Of a stretch of 64,000 nucleotides of DNA, positions 1 to 64,000 are shown piece by piece. The translations under genes and the position numbers were made by a program. The notes beneath the pieces were generated by a model, which did not search any database, was not told the origin of the DNA, and worked only from the letters and a program-made list of their open reading frames with translations. How positions within the stretch are numbered: position 1 is the stretch's first letter; every line of letters begins with the position of its first letter. Origin of the DNA: Candidatus Saccharimonadales bacterium (GTDB taxonomy: Bacteria; Patescibacteriota; Saccharimonadia; Saccharimonadales; Saccharimonadaceae). The stretch lies in the NCBI GenBank assembly GCA_038319685.1, contig JBBQDN010000005.1, forward strand, positions 15,277 through 79,276. The letters run 5' to 3'.

Positions 1-2206
1 TGCCCGGTAAGAATGTGTAGCTTTCTAAGAAGATATCAATTGGCGCACCTTTTTTTACTTCTTTAGATGATATGGTTTTATTTTTAATATTTTGATCGGT
101 CTGTGATGATTGAAAATAAACTGGAATCTGAACAGAATCTTTTGTCGCACTTAGGTCGGGGCATATATCTTGGTCACTGCCTGGACAGATATTATAATCA
201 AATAAACTATCATTATTGACGTTGCCTTCGCGCCAAACCTGCGAAGCTATGGCGTTATTTCCTTTTGAGTTTGGGTGGAATGATTCTTGATTTTCACTAC
301 GACCCCAAGCAGCAATACCTGTTACATACACATCGTCACCGTCACAAAGCTTATGCCCATTAAGGCTATCTTCGATGTTAATATACTTCACACCCGCAGC
401 CTCTGTTGCTTTTTTGATCACATTATTTAAATAACTTACACCCGCTGTTATCATTTGACGCTCTTGGTCATCGAGAAATCCAATGTTTGTACCGCACGAA
501 GCATTCTTATTACTATTTATAAATTGAGGATAGCCAAGAACGTATATTTTAGACAAAGATCCTGATGCAAGATACAAATCTTTATAAAGTGATTTTAAAC
601 TATCAAACTGGTCTTTGATTATACTGGCGAGTGACGACTTACTTTCGTCTGTAGCATATTCGCATGTATTAGGAAAGATTAAGCATTTTTTTATCTTATC
701 AGCAAAACCAACATCATTCCCACCCATAGTTAAAGTAATGACTTTTGGCTTATATTTTTTTACAAACTCAATTTGCTTCTGACGACCGGGGATGAATTCG
801 TTGAGTGCTTGGGTTTTTAAATCGTCCATGCTGTAGCGAATAAGTTGTTTTTCTTGACCTTCGTATAGACTACTCGCTTGTCCTTTTACGTCCCATATTT
901 TTGCACCAGAACACGCTACTGTCGCCCATTGCCTAGGTTCGTTTAATGCCAAATTCATACTACGTGCAAGCAGGTAAGGATACGACCTGGTACTAACGTG
1001 ACATTTTTCACGCGGTCGTCCTAGACTAAAATTCTCTTCTACGTCCGTAAAACTTGTATAATATTTTCGACCAAATTGATCTTGCTCGGTGTCGCCTTCT
1101 CCACTCGAATACGAATCACCTAGGGCGAGGTATTCCAGACGCGGCGCGACATATCCGGGCGCACTGAGGGTAAAAAGTTGGAAGTTATTTGCATTGGGAC
1201 CGCCGTAAAAACTAAATTGTCCGTTATCACCAGAAAACGTATAGTCGGATGTTTCGAAATGCCCACTAACTGGTTCGCCAATGACTGTTCGATCGATATG
1301 TCGACTTTTACAGGCAAGGGAACTATCGAAAGGATCGGCTTCGGATAGGTTGACTGATCCGCAGTCACCTAGATGCCATATATCTATATCAGTCGCCAAA
1401 CCGATGGCGACATACTTGCCGTCATTTGATACGCGGATTTTGGGCCAATATGGCGTCGCCTCATCAAAAGCATGTGGCTCGCCGTAAAATGTTGTTATTT
1501 GTTTTGTTGTAAGGTCAATTAGTTTATACCTCGTGCCAGAACTGCTTGAATTGACCCAGGCTACAAATCGACCGTTTTCCGATTCACCGTGCGCTATCAT
1601 TTCGCTGTGAACATCGCCCGTGTCGTTTGTTTTACTACTTATATACGGCGCGGTTTCGTTAAGATCAAAAATATACTGCGTATAGAGTGATCCCTGTGTA
1701 TCTCGGTGAATATATTTAGAAACATTTTCATATATGCGCATTTCGACATTAAAATATCCCGTTGGATCGGCTGGAAAAATGAATGTGTCTGTTCCTTCGA
1801 CCAAAACACTACTCCAACTGACACCAAGTAGTTTATACATGCGGCGGTCTGACCCAAAACTTACGACCGGCGTATAGTTGTCGTACACGGCGTAGCGTAT
1901 ATGTTCACCGTGTGTCACACATAACTTAGCGTCTACACTAGTGGCAAATCCGGTAACAACCGTGACTGTTTCGTTGATACATTTTCTGTATGAACCACGA
2001 GGAACCGTCCCTCCAAGGGTACTGTCTGATGCCTTCGTCGCTGTTTTTTCGACAGTAATGTTCTGATTATTTGTCCAATCAATTGGATTATCAGTAGCCT
2101 TAACGTTCAGAAATGCCTGCAAGATGCCCGTAATAAAAACAATACTACTTATGCCAAGTAGTAAGGTCGATGAAAAACGTTTTGCGCGCATTCTAGGCCT
2201 TTGCAT
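1..2206 (-). CDS. secreted SGNH/GDSL-family hydrolase with N-terminal PD40/beta-propeller-like region (partial, C-terminus off window)
   Basis: Absent from the supplied track because it has no stop inside the window. My reverse-complement read from ATG 2206 (in-frame ATG also at 2191) stays open to nt 1, giving 735 codons. N-terminus MQRPRMRAKRFSSTLLLGISSIVFITG looks like a signal/anchor. SGNH blocks present: LALGDSYSSGEG (~nt 1094-1129), TLTMGGNDVGF (~nt 706-738), ESFHPN (~nt 270-285). PD40-like RVSNDGKYVAI upstream. Confidence 0.7.
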   Translation of the reverse strand, partial: MQRPRMRAKRFSSTLLLGISSIVFITGILQAFLNVKATDNPIDWTNNQNITVEKTATKASDSTLGGTVPRGSYRKCINETVTVVTGFATSVDAKLCVTHGEHIRYAVYDNYTPVVSFGSDRRMYKLLGVSWSSVLVEGTDTFIFPADPTGYFNVEMRIYENVSKYIHRDTQGSLYTQYIFDLNETAPYISSKTNDTGDVHSEMIAHGESENGRFVAWVNSSSSGTRYKLIDLTTKQITTFYGEPHAFDEATPYWPKIRVSNDGKYVAIGLATDIDIWHLGDCGSVNLSEADPFDSSLACKSRHIDRTVIGEPVSGHFETSDYTFSGDNGQFSFYGGPNANNFQLFTLSAPGYVAPRLEYLALGDSYSSGEGDTEQDQFGRKYYTSFTDVEENFSLGRPREKCHVSTRSYPYLLARSMNLALNEPRQWATVACSGAKIWDVKGQASSLYEGQEKQLIRYSMDDLKTQALNEFIPGRQKQIEFVKKYKPKVITLTMGGNDVGFADKIKKCLIFPNTCEYATDESKSSLASIIKDQFDSLKSLYKDLYLASGSLSKIYVLGYPQFINSNKNASCGTNIGFLDDQERQMITAGVSYLNNVIKKATEAAGVKYINIEDSLNGHKLCDGDDVYVTGIAAWGRSENQESFHPNSKGNNAIASQVWREGNVNNDSLFDYNICPGSDQDICPDLSATKDSVQIPVYFQSSQTDQNIKNKTISSKEVKKGAPIDIFLESYTFLPG

Positions 2207-2280
2207 GCTTTTATCTTAGGTTATGCTGAGAGAAATAACAAGATAGTTCGAAATCACAATAAACAGGCTAGTATAGATAT

Positions 2281-3351
2281 ATGCGATTACTCGAATATGA
2301 AGCAAAGACAATCCTCCGAGAATATAACATCCCGGTTCCTGACGCGCTTGTTGTGACGAAACAATTCACTCCTGAATTACAATTCCCTGTCGTTCTGAAA
2401 TCTCAGGTCCCGACGGGTGGTCGCGGCAAAGCAGGTGGCGTTGTTCGGGTAAATACGCCGGACGAAATGACGCCGACAATTGATCGTATTTTTGCACTGA
2501 CGATTAACGGTTTTGTGCCGAGTGCGATCTTGGCCGAGCAGACCATTGCTATTAAGACAGAACTCTACCTGTCCCTGTTTATTAACCGTGACCTGGGTCG
2601 TATCGAATTGATGGCACATACAAGAGGTGGGGTGGAGGTAGAGCGAGAGACGGAATTTGGAATATGGAAGGTAGAAGGTGGCAAAGAGTCAGCCGAGCTA
2701 CTAGGTCAAAGACTGGCGGAGTATTATGAATTACCAGATCAAACATTCGCCCTTCAGGACCTTATTCAAAACCTCATGACATGTTTTATCAAAAATGATG
2801 CCACGCTGCTTGAGATTAATCCGTTGGTTTTGACGGATGATCATGAACTTTTAGCGGCTGATTGTAAAATGGAATTAGATAACGCTGCACATTTTCGTCA
2901 CCCTGAATGGAATTTTGAGGATACTGTCGTAAATAGTAACTTCGTTGAACTCGATAAAAACGGTACTGTCGCGACGATCGCCAACGGAGCTGGCCTGGCT
3001 ATGGCAACAGTCGATGCCGTCAGTGCGATCGGATTACAACCCGCTAACTTCCTTGATATTGGAGGTGGGGCAAGTAGTGAAACGATCCTGGGAGCATTTC
3101 ATAGAATTATGGAATTGTCAGATATTAAGGTGATTGTCATTAATATATTTGCCGGGATTACTCGTTGTGACGAAGTCGCACGGGCAATCATTGTCGCGAG
3201 GAAACAGATACCCACCCTGCCACCTCTATGTATACGACTGGCTGGAACTAACTTTGAACAGGCAGTGGCAATCCTATCAAAAGAAGGTATCCCTACGCTT
3301 GCAACTCTCAACGAATGTCTAATATCAGCCCAGGAGATCGTTCATGGATAA
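2281..3351 (+). CDS. sucC: succinate--CoA ligase (ADP-forming) beta subunit
   Basis: MRLLEYEAKTILREYNIPVP..GGRGKAGGV..INPL..ANGAGLAMATVD..ANFLDIGGGA..NIFAGITRCD is colinear with SucC. At 356 aa it is somewhat short. 8-nt overlap with sucD. Confidence 0.9.
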   Translation: MRLLEYEAKTILREYNIPVPDALVVTKQFTPELQFPVVLKSQVPTGGRGKAGGVVRVNTPDEMTPTIDRIFALTINGFVPSAILAEQTIAIKTELYLSLFINRDLGRIELMAHTRGGVEVERETEFGIWKVEGGKESAELLGQRLAEYYELPDQTFALQDLIQNLMTCFIKNDATLLEINPLVLTDDHELLAADCKMELDNAAHFRHPEWNFEDTVVNSNFVELDKNGTVATIANGAGLAMATVDAVSAIGLQPANFLDIGGGASSETILGAFHRIMELSDIKVIVINIFAGITRCDEVARAIIVARKQIPTLPPLCIRLAGTNFEQAVAILSKEGIPTLATLNECLISAQEIVHG

Positions 3352-4210
3352 TACATTACTCACTGCAACGAACGTGATTATTCAGGGCATTACAGGTGCA
3401 CAGGGCGCATTTCATACCGCGAGTATGCGCGCTGCAGGGACAACTATCGTCGCGGGGACATCCCCGAATAAGGCTGGTGAGTTTGTCGACGGTGTGCCGG
3501 TGTATGATTCAATTGCCTCTATACAAAAAGATTTCACGGTCGACACGAGTATTATCTTCGTCCCTGCACCTCATGCCAAAGCTGCGCTTATCGAAGCAAT
3601 TACCGCCAAGATTCCCCTAGTCGTCTGTATTACCGAGGGTATTCCTGTTCACGATATGATTATCGTAAAAAAGATGGCAAGGGAAGTGGGCGTCACATTA
3701 ATTGGGCCTAACTGTCCCGGAATTTTACTCCCCGGAGTTCACAAACTAGGCATTATCCCCACGTATATGGGTTTGCCGGGATCGGTCGGGATCGTCAGCC
3801 GATCAGGTACCCTAACCTACGAAGCAGCTGCGGAACTGACCGCACGTGGGATCGGACAAAAATATATTATCGGTATTGGTGGTGACCGAGTCCGTGGAAC
3901 CGACTTTATTGACTGTTTAGCATTATTCGAAAGTGATCCCGAGGTGAGTTCAATTGTATTAATCGGTGAAATTGGTGGCGATAGCGAACAACAGGCCGCT
4001 ACCTACATTAAAACATCAGTTACAAAACCGGTGTATGCCTATATCGCAGGTAACTGCGCACCTGTCGGTGTCCAGTTAGGACATGCGGGTGCGATACTCG
4101 GCAGTGAAACAGAGTCGGCAAAAAGTAAAACCAGCGCTCTGCGACACGTAGGCGTGACGACAGCCGAAACCATTACGGATCTTATTAATTCTGTATTAAT
4201 TAATAAATAA
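3344..4210 (+). CDS. sucD: succinate--CoA ligase alpha subunit
   Basis: GITGAQGAFH, IGPNCPGI, SRSGTLTYE and GHAGAI (catalytic His loop) motifs. Confidence 0.92.
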   Translation: MDNTLLTATNVIIQGITGAQGAFHTASMRAAGTTIVAGTSPNKAGEFVDGVPVYDSIASIQKDFTVDTSIIFVPAPHAKAALIEAITAKIPLVVCITEGIPVHDMIIVKKMAREVGVTLIGPNCPGILLPGVHKLGIIPTYMGLPGSVGIVSRSGTLTYEAAAELTARGIGQKYIIGIGGDRVRGTDFIDCLALFESDPEVSSIVLIGEIGGDSEQQAATYIKTSVTKPVYAYIAGNCAPVGVQLGHAGAILGSETESAKSKTSALRHVGVTTAETITDLINSVLINK

Positions 4211-4224
4211 TATACAATTAGGAC

Positions 4225-5190
4225 ATGTCGTCATTTATCTCTATTGTTGTGCCACTATATAATGAGCAGCTCGGCATCACCTCTTTTCACAAAAGTCTTG
4301 TGAAAACATTGATCACTATTCCTGATATTACCTACGAAATCATTTATTGCGATGACGGCAGTACCGACAATACGCTAGAGGTTATCACGAGTCTCGTAAA
4401 GAAAGAAGGATTCGTTCGAATCATTTCCCTATCAAGGAATTTTGGCAAAGAATACGCACTAACAGCCGGTATTCATAACGCCAACGGCGATGCAATCGTC
4501 ATGATCGATGGTGACGGTCAACACCCGGTTGAATTACTGGGAAGTTTTATACAAACATGGAAAGATGGTGCTCAGATTGTCGTAGGTGTACGAAAAAGTC
4601 ACACTAGGTTGCCCCTTCGGGTACGTTTTAATTCATGGTTATTTTATAGTTTATTCAACCGGATTACGCGTCAAAAACTCGTTCCTAGTTCAACCGACTT
4701 TCGATTAATTAATTCTGATGTACGGTCTGCTTTTTTGAAACTTCAAGAATCAAATAGAATTACGCGTGGACTTATAGATTGGCTTGGGTTTAAACCAGCC
4801 TATATATCCTTTGTCGCGAATGAACGTCAGTTTGGTAAACCTTCATATGACACACGTCAACTTATCGAACTGGCGATTAATAGCTTTATATCGCTCAGTC
4901 CTAGGCCTCTTTATATATTTGGATATGTTGGTATTGTTATATCTATTCTGAGCGCAATTTTAGGATGTAGTGTTATTATTGAACAATTCTTGTTGCATGA
5001 TCCGTTATATTGGCATTTTAGTGGGACTGCAATGTTAGGTATCGTGATACTTTTTCTGGTTGGTATTGTTTTGATGTCACAAGGAGTTCTTTCGTTATAT
5101 GTTTCACATATTCATACCCAAAGTAAACGACGACCTTTATATATTGTTGATTACAAGCATTCCATTGGTATAGATGAACGTGATAATTAA
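4225..5190 (+). CDS. family-2 glycosyltransferase, polyprenyl-phosphate sugar synthase type (GtrB/ArnC/DPM1-like)
   Basis: SIVVPLYNE, DDGSTDNT, SRNFGKE, IDGDGQHP, plus two C-terminal TM helices. Confidence 0.85.
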   Translation: MSSFISIVVPLYNEQLGITSFHKSLVKTLITIPDITYEIIYCDDGSTDNTLEVITSLVKKEGFVRIISLSRNFGKEYALTAGIHNANGDAIVMIDGDGQHPVELLGSFIQTWKDGAQIVVGVRKSHTRLPLRVRFNSWLFYSLFNRITRQKLVPSSTDFRLINSDVRSAFLKLQESNRITRGLIDWLGFKPAYISFVANERQFGKPSYDTRQLIELAINSFISLSPRPLYIFGYVGIVISILSAILGCSVIIEQFLLHDPLYWHFSGTAMLGIVILFLVGIVLMSQGVLSLYVSHIHTQSKRRPLYIVDYKHSIGIDERDN

Positions 5191-5581
5191 ACTGTTTCGT
5201 ACGAATCAGCTGTTTCGTTACTTTCTTATTGGTGGCCTGTCATTTGCTGTAGAAATGGGGATCTTATTTACCCTACGATATGTCTGTCACTTTTCTCCGG
5301 TTGTGTCGGTTGGTATTAGTTTTTGGGTTGGGTTCTCGGTCGCATATATATTGCAAAAAGTTATCGTATTTAAAAGCACTGACTATTCTAAAAAAGTCAT
5401 TGCCAAACAAGTGACACTGACGTTACTTCTTGTTGCGTGGAATTATATTTTTACACTCACCGTCGTTCATTTACTTGAATCGGTTTTTTCGGTTATTATT
5501 ATCAGGACGGTAGTTATTATAATGACGACGACATGGAATTTCTATATATATAAGATAATCTTTAAATCAAAGACTGATTAA
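5174..5581 (+). CDS. GtrA-family membrane protein (putative polyprenyl-P-sugar flippase)
   Basis: 135 aa with four hydrophobic helices. N-terminal FRYFLIGGLSFAVEMGILF is typical of GtrA. Overlaps the upstream GT2 by 17 nt. Confidence 0.75.
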   Translation: MNVIIKLFRTNQLFRYFLIGGLSFAVEMGILFTLRYVCHFSPVVSVGISFWVGFSVAYILQKVIVFKSTDYSKKVIAKQVTLTLLLVAWNYIFTLTVVHLLESVFSVIIIRTVVIIMTTTWNFYIYKIIFKSKTD

Positions 5582-5582
5582 C

Positions 5583-8165
5583 ATGCGCTATCGTAAGAAA
5601 AAGACATTTTTTGAAAAATATATAACACCCGTATATACTTCTCGTAATTTCCCTGTCATGTACCTGCTTGTAAGTATTGGCATACTGGTGTTCACGACGA
5701 TCCTCTGGTCAATTCTAGGAGCAATAATTAACCTCGGCAATGCTGATAGTAGCGTAAATCCACTATTATTTGAAAGCTCATCCACCTTTCACGGTGCAAG
5801 CCTTCCTGAGCAACATACTTTCCTATTTAAACAGCCGCTGTTTTTACTTATTAAATTTCTAGGTGCAAATGATATAGCGTTTATCGTTAGCACGGTACTT
5901 ATAGTCCTACTTACTATAGGTACGCTCGCCTATCTCATTTCTCGGATTGAACGACGACCCGTCGTACTAGCGACAATATACCTCGCCCTGGCGCTCTGTT
6001 TACTACTCACCCCGACCGAACCATATGCAGGATCTTTACTGCCAGTTAACCTAGCAATGCTTGCGACAAGAAATATTGAATATGTCGTATTGATTGCTGG
6101 ATTATTACTCGTTATACGATCGGGTGGTATTCGAACAAAACAATTTATCTATTCCTGTCTGGTATTTGCGGCTTTATTTGCAAGTGACAGACTATTTTTA
6201 GGACTCAGTCTCGGTGGAGCTGTGGCTATGAGTATTGTCTACCTTATTGGCCGCAAAAAGCCACTTTTGAATCTATCTCTTCGTTGGGCGTTCGCGTCGA
6301 TACTAGGTTATATGATTTCCATGGGTGTTATTTTTGTGCTGCAAATCACGCATATCATCACTATCGGCAGTTCTGCCGGAAGTAGCCCATACTCATTTGT
6401 ATCTTCATTAAAGGATGGGACGCTGGCGATTATTTATGGGTTTTTGGGTATTTTTACTAATTTTGGAGCAAATCCGGTTGTCGATATTCGTGTCGCGGCG
6501 TCCATTCCTAGCGAGTTTTTCCATAGAATGATGAGTTTAAACGGTGTCGTTTTTGTTATCACAATCTGTATTACTCTACTTATCCTCGTTAGTATGGCTA
6601 TAGTATTTATCCGAAGTCTGAAATCGGAAAAGAAGAAAGTAATTCGCTACCCTAACCAGGCTGTCAGTCTGTCTCTTTTACTGTTTTTTACAACCCTTAT
6701 TGCCGTCGTGCTATTTGTGAGCACAAACCATTACTACCCTGTTGATTCTCGTTATTTGACGATTGTTTTATTCGCTGGTTTCATCGCCTTTCCAACTTAT
6801 CTCCGGGGAGTGCGACTAAAGCGTACTCGTATCATTTTGTGTGGCTGTGTTATTACATTGGGAATTGTTTTAGGAAGCTTTATTGCTGTTGATAATTTCA
6901 ATACATCGATCATAACGATGAATACTGTAGTAACCCGTAATGAACGCATAATACAGACAATTAATAGTCATCCAGGAACGACACTTATTGGTGACTACTG
7001 GCGAGTTATTCCTATTAAACAAAAGAATCAAGGACTTGGCATAGTCCCGCTCGAAGACTGTTTTACGCCGCGAAAAGCACTGACAAGTAGTACCTGGCAG
7101 TTAGATATATCTCATAAAAGCTTTACCTATTTACTATCACTTGACGCAACAAGCCCCGCCTACCCACACTGTACGCTCGATCAAGTCGTAAAAGAGTACG
7201 GACGACCGAATAGTAGTAGTGTTATTCAAGGATCACTCGAACACCCACAGGAGTTATTGCTTTTTTATGATGGTGGTATTCACAAAAATCAACCTTTGGC
7301 AGTCACCTCACCAACTCCAAGTACTGTTGTGCCCAAGAATTTAGCTGATGTTAAAAAACGTGTTTGTAACAACCAAACAATTATGAATTTTTCTGCTCAT
7401 GAAGATGATGATATTCTTTTTATGAATCCCGATCTATTGCATGATATAAAAAAGGGAAGTTGTATACGAAGTGTTTATTTTACCGCAGGTGATGCTGGTG
7501 CTGATAATAATTATTGGACGGGTCGGCAAAAAGGTACACAGGCCGCATATGATAGTATGCTCGGCAAAAATGACCAGGTCTGGATTGATCAGATTATACG
7601 ATTACCGAGTGGTCAGTTCGCAACCATATCTAACCCTAGTGGGAATAGTGCAATATCGTTATTGTTTCTCCATATACCTGATGGAAATATGAATGGAAAC
7701 GGGTTTGCGAGCACACGACACGAAAGTCTGGGTCGGCTTTATTCATCGCACATACCATTAATACGTACCGTCGATAACAGCTCTACGTACACACGTGAAC
7801 AACTAATAAACACTTTGGTTTCCCTGATGCAATTTTACACCCCTGAGTCCATACGATCTCAGAGCGCTGATAAGAGCGGGCAATTCATAGACCATAGTGA
7901 CCACACAAATGTCGCATATTTCACAACGGATGCATACACCATTTATACACAGGCTATGGAGATAAAACCTCAAATAGTGTACTACCTGGGCTATCCTGTT
8001 CATAGTCTGCCTGGAAATGTGTTTGATGAAGATTTAATAGAAAAAACGAAGGCTTTTGAGGCGTTTGGACGGTATGATAACGCCGTATGTCATAGTTCGG
8101 TAGAATGTGATACCAAATCAGTATATGGCTTTTACCTTCGAAGGCAATATATCCGTGATCACTAG
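5583..8165 (+). CDS. polytopic membrane protein (GT-C/GtrC-like?) fused to C-terminal PIG-L/LmbE-family deacetylase domain
   Basis: About 12 hydrophobic helices in aa 1-445. The C-terminus carries PIG-L motifs SAHEDDDILFMNPD, VYFTAGDAG and DHSDH. Confidence 0.6.
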   Translation: MRYRKKKTFFEKYITPVYTSRNFPVMYLLVSIGILVFTTILWSILGAIINLGNADSSVNPLLFESSSTFHGASLPEQHTFLFKQPLFLLIKFLGANDIAFIVSTVLIVLLTIGTLAYLISRIERRPVVLATIYLALALCLLLTPTEPYAGSLLPVNLAMLATRNIEYVVLIAGLLLVIRSGGIRTKQFIYSCLVFAALFASDRLFLGLSLGGAVAMSIVYLIGRKKPLLNLSLRWAFASILGYMISMGVIFVLQITHIITIGSSAGSSPYSFVSSLKDGTLAIIYGFLGIFTNFGANPVVDIRVAASIPSEFFHRMMSLNGVVFVITICITLLILVSMAIVFIRSLKSEKKKVIRYPNQAVSLSLLLFFTTLIAVVLFVSTNHYYPVDSRYLTIVLFAGFIAFPTYLRGVRLKRTRIILCGCVITLGIVLGSFIAVDNFNTSIITMNTVVTRNERIIQTINSHPGTTLIGDYWRVIPIKQKNQGLGIVPLEDCFTPRKALTSSTWQLDISHKSFTYLLSLDATSPAYPHCTLDQVVKEYGRPNSSSVIQGSLEHPQELLLFYDGGIHKNQPLAVTSPTPSTVVPKNLADVKKRVCNNQTIMNFSAHEDDDILFMNPDLLHDIKKGSCIRSVYFTAGDAGADNNYWTGRQKGTQAAYDSMLGKNDQVWIDQIIRLPSGQFATISNPSGNSAISLLFLHIPDGNMNGNGFASTRHESLGRLYSSHIPLIRTVDNSSTYTREQLINTLVSLMQFYTPESIRSQSADKSGQFIDHSDHTNVAYFTTDAYTIYTQAMEIKPQIVYYLGYPVHSLPGNVFDEDLIEKTKAFEAFGRYDNAVCHSSVECDTKSVYGFYLRRQYIRDH

Positions 8166-8212
8166 TTTAGTGCAGATCTATTAATAGCCTACGTGGTATT
8201 ATAAGAGTATAT

Positions 8213-9154
8213 ATGAAAAAGATTTCATTACTAATCCCTGCGTATAACGAACAGGAAGTCATCCGTGCACTTTATGAACGATTAGGGATGCTTGCAGAAA
8301 AAACACCAGATTATGATTTCGAGTTTTTGTTCGTCAATGATGGTAGCCGTGATAAAACGCTTGAAATAATTAAAGCGTACGCTGAAAAAGATAGGCGTAT
8401 TGCTTATGTGAATCTATCTCGTAATTTCGGCAAGGAAATTGCGATGATCGCTGGACTTGATCATGTATCGGGTGATGCAACCGTTATTATCGACGCTGAT
8501 CTCCAGGACCCACCAGAATTAATCCCTCAGATGATCGAGTTTTGGGAACAAGGCTACGATGATGTGTATGCTCGCCGTAGTAGCCGCAAGGGTGAAACTT
8601 GGTTTAAAAAAGCCACGAGTACATTATTTTATAAAATACTCCAAAAATCGACGAATATTCCGATCCAACGTGATACCGGTGATTTCCGATTACTTAGTCG
8701 CAGGTGTGTCGAAGCGCTCAAGACAATTCGTGAATCACAGCGCTATACAAAGGGATATTTTAGCTGGATTGGCTACAAGAAAAAAGAAATTACCTATGTT
8801 CGTGATCCGCGTTTGGCTGGTGAAAGTAAATGGAATTATTTTAAACTCGTTAATCTTGCTATTGATGGAATTGTATCTTTTACAACAGTACCCTTACGTT
8901 GGTCGACGATTTTAGGTATTATCACCTCCGTTCTTGCCTTTATATATATCATTTATCTCGTTATCCGCACAGCCCTGTTTGGAACTGACCTGGCCGGCTA
9001 CCCTTCCATGATGGCTGTCATCCTATTTCTGGGTGGTATTCAGCTGCTTTCTATCGGTATTATCGGTGAATATGTTGGAAGAATATTCAATGAGACCAAG
9101 AATCGACCTCTGTATTTTGTCGAAGAACTCCATAAAAGTGGCAATAAAAAATAA
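8213..9154 (+). CDS. family-2 glycosyltransferase, polyprenyl-phosphate sugar synthase type (second copy)
   Basis: SLLIPAYNE, NDGSRDKT, SRNFGKE, IDADLQDPPE, plus two C-terminal TM helices. Confidence 0.85.
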   Translation: MKKISLLIPAYNEQEVIRALYERLGMLAEKTPDYDFEFLFVNDGSRDKTLEIIKAYAEKDRRIAYVNLSRNFGKEIAMIAGLDHVSGDATVIIDADLQDPPELIPQMIEFWEQGYDDVYARRSSRKGETWFKKATSTLFYKILQKSTNIPIQRDTGDFRLLSRRCVEALKTIRESQRYTKGYFSWIGYKKKEITYVRDPRLAGESKWNYFKLVNLAIDGIVSFTTVPLRWSTILGIITSVLAFIYIIYLVIRTALFGTDLAGYPSMMAVILFLGGIQLLSIGIIGEYVGRIFNETKNRPLYFVEELHKSGNKK

Positions 9155-9560
9155 AGCACAAAAAGGCAGATTTGCCGTTGTTGGCATTGCCAATACAATC
9201 ATTGATTTTGGGGTACTATTCACTCTTAAAATAGCAGGTTTGCCAGAAATACCAGCTAATATCGTATCGACCTTTACTGCATTTTGTTTTAGTTTTTTTG
9301 CGAACAAAAACTACACGTTTAAAACATCTGGAACTAATGTTGCACGCGAACTAGGATTATTTATACTGGTCGCACTGACAGGAGCCTGGGTTATACAATC
9401 ACTTGTCTTAGCGGGTATGCTATCTGTCCTCTCACCTCTCCATTTATCTGAATTAATCACGCTGTTTATCGCAAAAATTATCGCTGTTGGTGCGGGACTA
9501 ATATGGAGCTATGTGATGTATTCGCGGGTAGTATTTAAAAGCAAAGAAACTACTGTATGA
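9090..9560 (+). CDS. GtrA-family membrane protein (second copy)
   Basis: GRFAVVGIANTIIDFGVLF is a GtrA N-motif; four TM helices. Start is ambiguous: the track gives 9033, ATG 9090 has a GGAAG upstream, and GTG 9138 would give 140 aa. Confidence 0.7.
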   Translation: MRPRIDLCILSKNSIKVAIKNKAQKGRFAVVGIANTIIDFGVLFTLKIAGLPEIPANIVSTFTAFCFSFFANKNYTFKTSGTNVARELGLFILVALTGAWVIQSLVLAGMLSVLSPLHLSELITLFIAKIIAVGAGLIWSYVMYSRVVFKSKETTV

Positions 9561-10654
9561 GCCATATTGCGATCGATGCACGAATCATTAAGTCGTCGAC
9601 GGGTCGCTATGTCGAAAGATTATTACATTACTTACAAAAAATTGATCATGAGAATAACTATACAGTTTTAATTCGTTCCAAAGACAAAGATTTTTGGAAA
9701 CCATCATCACCTAATTTTAAAATTGTTATTGCAGATTTTGACGATTATTCGTTCGGTGAACAGATAGGATTCAAACGATTACTCGATTCATTATCACCTG
9801 ATCTGGTTCATTTTTGCATGCCGCAGCAACCTATATCGTACCGAGGTAAAAAAGTCACGACTATTCATGATTTAATACTGCTAAAAACATATAATTCCGA
9901 CAAAAACTGGTTTATATTCCATACTAAACAATTCGTTGGCCGGTTTGTTTTTAAACGAGTCGCTAGATCAAACAACCATATACTATCCCCCACTAAATTC
10001 ACAAAAGACGATATTTTGAAATTTGTTTCCGTGCCATCGGATAAAATTACGATCACGTGTGAATCAGCAGATGTTATTAAAAGTAAACAAACTCCTTACA
10101 AGCACCCGTTTAAAACATACATCATGTATACTGGTTCGCAAAGTGATTATAAAAACATCAAACGACTAGGTGATGCACACCAAAAACTACTAGTGACTCA
10201 CCCAAATCTTGGCCTCATTTTAGTGGGTAAAAAAAACGATAGTGCACTAATTAACGAAGCATATTTCATGAAAAAAGGCTATAAAAATATTCATTTCACT
10301 GGGTTTGTATCGGACGAAGAATTAGCTTGGCTATATAGCAACACCGAAGCATACATATTCCCGTCGCTTATGGAAGGGTTTGGACTGCCTGGACTCGAGG
10401 CAATGGGATACGGCGCACCGGTCGTTAGTAGTAATACAACCTGCCTACCGGAAGTATATGGGGATGCAGCGCATTACTTTAACCCACTTAGTATTAGTTA
10501 TATTGCATCATCTATTAAGGACGTCATTGATAATAAAGTACTTAAAAAATCACTGATTAAAAAAGGCTACGAACAGTTCAATAAATATTCATGGGAACGA
10601 ATGGCGAAGCAAACTCACCAGGTATATATAGATGTGTTACAAAATAAGACTTAA
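9557..10654 (+). CDS. GT4 (Glycos_transf_1) glycosyltransferase
   Basis: C-terminal EGFGLPGLEAMGYGAPVVSSNTTCLPEVYGDAA is the E-x7-E region typical of GT4. Confidence 0.85.
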   Translation: MSHIAIDARIIKSSTGRYVERLLHYLQKIDHENNYTVLIRSKDKDFWKPSSPNFKIVIADFDDYSFGEQIGFKRLLDSLSPDLVHFCMPQQPISYRGKKVTTIHDLILLKTYNSDKNWFIFHTKQFVGRFVFKRVARSNNHILSPTKFTKDDILKFVSVPSDKITITCESADVIKSKQTPYKHPFKTYIMYTGSQSDYKNIKRLGDAHQKLLVTHPNLGLILVGKKNDSALINEAYFMKKGYKNIHFTGFVSDEELAWLYSNTEAYIFPSLMEGFGLPGLEAMGYGAPVVSSNTTCLPEVYGDAAHYFNPLSISYIASSIKDVIDNKVLKKSLIKKGYEQFNKYSWERMAKQTHQVYIDVLQNKT

Positions 10655-11112
10655 GAACTTTTTTGCGCAATAATAATACGACGCTCACGACCTTCACCTT
10701 CAGAAAAGGTACGAATGTCATCATACTCACTGGCAACATGATGAACAATCCGTCGATCGGCTGCGTTAAGGTCGGCTATATATGAGTCACCGGTCGTGCG
10801 TACACCTTCGATCCATTCACGGGCTTTTTCGGCTAGTTTTTCAGCACGTTGTTTTTTGTAGTCGGCAACATCAACATTAACGCGTGCAACGACTGCTTCG
10901 TTATTGCGAAGTGTCGTCGAGATAAGATACTGAATACTCCGAAGTGTTTCAGCATTACGACCAATCAGTAGACTATTATATTCACTAGTCGGAACAGATA
11001 GTTCGATAACGTCCTCCTGGCAACTTGCCGTTACTTCAAGATTGACACTAAAAAATGACAAAATATCTTCGAGGTATTTCTTTGCAAAATCAATTGATGC
11101 TTGTTGATCCAT
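10651..11112 (-). CDS. jag: Jag/KhpB-like RNA-binding protein (KH + R3H)
   Basis: R3H-like ADRRIVHHVASEYDDIRTFSEGEGRERRIII. Lies immediately downstream of yidC with a 1-nt overlap. Confidence 0.8.
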   Translation of the reverse strand: MDQQASIDFAKKYLEDILSFFSVNLEVTASCQEDVIELSVPTSEYNSLLIGRNAETLRSIQYLISTTLRNNEAVVARVNVDVADYKKQRAEKLAEKAREWIEGVRTTGDSYIADLNAADRRIVHHVASEYDDIRTFSEGEGRERRIIIAQKSS

Positions 11113-12062
11113 TATTTGCCTCCTTTTTTATAGCTATCCTTGGCGACGATACGCGTTACTGTCCCCGTCTTAGCAACTTTTTCGCGGGCTTTGGCAGTGG
11201 CCTTTTTGTGAGGTGCAGTACCAGGTGTTTTTAAATCTGCAATTTGGTCAAGTTCGATTTCATCCTTTTTCAAAAGGTAGCGTTGTTGAGCGACCGCGAC
11301 AAGGTTTGATACTGCATAATATAGTGCCAGTGCACCAGGAACAGTAATCATAATAAAGAACATAAAGAATGGAAGTACTTTGACCATTTTTCCCATAACG
11401 ATCGCGTTCATTTCGGACTGATCAGCTTGTTTACCGTCGGCTGCTTCGGTGATAACATCGCGTAGACGTTTTTTGTTTTCGGTGTGTGGCATTGTCTGTT
11501 TTGACATAATATATTGTGTACCTGCGGCAATTACCGCGAGGATAACAAGGACGATATTAACGCTACCGTGAGAAAATGCACTCTGTGTCAGGTTAACGAC
11601 ACCAAATAATGTTTCGTTAAATTTATCAGGATGTTGGATAATTTGTTTGATTGGTTCAAGGTTTTCAAGAAAATCATAAGTAAATTTTGCTACTTGATCA
11701 CGGTGAAGGGTAAAAACCTGAATAACACTGTAAAGTGCGATGAAGATCGGAAGTTGAATCAAAAGAATACCGATTGATCGGAACGGACTTACACCGTGTT
11801 GTTTATACAGCTCGAGCATCTGCATACTTTCGAGTTGTTTATTGCCTTTTGTCGCTTTTTTAATCTTTGCGAGTTCAGGTTGAAGTTTTTTCATTGCTTT
11901 TGTTTGGTGAAGTTGTCTTTTCACCAACGGGTACATTGCTGTACGAATAAGGATTGTGAACAAAATAAGTGCAACACCAAAATCATGACCTGGAATAACA
12001 CTATAGAGGACAATGAGCAGGTTAAAGATTGGCTGCACAATCAAGATATCAAAAATATTCAC
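11112..12062 (-). CDS. yidC: membrane protein insertase YidC/Oxa1 family
   Basis: Short Gram-positive-type YidC: PLVKRQLHQTKAMKKLQPEL, ELYKQHGVSPF, multiple TM helices, basic C-tail. Conserved rnpA-yidC-jag order. Confidence 0.9.
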   Translation of the reverse strand: MNIFDILIVQPIFNLLIVLYSVIPGHDFGVALILFTILIRTAMYPLVKRQLHQTKAMKKLQPELAKIKKATKGNKQLESMQMLELYKQHGVSPFRSIGILLIQLPIFIALYSVIQVFTLHRDQVAKFTYDFLENLEPIKQIIQHPDKFNETLFGVVNLTQSAFSHGSVNIVLVILAVIAAGTQYIMSKQTMPHTENKKRLRDVITEAADGKQADQSEMNAIVMGKMVKVLPFFMFFIMITVPGALALYYAVSNLVAVAQQRYLLKKDEIELDQIADLKTPGTAPHKKATAKAREKVAKTGTVTRIVAKDSYKKGGK

Positions 12063-12110
12063 ACTTAAACTCCAAAACTATTTGATTAATATTATAGCAG
12101 TTTTTAGGGA

Positions 12111-12458
12111 TTATTTATAGAGATTTGCTGACTCGAAAAGTTCGCGAATCACCTTTGTAAGTTCATCTGCTGGTAGTGAGATAACTTCACTAGAAAAAAC
12201 GAGGAGTGCGACATCATACACACCATTTAGTTTCGGATGTTCATGCCGAATAACTTCGTAAATACGACGGCGTATACGATTACGACCAACAGCACTTTTG
12301 AGCACTTTTTTACTAACAACAACTGAAAACCGTGAGTTTTTTCGATGAGAATTGGGAGAATATTTAATCGTCACTAAATGTGACCGAATGGCATGGCCGT
12401 TTTTATACACGTAGCGTAAACTACTGTGTCCATGAAACCGGTAAAGAAATGCGATCAT
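12111..12458 (-). CDS. rnpA: ribonuclease P protein component
   Basis: RFSVVVSKKVLKSAVGRNRIRRRIYE is the RNR motif. I chose internal ATG 12458 (MIAFLYRF...); the track's longer N-terminus (to 12557) is low-complexity and would abut rpmH. Confidence 0.8.
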   Translation of the reverse strand: MIAFLYRFHGHSSLRYVYKNGHAIRSHLVTIKYSPNSHRKNSRFSVVVSKKVLKSAVGRNRIRRRIYEVIRHEHPKLNGVYDVALLVFSSEVISLPADELTKVIRELFESANLYK

Positions 12459-12561
12459 GTAGGTAGTATATGGTATTTGGCTGGAAGATGGTATTTGGAA
12501 TATAGAATATGGCGTGTTTATAAATATCAAATAAAAAATGGCTCTGTATCGAGCCATTTTC

Positions 12562-12699
12562 TTAGACGGTCAGTTGAGCGCGACCTTTAATTCGGCGACG
12601 CTTAATAACAGCACGTCCAGCCTTGGTCGAAACACGTGCACGAAAGCCGTGAGTACGAGCGCGGTGGCGGGTGTGTGGTTGGTGGGTTCGTTTTGGCAT
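12562..12699 (-). CDS. rpmH: 50S ribosomal protein L34
   Basis: Not in the track (45 aa). My translation is [45 protein letters not shown], which fits the L34 consensus. Canonical position upstream of rnpA. Confidence 0.9.
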
Positions 12700-12784
12700 A
12701 TCCTTGCTATTGTAGCTTTTTTATCTTTTTTTTGCAAGGTTATGTATTGAACAAGGTTGGCTGTTGTTGTCTAATAATAAAAAC

Positions 12785-12899
12785 TTCTCCACATACATTG
12801 AACAGTTATCCACACTTTTATAGATTGACTGGCTCACTGTGGAAAACTAGCACCCCTTGTCTCTGCGATATTACGGTACGGATTGATGGTTGTGGAAAA
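12785..12899. promoter_or_regulatory. DnaA-box cluster upstream of dnaA (putative oriC / dnaA autoregulatory region)
   Basis: Perfect TTATCCACA at 12806-12814. One-mismatch boxes: TTCTCCACA at 12785-12793, and TTTTCCACA on the reverse strand at 12838-12846 and 12891-12899. An AT-rich tract lies at 12721-12783. Confidence 0.6.
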
Positions 12900-12970
12900 C
12901 TTATGACACGGCTATACTAAAAGTAATACAAGTTTGAGGTAGAAACGACCAAAGGGATAGGTTTTTTATA

Positions 12971-14329
12971 ATGGATCGTGGGTTATGGCAGAGTGTACTT
13001 GGCGAGATCGAATTATCAGTTTCGCATGCTGCTTTTACAACGTGGTTTAAAAATACCGAACTTATAAGTAGTAATGACGATGTTTTTACGATTGCTGTTC
13101 CGAATATTTTTGCAAAAACCCAGTTTGAAAAAAAGTTTAATCAACAGATTAAAGACATATTACTAAAAAACGGTGCGTCTCCTCGAAAAATTACTTATAC
13201 AGTACGAACGACTCATAAAACAATCGTAAGCCGAGAAGTGACTCAGAATGAATCACGGGTTGATGAATTAATGTCAAAACCGTCTTCATTGATATCAAGG
13301 AACGCTGCACCGAAAAACGGACTCAATCCTCGTTACACGTTTTCTAATTTCATTGTCGGGTCAAGTAATGACCTGGCGTACACTGCCTGCCAGGCTGTCG
13401 CGTCACAACCAGGCACGAAATATAACCCTCTCTTTTTATACGGTGGGGTTGGGCTCGGTAAAACTCACCTTATGCAAGCGGTTGGTAATGAAATTGCTCT
13501 TCATCAACCAGATGCCCGAATTCTCTATATCAGTTCCGAGACGTTCGTCAAAGAATTCCTGGAAAGTATTCGGTTCAAGAAAAAAGGTTTTTCGGATAAG
13601 TACCGAAATGTCGATGTCCTGATTGTTGACGATATGCAGTTTATTGCCGGTAAAGAAAAAACTCAGGAGGAGTTCTTTCACACTTTTAATGAGCTCCATC
13701 AAAACAATAAACAAATTATTATCAGTAGTGATAAACCTCCAAAAAGCATCCCGACTCTTACCGAGCGTCTGCGAAGTCGATTCGAATGGGGTATGTCGAT
13801 TGATATTCAGATGCCCGATTTTGAAACCAGATGTGCAATTATTGCGGCTAAATCGTCACTATCGGGTGTTGAACTAGGCCGTGAAACAGTTGAGTACCTT
13901 GCAAATACCATTAAAACAAATATTCGTGAACTTGAAGGTGCATTAAATCAATTACTTGCCTATGCTGAAATGCGCGGCGTCACACCTGATATTTCAATCG
14001 CCGAAGGATTGATTGGTAATATACGTGTCTCGCGACCACAACACTTACTTCCTCGTCAGATTATCGAAAAAACAGCCAGGCACTTTCAAATTGATAGTAA
14101 GGAAATATGTAGCGCCAAACGGGACAAACATATTGTTGTGCCGCGTCAGATCGCCATGTATTTACTACGTAGTGAACTGCACCTTAGTTTCCCAAAGATT
14201 GCTGTTGAACTCGGACGTAAAGACCACACTACTGCTATTCATTCCGTCGAAAAGATTGAAAAAGCTATGAAATTAGATTTCATGATTCGCGAGCAAGTCG
14301 CAGAAATTCGAGAGAAACTTTATGCGTAA
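12971..14329 (+). CDS. dnaA: chromosomal replication initiator DnaA
   Basis: GGVGLGKTHL (Walker A), LIVDDMQF, ELEGAL, and a C-terminal DnaA-box-binding HTH (RQIAMYL..DHTTAIH). Confidence 0.97.
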   Translation: MDRGLWQSVLGEIELSVSHAAFTTWFKNTELISSNDDVFTIAVPNIFAKTQFEKKFNQQIKDILLKNGASPRKITYTVRTTHKTIVSREVTQNESRVDELMSKPSSLISRNAAPKNGLNPRYTFSNFIVGSSNDLAYTACQAVASQPGTKYNPLFLYGGVGLGKTHLMQAVGNEIALHQPDARILYISSETFVKEFLESIRFKKKGFSDKYRNVDVLIVDDMQFIAGKEKTQEEFFHTFNELHQNNKQIIISSDKPPKSIPTLTERLRSRFEWGMSIDIQMPDFETRCAIIAAKSSLSGVELGRETVEYLANTIKTNIRELEGALNQLLAYAEMRGVTPDISIAEGLIGNIRVSRPQHLLPRQIIEKTARHFQIDSKEICSAKRDKHIVVPRQIAMYLLRSELHLSFPKIAVELGRKDHTTAIHSVEKIEKAMKLDFMIREQVAEIREKLYA

Positions 14330-14342
14330 AACAATATATCTT

Positions 14343-14554
14343 GGTGGAAAAACTGTGCATAGTACGGGGATACAAACCAGTATAACTTGTGTGGTATCAT
14401 CCCCTGTTATGTATACAACCAAGCGAAATCAAGATACTTGGTCGGATAAATGGCTAGTTATACGAACTTTTATACCTTACTTACTCACGTACCTATCCAC
14501 ACCTAAAATTACCCATCTACCTCTATTGAACACATTTTTTACCCCGTTTCCACA
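14343..14554. promoter_or_regulatory. degenerate DnaA-box-like sites in dnaA-dnaN spacer (possible second oriC half)
   Basis: CTATCCACA at 14493-14501 (1 mismatch). GTTTCCACA at 14546-14554 and reverse TTTTCCACC at 14343-14351 (2 mismatches each). The 275-nt spacer is non-coding and AT-rich. Confidence 0.35.
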
Positions 14555-14604
14555 GCCCCTATTAATAGCAACCACCAAAGGAAATATTTAAAAAGGAACT
14601 AATA

Positions 14605-15705
14605 ATGAAACTCTCAGTAACTCAGGAAAATCTCTCAAAAGCACTGACAATAGTTGGACGAGTCGCCAGCAGTAAAACACAACTTCCTATTCTTAGTAAT
14701 ATTCTGCTTCGAACAGACGGCACTCGCCTACTTATTGCAGCGACAAATTTGGAAATAGCAACAACGCAGTATATTGGTGCGAAAGTAGTCGCTCCAGGCG
14801 CTATTACAATTCCTGCAAAACTGGTTGTTGAGTTCGTATCAAGCCTTCCGAAAGGGACTGTTGAACTAGAAGTAAAAGACAGTAATTTACATATTCGTGC
14901 AGGAAGTTATAGTTCGACAATTAATGGCGTCATTGCTGATGAATTTCCTGAACTCCCGACGATTGATGAATCGGCATCGGTTCACTATACGATTAATACA
15001 ACCGATTTTAAACAAGCTGTTTCACAAACGATTATAACCAGTGGAAGTGATAATACTCGTCCTGTGCTTACGGGAGTATTTTGGCACTCATTTGAAGGCT
15101 ATCTCTATTTAGCGGCAACGGATGGGTATCGGCTATCTGAACGAAAATTGATTGAAACAAAAAGTGAGATTGCGGCGATCATTCCAACCACTACACTTCA
15201 GGAAATACTTCGGACACTTACAGATGACGTTCATGAAATCGATGTATTATTTGACGAAACCCAGGTACGGTTTCGAATTGGTGAATCTGAAGTAACCAGT
15301 CGACTGATCGACGGGAATTATCCTGACTATCGTCAATTAATCCCGGCAAAGTCAGAAACCGAGATTACTGTTTCGACCGATGAATTTACACGAATTACAA
15401 AAATAGCCGGTTTATTTGCCCGCGAATCAGGTGGAAGTATCACGATTACTGCAGACAAAGAAAAGCAAAGTTTTGCGATTCACTCGATTGCTTCACAAAT
15501 TGGTGAAAACACTTCTCATTCGGATGCGCAAATTAGTCATGATGGTCAAGTAACTCTTAATTCTCGCTATCTTAGCGAAGCACTGTCTGTTATCGACGGC
15601 GACACGGTTATTTTCAGGTTTAGCGGTAAACTTGCGCCGTGTGTTCTGACCACAACAACCAAAGATGTGATTTATAAACACATTATTATGCCACTGAAAA
15701 GCTAA
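14605..15705 (+). CDS. dnaN: DNA polymerase III beta sliding clamp
   Basis: 366 aa. N-terminal MKLSVTQENLSKAL..V..SK..LPILSNILL and three-domain length. Sits between dnaA and recF. Confidence 0.95.
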   Translation: MKLSVTQENLSKALTIVGRVASSKTQLPILSNILLRTDGTRLLIAATNLEIATTQYIGAKVVAPGAITIPAKLVVEFVSSLPKGTVELEVKDSNLHIRAGSYSSTINGVIADEFPELPTIDESASVHYTINTTDFKQAVSQTIITSGSDNTRPVLTGVFWHSFEGYLYLAATDGYRLSERKLIETKSEIAAIIPTTTLQEILRTLTDDVHEIDVLFDETQVRFRIGESEVTSRLIDGNYPDYRQLIPAKSETEITVSTDEFTRITKIAGLFARESGGSITITADKEKQSFAIHSIASQIGENTSHSDAQISHDGQVTLNSRYLSEALSVIDGDTVIFRFSGKLAPCVLTTTTKDVIYKHIIMPLKS

Positions 15706-15707
15706 CT

Positions 15708-16745
15708 ATGACTCTGTTGCGCCGACTTAAGGTTCAGAACTTTCGTACTCACATCACGATGGACGTGAGTATTCATGACGGCGTGACACTTATTACGGGT
15801 TCGAACGGAAGTGGTAAAACATCACTTATCGAAGCGATCTATATTGCCCTGCGTGGTTCGTCGTTTCGTGGGGTTGATATGGATATTGTTCGGCATAGTA
15901 GCGAGTGGTGGCGGGTCGATCTATTAGATGATGACCAGGCGACCCGCAGTGTAATGTTTGACTCATCGAAATCAACCGGACGTAAACGGTTTATTATCGA
16001 CAGTAAAACGACGTATCGCTTACCTCAAAAACACAAATGGCCGGTTGTATTGTTTGAACCGGATGACCTTCGGTTACTCCATGGCTCACCTGCGCGCCGT
16101 CGATTATTTATTGATCGCTTCATAGGCCAGTTAGACCCACTGTACACGACGGTACTTCATAAATACGAACGAGGACTCAAGCAACGGAATAATTTGCTTA
16201 AAAAGCAGTATATTGCCGATGACGAGCTGTTTGTTTGGGATCTATTACTTAGTGAATATGGTGCAGAGATTATTCAAAAACGAGTTCACTATATTGAATT
16301 ACTACAATCCGAGCTGTCGGACACCTATAATTCAATTGCACATACGGATGATGAGGTGAAAATTCATTATTCACACGACATTACAAGACAAAAACTACTG
16401 AGTGATTTTCATGAACATCACAGTAAAGACAAAGCTATGGGTAATACAAGCGTCGGACCACATCGACACGACATAGACTTTATCTTTAATAGTATGCCTG
16501 CAACGACCGTTGCGTCACGGGGTGAAATACGAAGTGTTGTTCTTGCGCTTAAATTCCTTGAAGTAAAGATTATTGAATCAGGACTTGGCATGAAACCAAT
16601 TATCTTACTTGACGATGTTTACAGTGAACTTGACGAAACACGTCGTCATAAACTTGTCGATAGTATCAAGACATACCAGGTTATTATGACGAACACACAT
16701 GGATTACCAGAAGCGAAAACATATCATCATATTGAACTTGTTTAA
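15708..16745 (+). CDS. recF: DNA replication/repair protein RecF
   Basis: L.V.NFR, Walker A GSNGSGKTSLIEAI, LLDDVYSELD (Walker B/D-loop). Confidence 0.9.
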   Translation: MTLLRRLKVQNFRTHITMDVSIHDGVTLITGSNGSGKTSLIEAIYIALRGSSFRGVDMDIVRHSSEWWRVDLLDDDQATRSVMFDSSKSTGRKRFIIDSKTTYRLPQKHKWPVVLFEPDDLRLLHGSPARRRLFIDRFIGQLDPLYTTVLHKYERGLKQRNNLLKKQYIADDELFVWDLLLSEYGAEIIQKRVHYIELLQSELSDTYNSIAHTDDEVKIHYSHDITRQKLLSDFHEHHSKDKAMGNTSVGPHRHDIDFIFNSMPATTVASRGEIRSVVLALKFLEVKIIESGLGMKPIILLDDVYSELDETRRHKLVDSIKTYQVIMTNTHGLPEAKTYHHIELV

Positions 16746-17419
16746 TTAATAAGAACAGGCAGACCTAGATCGATAGCGTTTACTTTACTCAGTACGTCAT
16801 GAGGAATCTGAGGATATTGTTTTGATGAGAGTGTGACTCCGGGTGGGTTCGTGACGAGTACCCAATTACCTTTTTCTTTTTTCATAACGAACCGCAGGCG
16901 ATCACGGCTAAGGGATTCTTTACCGGTGTAATTAAGCGTACTTCCAAACCATTCACCATGACTATATAACTTTCCTTCGTTTAACGAATAAAGTGTTTTC
17001 AGTGTTGGGCTATCGCGGTCAAGAGCAGCTAATATATCAGGTAATTCAGCTTTGAGCTGTGACATGAGGTATGTATCGCTATAGTCGACATCTATTTTTT
17101 GTGTCACAGGTTTGTCGCCGACAAGTACTCTGATCGTCTTGCTTTTAATACTATCACCAGTTGCTTTGAGTGTATACGTCCCCTTTTTCAGAGTTATTTC
17201 TTTACCCTGTTCAATAACTTGATTGAGTGTTCCAAGCGAACTAGAGATACCCGTATTTGGCTCACCGTTATATAATTCCATTTTTTTCACCAGCGCACTA
17301 TCAAACGTAATAGTAAGTTTTTGAATCGAATTTAAGTAACTCGCATAGATAAGTATTGGCGTCACGATAATGATAAGTACGACGGAGATAATAATTAGTT
17401 TTCGGTATTTATATAACAT
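16742..17419 (-). CDS. bitopic membrane protein, function unknown (last gene of T4SS-like block)
   Basis: N-terminal KLIIISVVLIIIVTPILIYA anchor followed by a ~195-aa soluble domain. 3-nt gap to the upstream gene. Convergent 4-nt overlap with recF. Confidence 0.55.
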   Translation of the reverse strand: MLYKYRKLIIISVVLIIIVTPILIYASYLNSIQKLTITFDSALVKKMELYNGEPNTGISSSLGTLNQVIEQGKEITLKKGTYTLKATGDSIKSKTIRVLVGDKPVTQKIDVDYSDTYLMSQLKAELPDILAALDRDSPTLKTLYSLNEGKLYSHGEWFGSTLNYTGKESLSRDRLRFVMKKEKGNWVLVTNPPGVTLSSKQYPQIPHDVLSKVNAIDLGLPVLIN

Positions 17420-17422
17420 AGC

Positions 17423-17794
17423 TTATTTCTCCAACGGATTCTTGAAATCAATAAATTCAATTTTATAATCGGTAACGTCATATCCCCAGGCTTTTAACTT
17501 TTCAATCGCCACATAACGATAACGTGGTGATGGTGTCCGGATGGTTATGACAATATCATTACTCGTTTCACCAACCGTTTTATAGGCAATTGTATAATAC
17601 GGATCAATGTACGGTAATCGTGTTGTGATTGGATTGTCGTCGATGAATGATGTTCTGACATCAACTGTCGCCGGTGGCTGTGATTTGGACAATAATATCC
17701 CACCAATAACGACAAATATAACTATTCCTCCGATTATTAGTAGCGTAATGAGCCTGCTGTTTTTGTCAATAAAATCTTTTATCATATTCCCCAC
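17423..17794 (-). CDS. bitopic membrane protein, function unknown (T4SS-like block)
   Basis: Single N-terminal TM (LITLLIIGGIVIFVVIGGILL). 1-nt gap to the upstream gene. Confidence 0.55.
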   Translation of the reverse strand: MGNMIKDFIDKNSRLITLLIIGGIVIFVVIGGILLSKSQPPATVDVRTSFIDDNPITTRLPYIDPYYTIAYKTVGETSNDIVITIRTPSPRYRYVAIEKLKAWGYDVTDYKIEFIDFKNPLEK

Positions 17795-17795
17795 C

Positions 17796-18281
17796 TTACA
17801 TATCTACCGAAGGTTCATTTTTAATTGTCTTTGACGTATCATCGTCAATTTTTAGACTAAAATGTGACATATCTATATCTGTTATAGTGACAAATATATA
17901 TTTTTTACTATCAACCTCGCCGAGTCTCACTTTAAAGCTATATACTCTAGTATTCTTGGTATATGTCAGTGATTTTGCGTTAATTGCTACCTGTTTATAG
18001 GTGTTTTTATATGTATCAATGACAGTTGTTTTTAGTAGTGATACAACTTTTTTAGATTGGTGAGAGCCCATTCCTTTATCGATAAGGAGTGAACTTCCAT
18101 ATAGAGAGAATTCACTTGCTTTTTCACCCGATGTTACACCGTTAACGGTGATAATCTGGCCAGTATCAGGATCGAGCGTATCGTAACTGACTTTGAATTT
18201 TGCTTGGTAAATAAAGTATACTCCCAAGGCAGACAAGATGAGGACGAATATAAGGCTAGCTATAATAATATATCGTTTCAT
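17796..18281 (-). CDS. bitopic membrane protein, function unknown (T4SS-like block)
   Basis: Single N-terminal TM (YIIIASLIFVLILSALGVYFI). Tightly packed in the operon. Confidence 0.55.
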   Translation of the reverse strand: MKRYIIIASLIFVLILSALGVYFIYQAKFKVSYDTLDPDTGQIITVNGVTSGEKASEFSLYGSSLLIDKGMGSHQSKKVVSLLKTTVIDTYKNTYKQVAINAKSLTYTKNTRVYSFKVRLGEVDSKKYIFVTITDIDMSHFSLKIDDDTSKTIKNEPSVDM

Positions 18282-18292
18282 ATCATACCTTT

Positions 18293-20668
18293 CTATGGTT
18301 TTATCGCTATCGTTGCACTTCGGAAATCAGACGCGCCGTATATAAGGTTTGGATCCCATGGTTTTTGGTTATAAGCGTCAGTTCCAGAAGATGGTGCTGC
18401 GGAATCACCAATAAGATACTGGCCGTCAGGAGTGATGCCTCGGAGGACGATGAAGTGTCCTGCGGTAGTAAATGGTTTTGCACCAGCACCACTCACGATT
18501 ACCATATTTCCGGCTTTAAGTGCCGCATCGATTGAATCTTTAATACCTGCTGGTGCACCTGTATAGGCGAATAATAGCTGACTTTTCACCCCCCAGTTTT
18601 CCAGAATTCTTGGCATTTGAGCTGCATCATAAGGTGTTGAGTTTGCTTTAATCCATTCTCCGACGATATAAGGATTTATTGACTTGTCTTTCCAGGTTGC
18701 AATCACCATGGCCGGTGCGCTTGCACCACAGGCATTGCCCGCATACGATCCACCAGAATATTCTTTTTGGCCCCACTGCGGGTCGCCTTGGCGATAGAAT
18801 ACAAAATCACCTGCCGCAACACCCGTACCGGTTGTATTTCCTGTGCAGCCCGACGTGGATGCAGTGGTTGAAGTTCCTGCTGAAGTTGGCGCGCCTGGTG
18901 CGATACTCGCGTTATCGACGTAAAGATCATACACTCGTTTTGCTTCGCCACCACGAACACGACGGACATCGCTAGGAGAATCATTTGATTCTTCGTAGCC
19001 ACGGAAATTATCACTCGGAGTTCTGATATTTTCACCTTTGCGTCCATGAATAGTAATTGCCGCTTCGATTGGGTCAGTCTCTGTTTTTAGTATCTCTAAC
19101 ATTTTTGACCACTTTGGGCTATTTATTTCTTCCCATACGAACCCTAATTGACCACCCATGTCGAGCATATTGACCTTTTTTGCTTTCATGAATGCAACGA
19201 GAGGATCTTGCCGTTCTGGGAATGTCCACTGGACTAATCCAAACCCAGTCCCACTTTTTGGAACATAATTTGGATCACTTGTTGTTGTGCTTGGTTGTAC
19301 TGAAGCTGGGTTTAATCCTGATTCTTGGACCATGTTACCTATAAATCCTGAAGCTTGAGCAAGGGTCAACCCATTATTCATAAAGAAACTGAGTATTTTT
19401 TCAGTATTATCCTTACCTGTCAGTGTAATTGATCCTGCTGAACTTGCCGCGCAGCACCCAGCATTATTACTACTTGTGGCGGTAGATACAGGTGTTCCAC
19501 CGCGGAATCGAATTGCATGTTGGTAGGCGGCTTCGATTTTATCAGCCGAAACCTTATCCTTCACTGTTTTGATGACAGCCCCAATATCAGTATTGGTGAA
19601 TAAAGGCATATCAACACCAGCATTCATAGCTGCAGCAACTGCATCAGGGACGGTTAATCCAGAGTAACTTGCCATCGGTGATAAATCGTCAGTGGTAATA
19701 GTGCCTGAAAAACCAACTATTTCACGAAGGTAATTAACCGCTTGGGGATTGATACTGACAGGTGTTGAACCCCATTCATTGATTCGTCCATTACTTAACA
19801 TAACTGCGGCACCATTAAGGTTACCTAGTGTTTTATATGGTTTTAATTGTCCTGTATCTTCGAGGTTTTTGAGACTCTGCGAAGCTGCTTGACCATTATC
19901 AGTGTTTTGTGTAAGATCACCAATACCTGGAAAATGTTTATAGACGGGTTTTACTCCTCCGTTACTAAGCCCCTTCGCAAACGCGCCGGCCTTTTCTGAA
20001 ATCACATCTGGGTTTGTTGACCAAGTTCGATGAGAGGTTGTCATAAAACCAGCAGAATTTTGAATATCAAGGACTGGTGCTAGGTCGACGTTTACTCCAT
20101 TTGCGATTAAAGTAGTGGCGACTTTTTTACCTTGGGCCTCGATATCCGTCGCCGACATACTCGCACCCATATCCTGCGCAGATGGCATATCAGGGACAAA
20201 ACGAGTCACATCTCCACCTTCGTCATCAGCACTAATAAACATCGGCGTACCATTAGTATCATTAAGGGCTTTAAAGAATGCCGGAGTTAATTTAGAGAAG
20301 TCAGCTCCGTTAAAGAATACGCCGCCAATTTTAAAATCAGTCACTGCTTTATTCACTGCTTCGGTCTGAGTTGGGTCGTATCCGACAATAAACGTTTGTG
20401 CGATTTTTTGTTCCGGGGTGATTGTGGCTGGTGCTGCAGTTGCGACACCAGTAGGTGTGGCGGAGCAAGATTTTGCCGTACGGCTATAAGTGAGGATATC
20501 GTTTCCGGAATAAAACGCAGGGTCATCACCTTTTATAATGGGGTCGTCGACAGCATAAGCGACCGCCGGTGTGATTGTTGATATAATAAAAGCGCTCGCA
20601 AGTGTCAAGATGAGAGCTCTTTGTGAGAGTCGTTTAAGAGATAGGACTATTTTTTGAATGGTTTTCAT
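18293..20668 (-). CDS. three-domain cell-wall hydrolase: GH3 (NagZ-like beta-N-acetylhexosaminidase) + lysozyme-like + C39-like/papain-like Cys peptidase
   Basis: Signal/anchor LILTLASAFIISTITPAVAYA. GH3 motifs SADDEGG, DLAPVLD, KHFPGIGD. Central FIGNMVQESGLNP...GFGLVQWT resembles a phage-tail-lysozyme-type motif. C-terminal GNACGASAPAMVIA ... AGHFIVLRGI forms a Cys/His pair. Confidence 0.7.
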   Translation of the reverse strand: MKTIQKIVLSLKRLSQRALILTLASAFIISTITPAVAYAVDDPIIKGDDPAFYSGNDILTYSRTAKSCSATPTGVATAAPATITPEQKIAQTFIVGYDPTQTEAVNKAVTDFKIGGVFFNGADFSKLTPAFFKALNDTNGTPMFISADDEGGDVTRFVPDMPSAQDMGASMSATDIEAQGKKVATTLIANGVNVDLAPVLDIQNSAGFMTTSHRTWSTNPDVISEKAGAFAKGLSNGGVKPVYKHFPGIGDLTQNTDNGQAASQSLKNLEDTGQLKPYKTLGNLNGAAVMLSNGRINEWGSTPVSINPQAVNYLREIVGFSGTITTDDLSPMASYSGLTVPDAVAAAMNAGVDMPLFTNTDIGAVIKTVKDKVSADKIEAAYQHAIRFRGGTPVSTATSSNNAGCCAASSAGSITLTGKDNTEKILSFFMNNGLTLAQASGFIGNMVQESGLNPASVQPSTTTSDPNYVPKSGTGFGLVQWTFPERQDPLVAFMKAKKVNMLDMGGQLGFVWEEINSPKWSKMLEILKTETDPIEAAITIHGRKGENIRTPSDNFRGYEESNDSPSDVRRVRGGEAKRVYDLYVDNASIAPGAPTSAGTSTTASTSGCTGNTTGTGVAAGDFVFYRQGDPQWGQKEYSGGSYAGNACGASAPAMVIATWKDKSINPYIVGEWIKANSTPYDAAQMPRILENWGVKSQLLFAYTGAPAGIKDSIDAALKAGNMVIVSGAGAKPFTTAGHFIVLRGITPDGQYLIGDSAAPSSGTDAYNQKPWDPNLIYGASDFRSATIAIKP

Positions 20669-21156
20669 GAAAGTGCAACCCTTACTTGTGGGGGAAAATT
20701 AGTCGTATCCGGAAACGTTGTTCCTGGACCAGCGACAATGACGAGTCCTCCAGCGGCTGTGCCGTTATCTTTGAGGATGATTTTTGCATCATCAGTTTGA
20801 ACGTTTGTTAGTCTGACGGTTACAATGTACCATGCTGTGACCGGTGACGTAAAGCTGACGATTGTAAAATTAGCTTTCCCTACTGAACTAACAAGTGACA
20901 TTGGAGCTGCTTTTATTATAGCGCTATTTAAATCACTTGCCGTTCGATTCGGATATTGATTTATTTTAATTGGACTATTTTCGACCGATGGAGTGACGGT
21001 AGGTTTGATAACCTCCGGGATTTTATTAGTCGTATCCGTATCGTTCGTCACACCTATTTCAGAGGGTTGTTTCATAAGTATATACCACGTCAGTACACCC
21101 GCTACTGTAAAGATACAGGCACATATACTTATGATTATTTTTGTTCTCGTTATCAT
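20665..21156 (-). CDS. bitopic membrane protein, function unknown (T4SS-like block)
   Basis: N-terminal TM IIISICACIFTVAGVLTWYIL. 4-nt overlaps with both neighbours. Confidence 0.55.
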   Translation of the reverse strand: MITRTKIIISICACIFTVAGVLTWYILMKQPSEIGVTNDTDTTNKIPEVIKPTVTPSVENSPIKINQYPNRTASDLNSAIIKAAPMSLVSSVGKANFTIVSFTSPVTAWYIVTVRLTNVQTDDAKIILKDNGTAAGGLVIVAGPGTTFPDTTNFPPQVRVALS

Positions 21157-24100
21157 GCTGCTACTCCTGATTTTTTAAATCGAAGGACATGTTCCCAAGC
21201 ACCGTACGTTCCACTAGCAGGTCCGATTTGCTTTGGAAAAGCCGTGTCCTGAGTATGTGCCCCAAATTGTTGGAATTTTTGACCCGCAACATCATTCGAC
21301 ACAATAATCTCCGTATGACCACTTCGTAGAAGTATGTCTCCTGGTTTAGCATCGGCCTTTGAAACCTCTACGAAATTGGAATTTCCAAGCATATTTGAGG
21401 TCGCAATACCACCGACGTCGACGCCGAATGCGTCATAGATTGACATACGTATCAGCCCACTACAGTCAACAATCGAATCAGTTCCAGCAACAAACCCACC
21501 GGCATTAAACTTCGTCATAAAATCAGCAGCTGTTCCGTCATGTCCACCACCCCATAAGTAGCCATAATCATCGAATTTAAATGCATGGCAGCTAATTTGC
21601 GCTAGATCATCGGCAGCCAGTGTTTTACAGGCTTCAGGGGCTGTTGCAGATACGGTACTTCCGTCCGCTGTTCCTGCGCCACCTTGAGCACTTGGGTCAA
21701 CTTCCGCATCCATACCGTCATTAATCGGGTTATCTATATTGTAGACGCGGAAGTATTTGTAGTCACCCCCCTCACCGTCGGTCAGACATTCGGCACCAAG
21801 TCCTACACCGTTATTATCGTCAGCTTCATCAGATTCACCCCACCCAGCTTGCCTATCAGTGCATGATTTCTGCCACTGCGCGTAGCGACTGTCAGTAATA
21901 GCTTCGCCAGTATCACCGTTAATTTGCTGATGATCAAGCATGTAATCAACAGCAACTGTTGAATCCATATTTAATTCATCGTTCGGTAGTACATAGCGAA
22001 CATTACAAAAAACATCAGCGTCAATCCCAACATCTTCGTAACCAGAATCAGTACATTTACTAAATCGATCTTCGTTAAAAATCTGTGCAGCATTTGCTTG
22101 TGGAATAATACTACTAAATGCTGTTCCAATAAATGTTGGAATAGTTGTCATAGCTGCCGATACGCTACTCATCGAACCGACGATTGTCGGATTTATTTTA
22201 CGGACCAGCGATCCCATGAAGGAGTATTGTTTTGTAATATCAAATGGTGTATCTTTCGCGTCATATGTTTCTGAGGCAATGTTTTGCTGTTTGACTTCAT
22301 TTGTGGCGGCAAAATATGACTTAAGAGTCTGTTTATTGCCAGGTTGAAGTCCACGTTTTTGTGCAAAACCACCAAGTAACGCACCTCCACCGGCAAACAC
22401 TGCATCGCCCGCATCGACACCTGCTGTGTCATGGTTAACAACCGTACCGGCCACAATATCTGCCAGGGATGCTTCAAGGAACGGCATCGCAAAACCAATA
22501 GCGAGTGAACCACCAACGGATACAATAGTACTAATGCCGAAAGTTCCAATCGAAGAAACCAGACCACCAATCAGACCAATCGTACGCGCCCACCAACTCT
22601 GCACTGTTTTACAGACACTACGAATATTCGCACGTCCTTCTTTAGAGTTACCGCCTCCAGCACCAATAACACCTGCAATAGTATCAAGAACATTTGCGAG
22701 TGTACCAGTTAATCCTCCTCCGACCATATACTGTGCTGAACGTGACGTTAAAGTTGGCGCTTCATTATAGGCTGCTACTTTGTAGCCCGGTGAGTCAAGT
22801 GCATTCTTGCCGTAGAATGGGTTTTCTGTTTGTTTTGTTTGAATAACGCCAGATGAGTCGGCACCTGTAATTGTTGACTCATCAGTTGCATACTTAGTTG
22901 TATCGACGGCGGTTAGTTTTTTACCGATATAATTAGCTTCTGTATCTGTCGCATCACCTGCTTTGATGGAATCTGCAAAATTAAAAAACACCATCGCAAA
23001 CTGCGCAAGTTGTATGGCGCGGGTAATTTTTGCGGCCGCTGCAACAGCACGTGCAGTGTTATACACAGTACAGGCAGTATCAGCTGCTCCTGTAATAGAT
23101 AGTCCTTTAAAGCCTGCTTTTAACACTCCACCCGTTGCTTTCTTTCCAGCACCAGCTATATCATTAATATGCCCCACTTGACCTGGATTGCTAGCAATTT
23201 CAGTAAACCTCGGGTTGGCGGTTCCGTCAGGGAGATTTTCGTATACTTTATCAGTTCCGTCAAGATAATATTTGCCGTTACTATCTTCTTGGACAACGCT
23301 CGCTTTATCGACAAGTCCCGTAAAAGCTTTATCACCCGCGGTGGCGTTATCGACTGCTTTGTTTCGTTCTTCATCCGTCGCACCTACGACCTTTTTTGAT
23401 TTATCCGTTTTAAAATTCGCAAACATTTTTTTAGCAATTGAATCCGAAAACCCTGCGAACTTAGGATTATATGCTTTATGGAGTGCACTTCTGAGGCCAG
23501 GGTCTGTCTTCGCTAATCTTGTTAATTCTCCCGGATCACCCATTCTTTTTCCATCGGGTGTCGTCAAACCCGTAACTTTACTTCGTCCAGGAATTGGGCT
23601 ATTTTCTCTTTCTACTTTAAAACCAGCCTTTTCAAACTTTGAAATCTGTCTGTTTGACATAGAAGTAAATTTACAGCGAATTTTTACTCCCGTACAAACA
23701 CTTAGTTTTGGCGAAAGTCCGCTAAGTCGTGCACGGAGCACATGATCAGAACGAAAGTCCATTGCAGTTAGTTGATCATCCAAATCACCCATAATCGTTT
23801 CTTTTAGTTGTACAGGTAAGATCGAAAGACTCGTGAAAGCAAAGAATCCGCCGCCGCCGAATAACAAGGCGAGAATGAAACCAGTTGCACCCTTTTTTTT
23901 GAAAACTTTTGAAATATTACTAAAATTCAAACGGTTATTTGAGGCAGGTGCGCCACCTGCTGTGGTTGAATTTTTCCACCCGCCGGTATTCTCTTCTTTA
24001 TCTTTGGCATCATTGCGATTTTTATTGCCATCACCGTCGTATTTACTGGACTGATTTGATTTTTTACCAGATCCAGAATCGGAACTATCACCACTATCAT

Positions 24101-24245
24101 GGTTCGCTGGGTCATTGGCAAATGCCTCGGCGTCATCAGTACCTTGTTTTGCGTAGGCGTCGGGGAACTGTTCGGCAGCTTGAACCTCGCCGGGATTGTA
24201 GGCGGCATCTTGTTCTTCTTTGGTATCGTTAGTTCTCAGAGCCAT
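21153..24245 (-). CDS. 1030-aa membrane protein with C-terminal NlpC/P60 peptidoglycan endopeptidase domain
   Basis: Acidic disordered N-terminus (~110 aa). TM segments GFILALLFGGGGFFAFTSL and IGLIGGLVSSIGTFGISTIVSVGGSLAIGFAMPF. C-terminal DCSGLIRMSIYDAFG ... GDILLRSGHTEIIV is the NlpC/P60 Cys-His pattern. Confidence 0.7.
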   Translation of the reverse strand: MALRTNDTKEEQDAAYNPGEVQAAEQFPDAYAKQGTDDAEAFANDPANHDSGDSSDSGSGKKSNQSSKYDGDGNKNRNDAKDKEENTGGWKNSTTAGGAPASNNRLNFSNISKVFKKKGATGFILALLFGGGGFFAFTSLSILPVQLKETIMGDLDDQLTAMDFRSDHVLRARLSGLSPKLSVCTGVKIRCKFTSMSNRQISKFEKAGFKVERENSPIPGRSKVTGLTTPDGKRMGDPGELTRLAKTDPGLRSALHKAYNPKFAGFSDSIAKKMFANFKTDKSKKVVGATDEERNKAVDNATAGDKAFTGLVDKASVVQEDSNGKYYLDGTDKVYENLPDGTANPRFTEIASNPGQVGHINDIAGAGKKATGGVLKAGFKGLSITGAADTACTVYNTARAVAAAAKITRAIQLAQFAMVFFNFADSIKAGDATDTEANYIGKKLTAVDTTKYATDESTITGADSSGVIQTKQTENPFYGKNALDSPGYKVAAYNEAPTLTSRSAQYMVGGGLTGTLANVLDTIAGVIGAGGGNSKEGRANIRSVCKTVQSWWARTIGLIGGLVSSIGTFGISTIVSVGGSLAIGFAMPFLEASLADIVAGTVVNHDTAGVDAGDAVFAGGGALLGGFAQKRGLQPGNKQTLKSYFAATNEVKQQNIASETYDAKDTPFDITKQYSFMGSLVRKINPTIVGSMSSVSAAMTTIPTFIGTAFSSIIPQANAAQIFNEDRFSKCTDSGYEDVGIDADVFCNVRYVLPNDELNMDSTVAVDYMLDHQQINGDTGEAITDSRYAQWQKSCTDRQAGWGESDEADDNNGVGLGAECLTDGEGGDYKYFRVYNIDNPINDGMDAEVDPSAQGGAGTADGSTVSATAPEACKTLAADDLAQISCHAFKFDDYGYLWGGGHDGTAADFMTKFNAGGFVAGTDSIVDCSGLIRMSIYDAFGVDVGGIATSNMLGNSNFVEVSKADAKPGDILLRSGHTEIIVSNDVAGQKFQQFGAHTQDTAFPKQIGPASGTYGAWEHVLRFKKSGVAA

Positions 24246-24257
24246 AAAATACTTCTA

Positions 24258-26153
24258 TTATACGCTATATTCGCCAGGGTTCATGTAGCCAGAATTTGCA
24301 ACTGGTGTCCCCGTGGTCGGCGGTTGATTAGTTGGTTTAACACTATCGGCAGGATTGGTTGAAATGAGATTTTGTTCGGTCTGGGAGGGGACGATTTGAA
24401 TATGGACGTGGTTCTGTCCGGCAAAGAACAACCCCTGTCCAACCGGGAAATTCGCAAGGCGTTTTCGTTCTTCTTCGGTTAATTTAAATACATCTGACAA
24501 AACATCGACAGCACTAGACGATTGTTTTAATAGTAACTGCATCGATGAGTTGGCGACGATTGCCCGACCCATTTTGCTGCCCATGAAATCTTCGACATCT
24601 TGAGTGATCGTGGTGAGTCCGAGGTAATATTTACGGGCACGTTTTGCCAGGCTGAACAAGAAGTTCGCAGAATCATCATATTTCATCAATTGCCACGCTT
24701 CATCGACGATGAGCATGCGCTTTTTCTGAACTGAACGGCAAATATTCCAGATGTGTGACAGGACGATATACATAGCGACTGGACGAAGTTCGTCTTCGAG
24801 GTCACGAATATTGAATACCACCATATTATTATTGATATCGATATTTGATTGCTGGCTAAATATACCAGCAAATGTTCCTGATGTGTATTTACGAAGGCGC
24901 TGTGCCAGTGCAGGACCAGTCCCGCCCATATGAAGGAGTGTATCGTAAAGGTCGGAAATAGTTGGCGGCAGTGAGTTATGGGTTAATGGATCACTCGTAA
25001 TACCGGCACGGGCATAGGTATCAATAAGTCCTTGGTCAAGGTCGGCTTCTTCGGCAGGGGTGAGGGCTGACATCGCCTGCCCTGCGGCGGTTGTTTGCGT
25101 CCCACCAAGCATGAGTCTAAGAAGGCCGTGAAGTGTAACAAGGTTGGCACGGAGGGCGTCATCAGCTTCGTCACTGTCGATCACTCGTGGCAGGTCAAAC
25201 GGGTTAATACGAGTATCGGCGTTCAGACTAAGACGGATGTAGCTGCCACCGACGGCATCACAGAGTTTTTGGTACTCGTTTTCGGGGTCGATGATCAATA
25301 TTTCTGAACCGACCATCATGCTACGGAGGGCCTCAAGTTTAATCGTAAACGATTTACCTGCACCAGATTTTGCAAACACCACCATATTTGCGTTTTCCAG
25401 AGAGAAACGGTCGAAAATAACCAGGCCATTATTATGCATATTAATACCGTACAGCACACCTTTTTCCTGAGTCAGATCGGCGCTGGTAAATGGAAAACTC
25501 GTACTGATCGCACCGGTGTTCATGTTACGACGAATTTGCAGCTGATCGGTCATTTGTGGCACGGTACTATTTAAACCTTGTTCTTGTTGACTACTGGCGA
25601 CCTTACTGAAAATAAGTTGTTGACCAAATAACGTTTCAATTTTGTGTTGTACGAAACTCAGTTCATCAAGGCTGTCGGCGTATAAAGTAACGTAAAGTCC
25701 ATATCGAAAGAATCGTTCTGACCCAACCTGTAGTTCATCGCGCAGTTCCTCGGCGTCCTGTAGGGCTGCTTCGAGTCCAGGATCACGCGTACGACCCTTT
25801 TCGTTGTTGATCGACATGGTTGCTTCGAGCTGCGTTACTTTTTTACGGAGGTTCTGTAATACAACTTGGCTTTCGACCGGATAAATAAACATACTAATAT
25901 CGAGCACTTCGTCGATATTGATTAATGAACTAAGCCATCCAGTGTAAATTTGGCGGGGATAACCATAGATATATAGCGTTCGGCCATATTTTGTTCCGAG
26001 TCGGAAATGACTTGAATGAATTTCGAGACTGCTCGGTGCAATTAGGTCGCGGAGTGTTGTCATGCCCTTTAAAAAGGCTTGTTCGATTTCGGCTTGTTCG
26101 CGTGCACGCTGCTGAGCAGCGATATCAATAGGATCGAGCTGTTTTTTAGCCAT
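24258..26153 (-). CDS. virB4: VirB4-family T4SS ATPase (Gram-positive TrsE/PrgJ/TcpF type)
   Basis: Walker A VFAKSGAGKSFT, Walker B RMLIVDEAWQL, GLTTITQDVEDF, N-terminal YGYPRQIYTGWL pattern. Follows a PrgI-like gene. Confidence 0.85.
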   Translation of the reverse strand: MAKKQLDPIDIAAQQRAREQAEIEQAFLKGMTTLRDLIAPSSLEIHSSHFRLGTKYGRTLYIYGYPRQIYTGWLSSLINIDEVLDISMFIYPVESQVVLQNLRKKVTQLEATMSINNEKGRTRDPGLEAALQDAEELRDELQVGSERFFRYGLYVTLYADSLDELSFVQHKIETLFGQQLIFSKVASSQQEQGLNSTVPQMTDQLQIRRNMNTGAISTSFPFTSADLTQEKGVLYGINMHNNGLVIFDRFSLENANMVVFAKSGAGKSFTIKLEALRSMMVGSEILIIDPENEYQKLCDAVGGSYIRLSLNADTRINPFDLPRVIDSDEADDALRANLVTLHGLLRLMLGGTQTTAAGQAMSALTPAEEADLDQGLIDTYARAGITSDPLTHNSLPPTISDLYDTLLHMGGTGPALAQRLRKYTSGTFAGIFSQQSNIDINNNMVVFNIRDLEDELRPVAMYIVLSHIWNICRSVQKKRMLIVDEAWQLMKYDDSANFLFSLAKRARKYYLGLTTITQDVEDFMGSKMGRAIVANSSMQLLLKQSSSAVDVLSDVFKLTEEERKRLANFPVGQGLFFAGQNHVHIQIVPSQTEQNLISTNPADSVKPTNQPPTTGTPVANSGYMNPGEYSV

Positions 26154-26980
26154 TAGACTGTCTCCTCGCCAGCAACACCAAGCCGTGGAGCTTCGCCTTG
26201 ACCTTTACGAACATAGGTACTGGTCACGGCTTCAAAGTTACCGAGTGGTTCACGAACAGCAGTGTCGGGATTGTACATGTTGTAGTATAGTTCACCTAAT
26301 TCTTTGGTATTAAGCTGAATGCAGCGGACGCCGATTTGAAATAGTCCGCTCATGACTGAATCGGTCCGGTTTTTAATCTCATCTTTGGCTTTGTCGTATG
26401 ACGCTTTGTCAATTTTTGTTGCGCTGACTGTTTGTTTTGCAAACACTTTACCGAAAAATCCCTTACCTTGTTCAACAATATTCGTCAGGTCACCCGCTGG
26501 GAAAAATGGTATGATAACAAAAAAACTCTTGTCCATAATATTTGCTTCTTGGGACAAGATATCGATAAAGTTAATATAGTCATCCATCAGGACGTTTAAA
26601 AGCATATTGTCTTGTGATTTACGAATCATCGACAACCGGTCGATGTATGGGCCAATATCAACGCGCTGTGACCGAATAAAGATTTGTACGGGGAAATACA
26701 GCGCGTTAAGGAAGTTCTGATAGCTAAACTCAACACCTTCGCGTTCACGACTACTCATGAGGTCAAAGTTAATTGACTTACACGCGATGACCGACCTGAA
26801 ACTACCATCGTTCATAATCACCATCCCATCACGGATTTCAGATATCAGCAAACTACTCTGGGTAGAATTTTGCCCAGTTTGTTTTTTGACGACTTCTTCC
26901 TTGTCCTGTCCAGTAGTTGGCACGTTTGCGACAGGCGCAGTCGATGCTTGACCCGGAATTGGTTGATTATTTGGCGGCAC
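26153..26980 (-). CDS. soluble 275-aa protein, possibly VirB4 N-terminal-domain-like; function unknown
   Basis: No TM. The pattern IRDGMVIMNDGSFRSVIACKSINFDLMSSREREGVEFSYQNFLNALYFPVQIFIRSQRVD recalls the non-ATPase N-domain of VirB4/TraC proteins (from memory, unverified). Its stop overlaps the virB4 ATG (TAATG). Confidence 0.3.
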   Translation of the reverse strand: MPPNNQPIPGQASTAPVANVPTTGQDKEEVVKKQTGQNSTQSSLLISEIRDGMVIMNDGSFRSVIACKSINFDLMSSREREGVEFSYQNFLNALYFPVQIFIRSQRVDIGPYIDRLSMIRKSQDNMLLNVLMDDYINFIDILSQEANIMDKSFFVIIPFFPAGDLTNIVEQGKGFFGKVFAKQTVSATKIDKASYDKAKDEIKNRTDSVMSGLFQIGVRCIQLNTKELGELYYNMYNPDTAVREPLGNFEAVTSTYVRKGQGEAPRLGVAGEETV

Positions 26981-27013
26981 GATTCCCCACTCTTCCTACC
27001 TTATCCTCTATCT

Positions 27014-28042
27014 CTATCGCAGTGATATTACTACTTCATCGTCATGATGTTCTTGTTTTTGACGAATTCGATGAGCTTCGTGTGCGATTGTCTCTATAGA
27101 GAGATCAGAGTTACTTGCAAGGCTTATTATATCAGGAGAGACGTGATTCTCGCTAGTTTTCGTTTCAGTGATTTGCGCGACGGGTGTGGGGCGTGTAACA
27201 GCAGCCTGTGTTGGTCGTGAGACGGCTGTTTGGGGTTGGCTGGCGATTACAGTAGACTGTGGGACAGTGGCCCCTCCGAGTGGCTGTATGACGGTCTGGC
27301 GGATTGCACTTGGGTATGGGTCGAACACGACGTGAGGGTCACTCGCTGGTTGTGCGACGGGAGTCGGGGGGGTGAGCGCAGTGTAGGGATTTGGAATAAC
27401 AACAGGTTCTGGCTGAGGTGTCATAACAGGTGCTGGTTGAATCGCGGATTGGTGCATTTGATTAATCATGTCCTGGCGACGTTTGACGTCAGCTTGACCG
27501 ATCATATTATTAAATGACTGCGATACCTTGGCGTCGTCATCGAGGACATCTTCGGTTTGTTGAGCGGCGAAAAACATATCAGTCACCATTGAATTGTCTG
27601 GACCTGTTGGCATCGGCACGCCACGAACTGCCCAGCCCCCACTATCAACCACACTTGCCAGGTATGAAAGTCTTTTTTGTGCTTCGTTTTGTGAAATATT
27701 TTTCGTACGTTGAATTTCAACTACCTTTGGCGCGGTAATTTCGACCAATGATTGAATACCATCTGGTTCCCATAACCTTCGACGGGGTTTTAAATAAAAC
27801 GACACAATCGCTGCCAGATAAATTTCCATCGGCTGATCTTTGCGCAGCGGCAGTGCTAGTGCACCAAAAAACAGGATGATCGGTAGCGGGATAACCGCTA
27901 GTGGGATGAATAACTGTGCCAGCCCCCACGCTAGCCCACCAGATATCGCAACAATAATTAAATAAATAAATTGGCGAAAGCTAAACGGCCCGATGAGTTT
28001 GTCATCAGCTTCAACATCTTGAGGTACTTTATAGACCGCCAT
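27014..28042 (-). CDS. PrgI/VirB3-like T4SS membrane protein with long P/Q/T/V-rich C-terminal extension
   Basis: MAVYKVPQDVEADDKLIGPFSFRQFIYLIIVAISGG followed by a second TM matches the PrgI-family N-terminus. Positioned upstream of virB4. Confidence 0.6.
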   Translation of the reverse strand: MAVYKVPQDVEADDKLIGPFSFRQFIYLIIVAISGGLAWGLAQLFIPLAVIPLPIILFFGALALPLRKDQPMEIYLAAIVSFYLKPRRRLWEPDGIQSLVEITAPKVVEIQRTKNISQNEAQKRLSYLASVVDSGGWAVRGVPMPTGPDNSMVTDMFFAAQQTEDVLDDDAKVSQSFNNMIGQADVKRRQDMINQMHQSAIQPAPVMTPQPEPVVIPNPYTALTPPTPVAQPASDPHVVFDPYPSAIRQTVIQPLGGATVPQSTVIASQPQTAVSRPTQAAVTRPTPVAQITETKTSENHVSPDIISLASNSDLSIETIAHEAHRIRQKQEHHDDEVVISLR

Positions 28043-28166
28043 ACTGGTTATTAGTATATCATTTTGTCACAATGTCGCGGTCATCATACTCGTGGTTTTT
28101 TAAATGCAAGAACGCGCACCATCGTAACGGTGTGCTTCGTATAATGAACACTAAATCTTGTTTGCG

Positions 28167-31100
28167 TTAGCTGCCGTTATTATTACGATTTTCCATATCA
28201 TGGAGCGCATTTTGCATCGAAGCATCTTCATGAGCAATCTCGATATTTGTTTCACGACCTGTTTCTCGTAGTCTGCCGGCATGGTCGATAGCAGTTTGCT
28301 GTGCGCTATCGACGTCGGATACGTAATTTGCCTCACCCTTTGCTCTTGCACTTATGTCTGCAATTGACTGTAGGGCAGCCTTTTCTTTTGTTCCCATGCC
28401 TGCACTAATTTTTTCATTACCGAGTACAGCAGCAGCAGTTTCACCAGTCAGACCTCCAGAGCTAGCTGCAGACTGGATAGCTGATTCAGTTTGTCCGGCG
28501 ATTTGTTCATGAGATAATCCACTCCACGTACTGGCTTTCGAACTCTCGTCTGTGAGTGAAGTGCCGGGTGCTGTTCGTGACCACGCATCTAGTCCAGCGT
28601 CCTTACCCTTAATACCAGCACTCGATATGTCCTTGCGAAGACTTTGACCAAGTTCAGTATCAGTACCTGGATTTGACGTAGAAAGAGTTTCCCTTAGGGC
28701 GGCAACACCCTTTGCTCCTGTTTGACTAGTGAGGATTCCGGCCGCTGCTCGTGCCCTATTGCCAGCAGCACTTCGTACTTGTTCAGATTGACCAGTATCA
28801 TTAGCTGTCGCTATTGCATTTGATAATTCTGTCTGCAAACCAGCTACTAATTGATGCGGTTCAAACTTTGCTTTAAGAAGGAATTCTTCATTCTCAACCT
28901 TTTCCTTATCAATTTTATTGAGCTGTCCTTGTGCTCGAGCCTGATAACCAACTGCGTTTGCACCGGCGACACTTGCTGCAAATTCAGGATCCTTTACTGC
29001 TTTTTTCAAAATTGCTTCATTCTGAAGGTCTTTCAGCTGATCAGTACGCCCGGATCGTTGAGTATCGATGCGGCCTCTTCTCTTTAGTGCTGCTCCGCGA
29101 CCTGGCATTGACCATTTATTTTCATCCAGAGCACGGATACCGCGTCGCGTTTTTTGGTCATCAGCGAATCCACGTGCACCCTTTTTCATACGATCAAACG
29201 GACCTTTGTTTGGGTTATTAACAAATGCGCCAACCTTGCCAAGTACACCACCGGCGGCCTTCATGATGATTGGCGTGAGCGCAAGCGGGACGATTGCGAC
29301 GAGCGCACCCATAATTTGAATTGCAACAATGTAAGGTGGAGAGGATGCTTGTGAGCTGGCAGTAGATATAATAACCTGTGATGCGAGTGCTGATGCTCCA
29401 AACATTAGTCCGATAATAGGAAACATTAATAGCATTGTTTGGAATAGACCTCGCCATTTTTTGAATAATGATTCAGTATTTGGTAATAGAAACGCGACGA
29501 ATGCCAGTGGCGAGATAACGATTAGCAGAACGATAAGCGCTTGTCTAACTGTAAGTACGACGAAAACCGTCACGATCGCCAGTAACGCAACGATAAGCGC
29601 AGGAAGTAACGCAGACAGTGTAATATAGAGCACTGCAGCACCTGCTATAACTGCCGCGGTAGTAAGGCCTAGCCAACCGCTACCACCCGTAGAGGCCCCA
29701 TTAATCGTCGCTGAATCCGGAACCGTTAGACTGCCTGCGAGACCCTTAAAGACACCATTTACAGAAGTCCCGATAATGTTGGATGCATCAACTGCTATCG
29801 AGCATATCCAAAAAGATATATTAACCAGTATTGCTGCTGCAACTAACCTTGGGAGCATTTTTTTTATACCATAGTTAGTGATTCCAACGCTGGTCACTTG
29901 TGAGAAGATAATAATCAAAAAGACAATCACGAATACGACATTTGAAATATTACGCATAGCTGACCATGCGTTATAAATCCCAGTTGAACCCGTAACGACT
30001 GGTTGTACGGTTAGTAAACTCGCGACAATTCCATAGGCGCCATCAACAATACCCGCCATGAATTTAAGGACAGGACAAACAATCCACCCAATACCGTCAA
30101 TCGCACAAGTAGTTGGGTTATCTTTTGTATTGTCGACGGTTGGGTTTGTAGTAATAATACCGTCTGCCCCACCGGCTGCCTTGGTCGCACCGAATTTACA
30201 TGCAGTGTTCCCGGGTATGTCAGGATCCGAAGATGAACTGACAGGGTATGTAATGTCGCAGTATGCTGGGTCTGACTTATGAACAAAGCCAGCGTCACAG
30301 GCCGCTAAACCGATAGCATCTCGCGGATACTGGTCCTTACAAGTGACTGGCTTATGCGTTGCGTACCAGGCTGCATACGCATCGACATTTGGATCCATCA
30401 TGAGAACCTTGATTTGCGCGCAGGTTGGATTGTTGCCGTCACCATTTTCCAGTCCATAGGTATAGATTTTATCGGTATTAAAAGAGATATCTGCCTTTGG
30501 TTTATAGAGCCAATCTTCCCTGGCGCCCGCATCGGTGATAATAGCTACCGCTATGGCACCTGCTTTTTCGTCGGTCGTGGCTGTTGCGACAGACTTTATC
30601 TTGTCAGCACAATACATTTCAAAGGTTGCCTTACCGATATAATATTCTAAGTAGCCCGGAGGGCCTGGGTTACCCGCACCTCCATAGTACTTTATCTCAA
30701 TAGCACGTTTGACCGAGTCTAGCCTCTTACCCGTATCACTTGAAACTGAAAAATCACCCGATCCACCGTCGCCACATGGACTGCCGTTGGTCCGCTTGAC
30801 ATCTGCATTACTAAAGAGGTCGCAGAATGCCTCGGTTTTTCCACTATATCCAAAAGCAGCAAGTGCGCTACTGATGAATCCTGGCTGATCACAATACGAA
30901 GTACCACCATGCTGCCCTGCATCGCCGTTACGAATAATACCAGTCGACACATAATGATCGACACTAAACCATGATCCATTTGCAACATCACCTGCTGATA
31001 TATTGTACGTGTTTCCGACAGGTCTAAACGGAGCTGTTTTAGCACATGCCGCTAGAGCACGGTAGTAGATGAATGCATTTGCTTGATCATCAATTGAAAC

Positions 31101-31208
31101 ATTATCCACGGGGGCCGCAAGTGCGAGATTCGATAGAGAAATAGTACTAATAACCGTCGAAACGATCATCAAAAGTGCAAGTAGTGAGTACTTTATTTTT
31201 GTCTTCAT
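28167..31208 (-). CDS. giant VirB6/TrbL-like polytopic T4SS channel protein, paralogue 1
   Basis: I chose ATG 31208 (MKTKIKYSLLALLMIVSTVISTISLSNLALA signal; AAGG RBS). It has a ~370-aa Cys-rich ectodomain, the motif CAIDGIGWIVCPV, at least 6 TM helices, and a ~400-aa helical/low-complexity C-tail. Confidence 0.6.
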   Translation of the reverse strand: MKTKIKYSLLALLMIVSTVISTISLSNLALAAPVDNVSIDDQANAFIYYRALAACAKTAPFRPVGNTYNISAGDVANGSWFSVDHYVSTGIIRNGDAGQHGGTSYCDQPGFISSALAAFGYSGKTEAFCDLFSNADVKRTNGSPCGDGGSGDFSVSSDTGKRLDSVKRAIEIKYYGGAGNPGPPGYLEYYIGKATFEMYCADKIKSVATATTDEKAGAIAVAIITDAGAREDWLYKPKADISFNTDKIYTYGLENGDGNNPTCAQIKVLMMDPNVDAYAAWYATHKPVTCKDQYPRDAIGLAACDAGFVHKSDPAYCDITYPVSSSSDPDIPGNTACKFGATKAAGGADGIITTNPTVDNTKDNPTTCAIDGIGWIVCPVLKFMAGIVDGAYGIVASLLTVQPVVTGSTGIYNAWSAMRNISNVVFVIVFLIIIFSQVTSVGITNYGIKKMLPRLVAAAILVNISFWICSIAVDASNIIGTSVNGVFKGLAGSLTVPDSATINGASTGGSGWLGLTTAAVIAGAAVLYITLSALLPALIVALLAIVTVFVVLTVRQALIVLLIVISPLAFVAFLLPNTESLFKKWRGLFQTMLLMFPIIGLMFGASALASQVIISTASSQASSPPYIVAIQIMGALVAIVPLALTPIIMKAAGGVLGKVGAFVNNPNKGPFDRMKKGARGFADDQKTRRGIRALDENKWSMPGRGAALKRRGRIDTQRSGRTDQLKDLQNEAILKKAVKDPEFAASVAGANAVGYQARAQGQLNKIDKEKVENEEFLLKAKFEPHQLVAGLQTELSNAIATANDTGQSEQVRSAAGNRARAAAGILTSQTGAKGVAALRETLSTSNPGTDTELGQSLRKDISSAGIKGKDAGLDAWSRTAPGTSLTDESSKASTWSGLSHEQIAGQTESAIQSAASSGGLTGETAAAVLGNEKISAGMGTKEKAALQSIADISARAKGEANYVSDVDSAQQTAIDHAGRLRETGRETNIEIAHEDASMQNALHDMENRNNNGS

Positions 31209-31247
31209 GTCATAAACCTTATGATTACATTTAACAACACTAGACAT

Positions 31248-31282
31248 AAAAATACCAGCCCGTCGTTAGGGCTGGTATTTTT
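31248..31282 (-). terminator. intra-operon hairpin with flanking T/A runs (bidirectional rho-independent-like)
   Basis: AAAAATACCAGCCC-gtcgtta-GGGCTGGTATTTTT. Sits between the 425-aa gene stop (31300) and the paralogue-1 start (31208). Confidence 0.5.
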
Positions 31283-31299
31283 CATTTTAGCAACAAGAA

Positions 31300-32577
31300 C
31301 TACTGCACTGTTAATACGTCTGAGGTGTAGATGGCAGACTCAGTCTTGCCGGTGTTAGGATTTACCACATCGTGTACTACAAAAACCAGTTCCGAGTAAC
31401 CAGTACTATTACCTAGCGCTACTTTAGTAAAGTCGATTGAATAACTCGTTGGGTTTATTGGTTTGCGAATTGAATCTGCAAGAGGCGTAGCTGTCTCATA
31501 TGCAGGAATATCGTCTTGTTGAAAATCATGGCTGTTGTATGCATCGACGGCAGGTTGATATGCTCGAAGACCGACAAAGTTAATACTTTCAAGGTAAAGA
31601 CGTCCAAGCTGTTTGTTTTGCGAGCCAATATAATAAGCAAGGTAATCACGGAGTTTAACATTGTCGAGTACTTTCTGATCTGAGCTATCGACTGTTATAT
31701 CAACAGACTTTTCCAGGTCACTAGCTAGCGCAGGGTCGTCGAGTCGAATCTTAGCAATCGCATCCAGTACATTATTGCGATAAAGGAAAGTGGCCATTTG
31801 ATCAAACTCTTTCCCTGATGCCTCTTTGCTATATGTCAATGGATCCATTTCTGACCAATTTTTCGCAGCGATTTGATTAAAAGATGCTTGGGTTTCGGGA
31901 GATAGTTGATCCCAAAGTCCAGCCCCACCTTTAAGAGGATCATTTTCGGAAACAGTTGTTTCGGGCGTTGTCGTTACTGATGATCCCATATCGCCACTTG
32001 CTGGTACCCCTACTTCGGACGTAGGTGCAGGAGTGGATTCTATAACGACACTAGTTGCGCCTTGTTCGACAGTGCTAGGTGCGAGTGTGCCAGGGATGAC
32101 GGGCGCAGTGGCCGTCGGTTCTACATTTGACGGAGTAGATTCGTTACTAGACGTCGCTGCTTTGATGCCAACTGCTGCACCTACTGTAAATACAAGCGCA
32201 AGCGCACCAATACGAATTTTTGAACCAAGTGACCTAGGTTGTTTGTTGTGTTGTATATGAAGTGCTTCGAGATGAGCACGACCCGCTGCCATTTCAGCAT
32301 CCGTTATTGGGCCGGCACTTTCACTTAAATCCCCAGGAATAGCAAATGGAACTTCCGTATGAACATAGGAACCAACGCCACCTGGATTAGAAATGGTATC
32401 CGGAGCGAGCCAACCCTGATCAGCAACAGCATCAGGAAGACCAGTTTCTCTATAGTGTTTTGTTCCGGGAACCTCAATAGGTTTTCCGTCGGGTCCAATA
32501 AGACCCGAGTGGCGGGCTTGTTCCGCTGCACTACGTGATGATGGTTCTGGGTTTGGTCCTGATGTTTCAAAAGCCAT
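31300..32577 (-). CDS. bitopic membrane protein (cytoplasmic N-domain, 1 TM, S/T/P linker, ~210-aa ectodomain); VirB8-analogue candidate
   Basis: TM IGALALVFTVGAAVGI at ~aa 123-140. The topology is like VirB8/PrgL/TcpC. No sequence motif recognised. Confidence 0.35.
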   Translation of the reverse strand: MAFETSGPNPEPSSRSAAEQARHSGLIGPDGKPIEVPGTKHYRETGLPDAVADQGWLAPDTISNPGGVGSYVHTEVPFAIPGDLSESAGPITDAEMAAGRAHLEALHIQHNKQPRSLGSKIRIGALALVFTVGAAVGIKAATSSNESTPSNVEPTATAPVIPGTLAPSTVEQGATSVVIESTPAPTSEVGVPASGDMGSSVTTTPETTVSENDPLKGGAGLWDQLSPETQASFNQIAAKNWSEMDPLTYSKEASGKEFDQMATFLYRNNVLDAIAKIRLDDPALASDLEKSVDITVDSSDQKVLDNVKLRDYLAYYIGSQNKQLGRLYLESINFVGLRAYQPAVDAYNSHDFQQDDIPAYETATPLADSIRKPINPTSYSIDFTKVALGNSTGYSELVFVVHDVVNPNTGKTESAIYTSDVLTVQ

Positions 32578-32629
32578 GGTTTACAGTTCCTTGTGCGCTT
32601 ACTTGGGCACGTAATGTACTAATGCTTTT

Positions 32630-32658
32630 ACTATACACTATTTTTTAATAAAAAGCAA
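32630..32658 (-). promoter_or_regulatory. sigma70-like promoter upstream of the 425-aa gene
   Basis: On the minus strand: TTGCTT (32658-32653), 17-nt spacer, TATAGT (32635-32630). An AAGGAA RBS precedes ATG 32577. Confidence 0.35.
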
Positions 32659-32711
32659 CATGTTTATTGATATGTCAAGAATTGATTTTAAAAAACGGAT
32701 GTGTTTATGGA

Positions 32712-35318
32712 CTAAATACCAAGTCGGTCACGGATCTCAGGTTTAATGAGACGCAGGGTTTCAGGGCTGGACGTAAGGTTTCCTATGAGTTTCGCATACG
32801 CTACAGGATCTCCAGCTACAGGATCGGTAAGTTTATCAATTGCATGATGCTGCATTGTTGAGTTTGATGCGGCAAACTTATCGGATGCCAAGTTTCTCCA
32901 AGTCGCGATATCTTCATTGATTGTATTAAACGTTACTGTTGGACCCTTGGCGTTGTTAATCCAATCATCGAAGCTCTTTCCGGCCTTACGGATATCGCCA
33001 TTCATACCAAGTACTTCTTTGAAATCGAGTAGATCCTGAGTTGCAGGAGCGCTACTTTCGTAGGTTGTAATAATATCAGCAAGTTTTGCGATACCGGGTG
33101 GGCCATTTTTTGCGATGGTATTTGCATATGCGATGCGCTGAGATAATGTCGTCGACGTATTAAAAGCAGTCTCCAAACGGCCAATGTCCGTCGATAGCGC
33201 GTAGTCCATGGTGTCTTGAATGTTCTTTGTGTCCTCTACGTACGATTGACTAACGGTTGCCTTTGCTCTTGCGAGAACTGAGTTTTGGCCTTGTTCACCC
33301 ATAACTCCACCTGCGAGCACAAGCCGTATAGGATCCGTCTTGAGGGCATCTGCGAGGTCAATTTGTCCAGCACGTTCGGCTTGTTGTTTACGCATTCCTT
33401 GTATTGCAATAGACTGTGCGGTGACATGACTATCACTAACAAGGGTACTCATCGGTGTACCTGCGGCGTACGCAGTGCCACCACGACCACTTTCCCATTC
33501 TTTTGTTTCAGCGTCCCAAGTTGCTTTTGCGTCTTCTGTTTGGCGGGTGGCAAGGTGTTGGGTTAGTCTCTGTGCACGCATACCTGGGTTGGTAATCGCG
33601 TAGCGTTCCTGGTCCGCTTCAACTTGTGCTTCAGACATAGAGACATCTAATTTAGCAATGCGAAGATTCGTTTCATCAGCACGAACTCGGACATTACTGA
33701 GGCGCATATCGTTAAATGCCTTGTCTATAACAGCTTGAGCGGTATCTTTCTTAATACCTGCATGAGTCATACGATGGCTAGCGTCCTGGTAGCCCTTATC
33801 ACCCATACCGTGTGCTTCGGATTCGGCTTCGTAGGCTTTCTTCCATTGTTGTTCGCGCATATGTTTGACGTGTTTGCGCTGGGCACTGGCGCGGAAGGCG
33901 TTACGTTTTGGTGGGGTTGCAAGTGAGCGAGCTTTATGGTGGTCAGCCCGTTCTTTGCTCCAGTTACGGGTACGGTCTAAAATGCCCTTTTTCGGATTGT
34001 TGACCATACCGGCAATACGGCCAAGCAGTGAACCACTCAGTTTAATCAGGAGTGGTGTGATAACAACTGGAGCGATCTGCACCATCATACCCAGGATGAG
34101 AATAACGATTGAATCGGCGTTTTGAATAATCGCCGTTCCTGCCAGCTGCGATCCGCCGAATACGATCGAAAACATCGGGAACATGATCAGGAGGGTCATG
34201 AATGTATCTTTCCATTTATCGAATAATTTTTCAGTATTGGGTAAAAGGAATGCGACGAATGCGAGTGGTGAGAGGATGACAAGAATCGTGATAAGTGCCT
34301 GACGAGCGGCGAGCACGAGGATGGCGACGACTGCTGCGAGCAAGACAATGACCAGTCCTGGAAGGAGTAAGTAGATCGCAGCAGCAAATCCACCACCTGT
34401 TGCAACGATTGCCGAATGAACGGCGATTGCCCCTGCCCCGAGCGCTGTTGCACCACCGAGCACTGCAGCGGTCACGACTTCCCAACCGGTCACGTTCCAG
34501 CTATTCCCAGTGGTTCCGACGATTTGGTTACGAATCGAAATAAAGATATCTTGGATAGAATAGCCAAGGATATTTGACACGTCAACCGCAACCGAACAAA
34601 TCCAGTACGATATATTCACTAAAATAGCCGCGACGATGAGGCGCGGAAGTAGCTTCTTGATACCATAATTGGTCATCATCCCACCAACGAGTTGTGAGTA
34701 AATAATAATGAGGAATGCAATGACAAACGCAACGTTTGCGAAACTTTGCATGACTGACCAAGCACGGTAAAGTGCTGCCTGCTGATTTGTTTGCACCGGT
34801 CGCACTTCGAGGAAACTACTGATGATGCCAAACAGCCAGTCCATTGCTTTGGCGAGGAAATTGGTGACAGGACAGACAATCCAGCCGATACCATCGACCA
34901 CACAGCTTGTCGTGCTGGTTGTGGGACTTGCTGCTGACGGGGTGATATTAACGGTTGATGGTGATGATGGGTTGGTATAGACACCAGGCGGCGTGTAGTC
35001 ATAGGTGACATAGGTTGCGGCGGCTGCTGTCGGCGGATCGGTACCGGGTGCAAAATAAATAACGTAAGCTTTAGACAGAATTGCCGGGGCAATCGGTGCT
35101 GAATCGATAGAAGTATAGTATTTACTACCAGGAGTGATACCAAGGCCATCCGTAGCTGTTGCATCGGTCGGTCCAGTAAAGGTTTTACCGTCGTAACTGA
35201 TTGATTGACCTGTCCACGTAGCGTCGGCAGGAGCAGCATGCGTTGGCTGGACGGTAAAAAGGATACTTGAAAGGATAGCCAAGATGGCGGTCATGGCAAA
35301 AACAAACAACATTCGCAT
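32712..35318 (-). CDS. giant VirB6/TrbL-like polytopic T4SS channel protein, paralogue 2
   Basis: I chose ATG 35318 (MRMLFVFAMTAILAILSSILFTVQPTHA signal; AGGGGT RBS). The track's extra 75 aa run into the divergent promoter region. Contains motif CVVDGIGWIVCPV, at least 6 TM helices and a ~430-aa helical C-tail. Confidence 0.6.
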   Translation of the reverse strand: MRMLFVFAMTAILAILSSILFTVQPTHAAPADATWTGQSISYDGKTFTGPTDATATDGLGITPGSKYYTSIDSAPIAPAILSKAYVIYFAPGTDPPTAAAATYVTYDYTPPGVYTNPSSPSTVNITPSAASPTTSTTSCVVDGIGWIVCPVTNFLAKAMDWLFGIISSFLEVRPVQTNQQAALYRAWSVMQSFANVAFVIAFLIIIYSQLVGGMMTNYGIKKLLPRLIVAAILVNISYWICSVAVDVSNILGYSIQDIFISIRNQIVGTTGNSWNVTGWEVVTAAVLGGATALGAGAIAVHSAIVATGGGFAAAIYLLLPGLVIVLLAAVVAILVLAARQALITILVILSPLAFVAFLLPNTEKLFDKWKDTFMTLLIMFPMFSIVFGGSQLAGTAIIQNADSIVILILGMMVQIAPVVITPLLIKLSGSLLGRIAGMVNNPKKGILDRTRNWSKERADHHKARSLATPPKRNAFRASAQRKHVKHMREQQWKKAYEAESEAHGMGDKGYQDASHRMTHAGIKKDTAQAVIDKAFNDMRLSNVRVRADETNLRIAKLDVSMSEAQVEADQERYAITNPGMRAQRLTQHLATRQTEDAKATWDAETKEWESGRGGTAYAAGTPMSTLVSDSHVTAQSIAIQGMRKQQAERAGQIDLADALKTDPIRLVLAGGVMGEQGQNSVLARAKATVSQSYVEDTKNIQDTMDYALSTDIGRLETAFNTSTTLSQRIAYANTIAKNGPPGIAKLADIITTYESSAPATQDLLDFKEVLGMNGDIRKAGKSFDDWINNAKGPTVTFNTINEDIATWRNLASDKFAASNSTMQHHAIDKLTDPVAGDPVAYAKLIGNLTSSPETLRLIKPEIRDRLGI

Positions 35319-35496
35319 AGAGTTACCCCTATGCGAAACGTACTTTTTCACGTCCCACATACAAATAATAATAGCACTATATGTCATAAAAGTCAATGCC
35401 CCGCGGAGCTTTATACCATATACTATAGTACCAAAAAAACACTCATTGTCGATATTGTTGCCAATCGCGCGTTTTTGTCGTACATTATAGATAGTT

Positions 35497-35904
35497 ATGA
35501 GCCTAAAACAAACAATAAAGATGTCACTACTAGGTACGGTCACCCTGGGTATAATTGGCCTATCGATTGGGACTACTCCGGCATTGGCACAGAGTCAGTG
35601 TGGTAAGGTAAATACTGCGATTATCACCTGTAGTCAACGAGAAACTGGTGACCTCAAAGACAGTGGTGTTTGGGGTATATTGATACTAGTCATTAATATT
35701 ATGACCGCCGGAATTGGTATATTGGCTGTTGGGGCGATTGCCTATGGGGCTATTTTGTATTCAACCGCCGGTGGAAGTGCTGAACAAACGAAAAAAGCAA
35801 TTACTGTTATTACAAATACGGTGATTGGGCTGGTTTGTTTTCTCTTTATGACCGCGATCCTTAATTTCCTGATTCCGGGAGGGATATTTAATGTCATACC
35901 GTAA
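35497..35904 (+). CDS. VirB2/TrbC-like T4SS pilin paralogue P1
   Basis: Signal ...IGTTPALA, a Cys pair (QSQCGKVNTAIITC), then a two-TM hairpin with loop YSTAGGSAEQTKKA. Confidence 0.55.
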   Translation: MSLKQTIKMSLLGTVTLGIIGLSIGTTPALAQSQCGKVNTAIITCSQRETGDLKDSGVWGILILVINIMTAGIGILAVGAIAYGAILYSTAGGSAEQTKKAITVITNTVIGLVCFLFMTAILNFLIPGGIFNVIP

Positions 35905-36595
35905 CGTCACCGTAAAATCACGAATTAAGAACTGGGTACTTGCCATATTTTTTGTTGCATCAACCGGGGGTGCACTGGTGACAACTGCCCTGCCTCAAAC
36001 GGCAAGCGCTGCATGTGCGACAAGTTTTTTCGGGATTCCCGCTTGGTATGACGGAATGATCGGTGGTGATTGTAGGGTGCTTGACCCGTCAAGTTTCCCC
36101 GGAGGTTTGTCGGGATTTATTTGGAGGATTGTCCTGAATGTTGTCGAGATTATTTTACTGGTGTCTGGCTATGTTGCTGCCGCGTTTATAATTGTTGGTG
36201 GGTTTAAATATATTACCAGTGCTGGATCGCCGGATGATTCAGTAAAAGCCAGAAAAACAATCATTAATGCAGTGATTGGGTTGGTGCTTTCGATGTCGTC
36301 GGTGGCGATTGTCAATGTCGTCACAACAACTGTTGTGGGTGGAGTAGATGCGACGGGCATTCCGACAATCAGTGCGGACGGCGTAACACTTGCTGCTATC
36401 CTTAACGCAGTGTATTTCTGGGCGGGTGCAATTGCCGTGCTGATGATCGCTATTGGCGGACTACTGTATGTTGTATCGGGGGGTACTGCGAGCAATATCA
36501 CCAAAGCAAAAGATACAATTATTTATGCATCGGTCGGGCTTATCATTATTATTATGGCGTTTACGATAACACAAGTCGTCATAGGAAGGTTTTAA
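35891..36595 (+). CDS. tandem double-domain VirB2/TrbC-like pilin P2
   Basis: Signal ...LPQTASA, a Cys pair, then two consecutive hairpin modules: GGFKYITSAGSPDDSVKARKTIINAVIG and GGLLYVVSGGTASNITKAKDTIIYASVG. Confidence 0.55.
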   Translation: MSYRNVTVKSRIKNWVLAIFFVASTGGALVTTALPQTASAACATSFFGIPAWYDGMIGGDCRVLDPSSFPGGLSGFIWRIVLNVVEIILLVSGYVAAAFIIVGGFKYITSAGSPDDSVKARKTIINAVIGLVLSMSSVAIVNVVTTTVVGGVDATGIPTISADGVTLAAILNAVYFWAGAIAVLMIAIGGLLYVVSGGTASNITKAKDTIIYASVGLIIIIMAFTITQVVIGRF

Positions 36596-36596
36596 T

Positions 36597-36965
36597 ATGA
36601 AAAAAATGAAACAATATGTCATGATGTTTGCGCTGGCCACGTGCCTGGCGGTTAGTGCTATTGCACCTGTTTACGCAGTAAACGTATTCCCTGCCTGTTC
36701 GGTTGATCCTGGGTCTGAGGTTTGTAAGGCGGCTGGAACCGACAGAGCCGACAGTACGATAAAAACCGTGATTAATACAGTCATTTATATTATCGGTATT
36801 GCGGCGGTCATCATGATTGTTATCGGTGGCCTGCGCTATGTTTTGTCGGGTGGTGATTCATCGGGAACTAAAGGTGCGAAGGATACGATCTTGTACGCAG
36901 TTATTGGTCTGGTGATCGCTATTCTGTCGTTTTCGATTGTTAACTTTGTCGTTGGGAGATTTTAA
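36597..36965 (+). CDS. VirB2/TrbC-like T4SS pilin paralogue P3
   Basis: Signal ...IAPVYA, Cys pair ACSVDPGSEVC, and hairpin IGGLRYVLSGGDSSGTKGAKDTILYAVIG. GGAAGG RBS. Confidence 0.6.
   Translation: MKKMKQYVMMFALATCLAVSAIAPVYAVNVFPACSVDPGSEVCKAAGTDRADSTIKTVINTVIYIIGIAAVIMIVIGGLRYVLSGGDSSGTKGAKDTILYAVIGLVIAILSFSIVNFVVGRF
36799..36857 (+). repeat. 59-nt tract identical to 37196-37254 (pilin P3 vs P4)
   Basis: By eye, ttgcggcggtcatcatgattgttatcggtggcctgcgctatgttttgtcgggtggtgat is identical in both genes. A 3-nt indel follows, then high identity continues. Confidence 0.85.
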
Positions 36966-36966
36966 T

Positions 36967-37365
36967 ATGAAAGTAATAAAAAGGAAGTATATGAAAAAAC
37001 TACAGATGATTATTGTGAGCTTCGTTGCATTATTTGCGATTGGTGCGGGAAGTTTAGTACTTAGTCCACAAACGAGCTATGCAACTCCGGCGGATGAAAT
37101 CAAAAAAGGCGTGACGAATGTTGGTGGCGGCACCAGTGGAACGCTTGACGCGGGTATCAAAAATGCCATCAACGTGATCCTGTATGTCACCGGTGTTGCG
37201 GCGGTCATCATGATTGTTATCGGTGGCCTGCGCTATGTTTTGTCGGGTGGTGATAGTTCATCGACCAAAGGTGCGAAGGATACAATTCTGTATGCTGTAG
37301 TGGGACTTATCGTGGCGATTATCGCGTATGCGATTGTTAACTTTGTCGTCGGTGCGTTTAGCTAG
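36967..37365 (+). CDS. VirB2/TrbC-like T4SS pilin paralogue P4
   Basis: Start is ATG 36967 or 36991 (both have an RBS). Signal ...PQTSYA, no Cys pair, hairpin IGGLRYVLSGGDSSSTKGAKDTILYAVVG. Confidence 0.6.
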   Translation: MKVIKRKYMKKLQMIIVSFVALFAIGAGSLVLSPQTSYATPADEIKKGVTNVGGGTSGTLDAGIKNAINVILYVTGVAAVIMIVIGGLRYVLSGGDSSSTKGAKDTILYAVVGLIVAIIAYAIVNFVVGAFS

Positions 37366-37409
37366 CCCCGTAAACTAACATATTCAGGAAAGCATAAGCC
37401 AAATGGCTA

Positions 37410-37438
37410 TTAACAAATAGCGCCCAATCTGCTATAAA
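37410..37438 (+). promoter_or_regulatory. sigma70-like promoter for pilin P5
   Basis: TTAACA (37410-37415), 17-nt spacer, TATAAA (37433-37438). An AAGAAAGGAA RBS precedes ATG 37473. Confidence 0.35.
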
Positions 37439-37472
37439 CTAAAGAGAGTAAATCCTAAGAAAGGAATTAAAA

Positions 37473-37880
37473 ATGAAACGAACATTAAAGAAAATAGCTC
37501 AGAGCCTCCTTCTGGTTCCAGTTGTTGCACTTGGTGTAAGCCTGGCGCTTCCAGCCGTTGCCCCAACAAACGCGAACGCCGCATTCAATGGCGGTATCAG
37601 CAACGGTGCAGCTGACAGTAAAGGTACTGGCCAACAAGATAATCTTGATGGTACGGATGGTGTGTTTAAAACCGTCACAAACGTGATGCTGTACATCATT
37701 GGTGCGATTTCTGTCATCATGTTGATCATCGGTGGTATCCGCTATGTGGTATCAGGTGGTGAAAGCAGTGCAGTTACCGGTGCAAAAAACACCATTCTGT
37801 ATGCGGTTATCGGTATTATCGTTGCGATCATTGCGTACGCACTGGTCAACTTCGTTATTACAAGTTTCTCAGCACCATAG
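37473..37880 (+). CDS. VirB2/TrbC-like T4SS pilin paralogue P5
   Basis: Signal ...PTNANA and hairpin IGGIRYVVSGGESSAVTGAKNTILYAVIG. Confidence 0.6.
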   Translation: MKRTLKKIAQSLLLVPVVALGVSLALPAVAPTNANAAFNGGISNGAADSKGTGQQDNLDGTDGVFKTVTNVMLYIIGAISVIMLIIGGIRYVVSGGESSAVTGAKNTILYAVIGIIVAIIAYALVNFVITSFSAP

Positions 37881-37901
37881 TTTAGCAGACGCTCGTTTGT
37901 A

Positions 37902-37936
37902 TACTCCCCTCTTACTACAGAGGGGAGTATTTATTT
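37902..37936 (+). terminator. rho-independent terminator of the pilin operon
   Basis: TACTCCCCTCT-tacta-cAGAGGGGAGTA followed by TTTATTT. Confidence 0.75.
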
Positions 37937-37967
37937 AGAGAATAATTGCGTACTTCTTTAGGATAGT

Positions 37968-37997
37968 AAATAACCCGCACATACATGCGGGTTATTT
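37968..37997 (-). terminator. hairpin downstream of hsp20
   Basis: AAATAACCCGC-acatacat-GCGGGTTATTT, 20 nt past the hsp20 stop. Confidence 0.45.
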
Positions 37998-38017
37998 ACG
38001 GGGCAAAACCTAGGTAA

Positions 38018-38491
38018 CTACTGAATTGTAATTTTCTTGGCTTGTTCCTGTTTGACTTTACTAAAGCTGATGGTGAGGACGCCGTCTTTTAGGACTGCTT
38101 CGACTTCATCTTCTTTGACAGCAACAGGAAGTGCGAGTGTACGGCTAAATTCGCCCCAATAACATTCCTGAATGTGCCAGTTGGTTGCATCAGTGTCGTC
38201 ACCACTACTAAGAGTCCCGCTGATTGTCAAAATACCATCACTGATACTGACATCAAGTTCTTCTTTGTTCACACCTGCGGTGCGGGCTTTGACGACTAAT
38301 CGTTCGTCTGTTTCATAGACATCAACTGCGAGTTGACCCGGGAAATCATCTTCTGATTCTTCCCATGTGCCATTATCAGCTGCTGGTGCGGCTGTAACGT
38401 GTTCTTGCTGTACGGTTAGATCATCATCGTTTAGAAACGCGGCTGCGAGTTCATCTTCGATCAAGAGATCATCATTCTGTTTACGGGCCAT
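38018..38491 (-). CDS. Hsp20/alpha-crystallin small heat-shock protein
   Basis: Alpha-crystallin-domain pattern (AVDVYETDERLVVKARTAGV..LTISG...FSRTLALPV..V.A.LKDGVLTI). ATG 38491 is preceded by GGAGGA; the track start at 38503 is a GTG inside the RBS. Confidence 0.85.
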   Translation of the reverse strand: MARKQNDDLLIEDELAAAFLNDDDLTVQQEHVTAAPAADNGTWEESEDDFPGQLAVDVYETDERLVVKARTAGVNKEELDVSISDGILTISGTLSSGDDTDATNWHIQECYWGEFSRTLALPVAVKEDEVEAVLKDGVLTISFSKVKQEQAKKITIQ

Positions 38492-38597
38492 GATATCCTC
38501 CACTTTCTCTAGGCTCTATTGACAAGTAGTCTCTTACAGTATAACGGAGCTATGCGGTATAATCAATGCAACAGGGTATGTAAACGTAAAAAACACA

Positions 38598-39263
38598 ATG
38601 ATAGATAGACTACTTGGCATCATCGCTCCGCACTACTGTTCTGGATGTGGTAAAACAGGTACCTTATTATGCGATAATTGTAAATATGACATCATTCAGG
38701 AACCACTTGAAACCTGTATCGTGTGTCAGTGCCTAACAGGTACGGACAATCTTTGTCGGCGCTGCAAAGTCCCCTATCAAAAAGCTTGGTGTGTCGGCGA
38801 ACGGTCGGATAGTCTGCAGCGGCTTATTGGGGTGTATAAATTTCGCCGGGCCAAGGCTGGATACTGTGATATTGCCGAACTACTCCTTAGTCGACTGCCG
38901 GAATTACCTCCATCGACAATTATTGTGCCGATTCCGACGGTCGGTAGCCATATACGAGAGCGAGGCTATGACCATATGGCCCTGATTGCACGATATATTG
39001 CCAAAAAACGAGGCCTTGTGACGCAAAACGTCCTCGTACGCAAAACAAATACCAAACAACGGGATGCGAGCTTTAGGGTACGTCAGCAACAAGCTAAGCA
39101 GGCATTTGGATGTCGTGGTCTGTTAGAACCGGATGTTCCGTATGTATTGATTGATGACGTCGTGACGACAGGTGCGACACTATACTACAGTGCGCAGGCG
39201 CTGCGCGATGGCGGCGCAAATATAATATGGGTGGCTGCTGTGGCCAGACAGCCTCTCGACTAA
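38598..39263 (+). CDS. comFC: ComF-family protein (ComFC-type phosphoribosyltransferase)
   Basis: N-terminal Zn-finger CSGCG...CDNC...C..C....C..C and PRT motif VLIDDVVTTGATL. Confidence 0.85.
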   Translation: MIDRLLGIIAPHYCSGCGKTGTLLCDNCKYDIIQEPLETCIVCQCLTGTDNLCRRCKVPYQKAWCVGERSDSLQRLIGVYKFRRAKAGYCDIAELLLSRLPELPPSTIIVPIPTVGSHIRERGYDHMALIARYIAKKRGLVTQNVLVRKTNTKQRDASFRVRQQQAKQAFGCRGLLEPDVPYVLIDDVVTTGATLYYSAQALRDGGANIIWVAAVARQPLD

Positions 39264-39308
39264 TTGTCCGTCATCTGTTAATATAGTTTTCAGCCACACA
39301 AAAGATAC

Positions 39309-39398
39309 GGAGAGGTGCCCGAGTGGTTTAAGGGAACGGTCTTGAAAACCGTCGTGCCAGCAATGGTACCGAGAGTTCGAATCTCTCCCTCTCCGCCA
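39309..39398 (+). tRNA. tRNA-Ser (anticodon TGA)
   Basis: Manual cloverleaf: acceptor GGAGAGG, anticodon stem ACGGT/ACCGT, loop CTTGAAA, long variable arm, GTTCGAATC T-loop, encoded CCA. Confidence 0.85.
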
Positions 39399-39401
39399 TA
39401 T

Positions 39402-39429
39402 AAAATAACGACCATTCGGTCGTTATTTT
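39402..39429. terminator. bidirectional hairpin terminator
   Basis: AAAATAACGACC-attc-GGTCGTTATTTT. Sits between the tRNA-Ser and the convergent 460-aa gene. Confidence 0.7.
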
Positions 39430-39438
39430 ATATGGCGC

Positions 39439-40812
39439 CTATTTTTCGAGTAAAATGTAGCCCTCGCCTTTATTTGCTGTGTGCCAGCCGTTTCGTATGA
39501 GTTGCTGTGTCATCGATGAACGATTTGTGTTTATCGGTACCAGCACGCAGGTGATGTTGTGTACTGCAAACTGACCGTCACGAAACGATGCGTCGGTGAA
39601 TATTTTTGTGTAGTCCGACATATACTTGTGACCACCACCTTCCCAGCTTGGCATGCGACCGTCGATATACACTTTATAACCTGGTAATTTCCATATCAGG
39701 TAGCCTCCGATGCCATATTCATTGAATAAGTTGCCTTTACAGGGGTGTTGTTCGAGATATGTCACCGCGTGAACGGGGTAATAATCTTCGCGGTTAGGGG
39801 AAATTGCATACACATCGTAGCCTGTCCAGCCGACAAACAGCGTGATAACGACGATAACAAACCATATAACATTTCGTCGACTGGTATCGATTGTGGTGGG
39901 GATTTTTATGGCCAATTCTTTGACGTACTCGGTCGTATACGGAAGTGACAGAACAACAAATAATGGGTAATGACGGATGCTCGATAGCGCGGCGAAAAAC
40001 AATAAAACATCAACCTGCAGGTATGATCGCCATTTTTTCCCTAGGAGCAGTAAAAAACCAGCACCCCAAATCGCGACATAGGCGATCGTTTGCCATACAC
40101 TTCCGATAGGTACCCATTCGTTGATGACCCAGCGTAACGACCCGTCGAGTGTTGTACGGAAAATTTCAACATACAGATCGACACCGTAAGGATTGATAAA
40201 TGTGACTAAAATTGAGCCGCCAAGTAATAAGAGGAGTTGTTTTGATCTTTTCACGATTGCCCAGTAACCCAGGAGCACGAGTCCGATGGCAAATCCGCCA
40301 TGTATATTTGCCCAGAGTAAAAAAAGTAGTGGCAATATATAGCGCCAACGACGATCACGGGCCTGTACAATGCGGTAAACTAGCACAACACCCAGAACAG
40401 TCCACGTGACCGCCCGGATGCCCGCAAACGGTAAAACGGCTAGAACACCCAGGATAATGAGGGGTCCGTACGATTTACGAGCGACGAGGAAGAACGCGAG
40501 AGTCCATAGACTGGCATAGACTAGCGCCAGCAGTGTATAGCCACCGAACGAATACAGATAATAAAGTATGATATCACTCAACCATTCGTGATTCACCCAC
40601 GGGAAGTCAGACGCCGTATAGGTGAAAATATCAGTCGCTGGAATAGCGTGATGAACGAAATAATCACCGGACATCAAGTGCCATCCAAAATCAGGGTCTA
40701 GTTTAAGATAGGATAAAACAAAAAATAAAATAAAAACGAGACTAAAGGTCAGAAGTGGTGGCCAGTGGAGCCAGCGAAATAGTTTTTTAGTTTCGGAAAT
40801 CTTTTGTCCCAT
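39439..40812 (-). CDS. polytopic integral membrane protein (>=10 TM) with C-terminal soluble domain; possible GT-C-type glycosyltransferase
   Basis: Hydrophobicity pattern plus N-terminal DPDFGWHLMSGDYF..IP.TDIFTYT...W.NHEWL loop. No catalytic motif identified with certainty. Start is ATG 40812 or GTG 40821. Confidence 0.35.
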   Translation of the reverse strand: MGQKISETKKLFRWLHWPPLLTFSLVFILFFVLSYLKLDPDFGWHLMSGDYFVHHAIPATDIFTYTASDFPWVNHEWLSDIILYYLYSFGGYTLLALVYASLWTLAFFLVARKSYGPLIILGVLAVLPFAGIRAVTWTVLGVVLVYRIVQARDRRWRYILPLLFLLWANIHGGFAIGLVLLGYWAIVKRSKQLLLLLGGSILVTFINPYGVDLYVEIFRTTLDGSLRWVINEWVPIGSVWQTIAYVAIWGAGFLLLLGKKWRSYLQVDVLLFFAALSSIRHYPLFVVLSLPYTTEYVKELAIKIPTTIDTSRRNVIWFVIVVITLFVGWTGYDVYAISPNREDYYPVHAVTYLEQHPCKGNLFNEYGIGGYLIWKLPGYKVYIDGRMPSWEGGGHKYMSDYTKIFTDASFRDGQFAVHNITCVLVPINTNRSSMTQQLIRNGWHTANKGEGYILLEK

Positions 40813-40851
40813 TCGCCCCACTATACCATAGGGTATGGTGGCGGGTCGGTG

Positions 40852-41259
40852 CTACACGTTCGTTCCGCCGCTCACACCAGTTGGTGAAAAGCTACCAATC
40901 ACAAAGTTGATCATTGCGTACGCAAATAGCGCCACCATCACGCCGATGATCGCATATAAAATCGTATTTTTGGCGGCGGTGATGGCGGTCGAATTACCAC
41001 CGGATACCACGTAGCGTAGTCCTCCGACGATAATCATAATAACTGACACCGCACCAATGGCATATAGCATGACGTTACTGATTGTTGTGAAAACACCAGC
41101 TGCACCGAACAAATCGACGACCTGCCCTGTGCCCTGTGCAGCCAGAGCGCCATCGGCGACAGACCCGCCGAACGCGCTTGCCATGGGTGCAATCAGGATA
41201 CTTAGGATAACCATAGTCACGCCAGAAATAGTGGCGAAGATAGTTTTGACTGATTTCAT
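40852..41259 (-). CDS. VirB2/TrbC-like T4SS pilin paralogue P6 (distal copy)
   Basis: I chose ATG 41259 (AAAGGAA RBS): MKSVKTIFATISGVTMVILSILIAPMASA signal and hairpin VGGLRYVVSGGNSTAITAAKNTILYAIIG. Closest to P5. Confidence 0.6.
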   Translation of the reverse strand: MKSVKTIFATISGVTMVILSILIAPMASAFGGSVADGALAAQGTGQVVDLFGAAGVFTTISNVMLYAIGAVSVIMIIVGGLRYVVSGGNSTAITAAKNTILYAIIGVMVALFAYAMINFVIGSFSPTGVSGGTNV

Positions 41260-41296
41260 CCAGGATTCCTTTCGTGGTTTAGATAATATATTTACC

Positions 41297-41324
41297 ATTA
41301 TAGCAAAAGACGTGAAATAGTCTA
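41297..41324 (-). promoter_or_regulatory. promoter of distal pilin P6
   Basis: On the minus strand: TAGACT, 16-nt spacer, TGCTATAAT (perfect -10 at 41302-41297 with upstream TG). Confidence 0.4.
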
Positions 41325-41417
41325 CCCTCCGCCCCTGTAGTGTGCTACAATAATTCGAGCACGGGAGAGTTATATATGGCAAAAAGCCACCCTATATACC
41401 CGCGCCGACGATCACAC

Positions 41418-41510
41418 GGAGGGGTACCCAAGTGGCTTAAGGGGATGGTTTGCTAAATCATTAGTCTGGGGAGACCTGGAGCGGGAGTTCGAATCTCCCC
41501 TCCTCCGCCA
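41418..41510 (+). tRNA. tRNA-Ser (anticodon GCT)
   Basis: Acceptor GGAGGGG, anticodon loop TTGCTAA, long variable arm, GTTCGAATC T-loop, encoded CCA. Confidence 0.85.
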
Positions 41511-41513
41511 AAT

Positions 41514-41549
41514 AAAGTAGACACTACGGCTGTAGTGTCTACTTTATTT
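41514..41549 (+). terminator. rho-independent terminator after tRNA-Ser(GCT)
   Basis: AAAGTAGACACTAC-ggct-GTAGTGTCTACTTT followed by ATTTG. Confidence 0.7.
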
Positions 41550-41672
41550 GCTTCGGAAGCGAGAGATTGGAACTCTCGCAATATTTCAAAATAAGCTGAG
41601 GGTTCAGCGCTGTAGATCAACGTATAGGCAGAATAAAATAGTGCGATATTCCTGAACAGTAAGAAATGACAA

Positions 41673-42344
41673 CTATTTTAGTTCTTCTCGAAGCTTTGTT
41701 AAATCAAAGACGGTGAATAAATGATCCGTTTGACCAATGAGTTCTTCATTGAATAGTTGCTCTAGCGCTCTACTTGCGGTTTCTCTGTTCATATTTATCG
41801 AGTCTGCAATATCCTGATGTGTGATGGGGGCGTTAATAATAACTTTATTGTTATGTGAAGTGCCGAATCTTTCAGCAATAGAAAGAAGCTCGGCTATGAC
41901 TCTCCCTCGCGCAGACCTAAATTCAAGTATTTGTATACGTTGTGTGTAAACTGCTATGACATTTACTGTTTGGTTTAGGATTTCTTGGGTTAACCACATG
42001 TTTGTCCCCATTGCGATACGTAACTTATCTTTGGATGTTTTTATGACGGTCACATCATTCATTGCTTCGTAGAAAAGACCGGTAATGTGATTGCCATCTA
42101 GCGCCCACGGGAGGGGTATTAGCTCTCCTTCTTCATGGATCAGTAAAAGATTCGCATGACCATCAGCCGAAGTTGAATGTGATTTGACGAAGCCCTTTTT
42201 GATAAGATACACACCGTCTGGTTCATCATAGCCATTAACGATGGTTTCACCACCGACAAATTCTTCCGTCGTGCCATCACTGAAATACGAGAGTATACTC
42301 TTATCTTTTCTGGTCGTTGAACGAAAACGGTTGTGGTCTATCAT
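41673..42344 (-). CDS. Crp/Fnr-family transcriptional regulator
   Basis: N-terminal cNMP-binding beta-roll (GVYLIKKGFVK...GE) and C-terminal HTH ITHQDIADSINMNRETASRALEQL. Confidence 0.8.
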   Translation of the reverse strand: MIDHNRFRSTTRKDKSILSYFSDGTTEEFVGGETIVNGYDEPDGVYLIKKGFVKSHSTSADGHANLLLIHEEGELIPLPWALDGNHITGLFYEAMNDVTVIKTSKDKLRIAMGTNMWLTQEILNQTVNVIAVYTQRIQILEFRSARGRVIAELLSIAERFGTSHNNKVIINAPITHQDIADSINMNRETASRALEQLFNEELIGQTDHLFTVFDLTKLREELK

Positions 42345-42462
42345 AACGTCAGTATAGAACTAATTATGATTTAATGTTGTGCGCAATCGCACAGACATAG
42401 CCCAATATAAGCACTACACTACGACTAGACTTCGGTTAATGGAGTTGCTAGGTGGGGGGGAT

Positions 42463-42648
42463 ATGACACACGGAATTATTTCAACAAAGAGTAAATATTT
42501 TAAAAAACACACAGCAACACTCTCTTACAAACCAACGACAAAAAAAGATCTTAGATTCAAAACAATTCACTATGAGTTTTCTGCCATAGTATATAGCCAA
42601 GCACGAATATTTAAAAAAATTGACCGAATACTGAAGAACACATATTAA
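42463..42648 (+). CDS. small basic hypothetical protein (61 aa)
   Basis: ATG 42463 is preceded by a GGTGGGGGGG purine-rich RBS and ends 4 nt before the next gene. No recognisable motif. Confidence 0.25.
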   Translation: MTHGIISTKSKYFKKHTATLSYKPTTKKDLRFKTIHYEFSAIVYSQARIFKKIDRILKNTY

Positions 42649-42652
42649 CATT

Positions 42653-43420
42653 ATGATTAAACCTGACATTATTGAAAAACTTGGACTATTTAATAACTCT
42701 GAGCTAAATATATTCTCGGTATATCTGGGTAGTGATTCGATCAAGGCACCAAGTAGCGGGTTTTTGCGTACCCAGTTTCACTCATTATTGCACCGTGACA
42801 TGGACTCGGTATCTCGACACACATACGCCCATGACATACATAATATAACTCGGTATCTCGATGGATATATTCCGTCAGCGAGAACTATCGCTTTATTTTC
42901 TTCTGGCGATCGACTATGGGAACAAGCGAGCCTGGAATACTCGCTTCCAATAGGTATAACCCTAGGTAATTCGCCCTACCTAAAACCGATACTTGGCTCT
43001 TTGGATCATTACTCAAAGTACATAGTACTGCTTGTTGATAGAGAAAAGCTTCGGATATTTACTGTCGATCAGGGTGAGATGGTAGATCATTCTGAGGTTT
43101 TGGATGATTCAGTCCCCCAGGTGTCTAAATCAACAGGGATGGAGTTTGCTGTTGGAAAGAGCGACGTTAATCAAAGGCATAACGACCTCCTTTTGCAGCG
43201 CCACATTGATTTACTGGCTAAATCAATCGTAAGATTTAATAATAAAGAACGAGTTAAATTTGTCATTATAGGGGGACATTCAGAACTATTCAAAAAAGTA
43301 TACGCATCACTACCTCCGGGTATCCGATCAAAGGTTGCGGGTACATTTGTGACAGAAGTCAATATTCCGCTTAGTGATATCATGAAGAAATCTAAACTAG
43401 TTGCGGCACAGGTTAGTTAA
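42653..43420 (+). CDS. hypothetical protein, possibly bacterial eRF1-like (baeRF) family
   Basis: N-terminal ...LNIFSVYLGSD and central YIVLLVDREKLRIFTV resemble patterns I associate with baeRF/eRF1-like families. Unverified. Confidence 0.3.
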   Translation: MIKPDIIEKLGLFNNSELNIFSVYLGSDSIKAPSSGFLRTQFHSLLHRDMDSVSRHTYAHDIHNITRYLDGYIPSARTIALFSSGDRLWEQASLEYSLPIGITLGNSPYLKPILGSLDHYSKYIVLLVDREKLRIFTVDQGEMVDHSEVLDDSVPQVSKSTGMEFAVGKSDVNQRHNDLLLQRHIDLLAKSIVRFNNKERVKFVIIGGHSELFKKVYASLPPGIRSKVAGTFVTEVNIPLSDIMKKSKLVAAQVS

Positions 43421-43535
43421 TAAAAAAACTAATACGTGATGCTGCGCACACAGCACCGCGTTAAATACAATGAACCCGAGACTGAAACAATTGAACTGAT
43501 ATGTCCCTTGCTCTGGTGATATACTAATAGTAATA

Positions 43536-44090
43536 ATGAATAAGCTTAGTCATAAATTGAAACAACTAATCGTCACCGTCGCGTGCTTGATGTTCGTTCT
43601 TATTCCCACAACCGTCGCTGCTTCGCCGTTTGGCCAAGGAGTCTTTGGTGCTGATGTGCCATTTGGGTCGGTCACAAGCCTGGCGATTAACCTTGGGGGG
43701 AACGTATCACTTAGTTTAAGCCCGAGTGGGCCAAACCTTAGCGGAACAGGGTCGCATGTTATTACGGTGACATCGACCGATGTTGTGGGCTACCAACTAT
43801 TTGTTCGCAGTAACGGGAATAGTAATATGGTTAATGGCAGTGCAACCATCCCGGCAAGTGGCAATAGCACGGGGGCAGCGCTCAGTCTCAATACTTGGGG
43901 GTTTAATACCGATGGAACCAGTAACTTTATCGGTATGACAACGACACCACGGCTTATCAAAGACACGACCGGACCGGCAAAGACGGGCGACACCACGACT
44001 GTTACCTACGGGGCACTTACCGACGCAGTGCAATCTGCGGGCCAGTATACTACGACTGTGATTTATACTGCTATCGCAGAGAATCAGTAG
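43536..44090 (+). CDS. secreted beta-rich protein, WxL- or SCPU-like
   Basis: Signal ...PTTVAASP, internal VVGYQLFVRS, and C-terminal AGQYTTTVIYTAIA strand, like the terminal G-x-Y...hydrophobic strand of WxL/SCPU proteins. Confidence 0.35.
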   Translation: MNKLSHKLKQLIVTVACLMFVLIPTTVAASPFGQGVFGADVPFGSVTSLAINLGGNVSLSLSPSGPNLSGTGSHVITVTSTDVVGYQLFVRSNGNSNMVNGSATIPASGNSTGAALSLNTWGFNTDGTSNFIGMTTTPRLIKDTTGPAKTGDTTTVTYGALTDAVQSAGQYTTTVIYTAIAENQ

Positions 44091-44970
44091 TCGTCGGTTT
44101 TTTAGGCTGATGCCTAATACGTCGACGCCAACGAGCGAACATGACGATACCCCATCCTGCAACAATTACCACTGCATAAAACCATAACGGTGTGTATACG
44201 ACAATTCCCTCGACAACGACGGGTTGTGATATATCAGTTGTATAGCCGTAGGTCACTTTGTATATACCAGGAAACAGTGGAGCTTGTACTGACTCATCGA
44301 CATGTCGCACGACGCCAGGCAAAAGGATATGACTAACAGACACGGTGCTTTTATTGGTCCACGGGCCACCTATCGATGCGTGTACGGTCGCAGTGTAGTG
44401 AACGTTACCAGTGTTTGCGATATCGAGTGAGAATGGGATACGGTCACCGACAACAAAGGTGGTGATAGTATGTGACCGCAGTGTATTTGTTTGCGTTGTG
44501 TTGCCTCGTATAGTCATATATAGAGGTGCGGCTACTTGGATCCGGCTACTGACACCTTTTTGTTTGACCGTCGCACCGGCGATGATAGTGTAGTATTTCC
44601 CTCCTGGTGCTGTACGCGCAGGCGGCGTCACACTATAGGTGACACGTTCGTTTTTCCCCGGTTCGAGTAGAACGACGGTTTTACTAAAATGCAACCAGTT
44701 GTCTGTGACGTCACTAAACGTGTAGTTGTAGGAATAGTCCGAAACCGAGAATTCCTCGACAGATAGCGTGACGGTGAGCGGCGACTGGGTATAGTTTGCG
44801 ACCATTACTTCCCCCAGTGCTGTTTTACCGGCGTCAACATCCAGAAAATTGCGCGGGGGCGAAATGAATAGCCCCCTGTTTGTCGTTGATTGGGCGTTTG
44901 CAGTAGTCGGACAAAGGCCGACCGACACAATCATGATAATGATCGCGGCCACAAATAGTATGCGTTTCAA
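44071..44970 (-). CDS. DUF916/DUF3324-like Ig-fold cell-surface protein with C-terminal TM anchor
   Basis: Signal ...TTANA, FISPPRNFLDVDAGKTALGEVMVANYTQSPLTVTL, C-terminal TM WFYAVVIVAGWGIVMFA plus an RRRIRH tail. Confidence 0.4.
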   Translation of the reverse strand: MKRILFVAAIIIMIVSVGLCPTTANAQSTTNRGLFISPPRNFLDVDAGKTALGEVMVANYTQSPLTVTLSVEEFSVSDYSYNYTFSDVTDNWLHFSKTVVLLEPGKNERVTYSVTPPARTAPGGKYYTIIAGATVKQKGVSSRIQVAAPLYMTIRGNTTQTNTLRSHTITTFVVGDRIPFSLDIANTGNVHYTATVHASIGGPWTNKSTVSVSHILLPGVVRHVDESVQAPLFPGIYKVTYGYTTDISQPVVVEGIVVYTPLWFYAVVIVAGWGIVMFARWRRRIRHQPKKPTTTDSLR

Positions 44971-44982
44971 CGGATGTACCCC

Positions 44983-45582
44983 CTAGCTGCGCTTGATGAG
45001 TTGGACTTGGATATCGGTCACGACATTATTGTAATGTTTGATAGCAAAGGCCTGAGATTCTTGGTTACGGGTCTGCCATTCGGGTGCAATAACATAGCCA
45101 TAGCCGAAATCAAAATCACACGTCACAGGATAGTGATCAAGCTTGTTGTCGATGCGCCACTGTTTATTGACGTACAAAAAACTAGCTTCTGAAATGGCTC
45201 GCTGGTGGGTTGGATCTTGCCAGGCGCGCATACTGGAATAATACGGACAGACAATTCGCGCAAAACCCTTGAGTGGGATGTTTGGGTTAGCCGGGTCAAA
45301 TTCGGCTGGTTTTAAAATACGGTAGATTTCGTCAAAAAACTGATAGAATGGATCATTAAAACTATCACCATGAGGAATATGTTCGACAAAGTTCGAACAT
45401 TCGATTTCGTCGACAGAATTATCGGCAAATTGCGTCCACGGGAACGTCAAAAGGTCTTGAACGTAATCGACGCCCTTGGTTTTTATAAGATCAACGCCTT
45501 TAAATCCTTCGGGTTTGTGTTCGCCAGACCCAAGCGATAATTTTAGGGGTTCAGTATTTTTTGTCGTTTTTTTCGTAGCCAT
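44983..45582 (-). CDS. class I SAM-dependent methyltransferase
   Basis: LSLGSGEHKPEGFKGVDL (motif I-like), FADNSVDEIECSNFVEHIP, YRILKPA. Confidence 0.5.
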   Translation of the reverse strand: MATKKTTKNTEPLKLSLGSGEHKPEGFKGVDLIKTKGVDYVQDLLTFPWTQFADNSVDEIECSNFVEHIPHGDSFNDPFYQFFDEIYRILKPAEFDPANPNIPLKGFARIVCPYYSSMRAWQDPTHQRAISEASFLYVNKQWRIDNKLDHYPVTCDFDFGYGYVIAPEWQTRNQESQAFAIKHYNNVVTDIQVQLIKRS

Positions 45583-45592
45583 AAGTTCTCCT

Positions 45593-46318
45593 TTACCACA
45601 TCATCTGATTAACTGCATCGAAATGTCCAACCCGTACGCGGCTATCACACGCAAATTTATAGCCAAGTTCACGGGCGTGTTGGAAAAACCATAAATCCTG
45701 CGTAAATACCTGGACACCGCCGCCAGGAACGACTTCTTGTTTGGTTTTGAACCAATGTCCGTATTCAAATCGTTTGTCTTTGAGCATTTCAATCCGGAAT
45801 AGAGTAAATCCCATGCCAAGACCGTTACACGGGGTGATGGCTTCGGGGGCTGGTATGCGAGGAATAAAATTAAGTGGCATGGTATTTGGGTCACCGTAGC
45901 ACATTGGCTGTCCGGCGTCACCCTTGGTCCAGTACAGGCCACCAACGGCATCGTAATCGTCGATTGATTCGTATAGTTTGACCAGGCCGTCAGGTGGCGG
46001 TGCATTGTCTTCTTCGAGGGTGAGAATGAATTTGAATGAACTCAGTTCGGGGTTTTCAAGGATCATTTTGATAACCTGGTTATAGGCTTCGCCGACTTCC
46101 ATGCCCTCCATAAACAGCGGACCGAGGACTTTTTGGTTCATTGGACGAATCATTCCCTGCCAACTTTGGACAATACGAGCAGGAATCATGCCCCTAGTTG
46201 GGCAGACGATGATTGTCGATAGGTCACGATACGTCTTTTCTTTTTCCAGGCGCGTTGAATAGTCACTCGAGTTATGAATGCCGGCGTTGTCGGGTACGAG
46301 AATTTGTGGTTTTACCAT
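45593..46318 (-). CDS. GT-A fold glycosyltransferase (GT2-like)
   Basis: IIVCPTRG, LEEDN (DxD-like), TQDLWFFQHARELGYKF..D..V.VGH. Confidence 0.45.
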   Translation of the reverse strand: MVKPQILVPDNAGIHNSSDYSTRLEKEKTYRDLSTIIVCPTRGMIPARIVQSWQGMIRPMNQKVLGPLFMEGMEVGEAYNQVIKMILENPELSSFKFILTLEEDNAPPPDGLVKLYESIDDYDAVGGLYWTKGDAGQPMCYGDPNTMPLNFIPRIPAPEAITPCNGLGMGFTLFRIEMLKDKRFEYGHWFKTKQEVVPGGGVQVFTQDLWFFQHARELGYKFACDSRVRVGHFDAVNQMMW

Positions 46319-46365
46319 ATCTAGGATTTAGTATATCACGCCTTGAGCCAGCTGGTGCGGTATGT

Positions 46366-47055
46366 TTATGCGTCGACCCATGCAGTTGTAGCAGTGGGCG
46401 AAAATGGGCCGATGAACGACGCCGAACCGCCAGTAAAGCCAATATCATCAAAACAAAAATTACTAATAACACTGTTGGTGGTGAGTTTACCAAATTCCGC
46501 GCTGGTCGCATTTGTCGTCCCAAGGTCAAGAGTAGAGGTAGTAAAGGTACTTTCAACAGGGCTTGCCGAATCTCCTACATAGTAGGCAAAAGAGGCTGAT
46601 CCTGTTGTCGAGGTGTCGACAGTAATGCCAAGTTCGATGCGGTACCAGACGCCAGAACTTAGGGGATTAGTAAAGGTAAATATACCAACCCCTGAGGTGT
46701 CTGTCAACTGGAGCCTATACGTGCCAGAGGTATTAATGCATGTACAGGTTGTGGTACTGTTTCGTATGGTTGCGATGCGAGCTGCAGCCGATGGTGTACC
46801 AAGCATACAGAAATAAAATCGAATGGCAGCGTTAATATCGTTTTCACCATTGAACCTCATGGCCATTGTACCACCCGTAGTGTCCGAGCTAGCATTGTAG
46901 GACTGAGACCCATGCATTACCGACAGGCCGCTATATTTAATTGACCCTGTTCCTGAAACGGCAACAACATTAAACGCATCACCCGACCCAGTCTGGTTAA
47001 TAGCCAAATTGGCTCCGACCGTTCCACCCTCTGCGTTGTTATTATGGTATGCCAT
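46366..47055 (-). CDS. signal-less beta-rich protein, LamG/concanavalin-like jelly-roll candidate
   Basis: No signal peptide. Pattern ...GVWYRIELGITVDTSTTGSASFAYYVGD resembles LamG-type lectin folds. Confidence 0.3.
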   Translation of the reverse strand: MAYHNNNAEGGTVGANLAINQTGSGDAFNVVAVSGTGSIKYSGLSVMHGSQSYNASSDTTGGTMAMRFNGENDINAAIRFYFCMLGTPSAAARIATIRNSTTTCTCINTSGTYRLQLTDTSGVGIFTFTNPLSSGVWYRIELGITVDTSTTGSASFAYYVGDSASPVESTFTTSTLDLGTTNATSAEFGKLTTNSVISNFCFDDIGFTGGSASFIGPFSPTATTAWVDA

Positions 47056-47081
47056 ACGTTACTATTTAGTATACACGGGCA

Positions 47082-48485
47082 CTATACGTACATCCAGGGG
47101 AGCGGCGTTTGGAAAAGGGGGAGGAATTGCAGCTCTATGCCAATGAGAGAGTAGTCTTGACCATCGGGCGTGGTAAGGCCGAGGGTTTGCGAACCGAGAT
47201 TGGGCGCTGATTGGTATGCCGTAGTAGCGGATAGGTCAAAGAAAGTATACTGCGCCTCCGGGGTAGCAGCGTGAGTACGGAAGTTGAATAAGTCGATTGA
47301 TGAAATCACGGGAGCGGCTGATATCCAGGACACAACTGAATTATTAGCTGTAGTCGTAATAGTTGCTATCGGGGCGCTGGCGGCCCCACTAGTACTTGTA
47401 ATAGCAGGGGTGGCGGCTAGCTGGGCACAGCGCCAGTGTTCGACTAACATCATCATATCAAGCGGGGCTCCTACAGTCGCCATTGATACAGTAATACTCG
47501 GACTACCTGCAGTGACCGTACCTGTCCATATAACAACATAACAATATAAAGATGTCGTTCGTTCAACTTGTTTCGTCCAGCTTATGCCACCACCAGTAGC
47601 AGTCGGTGTGGCAAGCGGACTAGCTCCGTCACTGGTCGTAGCTTTAATAACAATAAGATCACCAGTTACCGGCGTAAATGCCGTTGTGGTTACGGTTCCA
47701 TCTCCAGCTGCATTATTACCAACATCGTATGCATTTATGAGTATCGGTTGGGTTGGCACAACAATCCCAGCTGGCAAGACTTCTACCATAGAGAAATGGT
47801 GTTTCATGCTGGTTGGGGCAGTATCGTTCAGCGTGACACTAGTGCCAGCACTGGGTGTTATAGAGTTTTGTCGCTGTACCCAGTACGCCAAGCCATCCGT
47901 ACTATTTGTGACCACAGAACTAGCGCCGTTTATGGTGGTCGTCTGGTTGGCTCCCACGGTTGGCCCCGTTGCATTTTTGTAGTTCGAGACAACGCCGAAG
48001 ACCCAGCTATTATCATATGTCGTCGTCAGACTTAAGGAAGCCGTGCCTGCGGCCCTACTGCGTCGGACGGCAACATTCCCAATTTGGTATGGTGAAGCAC
48101 CGGTAAATACAACCACTTGCGCCAAGCCTGAGGGGTCATTAGACGATAAATCGTTAACAGGATAAGCAGCAATAGACATATTGGTTTGCGCGCTGGGGCA
48201 GTATGCCCACCAGACGGTGGTAGCACCGTACAGAGCCGGTGCCGTTGCGGTACTAATGCAGTCGAGCGCTCCTTCATAAGGCTGCCAGTTCAGGCTCGTC
48301 GTCAAAGAATCAGTCATTCCGTAGATGTCTTGCCTATCGGGCAGAGCCACTGAAATTGAGAAAAATACAAATATAACCGAACCGGCTGGCGGAGAAAATA
48401 CAGCTGGTTGTATACCGGAAGGCTGTTCTATGGTCCAGTTTATGGGGTGGGGTGCGGGGGTGGAGGAGTCAATAGCGAGCGCCAT
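47082..48485 (-). CDS. signal-less 467-aa S/T/A-rich hypothetical protein (tail-fibre-like cassette)
   Basis: Long uninterrupted ORF, tightly packed (10-nt gap upstream). No signal peptide, no TM. Confidence 0.5.
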   Translation of the reverse strand: MALAIDSSTPAPHPINWTIEQPSGIQPAVFSPPAGSVIFVFFSISVALPDRQDIYGMTDSLTTSLNWQPYEGALDCISTATAPALYGATTVWWAYCPSAQTNMSIAAYPVNDLSSNDPSGLAQVVVFTGASPYQIGNVAVRRSRAAGTASLSLTTTYDNSWVFGVVSNYKNATGPTVGANQTTTINGASSVVTNSTDGLAYWVQRQNSITPSAGTSVTLNDTAPTSMKHHFSMVEVLPAGIVVPTQPILINAYDVGNNAAGDGTVTTTAFTPVTGDLIVIKATTSDGASPLATPTATGGGISWTKQVERTTSLYCYVVIWTGTVTAGSPSITVSMATVGAPLDMMMLVEHWRCAQLAATPAITSTSGAASAPIATITTTANNSVVSWISAAPVISSIDLFNFRTHAATPEAQYTFFDLSATTAYQSAPNLGSQTLGLTTPDGQDYSLIGIELQFLPLFQTPLPWMYV

Positions 48486-48495
48486 TACAAAATCC

Positions 48496-51198
48496 CTACC
48501 ATGTTTGGTTCTTAAACACTATATATGGCATGGCGGCGCTTCGCATGTTGTTCTGGGTAATTCGGGACATGGCAATGTTGGTCGGTAAGGCCGATGAACT
48601 GGCACTATAGAAACCGACGCCTTCCTGGATACCCTGTGTAGCGTTGATGGCTTGGCCCAGAATTCCTTGGTATGACGAGCTAATATTCGTAAATAGCATA
48701 TTCGAGGCGGTAAACCAGTTCGCGCCGGTTGTCGTGCTTTGCGACCACATACCTAGCCAGTAGTTGCCTTCTGACATGCTGATGTTTAGTGGCATTGTCA
48801 GTCCACGCAGTCCTGACACCACACTATAGCTACCGTTTGACGTATTTGTCCACTGATAACTGGCGCTTCCCGATGACTGTGTCACGAGACTTAAGGTAGA
48901 GCCACTTGCGGTAAAGATACCTGCAGCAATAGACAGCGCACCAGCATGTGAGCTGTTTGACGACGAACTCATACTAATACTGACCAGCTGCATGAATTGG
49001 GAAGCATTAACAAAAGCGTTGGCCTGGAGCTTATAGAAATAAACCGACCCGTTCCCCATTTGGGTATTCGACAATGAACCATACTGTAGTTGATTGGGTT
49101 CCCAGTTACTTATCGTCCCGGCAGCCGGTGCACCGATACTTATGGTCGAACCGTTCGTAAATATACTGACGCCACCAGTTGCTGACATACTGGAGGTCTG
49201 AGGGACGAATATATTAAATGACTGACTAGCACCGTTGGTAGAAGATACAATTGTAATTGCACCCCCACCTTCAACGATGTTAGCCGTGCCGCTAGTGTAA
49301 GTAGTCTGTGAATTGCCCAGGGCAATTCCTCCACCTCCGCCCCCGCCGGCAGCTGACGCGGTAATAGTAGAGCCGTTTAGGCCAAACGATACGCCGTTAG
49401 CATTGCTAAAAACAATTGATCCAAGGTTCCCACTGGCTGTCCCAGCCGAGAAGTTAACGGGTGACGGTGCCGCGGTGCCACCCGAAATCATAATTGATCC
49501 GGCGGAATACCCCACCGATACATTGCCGGCACCGTTAAAGCTGAGCGTACGGGCGTCCATTGTGCTGGACGAAGATTGTCCGGTCGTGTTGCCAACAGCG
49601 TAGCCACCAACAGCCTGGTTGGTCTGATTAAACGAAGCCGATGCAGTAATTGTTGATGCGTTCCCGCCAAACGTAATGTTGTTACTATTGGCAAAACTAA
49701 TGTTACCTGACGACCCAAGGATTGATACCATGTTTTGTGTTTGAACAGTTTGACTCGTAATACCGTTATGTGACGCGGTCAGTGTCTGTCCGTTTAGGCC
49801 AAATGACAGACCGTTCAGGTTTGACAGGCGGATAGTACCGGTTGTGACACTGTTGACACCGTCATATATAGCTTGGATAAGGCTGGCAGTTTGGTTGGTC
49901 TGTGTTGGTACGGATATAAACATCGAACTGGCTGAAAATCCAATGCTGGCCGCACCGAGGCCGTTAAAACGCATACTTCGGGCGTCAAACGTCCCGCTAG
50001 ACGTCAGTGACGTGTTATTGCCGGCCGAAAAGCCGATGGTTTGGTTGGTCTGTGTTGGTACTGAGATCTGGAATGAACCGTTGGTATACCCGACACTGGC
50101 CGCACCGAGCCCATTAAAGCTTATGGACCGTGCATCGCGCGTCCCAGAACTACTTTGCGTGGTATTACCTAGTGCATACAGACCAACAGTCTGGTTTGTT
50201 TGTGCCGCAGCCGATATGGTTAATGTATTACCCACGGAATCGGTTGCCTGGGACAGTGTAATATTATTGCCACCCGCGAAAATCATTTGGTTCGATACGG
50301 TACCAGTGGTGCCGAGCGTATTACCGAGTGTGCTTATGCCGATCGAAAAAGCTGGCGCGCCGATGCTAACGGTATTGCCATTGGTAAATAAGCTTAGTAT
50401 GCCGCTGACCGAGAGGCTAGAAAGCGCTGGCACCGAAAAGTTAAACGACTGGCCGGCACCATTGACAGAAGATGCGATAGTGATGGCGCCTCCAGCCTCA
50501 AATAGATTAGCCGTGCCGCTCGTATAGGTAGTCTGTGAGTTCGCCAGGGCGATCCCGCCACCGCCACCACCAGTAATGCCTGAAATCTGGATAGAACCGT
50601 TACTGTAGCCCACGCTGACTCCACCCAGGCCATTGAAACTTAACGACCGAGCATCACGCGTGCCAGAACTACTTTGCGTGGTATTACCTAGTGCATATAT
50701 GCCAACAGTCTGGTTGGTCTGAGCCACGGTTTGCGCACCAGATATCTGAATCGATCCGTTCGAATAGCCGACGGTTGCACCACCCAGGCCATTGAATAGT
50801 AGACTATTTGCATTTAGAACCGTTGACGAATTTTGTGTCGTGCCGCCAGAGGCATACATCGTTATATTTTGGTTCGTTTGGTTTGGTCCTGATATCGTCA
50901 GCGCGTTACCTGCTTGCGACAACGTGATATTATTGCCACCGACCAATGTTAATGTTCCCGAACTAACCTGAGCCATAACACCTGTCGTGTTGCCACCAAG
51001 TGTCAGGTTATGAAGGTTTTGTGTCTGAACTGTCTGGTTAGCTGCAGATATGCTAATTGTTGCTGAAGATCCGTTGATACTTTGTGAGAGTGTGACATTG
51101 TTCCCACCAGCGAACACAATACCACGGTTAACAGTACCGGTCGTACCCGACGTGTTTCCGATATTGCTCATGCCAAATTTAGGAGGAATGTAGGTCAT
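48496..51198 (-). CDS. 900-aa Cys-free repetitive beta-helix/fibre-like protein
   Basis: No signal peptide. About 7 units of ~49 aa beginning QTNQ (QTNQTVG.YALGNTTQSSSGTRDARS.SFNGLG..SVGYSNGS.QIS). Two ~75-aa GGGGGG(G)IAL.NSQTTYTSGTAN blocks. Unique ~210-aa W/Y-rich C-terminal domain. Confidence 0.65.
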   Translation of the reverse strand: MTYIPPKFGMSNIGNTSGTTGTVNRGIVFAGGNNVTLSQSINGSSATISISAANQTVQTQNLHNLTLGGNTTGVMAQVSSGTLTLVGGNNITLSQAGNALTISGPNQTNQNITMYASGGTTQNSSTVLNANSLLFNGLGGATVGYSNGSIQISGAQTVAQTNQTVGIYALGNTTQSSSGTRDARSLSFNGLGGVSVGYSNGSIQISGITGGGGGGIALANSQTTYTSGTANLFEAGGAITIASSVNGAGQSFNFSVPALSSLSVSGILSLFTNGNTVSIGAPAFSIGISTLGNTLGTTGTVSNQMIFAGGNNITLSQATDSVGNTLTISAAAQTNQTVGLYALGNTTQSSSGTRDARSISFNGLGAASVGYTNGSFQISVPTQTNQTIGFSAGNNTSLTSSGTFDARSMRFNGLGAASIGFSASSMFISVPTQTNQTASLIQAIYDGVNSVTTGTIRLSNLNGLSFGLNGQTLTASHNGITSQTVQTQNMVSILGSSGNISFANSNNITFGGNASTITASASFNQTNQAVGGYAVGNTTGQSSSSTMDARTLSFNGAGNVSVGYSAGSIMISGGTAAPSPVNFSAGTASGNLGSIVFSNANGVSFGLNGSTITASAAGGGGGGGIALGNSQTTYTSGTANIVEGGGAITIVSSTNGASQSFNIFVPQTSSMSATGGVSIFTNGSTISIGAPAAGTISNWEPNQLQYGSLSNTQMGNGSVYFYKLQANAFVNASQFMQLVSISMSSSSNSSHAGALSIAAGIFTASGSTLSLVTQSSGSASYQWTNTSNGSYSVVSGLRGLTMPLNISMSEGNYWLGMWSQSTTTGANWFTASNMLFTNISSSYQGILGQAINATQGIQEGVGFYSASSSALPTNIAMSRITQNNMRSAAMPYIVFKNQTW
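49131..51171 (-). repeat. in-frame coding tandem repeats (~147-nt unit plus a ~225-nt duplicated block)
   Basis: For example, cagaactactttgcgtggtattacctagtgcata occurs at both ~50143-50176 and ~50663-50696. ggtctgtgttggtac occurs at ~49899 and again at ~50048. Confidence 0.7.
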
Positions 51199-51204
51199 AC
51201 TACT

Positions 51205-51921
51205 TTAAATTATATACCAGTTACTTCCGTTTGATATGACACGTACGGAAAAGTACTGGCTATCAAGCGAGAATGTTGTTGCGCCGTCGAGTGTGTCGCT
51301 TCCTGATCGTCCAACCACACAGGTGTTAGCCGAACTATCGATACGTTTTACATAAAAACTATAGCCGGAAAATGATGCCGCAAGTGGCAGGGTGATGGTT
51401 GTGTTTCCGCTGGCGGCATCAGCAAAAATAACCACATCCGTGCCGGTGATTGTATAGCTACTAATTTTTGTGACGGTCGCGAGGTTCTGGTTAGTGTCAA
51501 CATCGCTCCAGGTTGGTATGCCACTGGCTACGCGAAGTGTTTTGCCGGTTGCTCCGACGGGGATACGGGTGAAATATCCACTGTTATCACGATAGTACAA
51601 GTCACCTGTCGCGCCGGAACTGTCATCGTAGAGTGCAACTTTTTTGCGAACCGTTCCGGTAGTGATCGTAAAATAGAGCGAATCATTGTTAAATTCAACT
51701 GCGCCTGTTTCGGCGGCGGTCATGACCGTCCCAGAGGTGAGTTTTATTGGTGCCGTTCCTGCGGTGGCCGAACCAGCCCTGACAGTAATCTTTTGGTGAC
51801 CGCCGTTGACGGCATTATCGGTGCCATCGTCGTAGTGTTCCTTCATTAGGTACTGACGGATAATATCACCCCATACGCCGTCGTCGTTATTGACGATTGG
51901 TAATCGTTGCGGAGTTGGCAC
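51205..51921 (-). CDS. phage-tail-fibre-like protein (N-terminal fibre/adaptor motif)
   Basis: MPTPQRLPIVNNDDGVWGDIIRQYLMKEHYDDGT and GTAPIKLTSGTVMTAAETGAVEFNNDSLYFT resemble motifs I recall from phage/actinobacterial tail-fibre proteins (from memory). No signal peptide. Confidence 0.45.
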   Translation of the reverse strand: MPTPQRLPIVNNDDGVWGDIIRQYLMKEHYDDGTDNAVNGGHQKITVRAGSATAGTAPIKLTSGTVMTAAETGAVEFNNDSLYFTITTGTVRKKVALYDDSSGATGDLYYRDNSGYFTRIPVGATGKTLRVASGIPTWSDVDTNQNLATVTKISSYTITGTDVVIFADAASGNTTITLPLAASFSGYSFYVKRIDSSANTCVVGRSGSDTLDGATTFSLDSQYFSVRVISNGSNWYII

Positions 51922-51923
51922 GG

Positions 51924-52139
51924 CTAGACCCCAAACTTACTGGTGCCGAAACCCTTCGGTTTGGTCGTTGTCGGCGTGGTAGTTATGGAACCGGGTGCTG
52001 CTTTCCATTTTTGAAGATTGGCAATAAGGTTGTTAATACCAATGATCGCAACAAAAAAACCCAAAGCATAGCGCAGGAATTGTTTGCGGTTTAACTCCTT
52101 ACCCAGGAGTTGCGAATTTAGAAATCTCTCCATTAACAA
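51924..52139 (-). CDS. 71-aa single-TM protein
   Basis: NRKQFLRYALGFFVAIIGINNLI hydrophobic segment followed by a T/P-rich tail. 2-nt gap to the downstream gene. Confidence 0.4.
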   Translation of the reverse strand: MLMERFLNSQLLGKELNRKQFLRYALGFFVAIIGINNLIANLQKWKAAPGSITTTPTTTKPKGFGTSKFGV

Positions 52140-52190
52140 ATGCCTCTTATTAATAAAGTATAAGATATCGTTATATGTAAGTCAAAGCGA

Positions 52191-53252
52191 TTATGGTTTC
52201 AGGGACACGCGGGGGTGTTTTTTGTGTCGGATGAGGGTAAAGGTTTTGCGGACTATTGACCAAATGCTAAATAATAACAGCCCAATAATGATGATTACAC
52301 CAGCGATGATTTTCCAGGGCAGTACCCAGAACGTTACTTCGCCTTCGATAGGAATGTCACGACTGCCATCGTTATACACACCAACAAGTTTTGCAGTGTA
52401 TTGGCCAATTCTAAAACTGGTAATTTTAGACCAATCCCACACCTCCCCCGTTGTGCCGTCGGTGTTGGTTTTAAACGACGGAAATCCGTCCCCCCAAGTT
52501 GTTTCAAGGCTTCGAATGCTTCCGGGTAAAATGTACCCTTTGTTTTCGTTGACGGCGAGTGTTGCAATCGGGCTTGCCCCATCGCTGCCTCGTTGGATAA
52601 ATATATTGCCATACGGTTGAAGAATACTATTACCTGTATTTTTAAATCGTACTTTTATGCGCGAAGGGAGATATTCATAGATTTGTTTGTCTGCTTCTAG
52701 TTCGACAACGTCTAGCTTACGAGTTGCACCAGGGCGATCAACATTCAGAAGTGTAAACACGGCTACCGATCCTTTGATAAGCCGTCCACTTTCAGTTGGC
52801 TGTGGAGTGTTCTGACGACTGATGACGAGCGCAAAAGAATAACTAAATCCTGTGTCTTTTGGCAGCGCAATTCGTACTTTTTGCGTGAACCATTGACCAG
52901 GTTGGACGGTAAACGATGGACTGGCAAAACTAACCCATTGACCAATATCAGGCGGGATAGTGTCATCAAGGCTGACGGCACCGGTCGTACTGTTAAAGGT
53001 AAAACTTCGTGAGTCTATTTTTAAATCTTCGGGATTAGTGCCTGTATTTCTAATTTTTAATTCAAGTTCGGTTGTTTGCCCAGGTTTTATTGTCGTGACC
53101 AGAGGTGATGGGCTAACCTGTAGCGAAAACTCCCCTGCTGTCTGTGCGGACGCGTTTGGAGATAGTAAAACGGATGAGGCGGTGATGACACCGCATAATA
53201 ATAGTCCAAAAACTCCCCACGCCCGGTTAAATTGTGCAAAACGACGTAACAT
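52191..53252 (-). CDS. DUF916/DUF3324-like Ig-fold cell-surface protein, tandem paralogue B
   Basis: Signal ...PNASAQT, FSLQVSPSPLVTTIKPGQTTELELKIRNTG, WVSFASPSFTVQPGQWFTQKVRIALPKDTGFSYSFALVIS, C-terminal TM plus basic tail. Confidence 0.45.
   Translation of the reverse strand: MLRRFAQFNRAWGVFGLLLCGVITASSVLLSPNASAQTAGEFSLQVSPSPLVTTIKPGQTTELELKIRNTGTNPEDLKIDSRSFTFNSTTGAVSLDDTIPPDIGQWVSFASPSFTVQPGQWFTQKVRIALPKDTGFSYSFALVISRQNTPQPTESGRLIKGSVAVFTLLNVDRPGATRKLDVVELEADKQIYEYLPSRIKVRFKNTGNSILQPYGNIFIQRGSDGASPIATLAVNENKGYILPGSIRSLETTWGDGFPSFKTNTDGTTGEVWDWSKITSFRIGQYTAKLVGVYNDGSRDIPIEGEVTFWVLPWKIIAGVIIIIGLLLFSIWSIVRKTFTLIRHKKHPRVSLKP
52423..52484 (-). repeat. 62-nt tract identical to 53520-53581 (tandem paralogues)
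   Basis: attttagaccaatcccacacctcccccgttgtgccgtcggtgttggttttaaacgacggaaa is identical in both genes by eye. It encodes the shared FPSFKTNTDGTTGEVWDWSKI segment. Confidence 0.85.
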
Positions 53253-54325
53253 TACCGAGTGCCACCTTTGACTGTTTGTTTTTCATATTTTGGTATAGCT
53301 GACTGGGCGGCAAGCGCTATTCTGACTGCTTTTTGTGTTCGGCGTTGTGCTATCTTACGTCCAATAAACCAGACAATAACAATAAATGTGATCAGTGCGA
53401 GAATCGCCCGCCATGGTATGACCCAAAATGTCACCGCAGCTTCGAGTGGCACGTCACGCTCGCCGTCGTTATACACACCAACAAGTTTTGCGGTGTATTG
53501 GCCAATTCGAAGGTCGGCGATTTTAGACCAATCCCACACCTCCCCCGTTGTGCCGTCGGTGTTGGTTTTAAACGACGGAAACCCATTATCCCATTTTGTT
53601 GTGAGTGTTCGACTAGTCCCAGGCAATATATAGCCTTTATTGTCATTGACGGCAAGTGCTGCGATCGGGTTTGTTCCTTCACTGCCTCGTTGGATGAATA
53701 TGTTACCGTACGGTTGGACAATACTATTACCACTGTTTTTAAATCGTACCTTTATATCGGCCGGGATATATTCGTATAGTTGTTTCGTGGTTTCAAGTTC
53801 AACAACATCAAGCTTACGAACCGCACCCGGTCGATCAACGTTCACGAGTGTAAAAACAGCAACCGATCCTTTAAGAAGTCGCCCGCTTTCGGTTTTTTGT
53901 TGCACCGTTTTTGGACTAATGATGAGCGCGAACGAATAGCTAAATCCCGTATCTTTCGGAAGAGATATTTTTACTTTTTGAGTGAACCATTGACCAGGTT
54001 GAACAGTAAAATCGGGTGAACTAAAACTGATCCAGTCCTTGATTTCAGGGGGACTTGTGTCGTCAACCTGGACTTCACCAGTTTCGTTATTTATATGAAA
54101 ACTACGAGGTGACATCGTGAGGTTTTGGACCTCAAGGCTATTACTACGAACTTTGAGTTCGATTTCGGTCGTTTGTCCTGGTTTTATTGTCGTCACAAGA
54201 GGAGAAGGCGTCACTTGGATTGAGAATTCACCAGTTGACTGCGCAAGGACGGGATCCGATATGACTGCTTGTGAGGCAATTACCATCATAATCCCAAGCC
54301 CAATAGAGAACAAAAACTTTTTCAT
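53252..54325 (-). CDS. DUF916/DUF3324-like Ig-fold cell-surface protein, tandem paralogue A
   Basis: Same architecture as 52191-53252 and colinear throughout. 1-nt overlap with the downstream paralogue. Confidence 0.45.
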   Translation of the reverse strand: MKKFLFSIGLGIMMVIASQAVISDPVLAQSTGEFSIQVTPSPLVTTIKPGQTTEIELKVRSNSLEVQNLTMSPRSFHINNETGEVQVDDTSPPEIKDWISFSSPDFTVQPGQWFTQKVKISLPKDTGFSYSFALIISPKTVQQKTESGRLLKGSVAVFTLVNVDRPGAVRKLDVVELETTKQLYEYIPADIKVRFKNSGNSIVQPYGNIFIQRGSEGTNPIAALAVNDNKGYILPGTSRTLTTKWDNGFPSFKTNTDGTTGEVWDWSKIADLRIGQYTAKLVGVYNDGERDVPLEAAVTFWVIPWRAILALITFIVIVWFIGRKIAQRRTQKAVRIALAAQSAIPKYEKQTVKGGTR

Positions 54326-54381
54326 GTGTGTCCGTAGTATATCACTTGTGGTTGGTATGAACTACACGAAGTGGAGGTTGC

Positions 54382-55428
54382 TTAAAACAGGCCGGCACCG
54401 ATGATCGTGAGCGTGTCTGTGTAATCCGATGCAGCTGCAGTTGTTGCATCGATGGCAACATTGTTTTTGATCGTCAACACAGCGGTATTAGCCGATCCTG
54501 TTGAGGTTGCGAGTGGCCGTAGTGACGTGTCAAGTCCGCCGCCCTGTCCTGCACCAGAACCGACAAATGGTGCGGCGACGGTAATTGTACCGGAACCACC
54601 CACCTGGCTACTGGTAATACCTGTGTTATATCCAAGCGTACCGGCAACGAGTGTGCTATTCGTACCTGGTGTTGTCGATGCAATAGTACTTGCTGCAGAT
54701 GCAGAGGTCAGACCAGTATTGGCATCTTTTGCCCACACCATCCAACCATTTTTGGCATTTGTATTTACGGTTGCAGTACGCGGTGTTGGACTGGTGATAA
54801 CCGAAGCGGTTGATAGTGACCCGAGTGCATCGGTATTAGCACTAAGTGCGAACGAGAAAATTGCAGGGACTGTCGCGGATACGACAACTTGATCGTCGGT
54901 AATGCTGGCAGTTGCATACGATTCAGTATCGATGACCGCTGGGACGGAGGTGCGAGTAGAAACGCTTCCGAGGTTAGAGCTGGTTGCAGATGATTTGATA
55001 CTTACGGCGGCAGTGTTTGCCCAGTTAAAACAGTAGAGTGTACCAACAGTAAGGTCGCCGCTAGGGAATGTGACGACTTGTCCAGTGACATTGGTCGCCG
55101 TTGCTATGCTTGGCCATGCAGTTCCGCCGGTTGGCCAGGCAGTATTGGTGGTGTTGATGGTAAAGTTCGCAGATGTACCGAGCGTGTAGCCAGTAGGGAA
55201 TGTTACTTGCACGTCGGCTTCTGTTGCAACGGTCGCAGGCTGTGCACAAACAGTTCCCGTTGTTGCTGTGCTAATTTTCATACGGTCAAAACGAACAGCG
55301 ACCTTTGTGAGTGCTGCAGCGTGTGTTATTTGTGCGTAAATAATCGGCGCGATAAGCGCGAACACGATAATGCCAGCCATAGTTATTAGTCGTAAGTTTA
55401 CTGTCTTGTGACTATATGTCATGTTCAT
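54382..55428 (-). CDS. secreted T/A/S-rich beta protein, WxL- or SCPU-like
   Basis: Anchor/signal ...IYAQITHAAA, internal NAKNGWMVWAKDAN, C-terminal ASDYTDTLTIIGAGLF strand. Confidence 0.35.
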   Translation of the reverse strand: MNMTYSHKTVNLRLITMAGIIVFALIAPIIYAQITHAAALTKVAVRFDRMKISTATTGTVCAQPATVATEADVQVTFPTGYTLGTSANFTINTTNTAWPTGGTAWPSIATATNVTGQVVTFPSGDLTVGTLYCFNWANTAAVSIKSSATSSNLGSVSTRTSVPAVIDTESYATASITDDQVVVSATVPAIFSFALSANTDALGSLSTASVITSPTPRTATVNTNAKNGWMVWAKDANTGLTSASAASTIASTTPGTNSTLVAGTLGYNTGITSSQVGGSGTITVAAPFVGSGAGQGGGLDTSLRPLATSTGSANTAVLTIKNNVAIDATTAAASDYTDTLTIIGAGLF

Positions 55429-55570
55429 TGTGCTGATCCCCTATTGTTTTATGTATTTTTTGGCTTTTTCTGCAAAGAGAGCTGAGTTCTACTTTATGAG
55501 AATATAAGCGCCTTTGTGGTGATTATACCGCTAACGATTATTTATTGTCAATTACATTTTCTGAATCAAA

Positions 55571-56131
55571 TTATAGCCACTTCCAGTTGTTTGCAAGAAT
55601 CGACAGCGTAGTGTCGATTTTTGTACTATCAACAACATTGCCACCGACAACAACGGACGCATAACGATTATTATGGACAATAAATACCGTTGTTTCTGGT
55701 GGTCCATTTAGTTTTCGGAAACTGACACTTCCCGGTGGAAACAGAGTTGATTTCGTTTGTTCATATTGATCAGGCGTTTTTAATCGAAAATTGTAATCTG
55801 CTACCCCCGATAGCCCCTCGCTCGTGAGAAGTGAAGACGTAATACCTACTTGTAAGTCACCACCCCCAATGGCAAACGCAGTCATGTGTACCATCGATGT
55901 ATTAGCAGGGTTCTGAGTGGTTTCGATCCTGAACCCATCGGGTATGTGTGTCGTAAAAAATGGCGTCGTGACGGTTTGATCAGGTTTTGGAAGTGAATCT
56001 TCGGGACGTGTTGTCGACACTACTACTGTTTTTCGTGAAGGACTATTGCCCCACTGGATAAACATAATGGTTCCGATAATTATCACCAACAAGATAGCCA
56101 TACTGACGGCTACCTTCCATGTCCGATTCAT
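55571..56131 (-). CDS. bitopic membrane protein, unknown function
   Basis: I chose ATG 56131 (MNRTWKVAVSMAILLVIIIGTIMFI), which forms an ATGA overlap with the upstream gene's stop. The track's longer version overlaps that gene by 90 nt. Confidence 0.5.
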   Translation of the reverse strand: MNRTWKVAVSMAILLVIIIGTIMFIQWGNSPSRKTVVVSTTRPEDSLPKPDQTVTTPFFTTHIPDGFRIETTQNPANTSMVHMTAFAIGGGDLQVGITSSLLTSEGLSGVADYNFRLKTPDQYEQTKSTLFPPGSVSFRKLNGPPETTVFIVHNNRYASVVVGGNVVDSTKIDTTLSILANNWKWL

Positions 56132-57147
56132 CGATGCGCTCGGGCGGGTTTTTTCTTTGCCCGATTCCGTCCGTGCGTTCCGATAATAATTGACGATGCG
56201 GCACGTGCATCGGTCCACACCAGCAGCCCAAGACCGATGAGCATGACAAGGCTAGCGTAGATACCCGCCGAAATAATACGCTCATCAATAAGCGGTGTCG
56301 CAATAGGTGATAGTGGTGATGATGGGATATATGGAGTGACTGCGGCGAACTGTCGTTTCAATGATCGCCCGTCGGTATCGGTAACTGTCACAGTAATGAA
56401 ATAGGTATGAAAATCGGCATAGACGTGACTCATGTGAATCTCTTCGGTTTTGACACCGCGTTTACTGGTGACAATGCCATCTCCCCAGTCGATAGTAACT
56501 GTATATGGCGACACGCCACCTTCGAACATTCCTACCCATTCGGCGTCTTTGTTGGGACCATACGTTACATAACTATATTTACTGAGCATTTTAAGCCCAA
56601 CGACGTCGTTGCCACCGGCCTGACCCGGCGTGGTTTTTCCCGGAGCCGATATGCCATCAGGTACACTAGAAGGCAGTCCTGTAGCTGGGGGAATGTAGGT
56701 GACAGTAACAGGAATACTGTCTGGGCCGTAGTCACCTGTTATATTAACGCTCTTGGCAACGAGTCGGTTGGTTCCCTGCTGGAGCGTGATAGGGATCGTG
56801 AACGTACCCGATGGACTACAGCTGGTCGATCCAACAAAGCCCACATCAGAATAGATACTAATAATGATCGATTGAGAGAGCGTGTTGCATGTGCCAACTA
56901 TAGTTGCGAGTGGTGAGGTAAAAACTGCCCCATCTGTTGGTGAGGTGATGACGGCGGCCTGCGTGGGGATTTGAGCGGATATTTTGGCACTGATGACAAT
57001 TTCGTCGGCTCCTGCGGTGTGTGCAATACCAGCAAGCGCAAGTGTGAACACGGCAACCACAACCAACAGTCCCCTATACGACGTATGGCGATGAGCAAGT
57101 GTTTTGCCGGTATGTTTGTGGCTTTGGAGGTGGAGTAATCGATGCAT
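56128..57147 (-). CDS. Ig-like + PKD-domain surface protein with His-rich N-terminal leader and C-terminal TM
   Basis: PKD signature TIDWGDG...HVYADFHTYFITVTVTDTDGRS. N-terminus HLQSHKHTGKTLAHRHTSYRGLLVVVAVF. C-terminal TM GIYASLVMLIGLGLLVW. Confidence 0.6.
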   Translation of the reverse strand: MHRLLHLQSHKHTGKTLAHRHTSYRGLLVVVAVFTLALAGIAHTAGADEIVISAKISAQIPTQAAVITSPTDGAVFTSPLATIVGTCNTLSQSIIISIYSDVGFVGSTSCSPSGTFTIPITLQQGTNRLVAKSVNITGDYGPDSIPVTVTYIPPATGLPSSVPDGISAPGKTTPGQAGGNDVVGLKMLSKYSYVTYGPNKDAEWVGMFEGGVSPYTVTIDWGDGIVTSKRGVKTEEIHMSHVYADFHTYFITVTVTDTDGRSLKRQFAAVTPYIPSSPLSPIATPLIDERIISAGIYASLVMLIGLGLLVWTDARAASSIIIGTHGRNRAKKKPARAHR

Positions 57148-57249
57148 GATGTTTACGCTTCTGATGAGATAAAGTATAGCATTAACGGGGCCAGGGGTAT
57201 AATTTCGATTGGATAAAGTATCACTATATGCTCATGGTATACTAATTCT

Positions 57250-57789
57250 ATGCAACCAAATAGTGACGAAAATGACCCGTTTGATCAGGTAGTAACTGAC
57301 GAAAACACTCCACAACAACCAGCCGATGCATCACAACCAGTTCACTGGCAGGCAAATGAATATATCCATCATGATAAAACGATCGTGTGGTATGTTATGT
57401 TTGGTCTAATCATTATCGCACTAACGGTATTTGCTTTGTTGGTGCTTCAGTCGATCACCTTTGCCATTTTAGTGCCAGTCATGGGCGCAGCGCTGTTTGT
57501 TTATACGAAACGACCACCGCACGTTCTTGACTATACAATCAGCAGTAAAGGTTTGTATATCAATGACCAACTCTTTAGTTTTAATGAGTTCAAAGGTTTT
57601 GGGGTGATCCAAGATGGTAGGGAATATTCCATTATGCTTATTCCAGTGAAACGATTTCGACTGAGTGTGTCTGTCTATTTTCCCGAACAGGCCGGTGAGG
57701 CAATTGTCGATATGCTCGGTATGCGGCTACCTATACAAGAATTACGCCTTGACCTAGTTGATAGGGTGACGCGAAAACTGCGTATTTAA
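57250..57789 (+). CDS. two-TM membrane protein with C-terminal PH-like soluble domain, unknown function
   Basis: TM hairpin IVWYVMFGLIIIALTVFALLVLQSITFAILVPVMGAALFVY. Extended -10 TGGTATACT lies 6 nt upstream of the ATG. Confidence 0.5.
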   Translation: MQPNSDENDPFDQVVTDENTPQQPADASQPVHWQANEYIHHDKTIVWYVMFGLIIIALTVFALLVLQSITFAILVPVMGAALFVYTKRPPHVLDYTISSKGLYINDQLFSFNEFKGFGVIQDGREYSIMLIPVKRFRLSVSVYFPEQAGEAIVDMLGMRLPIQELRLDLVDRVTRKLRI

Positions 57790-57925
57790 CGGTTCCTGAC
57801 TTGCCCAACCCCAGTAATGCGTGGTACAATAACCGATGTTCGCTACAGAAATGTCGCAGGAAGTACCTTCTAGTTACACGAAAAGCGTGACTATACATGT
57901 GATGCATGTGTGGTCGCGCAATTTT

Positions 57926-58002
57926 GCACCCGTAGCTCAGCTGGATAGAGCGTCGGCTTGCGGAGCCGAAGGTCATAGGTTCAAATCCTGTCGGGTGTAC
58001 CA
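57926..58002 (+). tRNA. tRNA-Arg (anticodon GCG)
   Basis: Manual fold: acceptor GCACCCG/CGGGTGT, D-loop AGCTGGATA (A20), anticodon stem TCGGC/GCCGA, loop TTGCGGA, T-loop TTCAAAT, A73, encoded CCA. Confidence 0.75.
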
Positions 58003-58003
58003 C

Positions 58004-58037
58004 GAAAAAAGACTCATCGTTTGATGAGTCTTTTTTC
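58004..58037. terminator. bidirectional hairpin terminator
   Basis: GAAAAAAGACTCATC-gttt-GATGAGTCTTTTTTC. Sits between the tRNA-Arg and the convergent DUF4190-like gene. Confidence 0.75.
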
Positions 58038-58049
58038 GTGGGCGATACC

Positions 58050-58472
58050 CTATGTTCGCAGATCGTTTGCGTGCATACGAGGCATGTCTTGATAAGGACT
58101 ATCGGTATACCCAGGATGACCAGTCGGCTGACCGATTGACCAAACAATCAACCAAATCCAAAGACCGATCAGGATAATCGAAAGAAAAGTACTGATCGCC
58201 CCTGTAATAATCCCGGCAAGGCCCATACCGTGACCACCACGTTTTTGTTTGATCGAAATAGCTCCCGTAATAATCGCAGGAATACCGAGCAAAAAACCAA
58301 ACCCAACAAATGACACAATACCCATAACCATTGATGCAGTCGCAAGACCCGTGTCTTGACTCGCAGGTGCGGCAACTACCTGCTGAGTAGGGACATAAGG
58401 TGGAGGCGTCACCGGTTCGGGCGCTACTACCGGTGTTTCGGGGCTCTCGTATTTTTTATCAGGCATACTCAC
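58050..58472 (-). CDS. DUF4190-like small membrane protein
   Basis: P-rich N-terminus, then GIVSFVGFGFLLGIPAIITGAISIKQ and GLAGIITGAIS helices. Confidence 0.6.
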   Translation of the reverse strand: MSMPDKKYESPETPVVAPEPVTPPPYVPTQQVVAAPASQDTGLATASMVMGIVSFVGFGFLLGIPAIITGAISIKQKRGGHGMGLAGIITGAISTFLSIILIGLWIWLIVWSIGQPTGHPGYTDSPYQDMPRMHANDLRT

Positions 58473-58598
58473 TCCTTAAGATTCAATTTTGAATCTATTT
58501 TACAGCGAAAGAGAGAAAGTTGATAGGGGATGACAAATATGAATACACTGCAATTCCCCATACATTAATCACCCAGACAAGCTGGGTGATTAATGTTA

Positions 58599-58686
58599 TG
58601 GCGGAGAGAGAGGGATTCGAACCCTCGGTGGGTTACCCCACACCGCTTTTCGAGAGCGGCCAGTTAAACCACTCCTGCATCTCTCC
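58599..58686 (-). tRNA. tRNA-Ser (anticodon CGA)
   Basis: The reverse complement gives GGAGAGA acceptor, anticodon stem CCGCT/AGCGG, loop CTCGAAA, long variable arm, GTTCGAATC, encoded CCA. Confidence 0.85.
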
Positions 58687-58730
58687 GTACTACCGTGCCC
58701 TATTGTAACAAAAAATGCTAGAATACCTCT

Positions 58731-59126
58731 ATGAGTGATTCTATTTTTACAAAGATTATAAACGGTGAAATTCCCAGTCATATCGTTTACGAAGACGACC
58801 GCGTGATCGCTTTTTTAACGACTCATCCACTGGTTGAAGGCCATACCCTGGTAGTGCCAAAACAACAAATTGACCAGTTGTGGGATCTTGATGACGAAAC
58901 GTACGTCAACCTGTGGAAAACTGCTCAAAAAATCGCTCTCCACCTTCGTGAAGTGATGAATGTTGACCGAGTTGGCGTTGTCGTCAAGGGGTTTGAAGTT
59001 CCCCACACGCACATTCACCTACTGCCTGTAAACCATCACAGTGGTGTGCTGTTTGATCAATCGACACCACCGCCGACACCACCGGACAATGAATTAATTG
59101 CCACTGCGCAGCGTCTTCGTTTTTAA
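58731..59126 (+). CDS. HIT-family (histidine triad) nucleotide hydrolase
   Basis: IF.KII.GEIPS N-terminus and HTHIHLLP histidine triad. Confidence 0.9.
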   Translation: MSDSIFTKIINGEIPSHIVYEDDRVIAFLTTHPLVEGHTLVVPKQQIDQLWDLDDETYVNLWKTAQKIALHLREVMNVDRVGVVVKGFEVPHTHIHLLPVNHHSGVLFDQSTPPPTPPDNELIATAQRLRF

Positions 59127-59128
59127 TC

Positions 59129-59587
59129 ATGCCTATCCGTATTTTGGCAGTTGGTAAAAAACATGAGCCATGGGTAGTCGACGGTATTGAACGCTATATA
59201 AAACGCCTAGGCAAACCGTTTGATGTGCAGTGGGTATTATTGCCACATTCAAGCCTAGACGAGCTCAGGGCTCGTCAGGAAGAGTCTGAACGTATCCTTG
59301 CACGGCTTAGTACCGATGAGTTTGTCATCTTGCTTGACGAGAAGGGCAAGATGATTGACTCCCCTGCCCTATCAAACCTGTTGCTCGCTCCGCTTGAATC
59401 TTCGAAACCCACCACTGTTATTATTGGCGGCGCATATGGTGTTGATGACTCGGTTCACGTCCGAACTGATTTCGTGTGGTCACTCTCGCCTCTGGTATTC
59501 CCCCATCAACTTGTTCGGCTTATACTTATCGAACAGATCTACCGAGCGCAGGAAATTGCGCGCGGCGGGCCGTACCACCATGTGTAA
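59129..59587 (+). CDS. rlmH: 23S rRNA (pseudouridine1915-N3)-methyltransferase RlmH
   Basis: IRILAVGKK...YIKRL N-terminus, IGGAYGV, C-terminal SPOUT knot LS.LVFPHQLVRLIL.EQIYRA. Confidence 0.85.
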   Translation: MPIRILAVGKKHEPWVVDGIERYIKRLGKPFDVQWVLLPHSSLDELRARQEESERILARLSTDEFVILLDEKGKMIDSPALSNLLLAPLESSKPTTVIIGGAYGVDDSVHVRTDFVWSLSPLVFPHQLVRLILIEQIYRAQEIARGGPYHHV

Positions 59588-59688
59588 TATAGCCTAATCC
59601 TTGAACGTCTTCCAGGATCTTGCCACTCGCTCCGTACTGCACCAAACGACACCAGCAGCGATGCTGCAGGGATCTATTCACCATACAA

Positions 59689-59717
59689 TTGACATAGTAC
59701 AAAGCTTATGCTATATT
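59689..59717 (+). promoter_or_regulatory. near-consensus sigma70 promoter
   Basis: TTGACA (59689-59694), 17-nt spacer, TATATT (59712-59717). Lies 26 nt upstream of ATG 59744. Confidence 0.5.
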
Positions 59718-59743
59718 GATTAAGTAAACCTAAAAAAACAAAC

Positions 59744-60082
59744 ATGTATTCATTTTCATTACTCAACCATTTTGCTGTCATCATTAGCCTGCTCACCGCA
59801 ACAGGGGTGACGCTGCACGACACAAAACTCGACAGAGCATTTGTTTCGACGATTAACACGCCGATTATTTCTCGATCCGTTGTTTCGTCCGCTGAAAGTA
59901 TCAAATCAACCGAACTGCATACGCACGTCGAGCGAACCTCATTTGCCCAGGCAGTCCACAACATTCAAAGTGGATCGCCCCGAATTCACCCCCGTGAAGA
60001 TCATAAAAAACATGTGACACCAAAATCAGTGAGTCGTGGTCACCACGCGTTTGATAATTACAGCCTCCCGATGGTCGTGTAA
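59744..60082 (+). CDS. hypothetical 112-aa protein with N-terminal hydrophobic segment
   Basis: ORF with a strong upstream promoter. HFAVIISLLTATGV looks like a signal/anchor. Confidence 0.4.
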   Translation: MYSFSLLNHFAVIISLLTATGVTLHDTKLDRAFVSTINTPIISRSVVSSAESIKSTELHTHVERTSFAQAVHNIQSGSPRIHPREDHKKHVTPKSVSRGHHAFDNYSLPMVV

Positions 60083-60086
60083 CGCA

Positions 60087-62636
60087 TTATTTCAGGATGG
60101 TGAGTTCATGTTCAAGCTGTAAAACGAGAGTTTTATGGGTATCAAGCTGTTCGCGCGTTTCCGTCACCAATCGTTCTGGTGCCTTAGAAACGTAGGTTTC
60201 GTTACCGAGTCGTGTTTCGAGAGTGATAACAAATGCTTTTGCCTCTGCTAGTCGAACCTCAAGGTTTGTCTGATGTTCATACAGAGTTTCTTCGCTGACG
60301 TCTAGCCAGGCTTCACGACCACTGCTAGCCAGGCGTAATCCCCTTGCCTGATCAGCCACTTTAACATCCTCTAGTTTTGCCAAGTGCTTGATCAGTTCGG
60401 TGTTATCGGCAATCAAGCTGTCATTTTGGTAAAGCAGCGTGTATCGTTCGTTACCTGGTAATTCGGCCATGACATAGCGTGCTTCGACGACTAATTTTTG
60501 TAACTGACCAAATTCTGCCGCTGCAATACTATTGAATTTTACCGCGCGTGGCCAGGACGTCGTTATCAGTAGATCATCATGCCATGGCAGTGTTTGCCAG
60601 ATGGTTTCTGTTACGAATGGTGCGAACGGATGTGCTAGTTTTAGACAGGTATCCAGTACCCATGCGAGCATTGCTGGGTTGGTTTGTTTTTTGCTTGATT
60701 CGATATACCAGTCAGCAACCGAGTCCCAAATAGCGTGATACACGCTGTCGCCGGCCTCCGCAAACCGGTAGGCTTCGAGTTGCTTGTCGATATCACTGAC
60801 GGCGCTGTTGAGTTCTCGGATAATCCAATAATCAGCCAGTGTTTCTGGTCGTGGTGGACTAGGCTGGTAATTTTCGCCGACACTGTCTTCAATATATCGT
60901 GCTATATTCCAGAGTTTGTTACAAAAATTACGTCCAGAAATAACGTTACTGGTGGCAAACGCTTGATTTTGTCCCGCGCTTCGACTGGCAACGATCCCTA
61001 GTCGCAGTGCATCCGACCCGTACTCAGCAACGATTTCCATCGGGTTGACGACATTCCCCTTGCTTTTACTCATTTTTTGACCATGTTCATCCAGGATGAG
61101 TCCATGTAAATAAACATGCCGAAATGGTACTTGATTGGTCACATGTAGCCCCAGCATAATCATACGCGCAATCCATGGGTACAAGATATCAACCCCTGTT
61201 TCAAGCACGCTTGTTGGGTAAAACCGCGACAGTTTGCCTTTTTCCAAAAAATCGGTCGTGATGAATGGCCACTGACCACTGCTAAACCAGGTGTCAAAGG
61301 TGTCTTCTTCGCGGCGATATGTTGTACCATTTACTACAATACTTTTTTCATCAATTCGTTCATCAAAAATCCAGTCATCTGGGTTGTTGATGTTCTGAAA
61401 CGCCGGGATGGGAATCCCCCACGGGATCTGCCGGCTAAGGTTCCAGTCGTGTAGGTTATCGTAATACTGGATCAACGCCTGTTTTTTACTTGCTGGGCTA
61501 AATCCGATTTCACCGGATTCGATTGCCTGTTTCGCACGATCCGCCAGGCTTCGGACCTTCAGGAACCACTGTTCTTTGATGAGTGGTTGGATTGGTTCGC
61601 CACTTTTATAGTCATACCCAACGCTATGTTCGATCGTTTCCTCACCACGCCTGGCTTCTTCGTCGTTTAACTCGGTGAGGATCCGTTTGCGTGCAGCCAT
61701 GACATCGAGTCCAACATACTGTGATGGCACGTTGATCATTCGGCCGTCAAAATCAATCACTTGGATACGTTCGAGATTATGACGATTACCAATTTCAAAA
61801 TCATTTGGGTCGTGTGCTGGCGTTACTTTGACGGCGCCAGTGCCAAAAGTAGGATCGACGAGTTCGTCGCCTATTATGGGGATTTCGCGCCCAGTTAGCG
61901 GTACGAGAACGTGCGTGCCTATCAAGTCTTTGTAACGCGGATCGTCCGGATGAACTGCGATTGCCGTGTCGCCGAGCATTGTTTCGGGACGAGTGGTGGC
62001 AACAACAATTTCACCGATTTGATCGAGCATTTGATAGGCTATTTTCCACAAAGTCCCCTTCTCTGTTTTATGAACAACCTCGATATCGGCATAGCTGGTT
62101 TGATATTTCGTACTGTAATTGACGATTCGCTCACCTCTATAAATAAGTCCTTCATCCCAGAGTTTTTTGAACGTCCCATAGACGTTTTTGATCACCTTTT
62201 CGTCGAGTGTAAAAACCAGATCTTCCCACGAACTACTGACGCCTAGGGCACGGAGCTGCAATTCCATATTTCCCCGTTGTTTTTCGACAAAATTCCAGAC
62301 CTGCGCGTACAATTGCTCGCGAGTAAAACTAAATCTATCTTGACCTTTCGCAGTCAGTTCTCGTTCGTATACAACCCAGGTTTCAAATCCAGCATGATCC
62401 GCACCAGGAATATAAATAACATCACGACCCTTCATGCGGTAATAGCGAGCGAGTATATCTTCGAGTTGGACGGTTAATGCGTGACCTGTATGGAGGTTAC
62501 CATTGGCATTTGGCGGTGGCATTACGATACTATACGGGTCACCCTTCCCTGTTGGAGCAAAAGCACCGGCTGTTTCCCACATGGCGTAGATATTTGGTTC
62601 GTATTGGTTTGGGTCGTAGGTTTTTGCTAGATTCAT
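60087..62636 (-). CDS. valS: valine--tRNA ligase
   Basis: PPPNANGNLHTGHAL (HIGH), KMSKSKGN (KMSKS), C-terminal coiled coil. I chose ATG 62636 (MNLAKTYDP...); the track's 28 extra residues are hydrophobic junk. Confidence 0.95.
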   Translation of the reverse strand: MNLAKTYDPNQYEPNIYAMWETAGAFAPTGKGDPYSIVMPPPNANGNLHTGHALTVQLEDILARYYRMKGRDVIYIPGADHAGFETWVVYERELTAKGQDRFSFTREQLYAQVWNFVEKQRGNMELQLRALGVSSSWEDLVFTLDEKVIKNVYGTFKKLWDEGLIYRGERIVNYSTKYQTSYADIEVVHKTEKGTLWKIAYQMLDQIGEIVVATTRPETMLGDTAIAVHPDDPRYKDLIGTHVLVPLTGREIPIIGDELVDPTFGTGAVKVTPAHDPNDFEIGNRHNLERIQVIDFDGRMINVPSQYVGLDVMAARKRILTELNDEEARRGEETIEHSVGYDYKSGEPIQPLIKEQWFLKVRSLADRAKQAIESGEIGFSPASKKQALIQYYDNLHDWNLSRQIPWGIPIPAFQNINNPDDWIFDERIDEKSIVVNGTTYRREEDTFDTWFSSGQWPFITTDFLEKGKLSRFYPTSVLETGVDILYPWIARMIMLGLHVTNQVPFRHVYLHGLILDEHGQKMSKSKGNVVNPMEIVAEYGSDALRLGIVASRSAGQNQAFATSNVISGRNFCNKLWNIARYIEDSVGENYQPSPPRPETLADYWIIRELNSAVSDIDKQLEAYRFAEAGDSVYHAIWDSVADWYIESSKKQTNPAMLAWVLDTCLKLAHPFAPFVTETIWQTLPWHDDLLITTSWPRAVKFNSIAAAEFGQLQKLVVEARYVMAELPGNERYTLLYQNDSLIADNTELIKHLAKLEDVKVADQARGLRLASSGREAWLDVSEETLYEHQTNLEVRLAEAKAFVITLETRLGNETYVSKAPERLVTETREQLDTHKTLVLQLEHELTILK

Positions 62637-62793
62637 CCGTAAAATTCCAGGTTTTATTCCTTCACGTGAAAAAAAGACACAAGTCACCACAGGCGTTTCC
62701 AATAGAAAACACCAAATCACCTAACTTCCTAATTTCACATGTTTGTTTTCACTTCGTATTATACCACATTCACGACAGTGTATAATTGGATAT

Positions 62794-63777
62794 ATGATAA
62801 CCGTACAGGTATGTAACGACAAAAGGGAATGGGACGACTATATCCTCTCGCATGGTGGCCACCCGCTGCAATTGTGGGGTTGGGGTGAAGTAAAGTCTGG
62901 CCACAATTGGCAGGTGACACGTGTGTTTATTGCCAAAGATAGTGAACCGATCGCGAGTGCGCAAATATTAGTCCGCCGGTTACCGAGTCCGTTTCATTCG
63001 CTCGCCTATATTCCCAGGGGTCCTGTCGCGAGTATCCAGGATAGGGAAGTGGTTCTAGATGAACTTGCTGACTATGTTCGACAGACGTTCAAATCTGTTG
63101 CCCTGTCCGTCGAACCAGATGACGAAGGCGAGTTTGCTGTTGAGGGCTGGCACCAATCTGACAATACGATTCTTATTGCGCGAACATTAATCCTAGATCT
63201 TGACCAGAGTATCGAATCGCTCCAAGGGGCAATGAGCAAAAAAACGAGGCAATACATCCGCAAATCCGGCAGCGAACAGATGACAGTTCGTCGGGTTAAA
63301 ACCAAACAAGAGCTGTCACAATGCCTGGAAATCTATAAACAAACGTCCAAGCGAGCTGATTTTGCCCTTCACGACGACGAGTATTATTACGATATTTTTA
63401 ATCTGATGGGTGACTATTCACCGGTGTTTGCGGCGTTTGTCGATGATCAACCGGTGGCTTTTTTATGGCTCGCAATCAGCGAACGGACGGCATTTGAACT
63501 ATATGGCGGGGTCAATGACCAAGGCCAAGAACTCCGAGCCAACTATGCACTTAAATGGTACGCCATTTCAAAAATGAAAGAGTGGGGAATTGGTCGCTAC
63601 GATCTTAACGGGCTATTGAACGATGGCATCAGCACCTTTAAACAGGGGTTTGCTGATCACGAAAATAACCTTGTTGGTACGTACGATAAACCACTGTCAT
63701 CACTCTATATCCTATGGAGTCATGGGCTTCCGACGGTGAAACGCATCGTGCGTACATTTAAATCGTTGCGTAAATAA
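62794..63777 (+). CDS. FemAB-family peptidoglycan interpeptide-bridge aminoacyltransferase
   Basis: N-terminal EWDDYILSHGGHPLQLWGWGEVK and C-terminal YDLNGL...FKQGF are typical of the FemX/FemAB family. I chose ATG 62794, which sits 7 nt after TATAAT. Confidence 0.75.
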   Translation: MITVQVCNDKREWDDYILSHGGHPLQLWGWGEVKSGHNWQVTRVFIAKDSEPIASAQILVRRLPSPFHSLAYIPRGPVASIQDREVVLDELADYVRQTFKSVALSVEPDDEGEFAVEGWHQSDNTILIARTLILDLDQSIESLQGAMSKKTRQYIRKSGSEQMTVRRVKTKQELSQCLEIYKQTSKRADFALHDDEYYYDIFNLMGDYSPVFAAFVDDQPVAFLWLAISERTAFELYGGVNDQGQELRANYALKWYAISKMKEWGIGRYDLNGLLNDGISTFKQGFADHENNLVGTYDKPLSSLYILWSHGLPTVKRIVRTFKSLRK

Positions 63778-63869
63778 CAACGGATATATTATTTTCACAC
63801 CCTAAACCATCAAATAGTTGATGACTTGGGGCGTGAGACAGGAGATGAGCTGCTCACGGGTCCAGAAAC

Positions 63870-64000
63870 CTATTCGGTGAGTTTGGCATCGATCAGTGCA
63901 TGTTGCAGTTCTTTGGTACTCATGTTCATGACCTTTGCGAGAGACTGCAGCGCATGATGACCAAGCCCAATGGACTTAGTAGGTTTATCATGCATGCCAA
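63870..64000 (-). CDS. hypothetical protein (C-terminal fragment only)
   Basis: Open minus-strand frame from the window edge to TAG at 63872-63870 (...MHDKPTKSIGLGHHALQSLAKVMNMSTKELQHALIDAKLTE). No function recognisable. Confidence 0.25.
   Translation of the reverse strand, partial: GMHDKPTKSIGLGHHALQSLAKVMNMSTKELQHALIDAKLTE

Follow-up and report, generated by a model that had tools for sequence, protein, structure and literature searches.

The six VirB2-like genes described here almost certainly form the pilin set of a type IV secretion system (T4SS) belonging to a Saccharimonadales bacterium. The window, a stretch of 64,000 nt from a Candidatus Saccharimonadales genome (contig JBBQDN010000005.1), was searched with a hairpin HMM in all six-frame ORFs. 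Six ORFs were found to encode seven T4SS_pilin (PF18895) hairpin domains, and no others were detected (E 8e-25 to 3e-32), exactly where the initial annotation had placed an array of six paralogous pilins. Five of the ORFs, P1 to P5, lie in tandem on the forward strand (35497-37880), and the sixth, P6, is distal and on the opposite strand (Table 1). Each gene of the locus has its orthologue in the cultivated relative Ca. Southlakia epibionticum ML1 (Wang et al., Cell 2023, PMC10633639), the tandem pilins in SEML1_0014-0019 and the distal one in SEML1_0024; the organism of the window is uncultured.

Table 1. Features of the pilin locus and the adjoining T4SS genes, in window coordinates.
Feature	Position	Strand	Description
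VirB4 ATPase	24258-26153	-	T4SS core domain matches (P-loop_TraG, AAA_10, PrgI over 24258-28042)
TraC-like protein	26153-26980	-	275 aa; TraC-like in orthologue
PrgI/VirB3-like	27014-28042	-	PrgI domain match
VirB6-like paralogue	28167-31247	-	1026 aa; similarity to the 868-aa protein
VirB6/TrbL-like polytopic protein	32712-35318	-	868 aa from likely ATG; divergent from the pilin array
Divergent control region, VirB6-like gene to P1	35319-35496	.	Promoter-like sites on both strands
P1 pilin	35497-35904	+	135 aa; ORF; signal peptide, Cys-pair head, hairpin
P2 di-pilin	35891-36595	+	234 aa; two PF18895/HMM domains
P3 pilin	36597-36965	+	122 aa; Cys-pair head; PF18895
59-nt tract in P3, helix 1 to loop	36799-36857	+	Identical to P4 37196-37254
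P4 pilin	36967-37365	+	132 aa; without Cys; PF18895
P5 pilin	37473-37880	+	135 aa; PF18895
Terminator-like hairpin closing the P1-P5 unit	37901-37930	+	12-bp stem and T-run; strong terminator
P6 distal pilin	40852-41259	-	135 aa; PF18895
Promoter-like site for P6	41297-41324	-	TAGACT-16-TGcTATAAT, extended TG, 10/12; consensus match only

As read from the sequence, all six proteins begin with a hydrophobic segment that is rich in K/R and has an AxA-like motif at its end, in agreement with the signal peptide annotated for each pilin. The Cys pair was likewise located correctly, in the heads of P1, P2 and P3 and in none of P4 to P6. Overall identity between paralogues is 25-30%. The loop consensus GG(L/I)RY..SGG.S....AK(D/N)TI(L/I)YA, at first assigned to every copy, is present in the alignment in P3 to P6 and loosely in P2b, whereas P1 and P2a (the first hairpin of P2) diverge from it; the hairpin tail of P1 is the class-specific NFLIPGG(I/V)F. 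A head motif, G(T/S).Q...L(F/D)G..G(V/I)F, is common to P5 and P6, and P6 groups as the sister class of P5. The start of P2 overlaps the stop of P1 by 14 nt, and P3 and P4 each start 1 nt past the preceding stop, in a TAAtATG junction. For P4 the ATG at 36967 is taken as the start, an upstream TTG at 36937 being an unlikely alternative. The overlap and the two junctions mark P1 to P4 as translationally coupled, and coupled genes would be co-expressed rather than switched. P5 comes after a 107-nt spacer and has its own Shine-Dalgarno sequence, AAAGGAAT.

Separate promoters had been proposed for P5 and P6. The P6 site is a good one, whereas the P5 candidate (TTAACA-17-TATAAA) is weaker and was spotted by eye, and the promoter scan as a whole returned 17 sites against 13.0 ± 3.3 in shuffled sequence, barely higher. 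The divergent control region holds sites at 35396-35368 (-), 10/12, and 35458-35486 (+), 9/12, both of them consensus matches only.

Against the Pfam model PF18895 (gathering threshold, GA, 26.6 bits, whole-protein score), P2 scored 61.1 bits, P3 40.7, P5 36.7, P4 36.2 and P6 28.7, all above GA. P1 scored 17.1 bits, under GA, and was recovered at E 8e-25 by the custom family HMM, which was built from Saccharimonadales pilin hairpins, the window's own P1 among them; by this HMM P1 is clearly assigned to the same family as P2 to P6. The TrbC model PF04956 matched below threshold (P3: 23.7 bits, E 5.6e-5, GA 27.9). Among relatives, 16/16 matched PF18895 and 8/16 gave a sub-threshold TrbC/VirB2 (PF04956) match at E≤0.01. 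The VirB2/TrbC-like identity given in the initial annotation is supported by these two HMM searches and by the T4SS locus, and the family that it had named as grounds for withdrawal, an unrelated one of small membrane proteins, did not appear: PF18895 was the sole Pfam family above threshold for the six pilins. The proteins also have the VirB2/TrbC-type build in the alignment and in AF2 models (signal peptide, two hydrophobic helices, short polar/basic loop, ∼100-150 aa), and P5 is modelled as a helix-loop-helix (H64-93/H98-133) at pLDDT >90. They are encoded alongside VirB3, VirB4 and VirB6 homologues, as VirB2/TrbC pilins are.

Homology to canonical VirB2 is weak. An hhalign comparison with six annotated MPF-T VirB2/TrbC proteins, fetched with a VirB2 probe that matched annotated virB2 at 99%, gave a probability of 8% (E 0.004, 34 columns), and 1.7% for a second pilin alignment. 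The best NCBIfam match of all six was NF045849 ('Mbov_0395 family pilin-like conjugal transfer protein'), covering the whole 80-residue hairpin with scores that were all sub-cutoff (best 36.9 vs 40 bits). The two pilin alignments, searched as profiles against PDB sequences, retrieved no T4SS pilin, and the transmembrane segments of MacB and PsbX that appeared there (E 0.05-0.5) were treated as chance. Foldseek with the P5 model against PDB returned nothing beyond generic helical hairpins, from chemoreceptors, ATP synthase c and pore-forming toxins (E>1), and is uninformative because the hairpin fold is too simple. A tblastn search of 72,556 plasmids with P3 yielded no close plasmid pilin, and a single weak unannotated match in Priestia (E 0.04). 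In type IV pilus pilins the signal peptide is of class III, and there is one hydrophobic helix, at the N-terminus. That identity was rejected: the class III motif G|F(T/S)L(I/L)E is absent in 6/6 proteins, whose signal peptides are of the AxA type and whose two helices are C-terminal.

The pilin locus lies ∼2 kb from dnaA/dnaN and adjoins a monoderm-type T4SS comprising VirB4, PrgI/VirB3, two VirB6-like paralogues and wall hydrolases. The two VirB6-like proteins are 45% identical over the TM core (E 2e-95), and neither matched anything in Pfam even at E 5. In precomputed tables, PF19590 (TrbL_3) is assigned to the orthologue (890 aa) of the 1026-aa paralogue in relative L002 and to four large polytopic proteins at corresponding positions in relative L006; the direct orthologue of the 868-aa protein has no PF19590 on record. 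Searched against the genome collection, the VirB6-like protein found one relative only, at 41% identity. Neither a VirB5 tip protein nor a cyclase/peptidase partner is recognisable in the window. The order of a VirB6-like gene divergent from P1-P5, with Hsp20, a ComF-like gene, tRNA-Ser, a membrane protein of 460 aa and P6 beyond the array, is also found in relatives L001, L003, L005 and L006, and it agrees with the Southlakia-type array as defined by the SEML1_0014-0024 gene table. A mobile island was dismissed, since the synteny is conserved and the locus is chromosomal and beside dnaA.

Array positions correspond to orthologous classes. In neighbour-joining trees of about 75-135 columns, four classes (P1, P2a, P2b and P6) each form a monophyletic group spanning six Saccharimonadales genomes, and the P3, P4 and P5 classes are not cleanly split in the most distant ones. 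The P6 class keeps its distal position in the same four relatives that share the gene order. P5 has 3,829 homologues, the best 120 of which are 63-89% identical over the full length; it is the most conserved class and hence a candidate major subunit. The nearest genome found, a Ca. Saccharimonadales MAG, shows 65-89% amino acid identity. Array size ranges from 6 to 10 genes across genomes, and the P1 class expands in relatives from 135 to 442 aa, with heads of up to about 350 aa.

The N-terminal regions, initially described as variable, are so between paralogues, whereas among orthologues they are conserved: nine positions in the P5 head are ≥90% conserved in 39 sequences, and P2a heads retain W52, P66 and the Cys pair. 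In these alignments, then, heads differ among paralogues and are kept among orthologues. In the suggested dN/dS comparison of heads with hairpins (Nei-Gojobori, against L002, L003 and L005), dN in the heads came to 2-5 times the hairpin value, but omega stayed <1 wherever computable. Almost all regions had a saturated dS (>1 or undefined), so that selection tests are weak.

P2 consists of a signal peptide, a CxnC head with the motif FFGIPAWYDG, hairpin 1 (P2a), a linker of ∼16 aa and a second hairpin (P2b). In the stop-to-stop ORF the two domains occupy aa 82-153 and aa 171-240, and AF2 predicts four long helices past the signal peptide (pLDDT 68.8). P2a and P2b are two separate genes in L001, L006 and Southlakia (SEML1_0015/0016), and form a single ORF in 18 protein clusters (38-72% identity) at ∼8 scattered positions in the tree. 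P2 is a fusion of the neighbouring genes P2a and P2b, and a recurrent one. It is topologically legal because hairpin 1 would have its C-terminus, and hairpin 2 its N-terminus, on the outside. The longest exact run shared by P3 and P4 is 59 nt, compared with ≤16 nt between P3 and P4 in three relatives and ≤14 nt for other pilin pairs in the window, and it is probably the product of recent gene conversion.

We incline towards an explanation in which a chromosomal, origin-proximal, monoderm MPF-FATA-derived T4SS with VirB2-like pilins assembles a heteromeric pilus or conduit; for the heteromeric assembly mechanism taken separately, we consider the chances evenly balanced. Each pilin would be inserted by Sec/YidC and lose its signal peptide; what is left would be a membrane hairpin of two helices, whose head is small and extracellular and whose cytoplasmic loop is short and basic (R...K). 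The VirB4/VirB3/VirB6 platform would pull these hairpins from the membrane, and they would stack as a pilus-like tube or short conduit through the wall toward the host bacterium. The seven domains would represent separate subunit classes that diverged anciently and have fixed roles, not interchangeable variants: P5 would probably supply the bulk of the structure, with P6 as its dispensable sister; P2a and P2b would be an obligate neighbouring pair that could for this reason be fused; and P1, whose head expands in relatives, is a candidate for the distal or host-contact position. Family membership, locus context, positional orthology and the fusion are observed here, and essentiality comes from published work on a relative; that a filament forms, that its assembly is heteromeric and that the subunits have these roles is what we infer from the locus. 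Positional orthology, fusion and conversion favour non-redundant heteromeric subunits over antigenic or host-range switching, and a mixed filament is, among the functions offered by the initial annotation, the one that fits the evidence.

A more specific version would be a heteropolymeric pilus or conduit of at least six non-redundant VirB2-like classes, in which P2a and P2b are obligate adjacent protomers, as their recurrent natural fusions would suggest in Rosetta-stone fashion, and P1 is the host-contact subunit replacing the missing VirB5. We put this forward tentatively and regard it as somewhat doubtful in its entirety. We know of no heteropolymeric pilus of this kind in any T4SS; solved conjugative pili contain one pilin, as a homopolymer, together with lipid. 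A pilus filament in Patescibacteria is termed an 'intriguing possibility' in the literature (PMC12857230), and none made of these proteins has been observed in any Patescibacterium.

The hairpins might instead stay in the membrane as parts of the T4SS channel or assembly platform, such as a stalk or a lipid-handling ring, much as small membrane proteins do in the conjugation systems of Gram-positives and Mycoplasma, and build no extracellular pilus. We think this unlikely, although several observations suit it. The nearest NCBIfam model is from a Mycoplasma ICE; pili are not known from monoderm MPF-FATA systems; the links to pilus-forming VirB2 are weak; and two TM helices make up most of each mature protein, the heads being small (20-60 aa). 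Signal peptides and Cys-pair heads suggest exposed, disulfide-stabilised extracellular parts, however, and the long P1-class heads of relatives suggest surface display. Seven classes would also be many for an inner-membrane ring, and TrbC/VirB2 matches recur, but none of these points is decisive.

Interchangeability of the paralogues, as alternatives or in a free mix that varies surface antigen or receptor specificity to suit host strains, is improbable in our estimation. Paralogues in Bartonella Trw and Anaplasma VirB2 are reportedly proposed to act in this way. The strong differences and faster evolution of the paralogue heads, the spread of array size and of P1 length, the possibly separate promoters of P5 and P6, and the conversion tract, which implies recombination between copies, would all agree with it; some TM7x array members are differentially expressed by RNA-seq, and the idea has been raised by Quinonero-Coronel et al. 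(PMC12102498). Nevertheless, array positions are conserved orthologues across genomes, not lineage-specific shuffles, and the antigenic or receptor variation suggested in the initial annotation is disfavoured for that reason. Heads are conserved among orthologues with omega <1 where measurable, coupling of P1 to P4 implies co-expression and no switching, and in Southlakia, with a single host pairing, the six tandem genes were all scored essential, as would not be expected of spares. Sec-secreted soluble effectors delivered to the host are hardly credible: every pilin has a signal peptide, the TM7x equivalents were first labelled a 'Sec secreted array' of 'six putative effector genes', and three TM7x genes rise in stable symbiosis, but the proteins are too hydrophobic (∼70 of ∼100 mature residues lie in two long hydrophobic helices), so that composition largely refutes this role, T4SS_pilin is the sole above-threshold family, and the Patescibacteria survey reassigned the same TM7x genes to VirB2 arrays (PMC12102498).

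Class orthology, recurrent fusion and expandable P1 heads recast the question 'why so many pilins?' as testable structural predictions, namely that the stoichiometry is defined, that P2a lies next to P2b and that P1 is found at the host interface, and both Southlakia and TM7x are genetically tractable. To our knowledge, the Patescibacteria T4SS is the sole T4SS shown to be essential for the growth of its owner.

Among known systems, Agrobacterium VirB2 and RP4 TrbC (PF04956) resemble the window pilins in size, long signal peptide, two hydrophobic helices and short basic loop, in a locus with VirB3/VirB4/VirB6, and in the sub-threshold PF04956 matches. They differ in being encoded by one gene per system, in diderms and beside VirB1/VirB3; profile-profile similarity to the window pilins is not significant, and the VirB5 tip protein and cyclase/peptidase partner have no recognisable counterparts here. 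In Bartonella Trw (trwL) and Anaplasma virB2, too, there are several VirB2 paralogues, in tandem, the bacterium depends on a host and its T4SS is non-conjugative, but these are diderm MPF-T systems whose copies are thought to be variant surface subunits, in contrast to the deep, position-conserved classes of the window. VirB6-like genes are duplicated in Rickettsiales, as they are here. NF045849 comes likewise from a wall-less or monoderm MPF-FATA-type system, but is a single-copy gene in ICEs with a relaxase, and the window pilins score below its cutoff.

The closest counterpart is Southlakia, with the same gene order and strands, similar gene sizes and a location near the origin: a VirB6-like gene divergent from six tandem PF18895 genes, Hsp20, a ComF-like gene, tRNA-Ser, a membrane protein of ∼460 aa and a distal pilin on the minus strand. 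The window differs in having five tandem genes instead of six, with P2a and P2b in one fused ORF, and the sequences have diverged. By Tn-seq, the six tandem Southlakia pilins were scored GD/ES/ES, hence essential, and the distal SEML1_0024 NE, non-essential (PMC10633639 Table S1); it is for Southlakia that a need for the array in epibiotic growth is known. Each gene in that data set has 11-16 insertion sites, and with the operon tightly coupled, upstream hits could be polar on P5.

Quinonero-Coronel et al. (Microb Genom 2025, PMC12102498) list pilin arrays of 2-11 genes from 383 assemblies of Patescibacteria. These VirB2 arrays, of PF18895/PF04956 genes near virB4, are abundant in Saccharimonadia, have a mean identity of 25% from member to member and belong to a relaxase-less T4SS near dnaA (PMC12102498), and the window fits every one of these traits. 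Arrays of six VirB2-like genes have been published as a hallmark of T4SSs in Saccharibacteria (PMC10633639, PMC12102498, PMC12857230), and the novelty that the initial annotation implied for a multi-pilin array does not hold. The survey favours a host-adaptation reading, and contains no report of positional orthology, pilin-pilin fusions or conversion tracts. The window is a clean further example of the described saccharibacterial pilin array and not a new kind of system; what is new here is the positional orthology of the classes, the recurrent P2a/P2b fusion and the 59-nt tract shared by P3 and P4.

The six small ORFs of the proposed pilin array, five co-directional in tandem (P1 to P5) and one distal (P6), are present in the ORF list of the window. 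A profile HMM of the hairpin, built on alignment columns from 43 domains in six genomes, the window's own seven among them, was run against every six-frame stop-to-stop ORF of the window that reached 50 aa. It found exactly seven pilin domains (E 1e-25 to 3e-32), two of them within P2, and no hairpin domain outside P1-P6, which confirms the array described in the initial annotation. All seven putative domains have a C-terminal helix-loop-helix, with seven invariant residues in the alignment. The loop consensus first given for all of them (...GGLRYV.SGG.S....AK.TILYA...) is clearest in P3-P6, while the Cys pairs are, as described, found in the heads (the N-regions before the hairpin) of P1, P2, and P3 and absent from P4-P6. 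The hairpin architecture is supported by AlphaFold2: in the P5 model a signal-peptide helix leads into a head of low confidence and then a hairpin of helices 64-93 and 98-133 (pLDDT >90), and in the P2 model the signal peptide is followed by four long helices (pLDDT 68.8).

Features of the pilin array, the T4SS block, and their neighbours (window positions)
Feature	Position	Strand	Description
dnaA	12971-14329	+	with dnaN, 12971-15705
Wall hydrolase	18293-20668	-	791 aa; fused GH3 glycosidase, phage-tail lysozyme, and C39-like peptidase domains
NlpC/P60-like protein	21153-24245	-	1030 aa; weak match
VirB4 ATPase	24258-26153	-	T4SS block
TraC-like protein		-	T4SS block
PrgI/VirB3-like protein	27014-28042	-	T4SS block
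VirB6/TrbL-like polytopic protein	28167-31247	-	1026 aa
VirB6/TrbL-like polytopic protein	32712-35318	-	868 aa
P1	35497-35904	+	135 aa
P2	35891-36595	+	234 aa
P3	36597-36965	+	122 aa
P4	36967-37365	+	132 aa from ATG
P5	37473-37880	+	135 aa
Hsp20/alpha-crystallin gene	38018-38503	-	between tandem pilins and P6
ComF-like gene	38598-39263		
tRNA-Ser(tga)	39309-39398		
Membrane protein	39439-40821		~460 aa; convergent with tRNA-Ser(tga)
P6	40852-41259	-	135 aa from ATG
Crp/Fnr-type regulator	41673-42344	-	just past P6 and tRNA-Ser(gct)
baeRF family 10 (release-factor-like) protein	42653-43420	+	just past P6 and tRNA-Ser(gct)

T4SS_pilin (PF18895) was the sole Pfam family at gathering threshold (26.6 bits) for these proteins, matching P2 (61.1 bits), P3 (40.7), P5 (36.7), P4 (36.2), and P6 (28.7); P1 fell under it at 17.1 bits. 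PF18895 was matched in 16 of 16 relatives tested and TrbC/VirB2 (PF04956) in 8 of 16 at E<=0.01, the latter being a second, sub-threshold match of P3 (23.7 bits, E 5.6e-5). The best NCBIfam model, the Mycoplasma ICE 'Mbov_0395 pilin-like conjugal transfer protein', scored just below cutoff. No unrelated small membrane-protein family, the alternative identity foreseen initially, reached threshold: DctQ, DUF456, DUF898, and others were all far under it in Pfam.

The minus-strand block at 16.7-35.3 kb is a monoderm-type T4SS, and neither a relaxase nor a coupling protein was recognised within the window. Its 791-aa and 1030-aa proteins may be VirB1-type wall hydrolases, acting on the cell's own wall and perhaps that of the host. 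The two polytopic proteins are paralogues (45% identity, 354-aa TM core, E 2e-95). TrbL_3/VirB6 is carried by their positional equivalents in related Saccharimonadales loci, namely the L002 orthologue of the 1026-aa paralogue and four large polytopic proteins standing in a row in L006. VirB6 is also duplicated in Rickettsiales T4SSs, which the duplication of VirB6 and pilins in the window parallels. A perfect 20-bp-stem hairpin (39394-39437) directly after tRNA-Ser(tga), ahead of the membrane-protein gene, is probably a bidirectional terminator. Beyond P6, a long run of minus-strand ORFs of 199-900 aa (44071-57147), with essentially no Pfam match but one weak Fn3-like, may encode Patescibacteria-specific surface proteins.

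Five related loci were retrieved (L001-L003, L005, L006), all syntenic with the window, whose closest relatives belong to uncultured Ca. Saccharimonadales/Saccharibacteria. In a neighbour-joining tree of a hairpin-containing alignment, proteins clustered by array position and not by genome. P1, P6, and the first and second domains of P2 (P2a, P2b) were each monophyletic across all genomes having them, while P3, P4, and P5 were distinct in closer genomes and merged in the most distant. P1 is marked by a C-terminal NFLIPGG(V/I)F and P2a by a head with C...FFGIPAWYDG...C; a head motif G.GQ...L.G..G(V/I)F is common to P5 and P6. With such signatures by position, the heads called variable do differ among paralogues yet are conserved among orthologues. 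Nine P5 head positions show conservation of 90% or more in 39 sequences, the best 120 P5 homologues have 63-89% full-length identity, and W52, P66, and the Cys pair of P2a are retained throughout 18 sequences. Head dN was 2-5 times hairpin dN against L002, L003, and L005; dS was saturated and omega <1 wherever defined, so the suggested dN/dS comparison, a weak test at such saturation, gave no evidence for diversifying selection. A 59-nt tract identical in P3 (36799-36857) and P4 (37196-37254) looks like a recent short gene-conversion event, the longest identical runs being <=16 nt for P3/P4 in relatives and <=14 nt for other pilin pairs in the window.

P1 was the only class with large head-size variation between genomes among the loci compared. 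Its expandable heads include one of 230 aa in L005 (9312-10004) and three copies of 129, 157, and 442 aa (Cys-rich) in L006 (7755-9998), all retaining a PGGVF C-terminus.

Gene comparison shows that P2, with its two domains, arose by joining two adjacent genes. L001, L006, and the cultivated Ca. Southlakia epibionticum encode P2a and P2b as separate ORFs, P2b then being without a canonical signal peptide, whereas they form a single ORF in the window, L002, L003, L005, and 18 protein clusters (38-72% identity). By Fitch parsimony the fused state occupied ~8 separate positions in a short, poorly resolved tree of 120 P2a clusters, pointing to repeated fusion or fission. Fusion keeps the topology, since it joins a hairpin's C-terminus to the N-terminus of its neighbour on the outer side, where both lie. 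Recurrent, tolerated fusion of just this pair is most simply explained if P2a sits beside P2b at 1:1 in the working structure.

P1 and P2 overlap by 14 nt, and P2/P3 and P3/P4 meet at TAAtATG junctions; P1-P4 are thus translationally coupled. P5 follows a 107-nt spacer with a Shine-Dalgarno sequence of its own, AAAGGAAT, and is closed by a terminator with a 12-bp stem. P6 has an extended -10 promoter match (10/12) and a Shine-Dalgarno sequence identical to that of P5. Ahead of P1, a promoter-like -10 TACATT (35481-35486) ends ~10 nt 5' of the ATG with no Shine-Dalgarno visible, which suggests, should the site be real, that the transcript is leaderless or has a very short leader.

The evidence best supports a reading in which the pilins form distinct, non-redundant classes of subunit in a single pilus-like assembly or trans-envelope conduit associated with the T4SS. 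P5, because it is the most conserved and is separately expressed, would be the bulk subunit, P6 its dispensable sister, and P2a/P2b an obligate pair; P1, given its expanding heads and the three copies in L006, is the candidate host-contact subunit. Tn-seq in Southlakia, in which the six tandem pilin genes scored essential and the distal one did not (PMC10633639), agrees with non-redundant subunits, subject to operon polarity and few insertion sites. A serious rival is a membrane-only role with no filament: nobody has seen one, and the tie to pilus-forming VirB2 is weak, with an hhalign probability of 8%, no pilin matched in profile searches against PDB, and Foldseek uninformative for the hairpin fold. 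Antigenic, receptor, or host-range switching by pilin variants, as initially envisaged, may apply to P1 heads but is otherwise disfavoured by orthologous array positions, heads conserved among orthologues, and coupled expression. The 'soluble effector' label of another cultivated relative, TM7x, where the equivalents were first termed a 'Sec secreted array' or 'six putative effector genes', is incompatible with pilins that are ~70% transmembrane helix.

The Hsp20 gene lies between tandem and distal pilins in every locus reaching that far (L001, L003, L005, L006), and its Southlakia orthologue SEML1_0020 scored essential (PMC10633639); it may be a putative holdase for the very hydrophobic pilins.

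Quinonero-Coronel et al. 2025 (PMC12102498) described 441 VirB2 arrays, each with 2-11 genes, from 383 assemblies of Patescibacteria, most abundant in Saccharimonadia, with a mean member identity of 25%, and T4SS often near dnaA; the T4SS block of the window, which ends ~2 kb away from dnaA/dnaN, matches such origin-proximal loci. Positional orthology, recurrent P2a-P2b fusion, the conversion tract, and expandable P1 heads were not found in that survey and are modest comparative additions. The interest of the array lies in these points and in the still-open biology of Patescibacteria T4SS. The system has been described in three publications, in Southlakia by Wang et al. 2023 (PMC10633639), with six PF18895 genes in tandem (SEML1_0014-0019), Hsp20 (0020), ComF-like (0021), tRNA-Ser (0022), a 463-aa membrane protein (SEML1_0023), and a distal minus-strand pilin (SEML1_0024). 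Gene order in the window is the same from tandem to distal pilins; the array is an orthologue of this published system, and its initial identification was correct.

Follow-up and report, generated by a model that had tools for sequence, protein, structure and literature searches.

The locus

The DNA analysed here (the window) is a 64,000-nucleotide stretch of contig JBBQDN010000005.1 from a Candidatus Saccharimonadales bacterium. The features discussed below are collected in Table 1. The fibre gene starts with an ATG, cannot be extended upstream and specifies 900 amino acids before its stop codon. A sequence-only reading of the same DNA had placed the ORF exactly but omitted the strand, which is the minus strand; its description of a 900-residue protein devoid of cysteine agrees with our count. 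Serine accounts for 16.2% of the residues, glycine for 14.3%, threonine for 11.9% and asparagine for 10.0%, and charged residues number 26. The motif QTNQ occurs six times and QTVQTQN twice, with runs of six and seven glycines beginning at residues 210 and 618, respectively. All six tryptophans, as read from the sequence, fall within the C-terminal 208 residues. N-X-S/T sequons are in excess (41 observed versus 24.9 +/- 4.0 expected). A long antisense ORF overlaps the gene.

Table 1. Features of the fibre locus, in window coordinates.
Feature	Coordinates	Strand	Basis
Fibre gene, mosaic-repeat protein without signal peptide or TM segment	48496..51198	-	ORF, composition
Head, residues 693-900, predicted jelly-roll beta-sandwich, family-defining, with all six Trp	48499..49122	-	structure model, profile search
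Shaft, residues 1-692: A1-D0-B1-B2-C1-A2-B3-B4-D1-D2-B5-E-C2	49123..51198	-	unit alignments, model
C2, Gly7-initiated block, residues 618-692, neck unit	49123..49347	-	
B5, residues 525-574	49477..49626	-	
B3-B4, residues 333-432; 35 nt of B3 recur exactly in B2	49903..50202	-	
C1, Gly6-initiated block of ~74 aa, residues 210-283, internal copy of the neck unit	50350..50571	-	
B1-B2, residues 107-209 (QTNQ...YALGNTT...DARS.SFNGLG...SVGYSNGSIQISG units)	50572..50880	-	
Secreted protein of 184 aa, transcribed towards the gene run, syntenic in Saccharimonadales	43536..44090	+	
299-aa surface protein, signal peptide and C-terminal TM anchor, syntenic	44071..44970	-	
199-aa SAM-methyltransferase-like protein, second conserved partner	44983..45582	-	Pfam/PHROG, synteny
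241-aa glycosyltransferase (GT)-like protein, conserved fibre partner	45593..46318	-	PHROG match, synteny
Variable 229-aa protein without signal peptide	46366..47055	-	53% identical to L001 counterpart; weak phrog_14065 match
p467, 467 aa, without signal peptide, variable slot	47082..48485	-	
p238, 238 aa, without signal peptide	51205..51921	-	synteny, phage-domain match
Match to a sigma-70-like promoter, 270-bp intergenic gap ahead of p238	52157..52185	-	consensus match only
Tandem pair of anchored surface-protein paralogs (353 and 357 aa), each with signal peptide and C-terminal TM; weak fn3_5 matches; upstream flank	52191..54325	-	
348-aa secreted protein, syntenic upstream flank gene	54382..55428	-	

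The gene for the 299-residue surface protein marks the end of a tightly packed run of minus-strand genes, with gaps of 6 to 27 nt; the promoter match upstream of p238 is a candidate for the start of the operon. Signal peptides and transmembrane segments were looked for in the fibre, p238, p467 and the 229-residue neighbour, and none was found. The fibre gene sits in the rapidly evolving centre of a syntenic locus whose flanks encode Sec-exported, membrane-anchored surface proteins. These flanks are syntenic in loci L001, L004 and L007-L049, and synteny with cellular surface-protein genes extends across about 40 species. Neither of the syntenic loci L001 and L004 encodes a counterpart of p467, which also lacks phage matches. 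Nonsynonymous divergence (dN) amounts to 0.136 for the head, 0.36-0.42 for the shaft and 0.047 for the GT-like protein; dS is saturated, so that dN/dS can only be bounded. Judging from these comparisons, the fibre gene is under purifying selection.

The layout of the flank genes is that of the WxL/DUF916 (Csc-type) clusters of Gram-positive bacteria and of SEML1_0626-0627 in Southlakia epibionticum. Small and large secreted proteins are present in both, together with proteins combining a signal peptide, Ig-like domains and a C-terminal transmembrane segment. In cultivated Saccharibacteria, structure-based annotation labels such neighbours DUF916 and WxL. Pfam searches with the window's flank proteins found no WxL or DUF916/DUF3324 domain at E<=1, the only matches being weak ones to fn3_5 and NPCBM_assoc, and the Southlakia cluster has RCC1/Fn3 proteins in place of fibres. 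Gene layout and the Southlakia structure-based annotation are the grounds for this resemblance; WxL-likeness of the 184-residue protein is a lead only.

The shaft

The fibre is built from four types of repeat unit plus a unique C-terminal domain of 208 residues. The units map to residues 9-54 (A1), 55-106 (D0), 107-159 (B1), 160-209 (B2), 210-283 (C1), 284-332 (A2), 333-382 (B3), 383-432 (B4), 433-482 (D1), 483-524 (D2), 525-574 (B5), 575-617 (E) and 618-692 (C2), followed by the head at 693-900. Unit relationships were established through unit-by-unit alignments scored against shuffles, BLAST self-comparison being uninformative. The B units score 14 to 32 standard units (z) above shuffles in pairwise comparison; B2 and B3, for example, are identical at 41 of 47 positions. 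Some seven units had been proposed to share the QTNQ consensus. Five of them (B1-B5) fit, while D1, which carries the sixth QTNQ, is of another type and is related to E. The two Gly-initiated blocks and the two GNT.GTTGTV blocks reported earlier are genuine duplications (55/74 identical, z = 31, and 26/45 identical, z = 16).

At the DNA level, the identity over more than 30 nt previously noticed between copies comes down to one exact 35-nt repeat between B2 and B3. The longest repeats cover 146 nt (82% identical) and 131 nt (76% identical), and Tandem Repeats Finder detected no tandem repeats in the gene. Mismatches between copies lie mostly at third codon positions (21 of 27 and 24 of 32), which argues that the repeats are old and maintained by selection at the protein level rather than generated by recent slippage. 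Across the architectures of 120 homologs, B units vary in number from 0 to 14 and unit order is shuffled, giving rise to mosaics; in most family members, a neck unit of the C2 type stands before the head. These mosaics bear out the suggestion that repeat number can change by recombination, over evolutionary time. Ongoing slippage, proposed alongside, is not supported, in view of the mainly synonymous differences, the lack of a tandem array in the DNA and the homolog P0002. This protein (899 aa), the closest homolog of the fibre, gave one and the same assembly in each of three independent samples. Mis-assembly of the region is unlikely at this degree of copy divergence. A metagenome scan for strain-level variants yielded a nearest head relative only 55% identical. 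The gene was also considered as the target of a diversity-generating retroelement; this was rejected, the mismatches between repeats within the gene being mainly at third codon positions and not specific to A.

In the monomer model, the shaft shows regularly spaced beta-hairpins at low confidence (pLDDT <50), each unit ending in a predicted NG-turn hairpin. The beta-helix once suggested for the shaft finds no counterpart in these isolated hairpins, nor in Pfam, where no beta-helix family was matched. One match in the BFVD database bears the label "parallel beta-helix repeat". None of the A, B, C or D units, which measure 45-75 aa, corresponds to a fibre repeat described so far.

The C-terminal head

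Searches with the fibre against Pfam, NCBIfam, PADLOC and PDB sequences returned no match and a PHROGs search gave a single marginal one, in keeping with the initial impression of an unrecognised repeat family. More than 1,600 homologs were collected. A word-indexed search with the head alone retrieved 11 proteins, and an exhaustive profile search was used instead. The family that the head defines comprises about 2,200 protein clusters at 50% identity. The head lies at the extreme C-terminus in 87 of 120 homologs, and is C-terminal in all of the best 150 hits listed out of 2,196 representatives. The head family is large, unannotated and absent from Pfam, NCBIfam and PDB.

The head is modelled as a jelly-roll with high confidence (pLDDT 86, pTM 0.81). 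A Peptidase_S74 C-terminal chaperone domain was rejected: Pfam gave no match and the head is predicted to be a beta-sandwich. Foldseek returned, in order, cyanophage A4 gp25, mycobacteriophage Douge central fibre gp20 and the Bxb1 tail tip as the best PDB matches; the similarity is remote (TM 0.42-0.49, E 2e-4 to 3e-3). Matches in BFVD included proteins of uncultured Caudovirales and a mycobacteriophage minor tail protein. The best match, gp25 (PDB 9JWB chain Z; E 2e-4, TM 0.44/0.49 over ~200 residues, 15% identity), is a capsid protein that forms trimers and has a CBM body; it has been proposed to take part in host binding (PMC12002296). This auxiliary cement protein differs from the window's fibre in its attachment to the capsid, its length of 201 residues, its N-terminal anchor and its lack of a repeat shaft. 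Douge gp20 (8ZDP), for which glycan binding is described (PMC13033339), and the Bxb1 tail tip (9D93) match the head at Foldseek probability 1.0, yet with TM-scores of ~0.42-0.43 and no detectable sequence similarity. Like the window's protein, such tail fibres and receptor-binding proteins are elongated, modular and signal-less, and end in a distal beta-sandwich head. That the shaft is fibrous and carries a binding head at its C-terminus, as proposed earlier, is supported by the jelly-roll model, by the nature of its best matches (phage carbohydrate-binding and fibre-tip domains) and by the presence of homologs in phage virion modules.

The biased composition and the antisense frame could raise the suspicion of a functionless low-complexity ORF or an assembly artefact. 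This explanation is effectively refuted by the wealth of homologs, the high-confidence head model, purifying selection, conserved synteny and the homolog found identical in three assemblies.

Two linked genes for putative enzymes

A scan of a genome collection with the full-length fibre alignment offered too few conserved stretches, so linkage was counted around the GT-like gene, taken as the search anchor (80 loci). The methyltransferase gene accompanies the GT-like gene in 77 of these 80 loci, and the shaft does so in 61. Around viral heads, both enzyme genes lie within 10 kb in 67 of 77 loci, and the methyltransferase gene accompanies the GT-like gene in 80 of 80. The fibre gene is thus almost always linked to the two.

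The 241-residue protein is 84-92% identical to its counterparts in syntenic relatives and 39% identical to a phage copy. It matches a PHROG glycosyltransferase family at 3e-5, whereas Pfam gave no match even at E<=10 and a profile search against the PDB none either. Phage and Paceibacterota copies reach E 0.09-0.16 with Glycos_transf_2, corresponding to 12-13 bits against a cut-off of 23.3. These matches hint weakly at a glycosyltransferase, below the threshold of the GT2 type. The 199-residue protein, the putative methyltransferase, is 76-85% identical in relatives and 38% identical to the phage copy. It matches a PHROG SAM-dependent methyltransferase family at 5e-7, and with Methyltransf_11/_25 the window copy scores 20.5 bits and the phage copy 21.9, for a cut-off of 21.2.

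Dedicated cytoplasmic modifying enzymes are known for HMW1 (HMW1C), for serine-rich repeat adhesins (GtfA/B) and for glycosylated phage virions. The fibre resembles these systems in its richness in Ser, Thr and Asn, its sequon excess and the adjacency of putative modifying enzymes. Unlike HMW1C and GtfA/B, the 241-residue protein is neither GT41 nor GT4 and is barely recognisable as a glycosyltransferase. Modification of the fibre is a prediction, and the two-partner or accessory-Sec export systems and the LPXTG motif of those adhesins are missing here.

Phage copies and their bearing on function

Fibre, GT-like and methyltransferase genes lie together inside the virion structural modules of both phage genomes inspected, MW202524 and IMG/VR contig L164. 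In most of the other viral loci of IMG/VR the three genes are likewise linked, and the trio is present in Patescibacteria chromosomes as well. The window's fibre differs from phage fibres in being chromosomal with no virion genes nearby. A prophage at this locus was rejected: the window is matched by only 3 of the 33 MW202524 proteins tested, mobile-element hallmarks are lacking and the flanks are syntenic; no integrase or terminase was found near the locus. The p238 protein is conserved at the loci of Saccharimonadales, and the 157 viral loci almost entirely lack it. Its C-terminal ~90 residues match the C-terminal domains of phage proteins, three of which bear tail-fibre, tail-spike or baseplate annotations.

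A conserved N-terminal signal-anchor is present in 11 of 20 chromosomal copies from other Patescibacteria, while an N-terminal hydrophobic segment is found in none of 33 Saccharimonadales copies and none of 121 N-complete viral copies. In other Patescibacteria, the head homolog is thus often borne on a membrane-anchored protein, an observation counted in favour of an extracellular role.

The locus could represent a host-resident stock of virion fibres which, produced in the cytoplasm and mounted on an infecting or resident phage or phage-like particle, would change its host range; or it could be the long-lived remnant of such a module. The signal-less state shared with viral copies, the homology of fibre, GT-like protein and methyltransferase to the structural-module copies and the tail-fibre and tail-spike annotations matched by p238 all point this way, as do the N-termini of some homologs, which we take to resemble phage fibre adaptors. 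This is nonetheless unlikely. Capsid, portal, terminase, tail and integrase genes, at least in their MW202524 versions, are absent from the window and from the 80 chromosomal loci; the synteny is with cellular surface-protein genes; the flank genes are absent from the 157 viral loci, where p238 is also rare; and purifying selection counts against a decaying remnant.

Quite improbable is a role as anti-phage decoy or receptor mask, in which the chromosomal copy would occupy or block a receptor on the bacterium's own surface (superinfection exclusion). Phages carrying the fibre family encode a GT-like protein up to 78% identical to that of the window, suggesting that they infect the same host group, and the rapid evolution of the fibre beside conserved flanks would fit an arms race. 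Against this, chromosomal and phage heads are only 25-47% identical, the export signal is absent, PADLOC gave no match and the locus has no link to known defence genes.

Finally, that the fibre is an S-layer protein, or a glycoprotein of the bacterium's surface coat, which phages have copied is likewise quite improbable. The homolog P0018 bears the NCBI name "S-layer family protein", but NCBIfam release 20 does not reproduce that name for either P0018 or the fibre. Lack of cysteine, scarcity of acidic residues, abundance of Ser, Thr and Asn, the sequon excess, the adjacent enzymes and the surrounding surface proteins would suit such a glycoprotein; however, the fibre has no signal peptide, SLH or other cell-wall-binding domain, its units are hypervariable in number and order, unlike those of a lattice-forming protein, and it has homologs in phage tail and virion modules.

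A proposed domesticated fibre

The reading that we favour, and to which we give about an even chance, is that the fibre is a domesticated, enzyme-modified receptor-binding fibre of phage type, resident in the chromosome of Saccharimonadales (Saccharibacteria/TM7) and probably serving adhesion. The shaft would trimerise, as in the phage fibres that it resembles, and the head would bind a cell-surface glycan. The two enzymes may modify the Asn/Ser/Thr-rich protein in the cytoplasm, by glycosylation and methylation. Displayed on the episymbiont, or released from it, the fibre would then act as an adhesin towards another cell. Signal-less fibres within a surface-protein locus pose an export puzzle: as the fibre has no signal peptide, its surface display in Saccharimonadales needs some other route. 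T4SS pilin genes lie 3-10 kb from the locus; L001 and L004 do not share this arrangement, so that T4SS-coupled export stays pure speculation.

The means by which ultrasmall episymbiotic Patescibacteria recognise other cells and cling to them are little known beyond type IV pili, a T4SS and a few adhesins (PMC10633639). The present analysis adds a large protein family whose domain grammar is clear, a confidently modelled head, a near-constant pair of putative enzymes and a conserved chromosomal locus. The family also has direct ties to phages of this bacterial group and so provides recognition candidates in bacteria and phages alike. Its mosaic units suggest a shared, recombining toolkit for specificity switching. 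Possible, although we consider it rather doubtful, is a further step in which the domesticated fibre, GT-like and methyltransferase module, with chromosome-specific partners such as p238, evolved into a Sec-independent, enzyme-modified attachment organelle that cooperates with the anchored surface-protein complex in host-cell recognition; in a variant, the cell-encoded fibres would be mounted on phage particles. Were such an organelle to exist, episymbionts and their phages would have a single recombining pool in common, from which both take receptor-binding units.

A mosaic fibre with a conserved C-terminal head

The 900-aa Cys-free open reading frame first noticed from the sequence alone is confirmed and lies on the minus strand (see the table). 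Its start is the first start codon past the upstream stop, so that no 5′ extension is possible. The product contains 16% Ser, 14% Gly, 12% Thr, 10% Asn and 26 charged residues. Its repeat units run A1, D0, B1, B2, C1, A2, B3, B4, D1, D2, B5, E, C2 (the shaft, residues 1-692) and are followed by a 208-aa C-terminal domain (the head). In pairwise local alignments of units evaluated against 200 shuffles, the five B units (QTNQ...YALGNTT...DARS.SFNGLG...SVGYSNGSIQISG) gave z scores of 14-32 among one another and the two A blocks a score of 16. The duplication of a Gly-initiated block reported by the sequence-only reading was recovered as unit C (55 of 74 positions identical, z = 31). About seven units of the QTNQ consensus had been counted as well; five fit (B1-B5), a sixth QTNQ unit, D1, being a separate type related to E.

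At the DNA level, the gene carries one exact repeat (35 nt) and inexact ones (146 nt, 82% identity; 131 nt, 76% identity); Tandem Repeats Finder detected no tandem array. Mismatches between copies fall at third codon positions in 21 of 27 and 24 of 32 cases, with no adenine bias. This pattern shows that the copies are old and maintained by selection at the protein level, and led us to reject both recent slippage and a diversity-generating retroelement as their source. Of the two routes initially envisaged for copy-number change, recent slippage falls, while recombination over evolutionary time is upheld by the shuffled architectures of the homologs (see below). The protein has more N-X-S/T sequons (41) than its shuffled versions (24.9 +/- 4.0), and several of them occupy positions conserved across the family. 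An antisense frame of 227 codons within the gene is probably a by-product of biased, repeated coding sequence rather than a gene.

Features of the window
Feature	Position	Strand	Remarks
860-aa protein	5583-8165		C-terminal part a PIG-L (GlcNAc-PI de-N-acetylase-type) domain; N-terminal 600 aa unannotated
T4SS cluster	18293-41382		Gram-positive type, near dnaA
GH3 + Phage_lysozyme2 + C39-like protein	18293-20668		T4SS cluster
VirB4/TraG-like ATPase	24258-26153		T4SS cluster
PrgI	27014-28042		T4SS cluster
T4SS pilins	35891-36595 and 40852-41382		T4SS cluster
tRNA genes	39309-39398, 41418-41510, 57926-58002, 58599-58686		Three tRNA-Ser (tga, gct, cga), one tRNA-Arg (gcg)
baeRF family-10 (release-factor-like) protein adjoining Crp-type cNMP-binding regulator	42653-43420 and 41673-42344		Between a tRNA-Ser gene and the fibre locus
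Fibre	48496-51198	-	Single ORF; ATG start, 900 codons and stop
Antisense ORF	49844-50527	+	227 aa
Tandem paralogs (353, 357 aa)	52191-53252, 53252-54325		Signal peptide, weak fn3_5 matches, C-terminal TM

A previously unannotated family

The fibre has no match in Pfam, NCBIfam, PADLOC or among PDB sequences, and the literature searched yielded no description of it. It is a member of a genuine family of phage-type fibres that had not been annotated before, marked by a CBM-like head and a near-obligate enzyme pair. A word-indexed search returned more than 1,657 homologs; of the top 120, 87 end in the 208-aa domain. A head profile scored against 1.84 billion cluster representatives matched 2,196 proteins of 181 to 1,649 aa at E<=1e-3 (603 at E<=1e-30), and in all of the best 150 of these the head comes last. 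When architectures were mapped with HMMs for four unit types, the window fibre read A-A-B-B-C-A-B-B-D-D-B-D-C-head and its closest homolog A-C-A-A-B-B-D-A-A-D-B-A-C-head. Other members carry arrays of 22-25 A units; B units number 0 to 14, and unit C usually sits just before the head. Such shuffled mosaics indicate that unit order and number change by recombination on an evolutionary timescale. Six homologs (P0004, P0006, P0007, P0027, P0037, P0055; up to 1,553 aa) consist almost entirely of 14-25 tandem A units; P0006 and P0007 have a Cys/His-rich N-terminus, and P0006 bears a precomputed Pfam flag, PF04586 (prohead-protease).

NCBI gives one homolog the name "S-layer family protein", but no current NCBIfam model matches it. 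That the fibre is an S-layer protein is very improbable.

Predicted structure

In the full-length monomer model the shaft is poor (pLDDT < 50), its sole feature, at low confidence, being that every unit closes, at its conserved end, in a regular beta-hairpin; the head is confident. Modeled alone from 74 sequences (mean pLDDT 86, pTM 0.81), the head is predicted to be a long-stranded beta-sandwich. Its PDB matches are all remote. The best is cyanophage A4 gp25 (9JWB_Z; E 2e-4, TM 0.44/0.49), a trimer whose body is a carbohydrate-binding module (PMC12002296). Next to it are the mycobacteriophage Douge central fibre gp20 (8ZDP, TM 0.43), whose domains bind mycobacterial surface glycans (PMC13033339), and the Bxb1 tail tip (9D93, TM 0.42); Pgp3, TNF-like lectins, CBM6 and viral jelly-rolls rank lower. 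Against BFVD, the full-length model matched uncultured Caudovirales proteins and one mycobacteriophage minor tail protein. These remote matches (TM 0.42-0.49) agree with the binding-type head that had been proposed; the head is a new sequence family with a predicted jelly-roll/CBM-like fold of the kind seen at phage fibre tips. The protein may trimerise, as phage fibres do.

A virion module in phages

In an annotated phage collection, the fibre matched a 598-aa protein of podovirus MW202524 (circular, 42.6 kb), which shares the N-terminal A-unit motif, has more A units and ends in a homologous head. Its gene is followed by those for a methyltransferase, a GT ("has synthase", 39% identical to the GT-like 241-aa window protein, GT) and a second methyltransferase (38% identical to the methyltransferase-like 199-aa window protein, MT). 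This trio (fibre, GT, MT), lying between capsid/glycosyltransferase genes and tail-accessory genes, accounts for all matches to the window among the 33 MW202524 proteins tested. In IMG/VR contig L164, whose GT is 78% identical to that of the window, sugar-nucleotide enzymes and GTs are followed by a tail-fibre-like protein, a 481-aa family member, GT, MT, and tail and internal-virion proteins. Hence, in both genomes inspected closely, the trio is a phage virion module. Across IMG/VR, 77 viral loci carry the head, 67 of them with GT and MT within 10 kb, and GT appears in 377 stretches; MT accompanies GT in 80 of 80 viral GT loci. The MW202524 genome further includes genes for a nicotinate phosphoribosyltransferase and a PRPP synthetase (31626-33805, record annotation); these may be auxiliary metabolic genes serving a host whose nucleotide and cofactor metabolism is reduced.

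A resident chromosomal cluster

The window is bacterial chromosome, with genes for DnaA, ValRS and four tRNAs; metagenome-assembled genomes of Candidatus Saccharimonadales (Saccharibacteria) supplied the named homologs and the syntenic loci. Downstream of a promoter-like site, a minus-strand run with gaps of 6-27 nt comprises a 238-aa protein (p238), the fibre, a 467-aa protein (p467), a 229-aa protein, GT, MT and a 299-aa anchored protein. On either side of the run lie genes encoding proteins with signal peptides, several of which also have a C-terminal TM anchor, and synteny of this arrangement extends to related genomes. Of 80 reference-genome loci found via GT, 77 have a linked MT, 61 the shaft and 40 p238; anchored flank genes occur throughout Saccharimonadales. 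MW202524-type capsid, terminase and portal genes are present at none of the 80, which, together with the syntenic flanks, led us to reject a prophage. The flank genes and p238 were not found in 157 viral loci, bar one case of p238. The locus is a chromosomal resident whose core evolves fast, and its fibre is best read as a domesticated copy. That it is a host-encoded stock of virion fibres appears unlikely.

Relative to the closest relative, GT is 92% and MT 85% identical, the fibre about 65% with a rearranged N-terminal half, and the 229-aa protein 53%; p467 has no counterpart. While dS is saturated, the dN values are 0.047 (GT), 0.136 (head) and 0.36-0.42 (shaft). All three are constrained, with the fibre evolving 3-9 times faster than GT.

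Putative modification and role in cells

MT scores 20.5 bits against Methyltransf_11, borderline to the cut-off of 21.2 (phage copy, 21.9 bits), and matches a PHROG SAM-methyltransferase at 5e-7; the 241-aa protein is weakly GT-like. Their near-obligate linkage to the fibre in phages and cells suggests that the two would modify it.

No signal peptide or TM segment was found in the fibre, p238, p467 or the 229-aa protein, and among copies identified by the head profile none of 33 N-complete Saccharimonadales and none of 121 viral sequences has an N-terminal hydrophobic segment. Other Patescibacteria (Paceibacterota and relatives) show a conserved signal-anchor in 11 of 20 chromosomal copies; behind it come a YEGRLTD-type domain, a short shaft and then the head, and GT and MT are still adjacent. 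At the non-Saccharimonadales loci L056-L083, an anchored ORF of 500-590 aa directly upstream of GT ends in the family head; its strongly conserved N-terminus comprises the signal-anchor and a 'YEGRLTD.SG' domain ('MSIxDGKV...VVGVLMVVQVALSVVLSISLAGHLIWPE...AAAG'). These anchored proteins support a putative extracellular role of the head in cells. A modified adhesion or receptor-binding fibre is the most likely function, at roughly even chances; a decoy masking receptors is very improbable.

Surroundings of the locus

In cultivated Southlakia, a comparable DUF916/WxL cluster bears RCC1/Fn3 proteins, whereas the window cluster bears fibres. The layout of the T4SS cluster, which also holds three unannotated proteins of 943-1030 aa, is that described as essential in Southlakia (PMC10633639). 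The tRNA-Ser and tRNA-Arg genes bracket the fibre and surface-protein region; Pfam scans of adjoining genes showed no integrase. The 353- and 357-aa paralogs, in which the stop of one gene overlaps the start of the next, are syntenic across Saccharimonadales.
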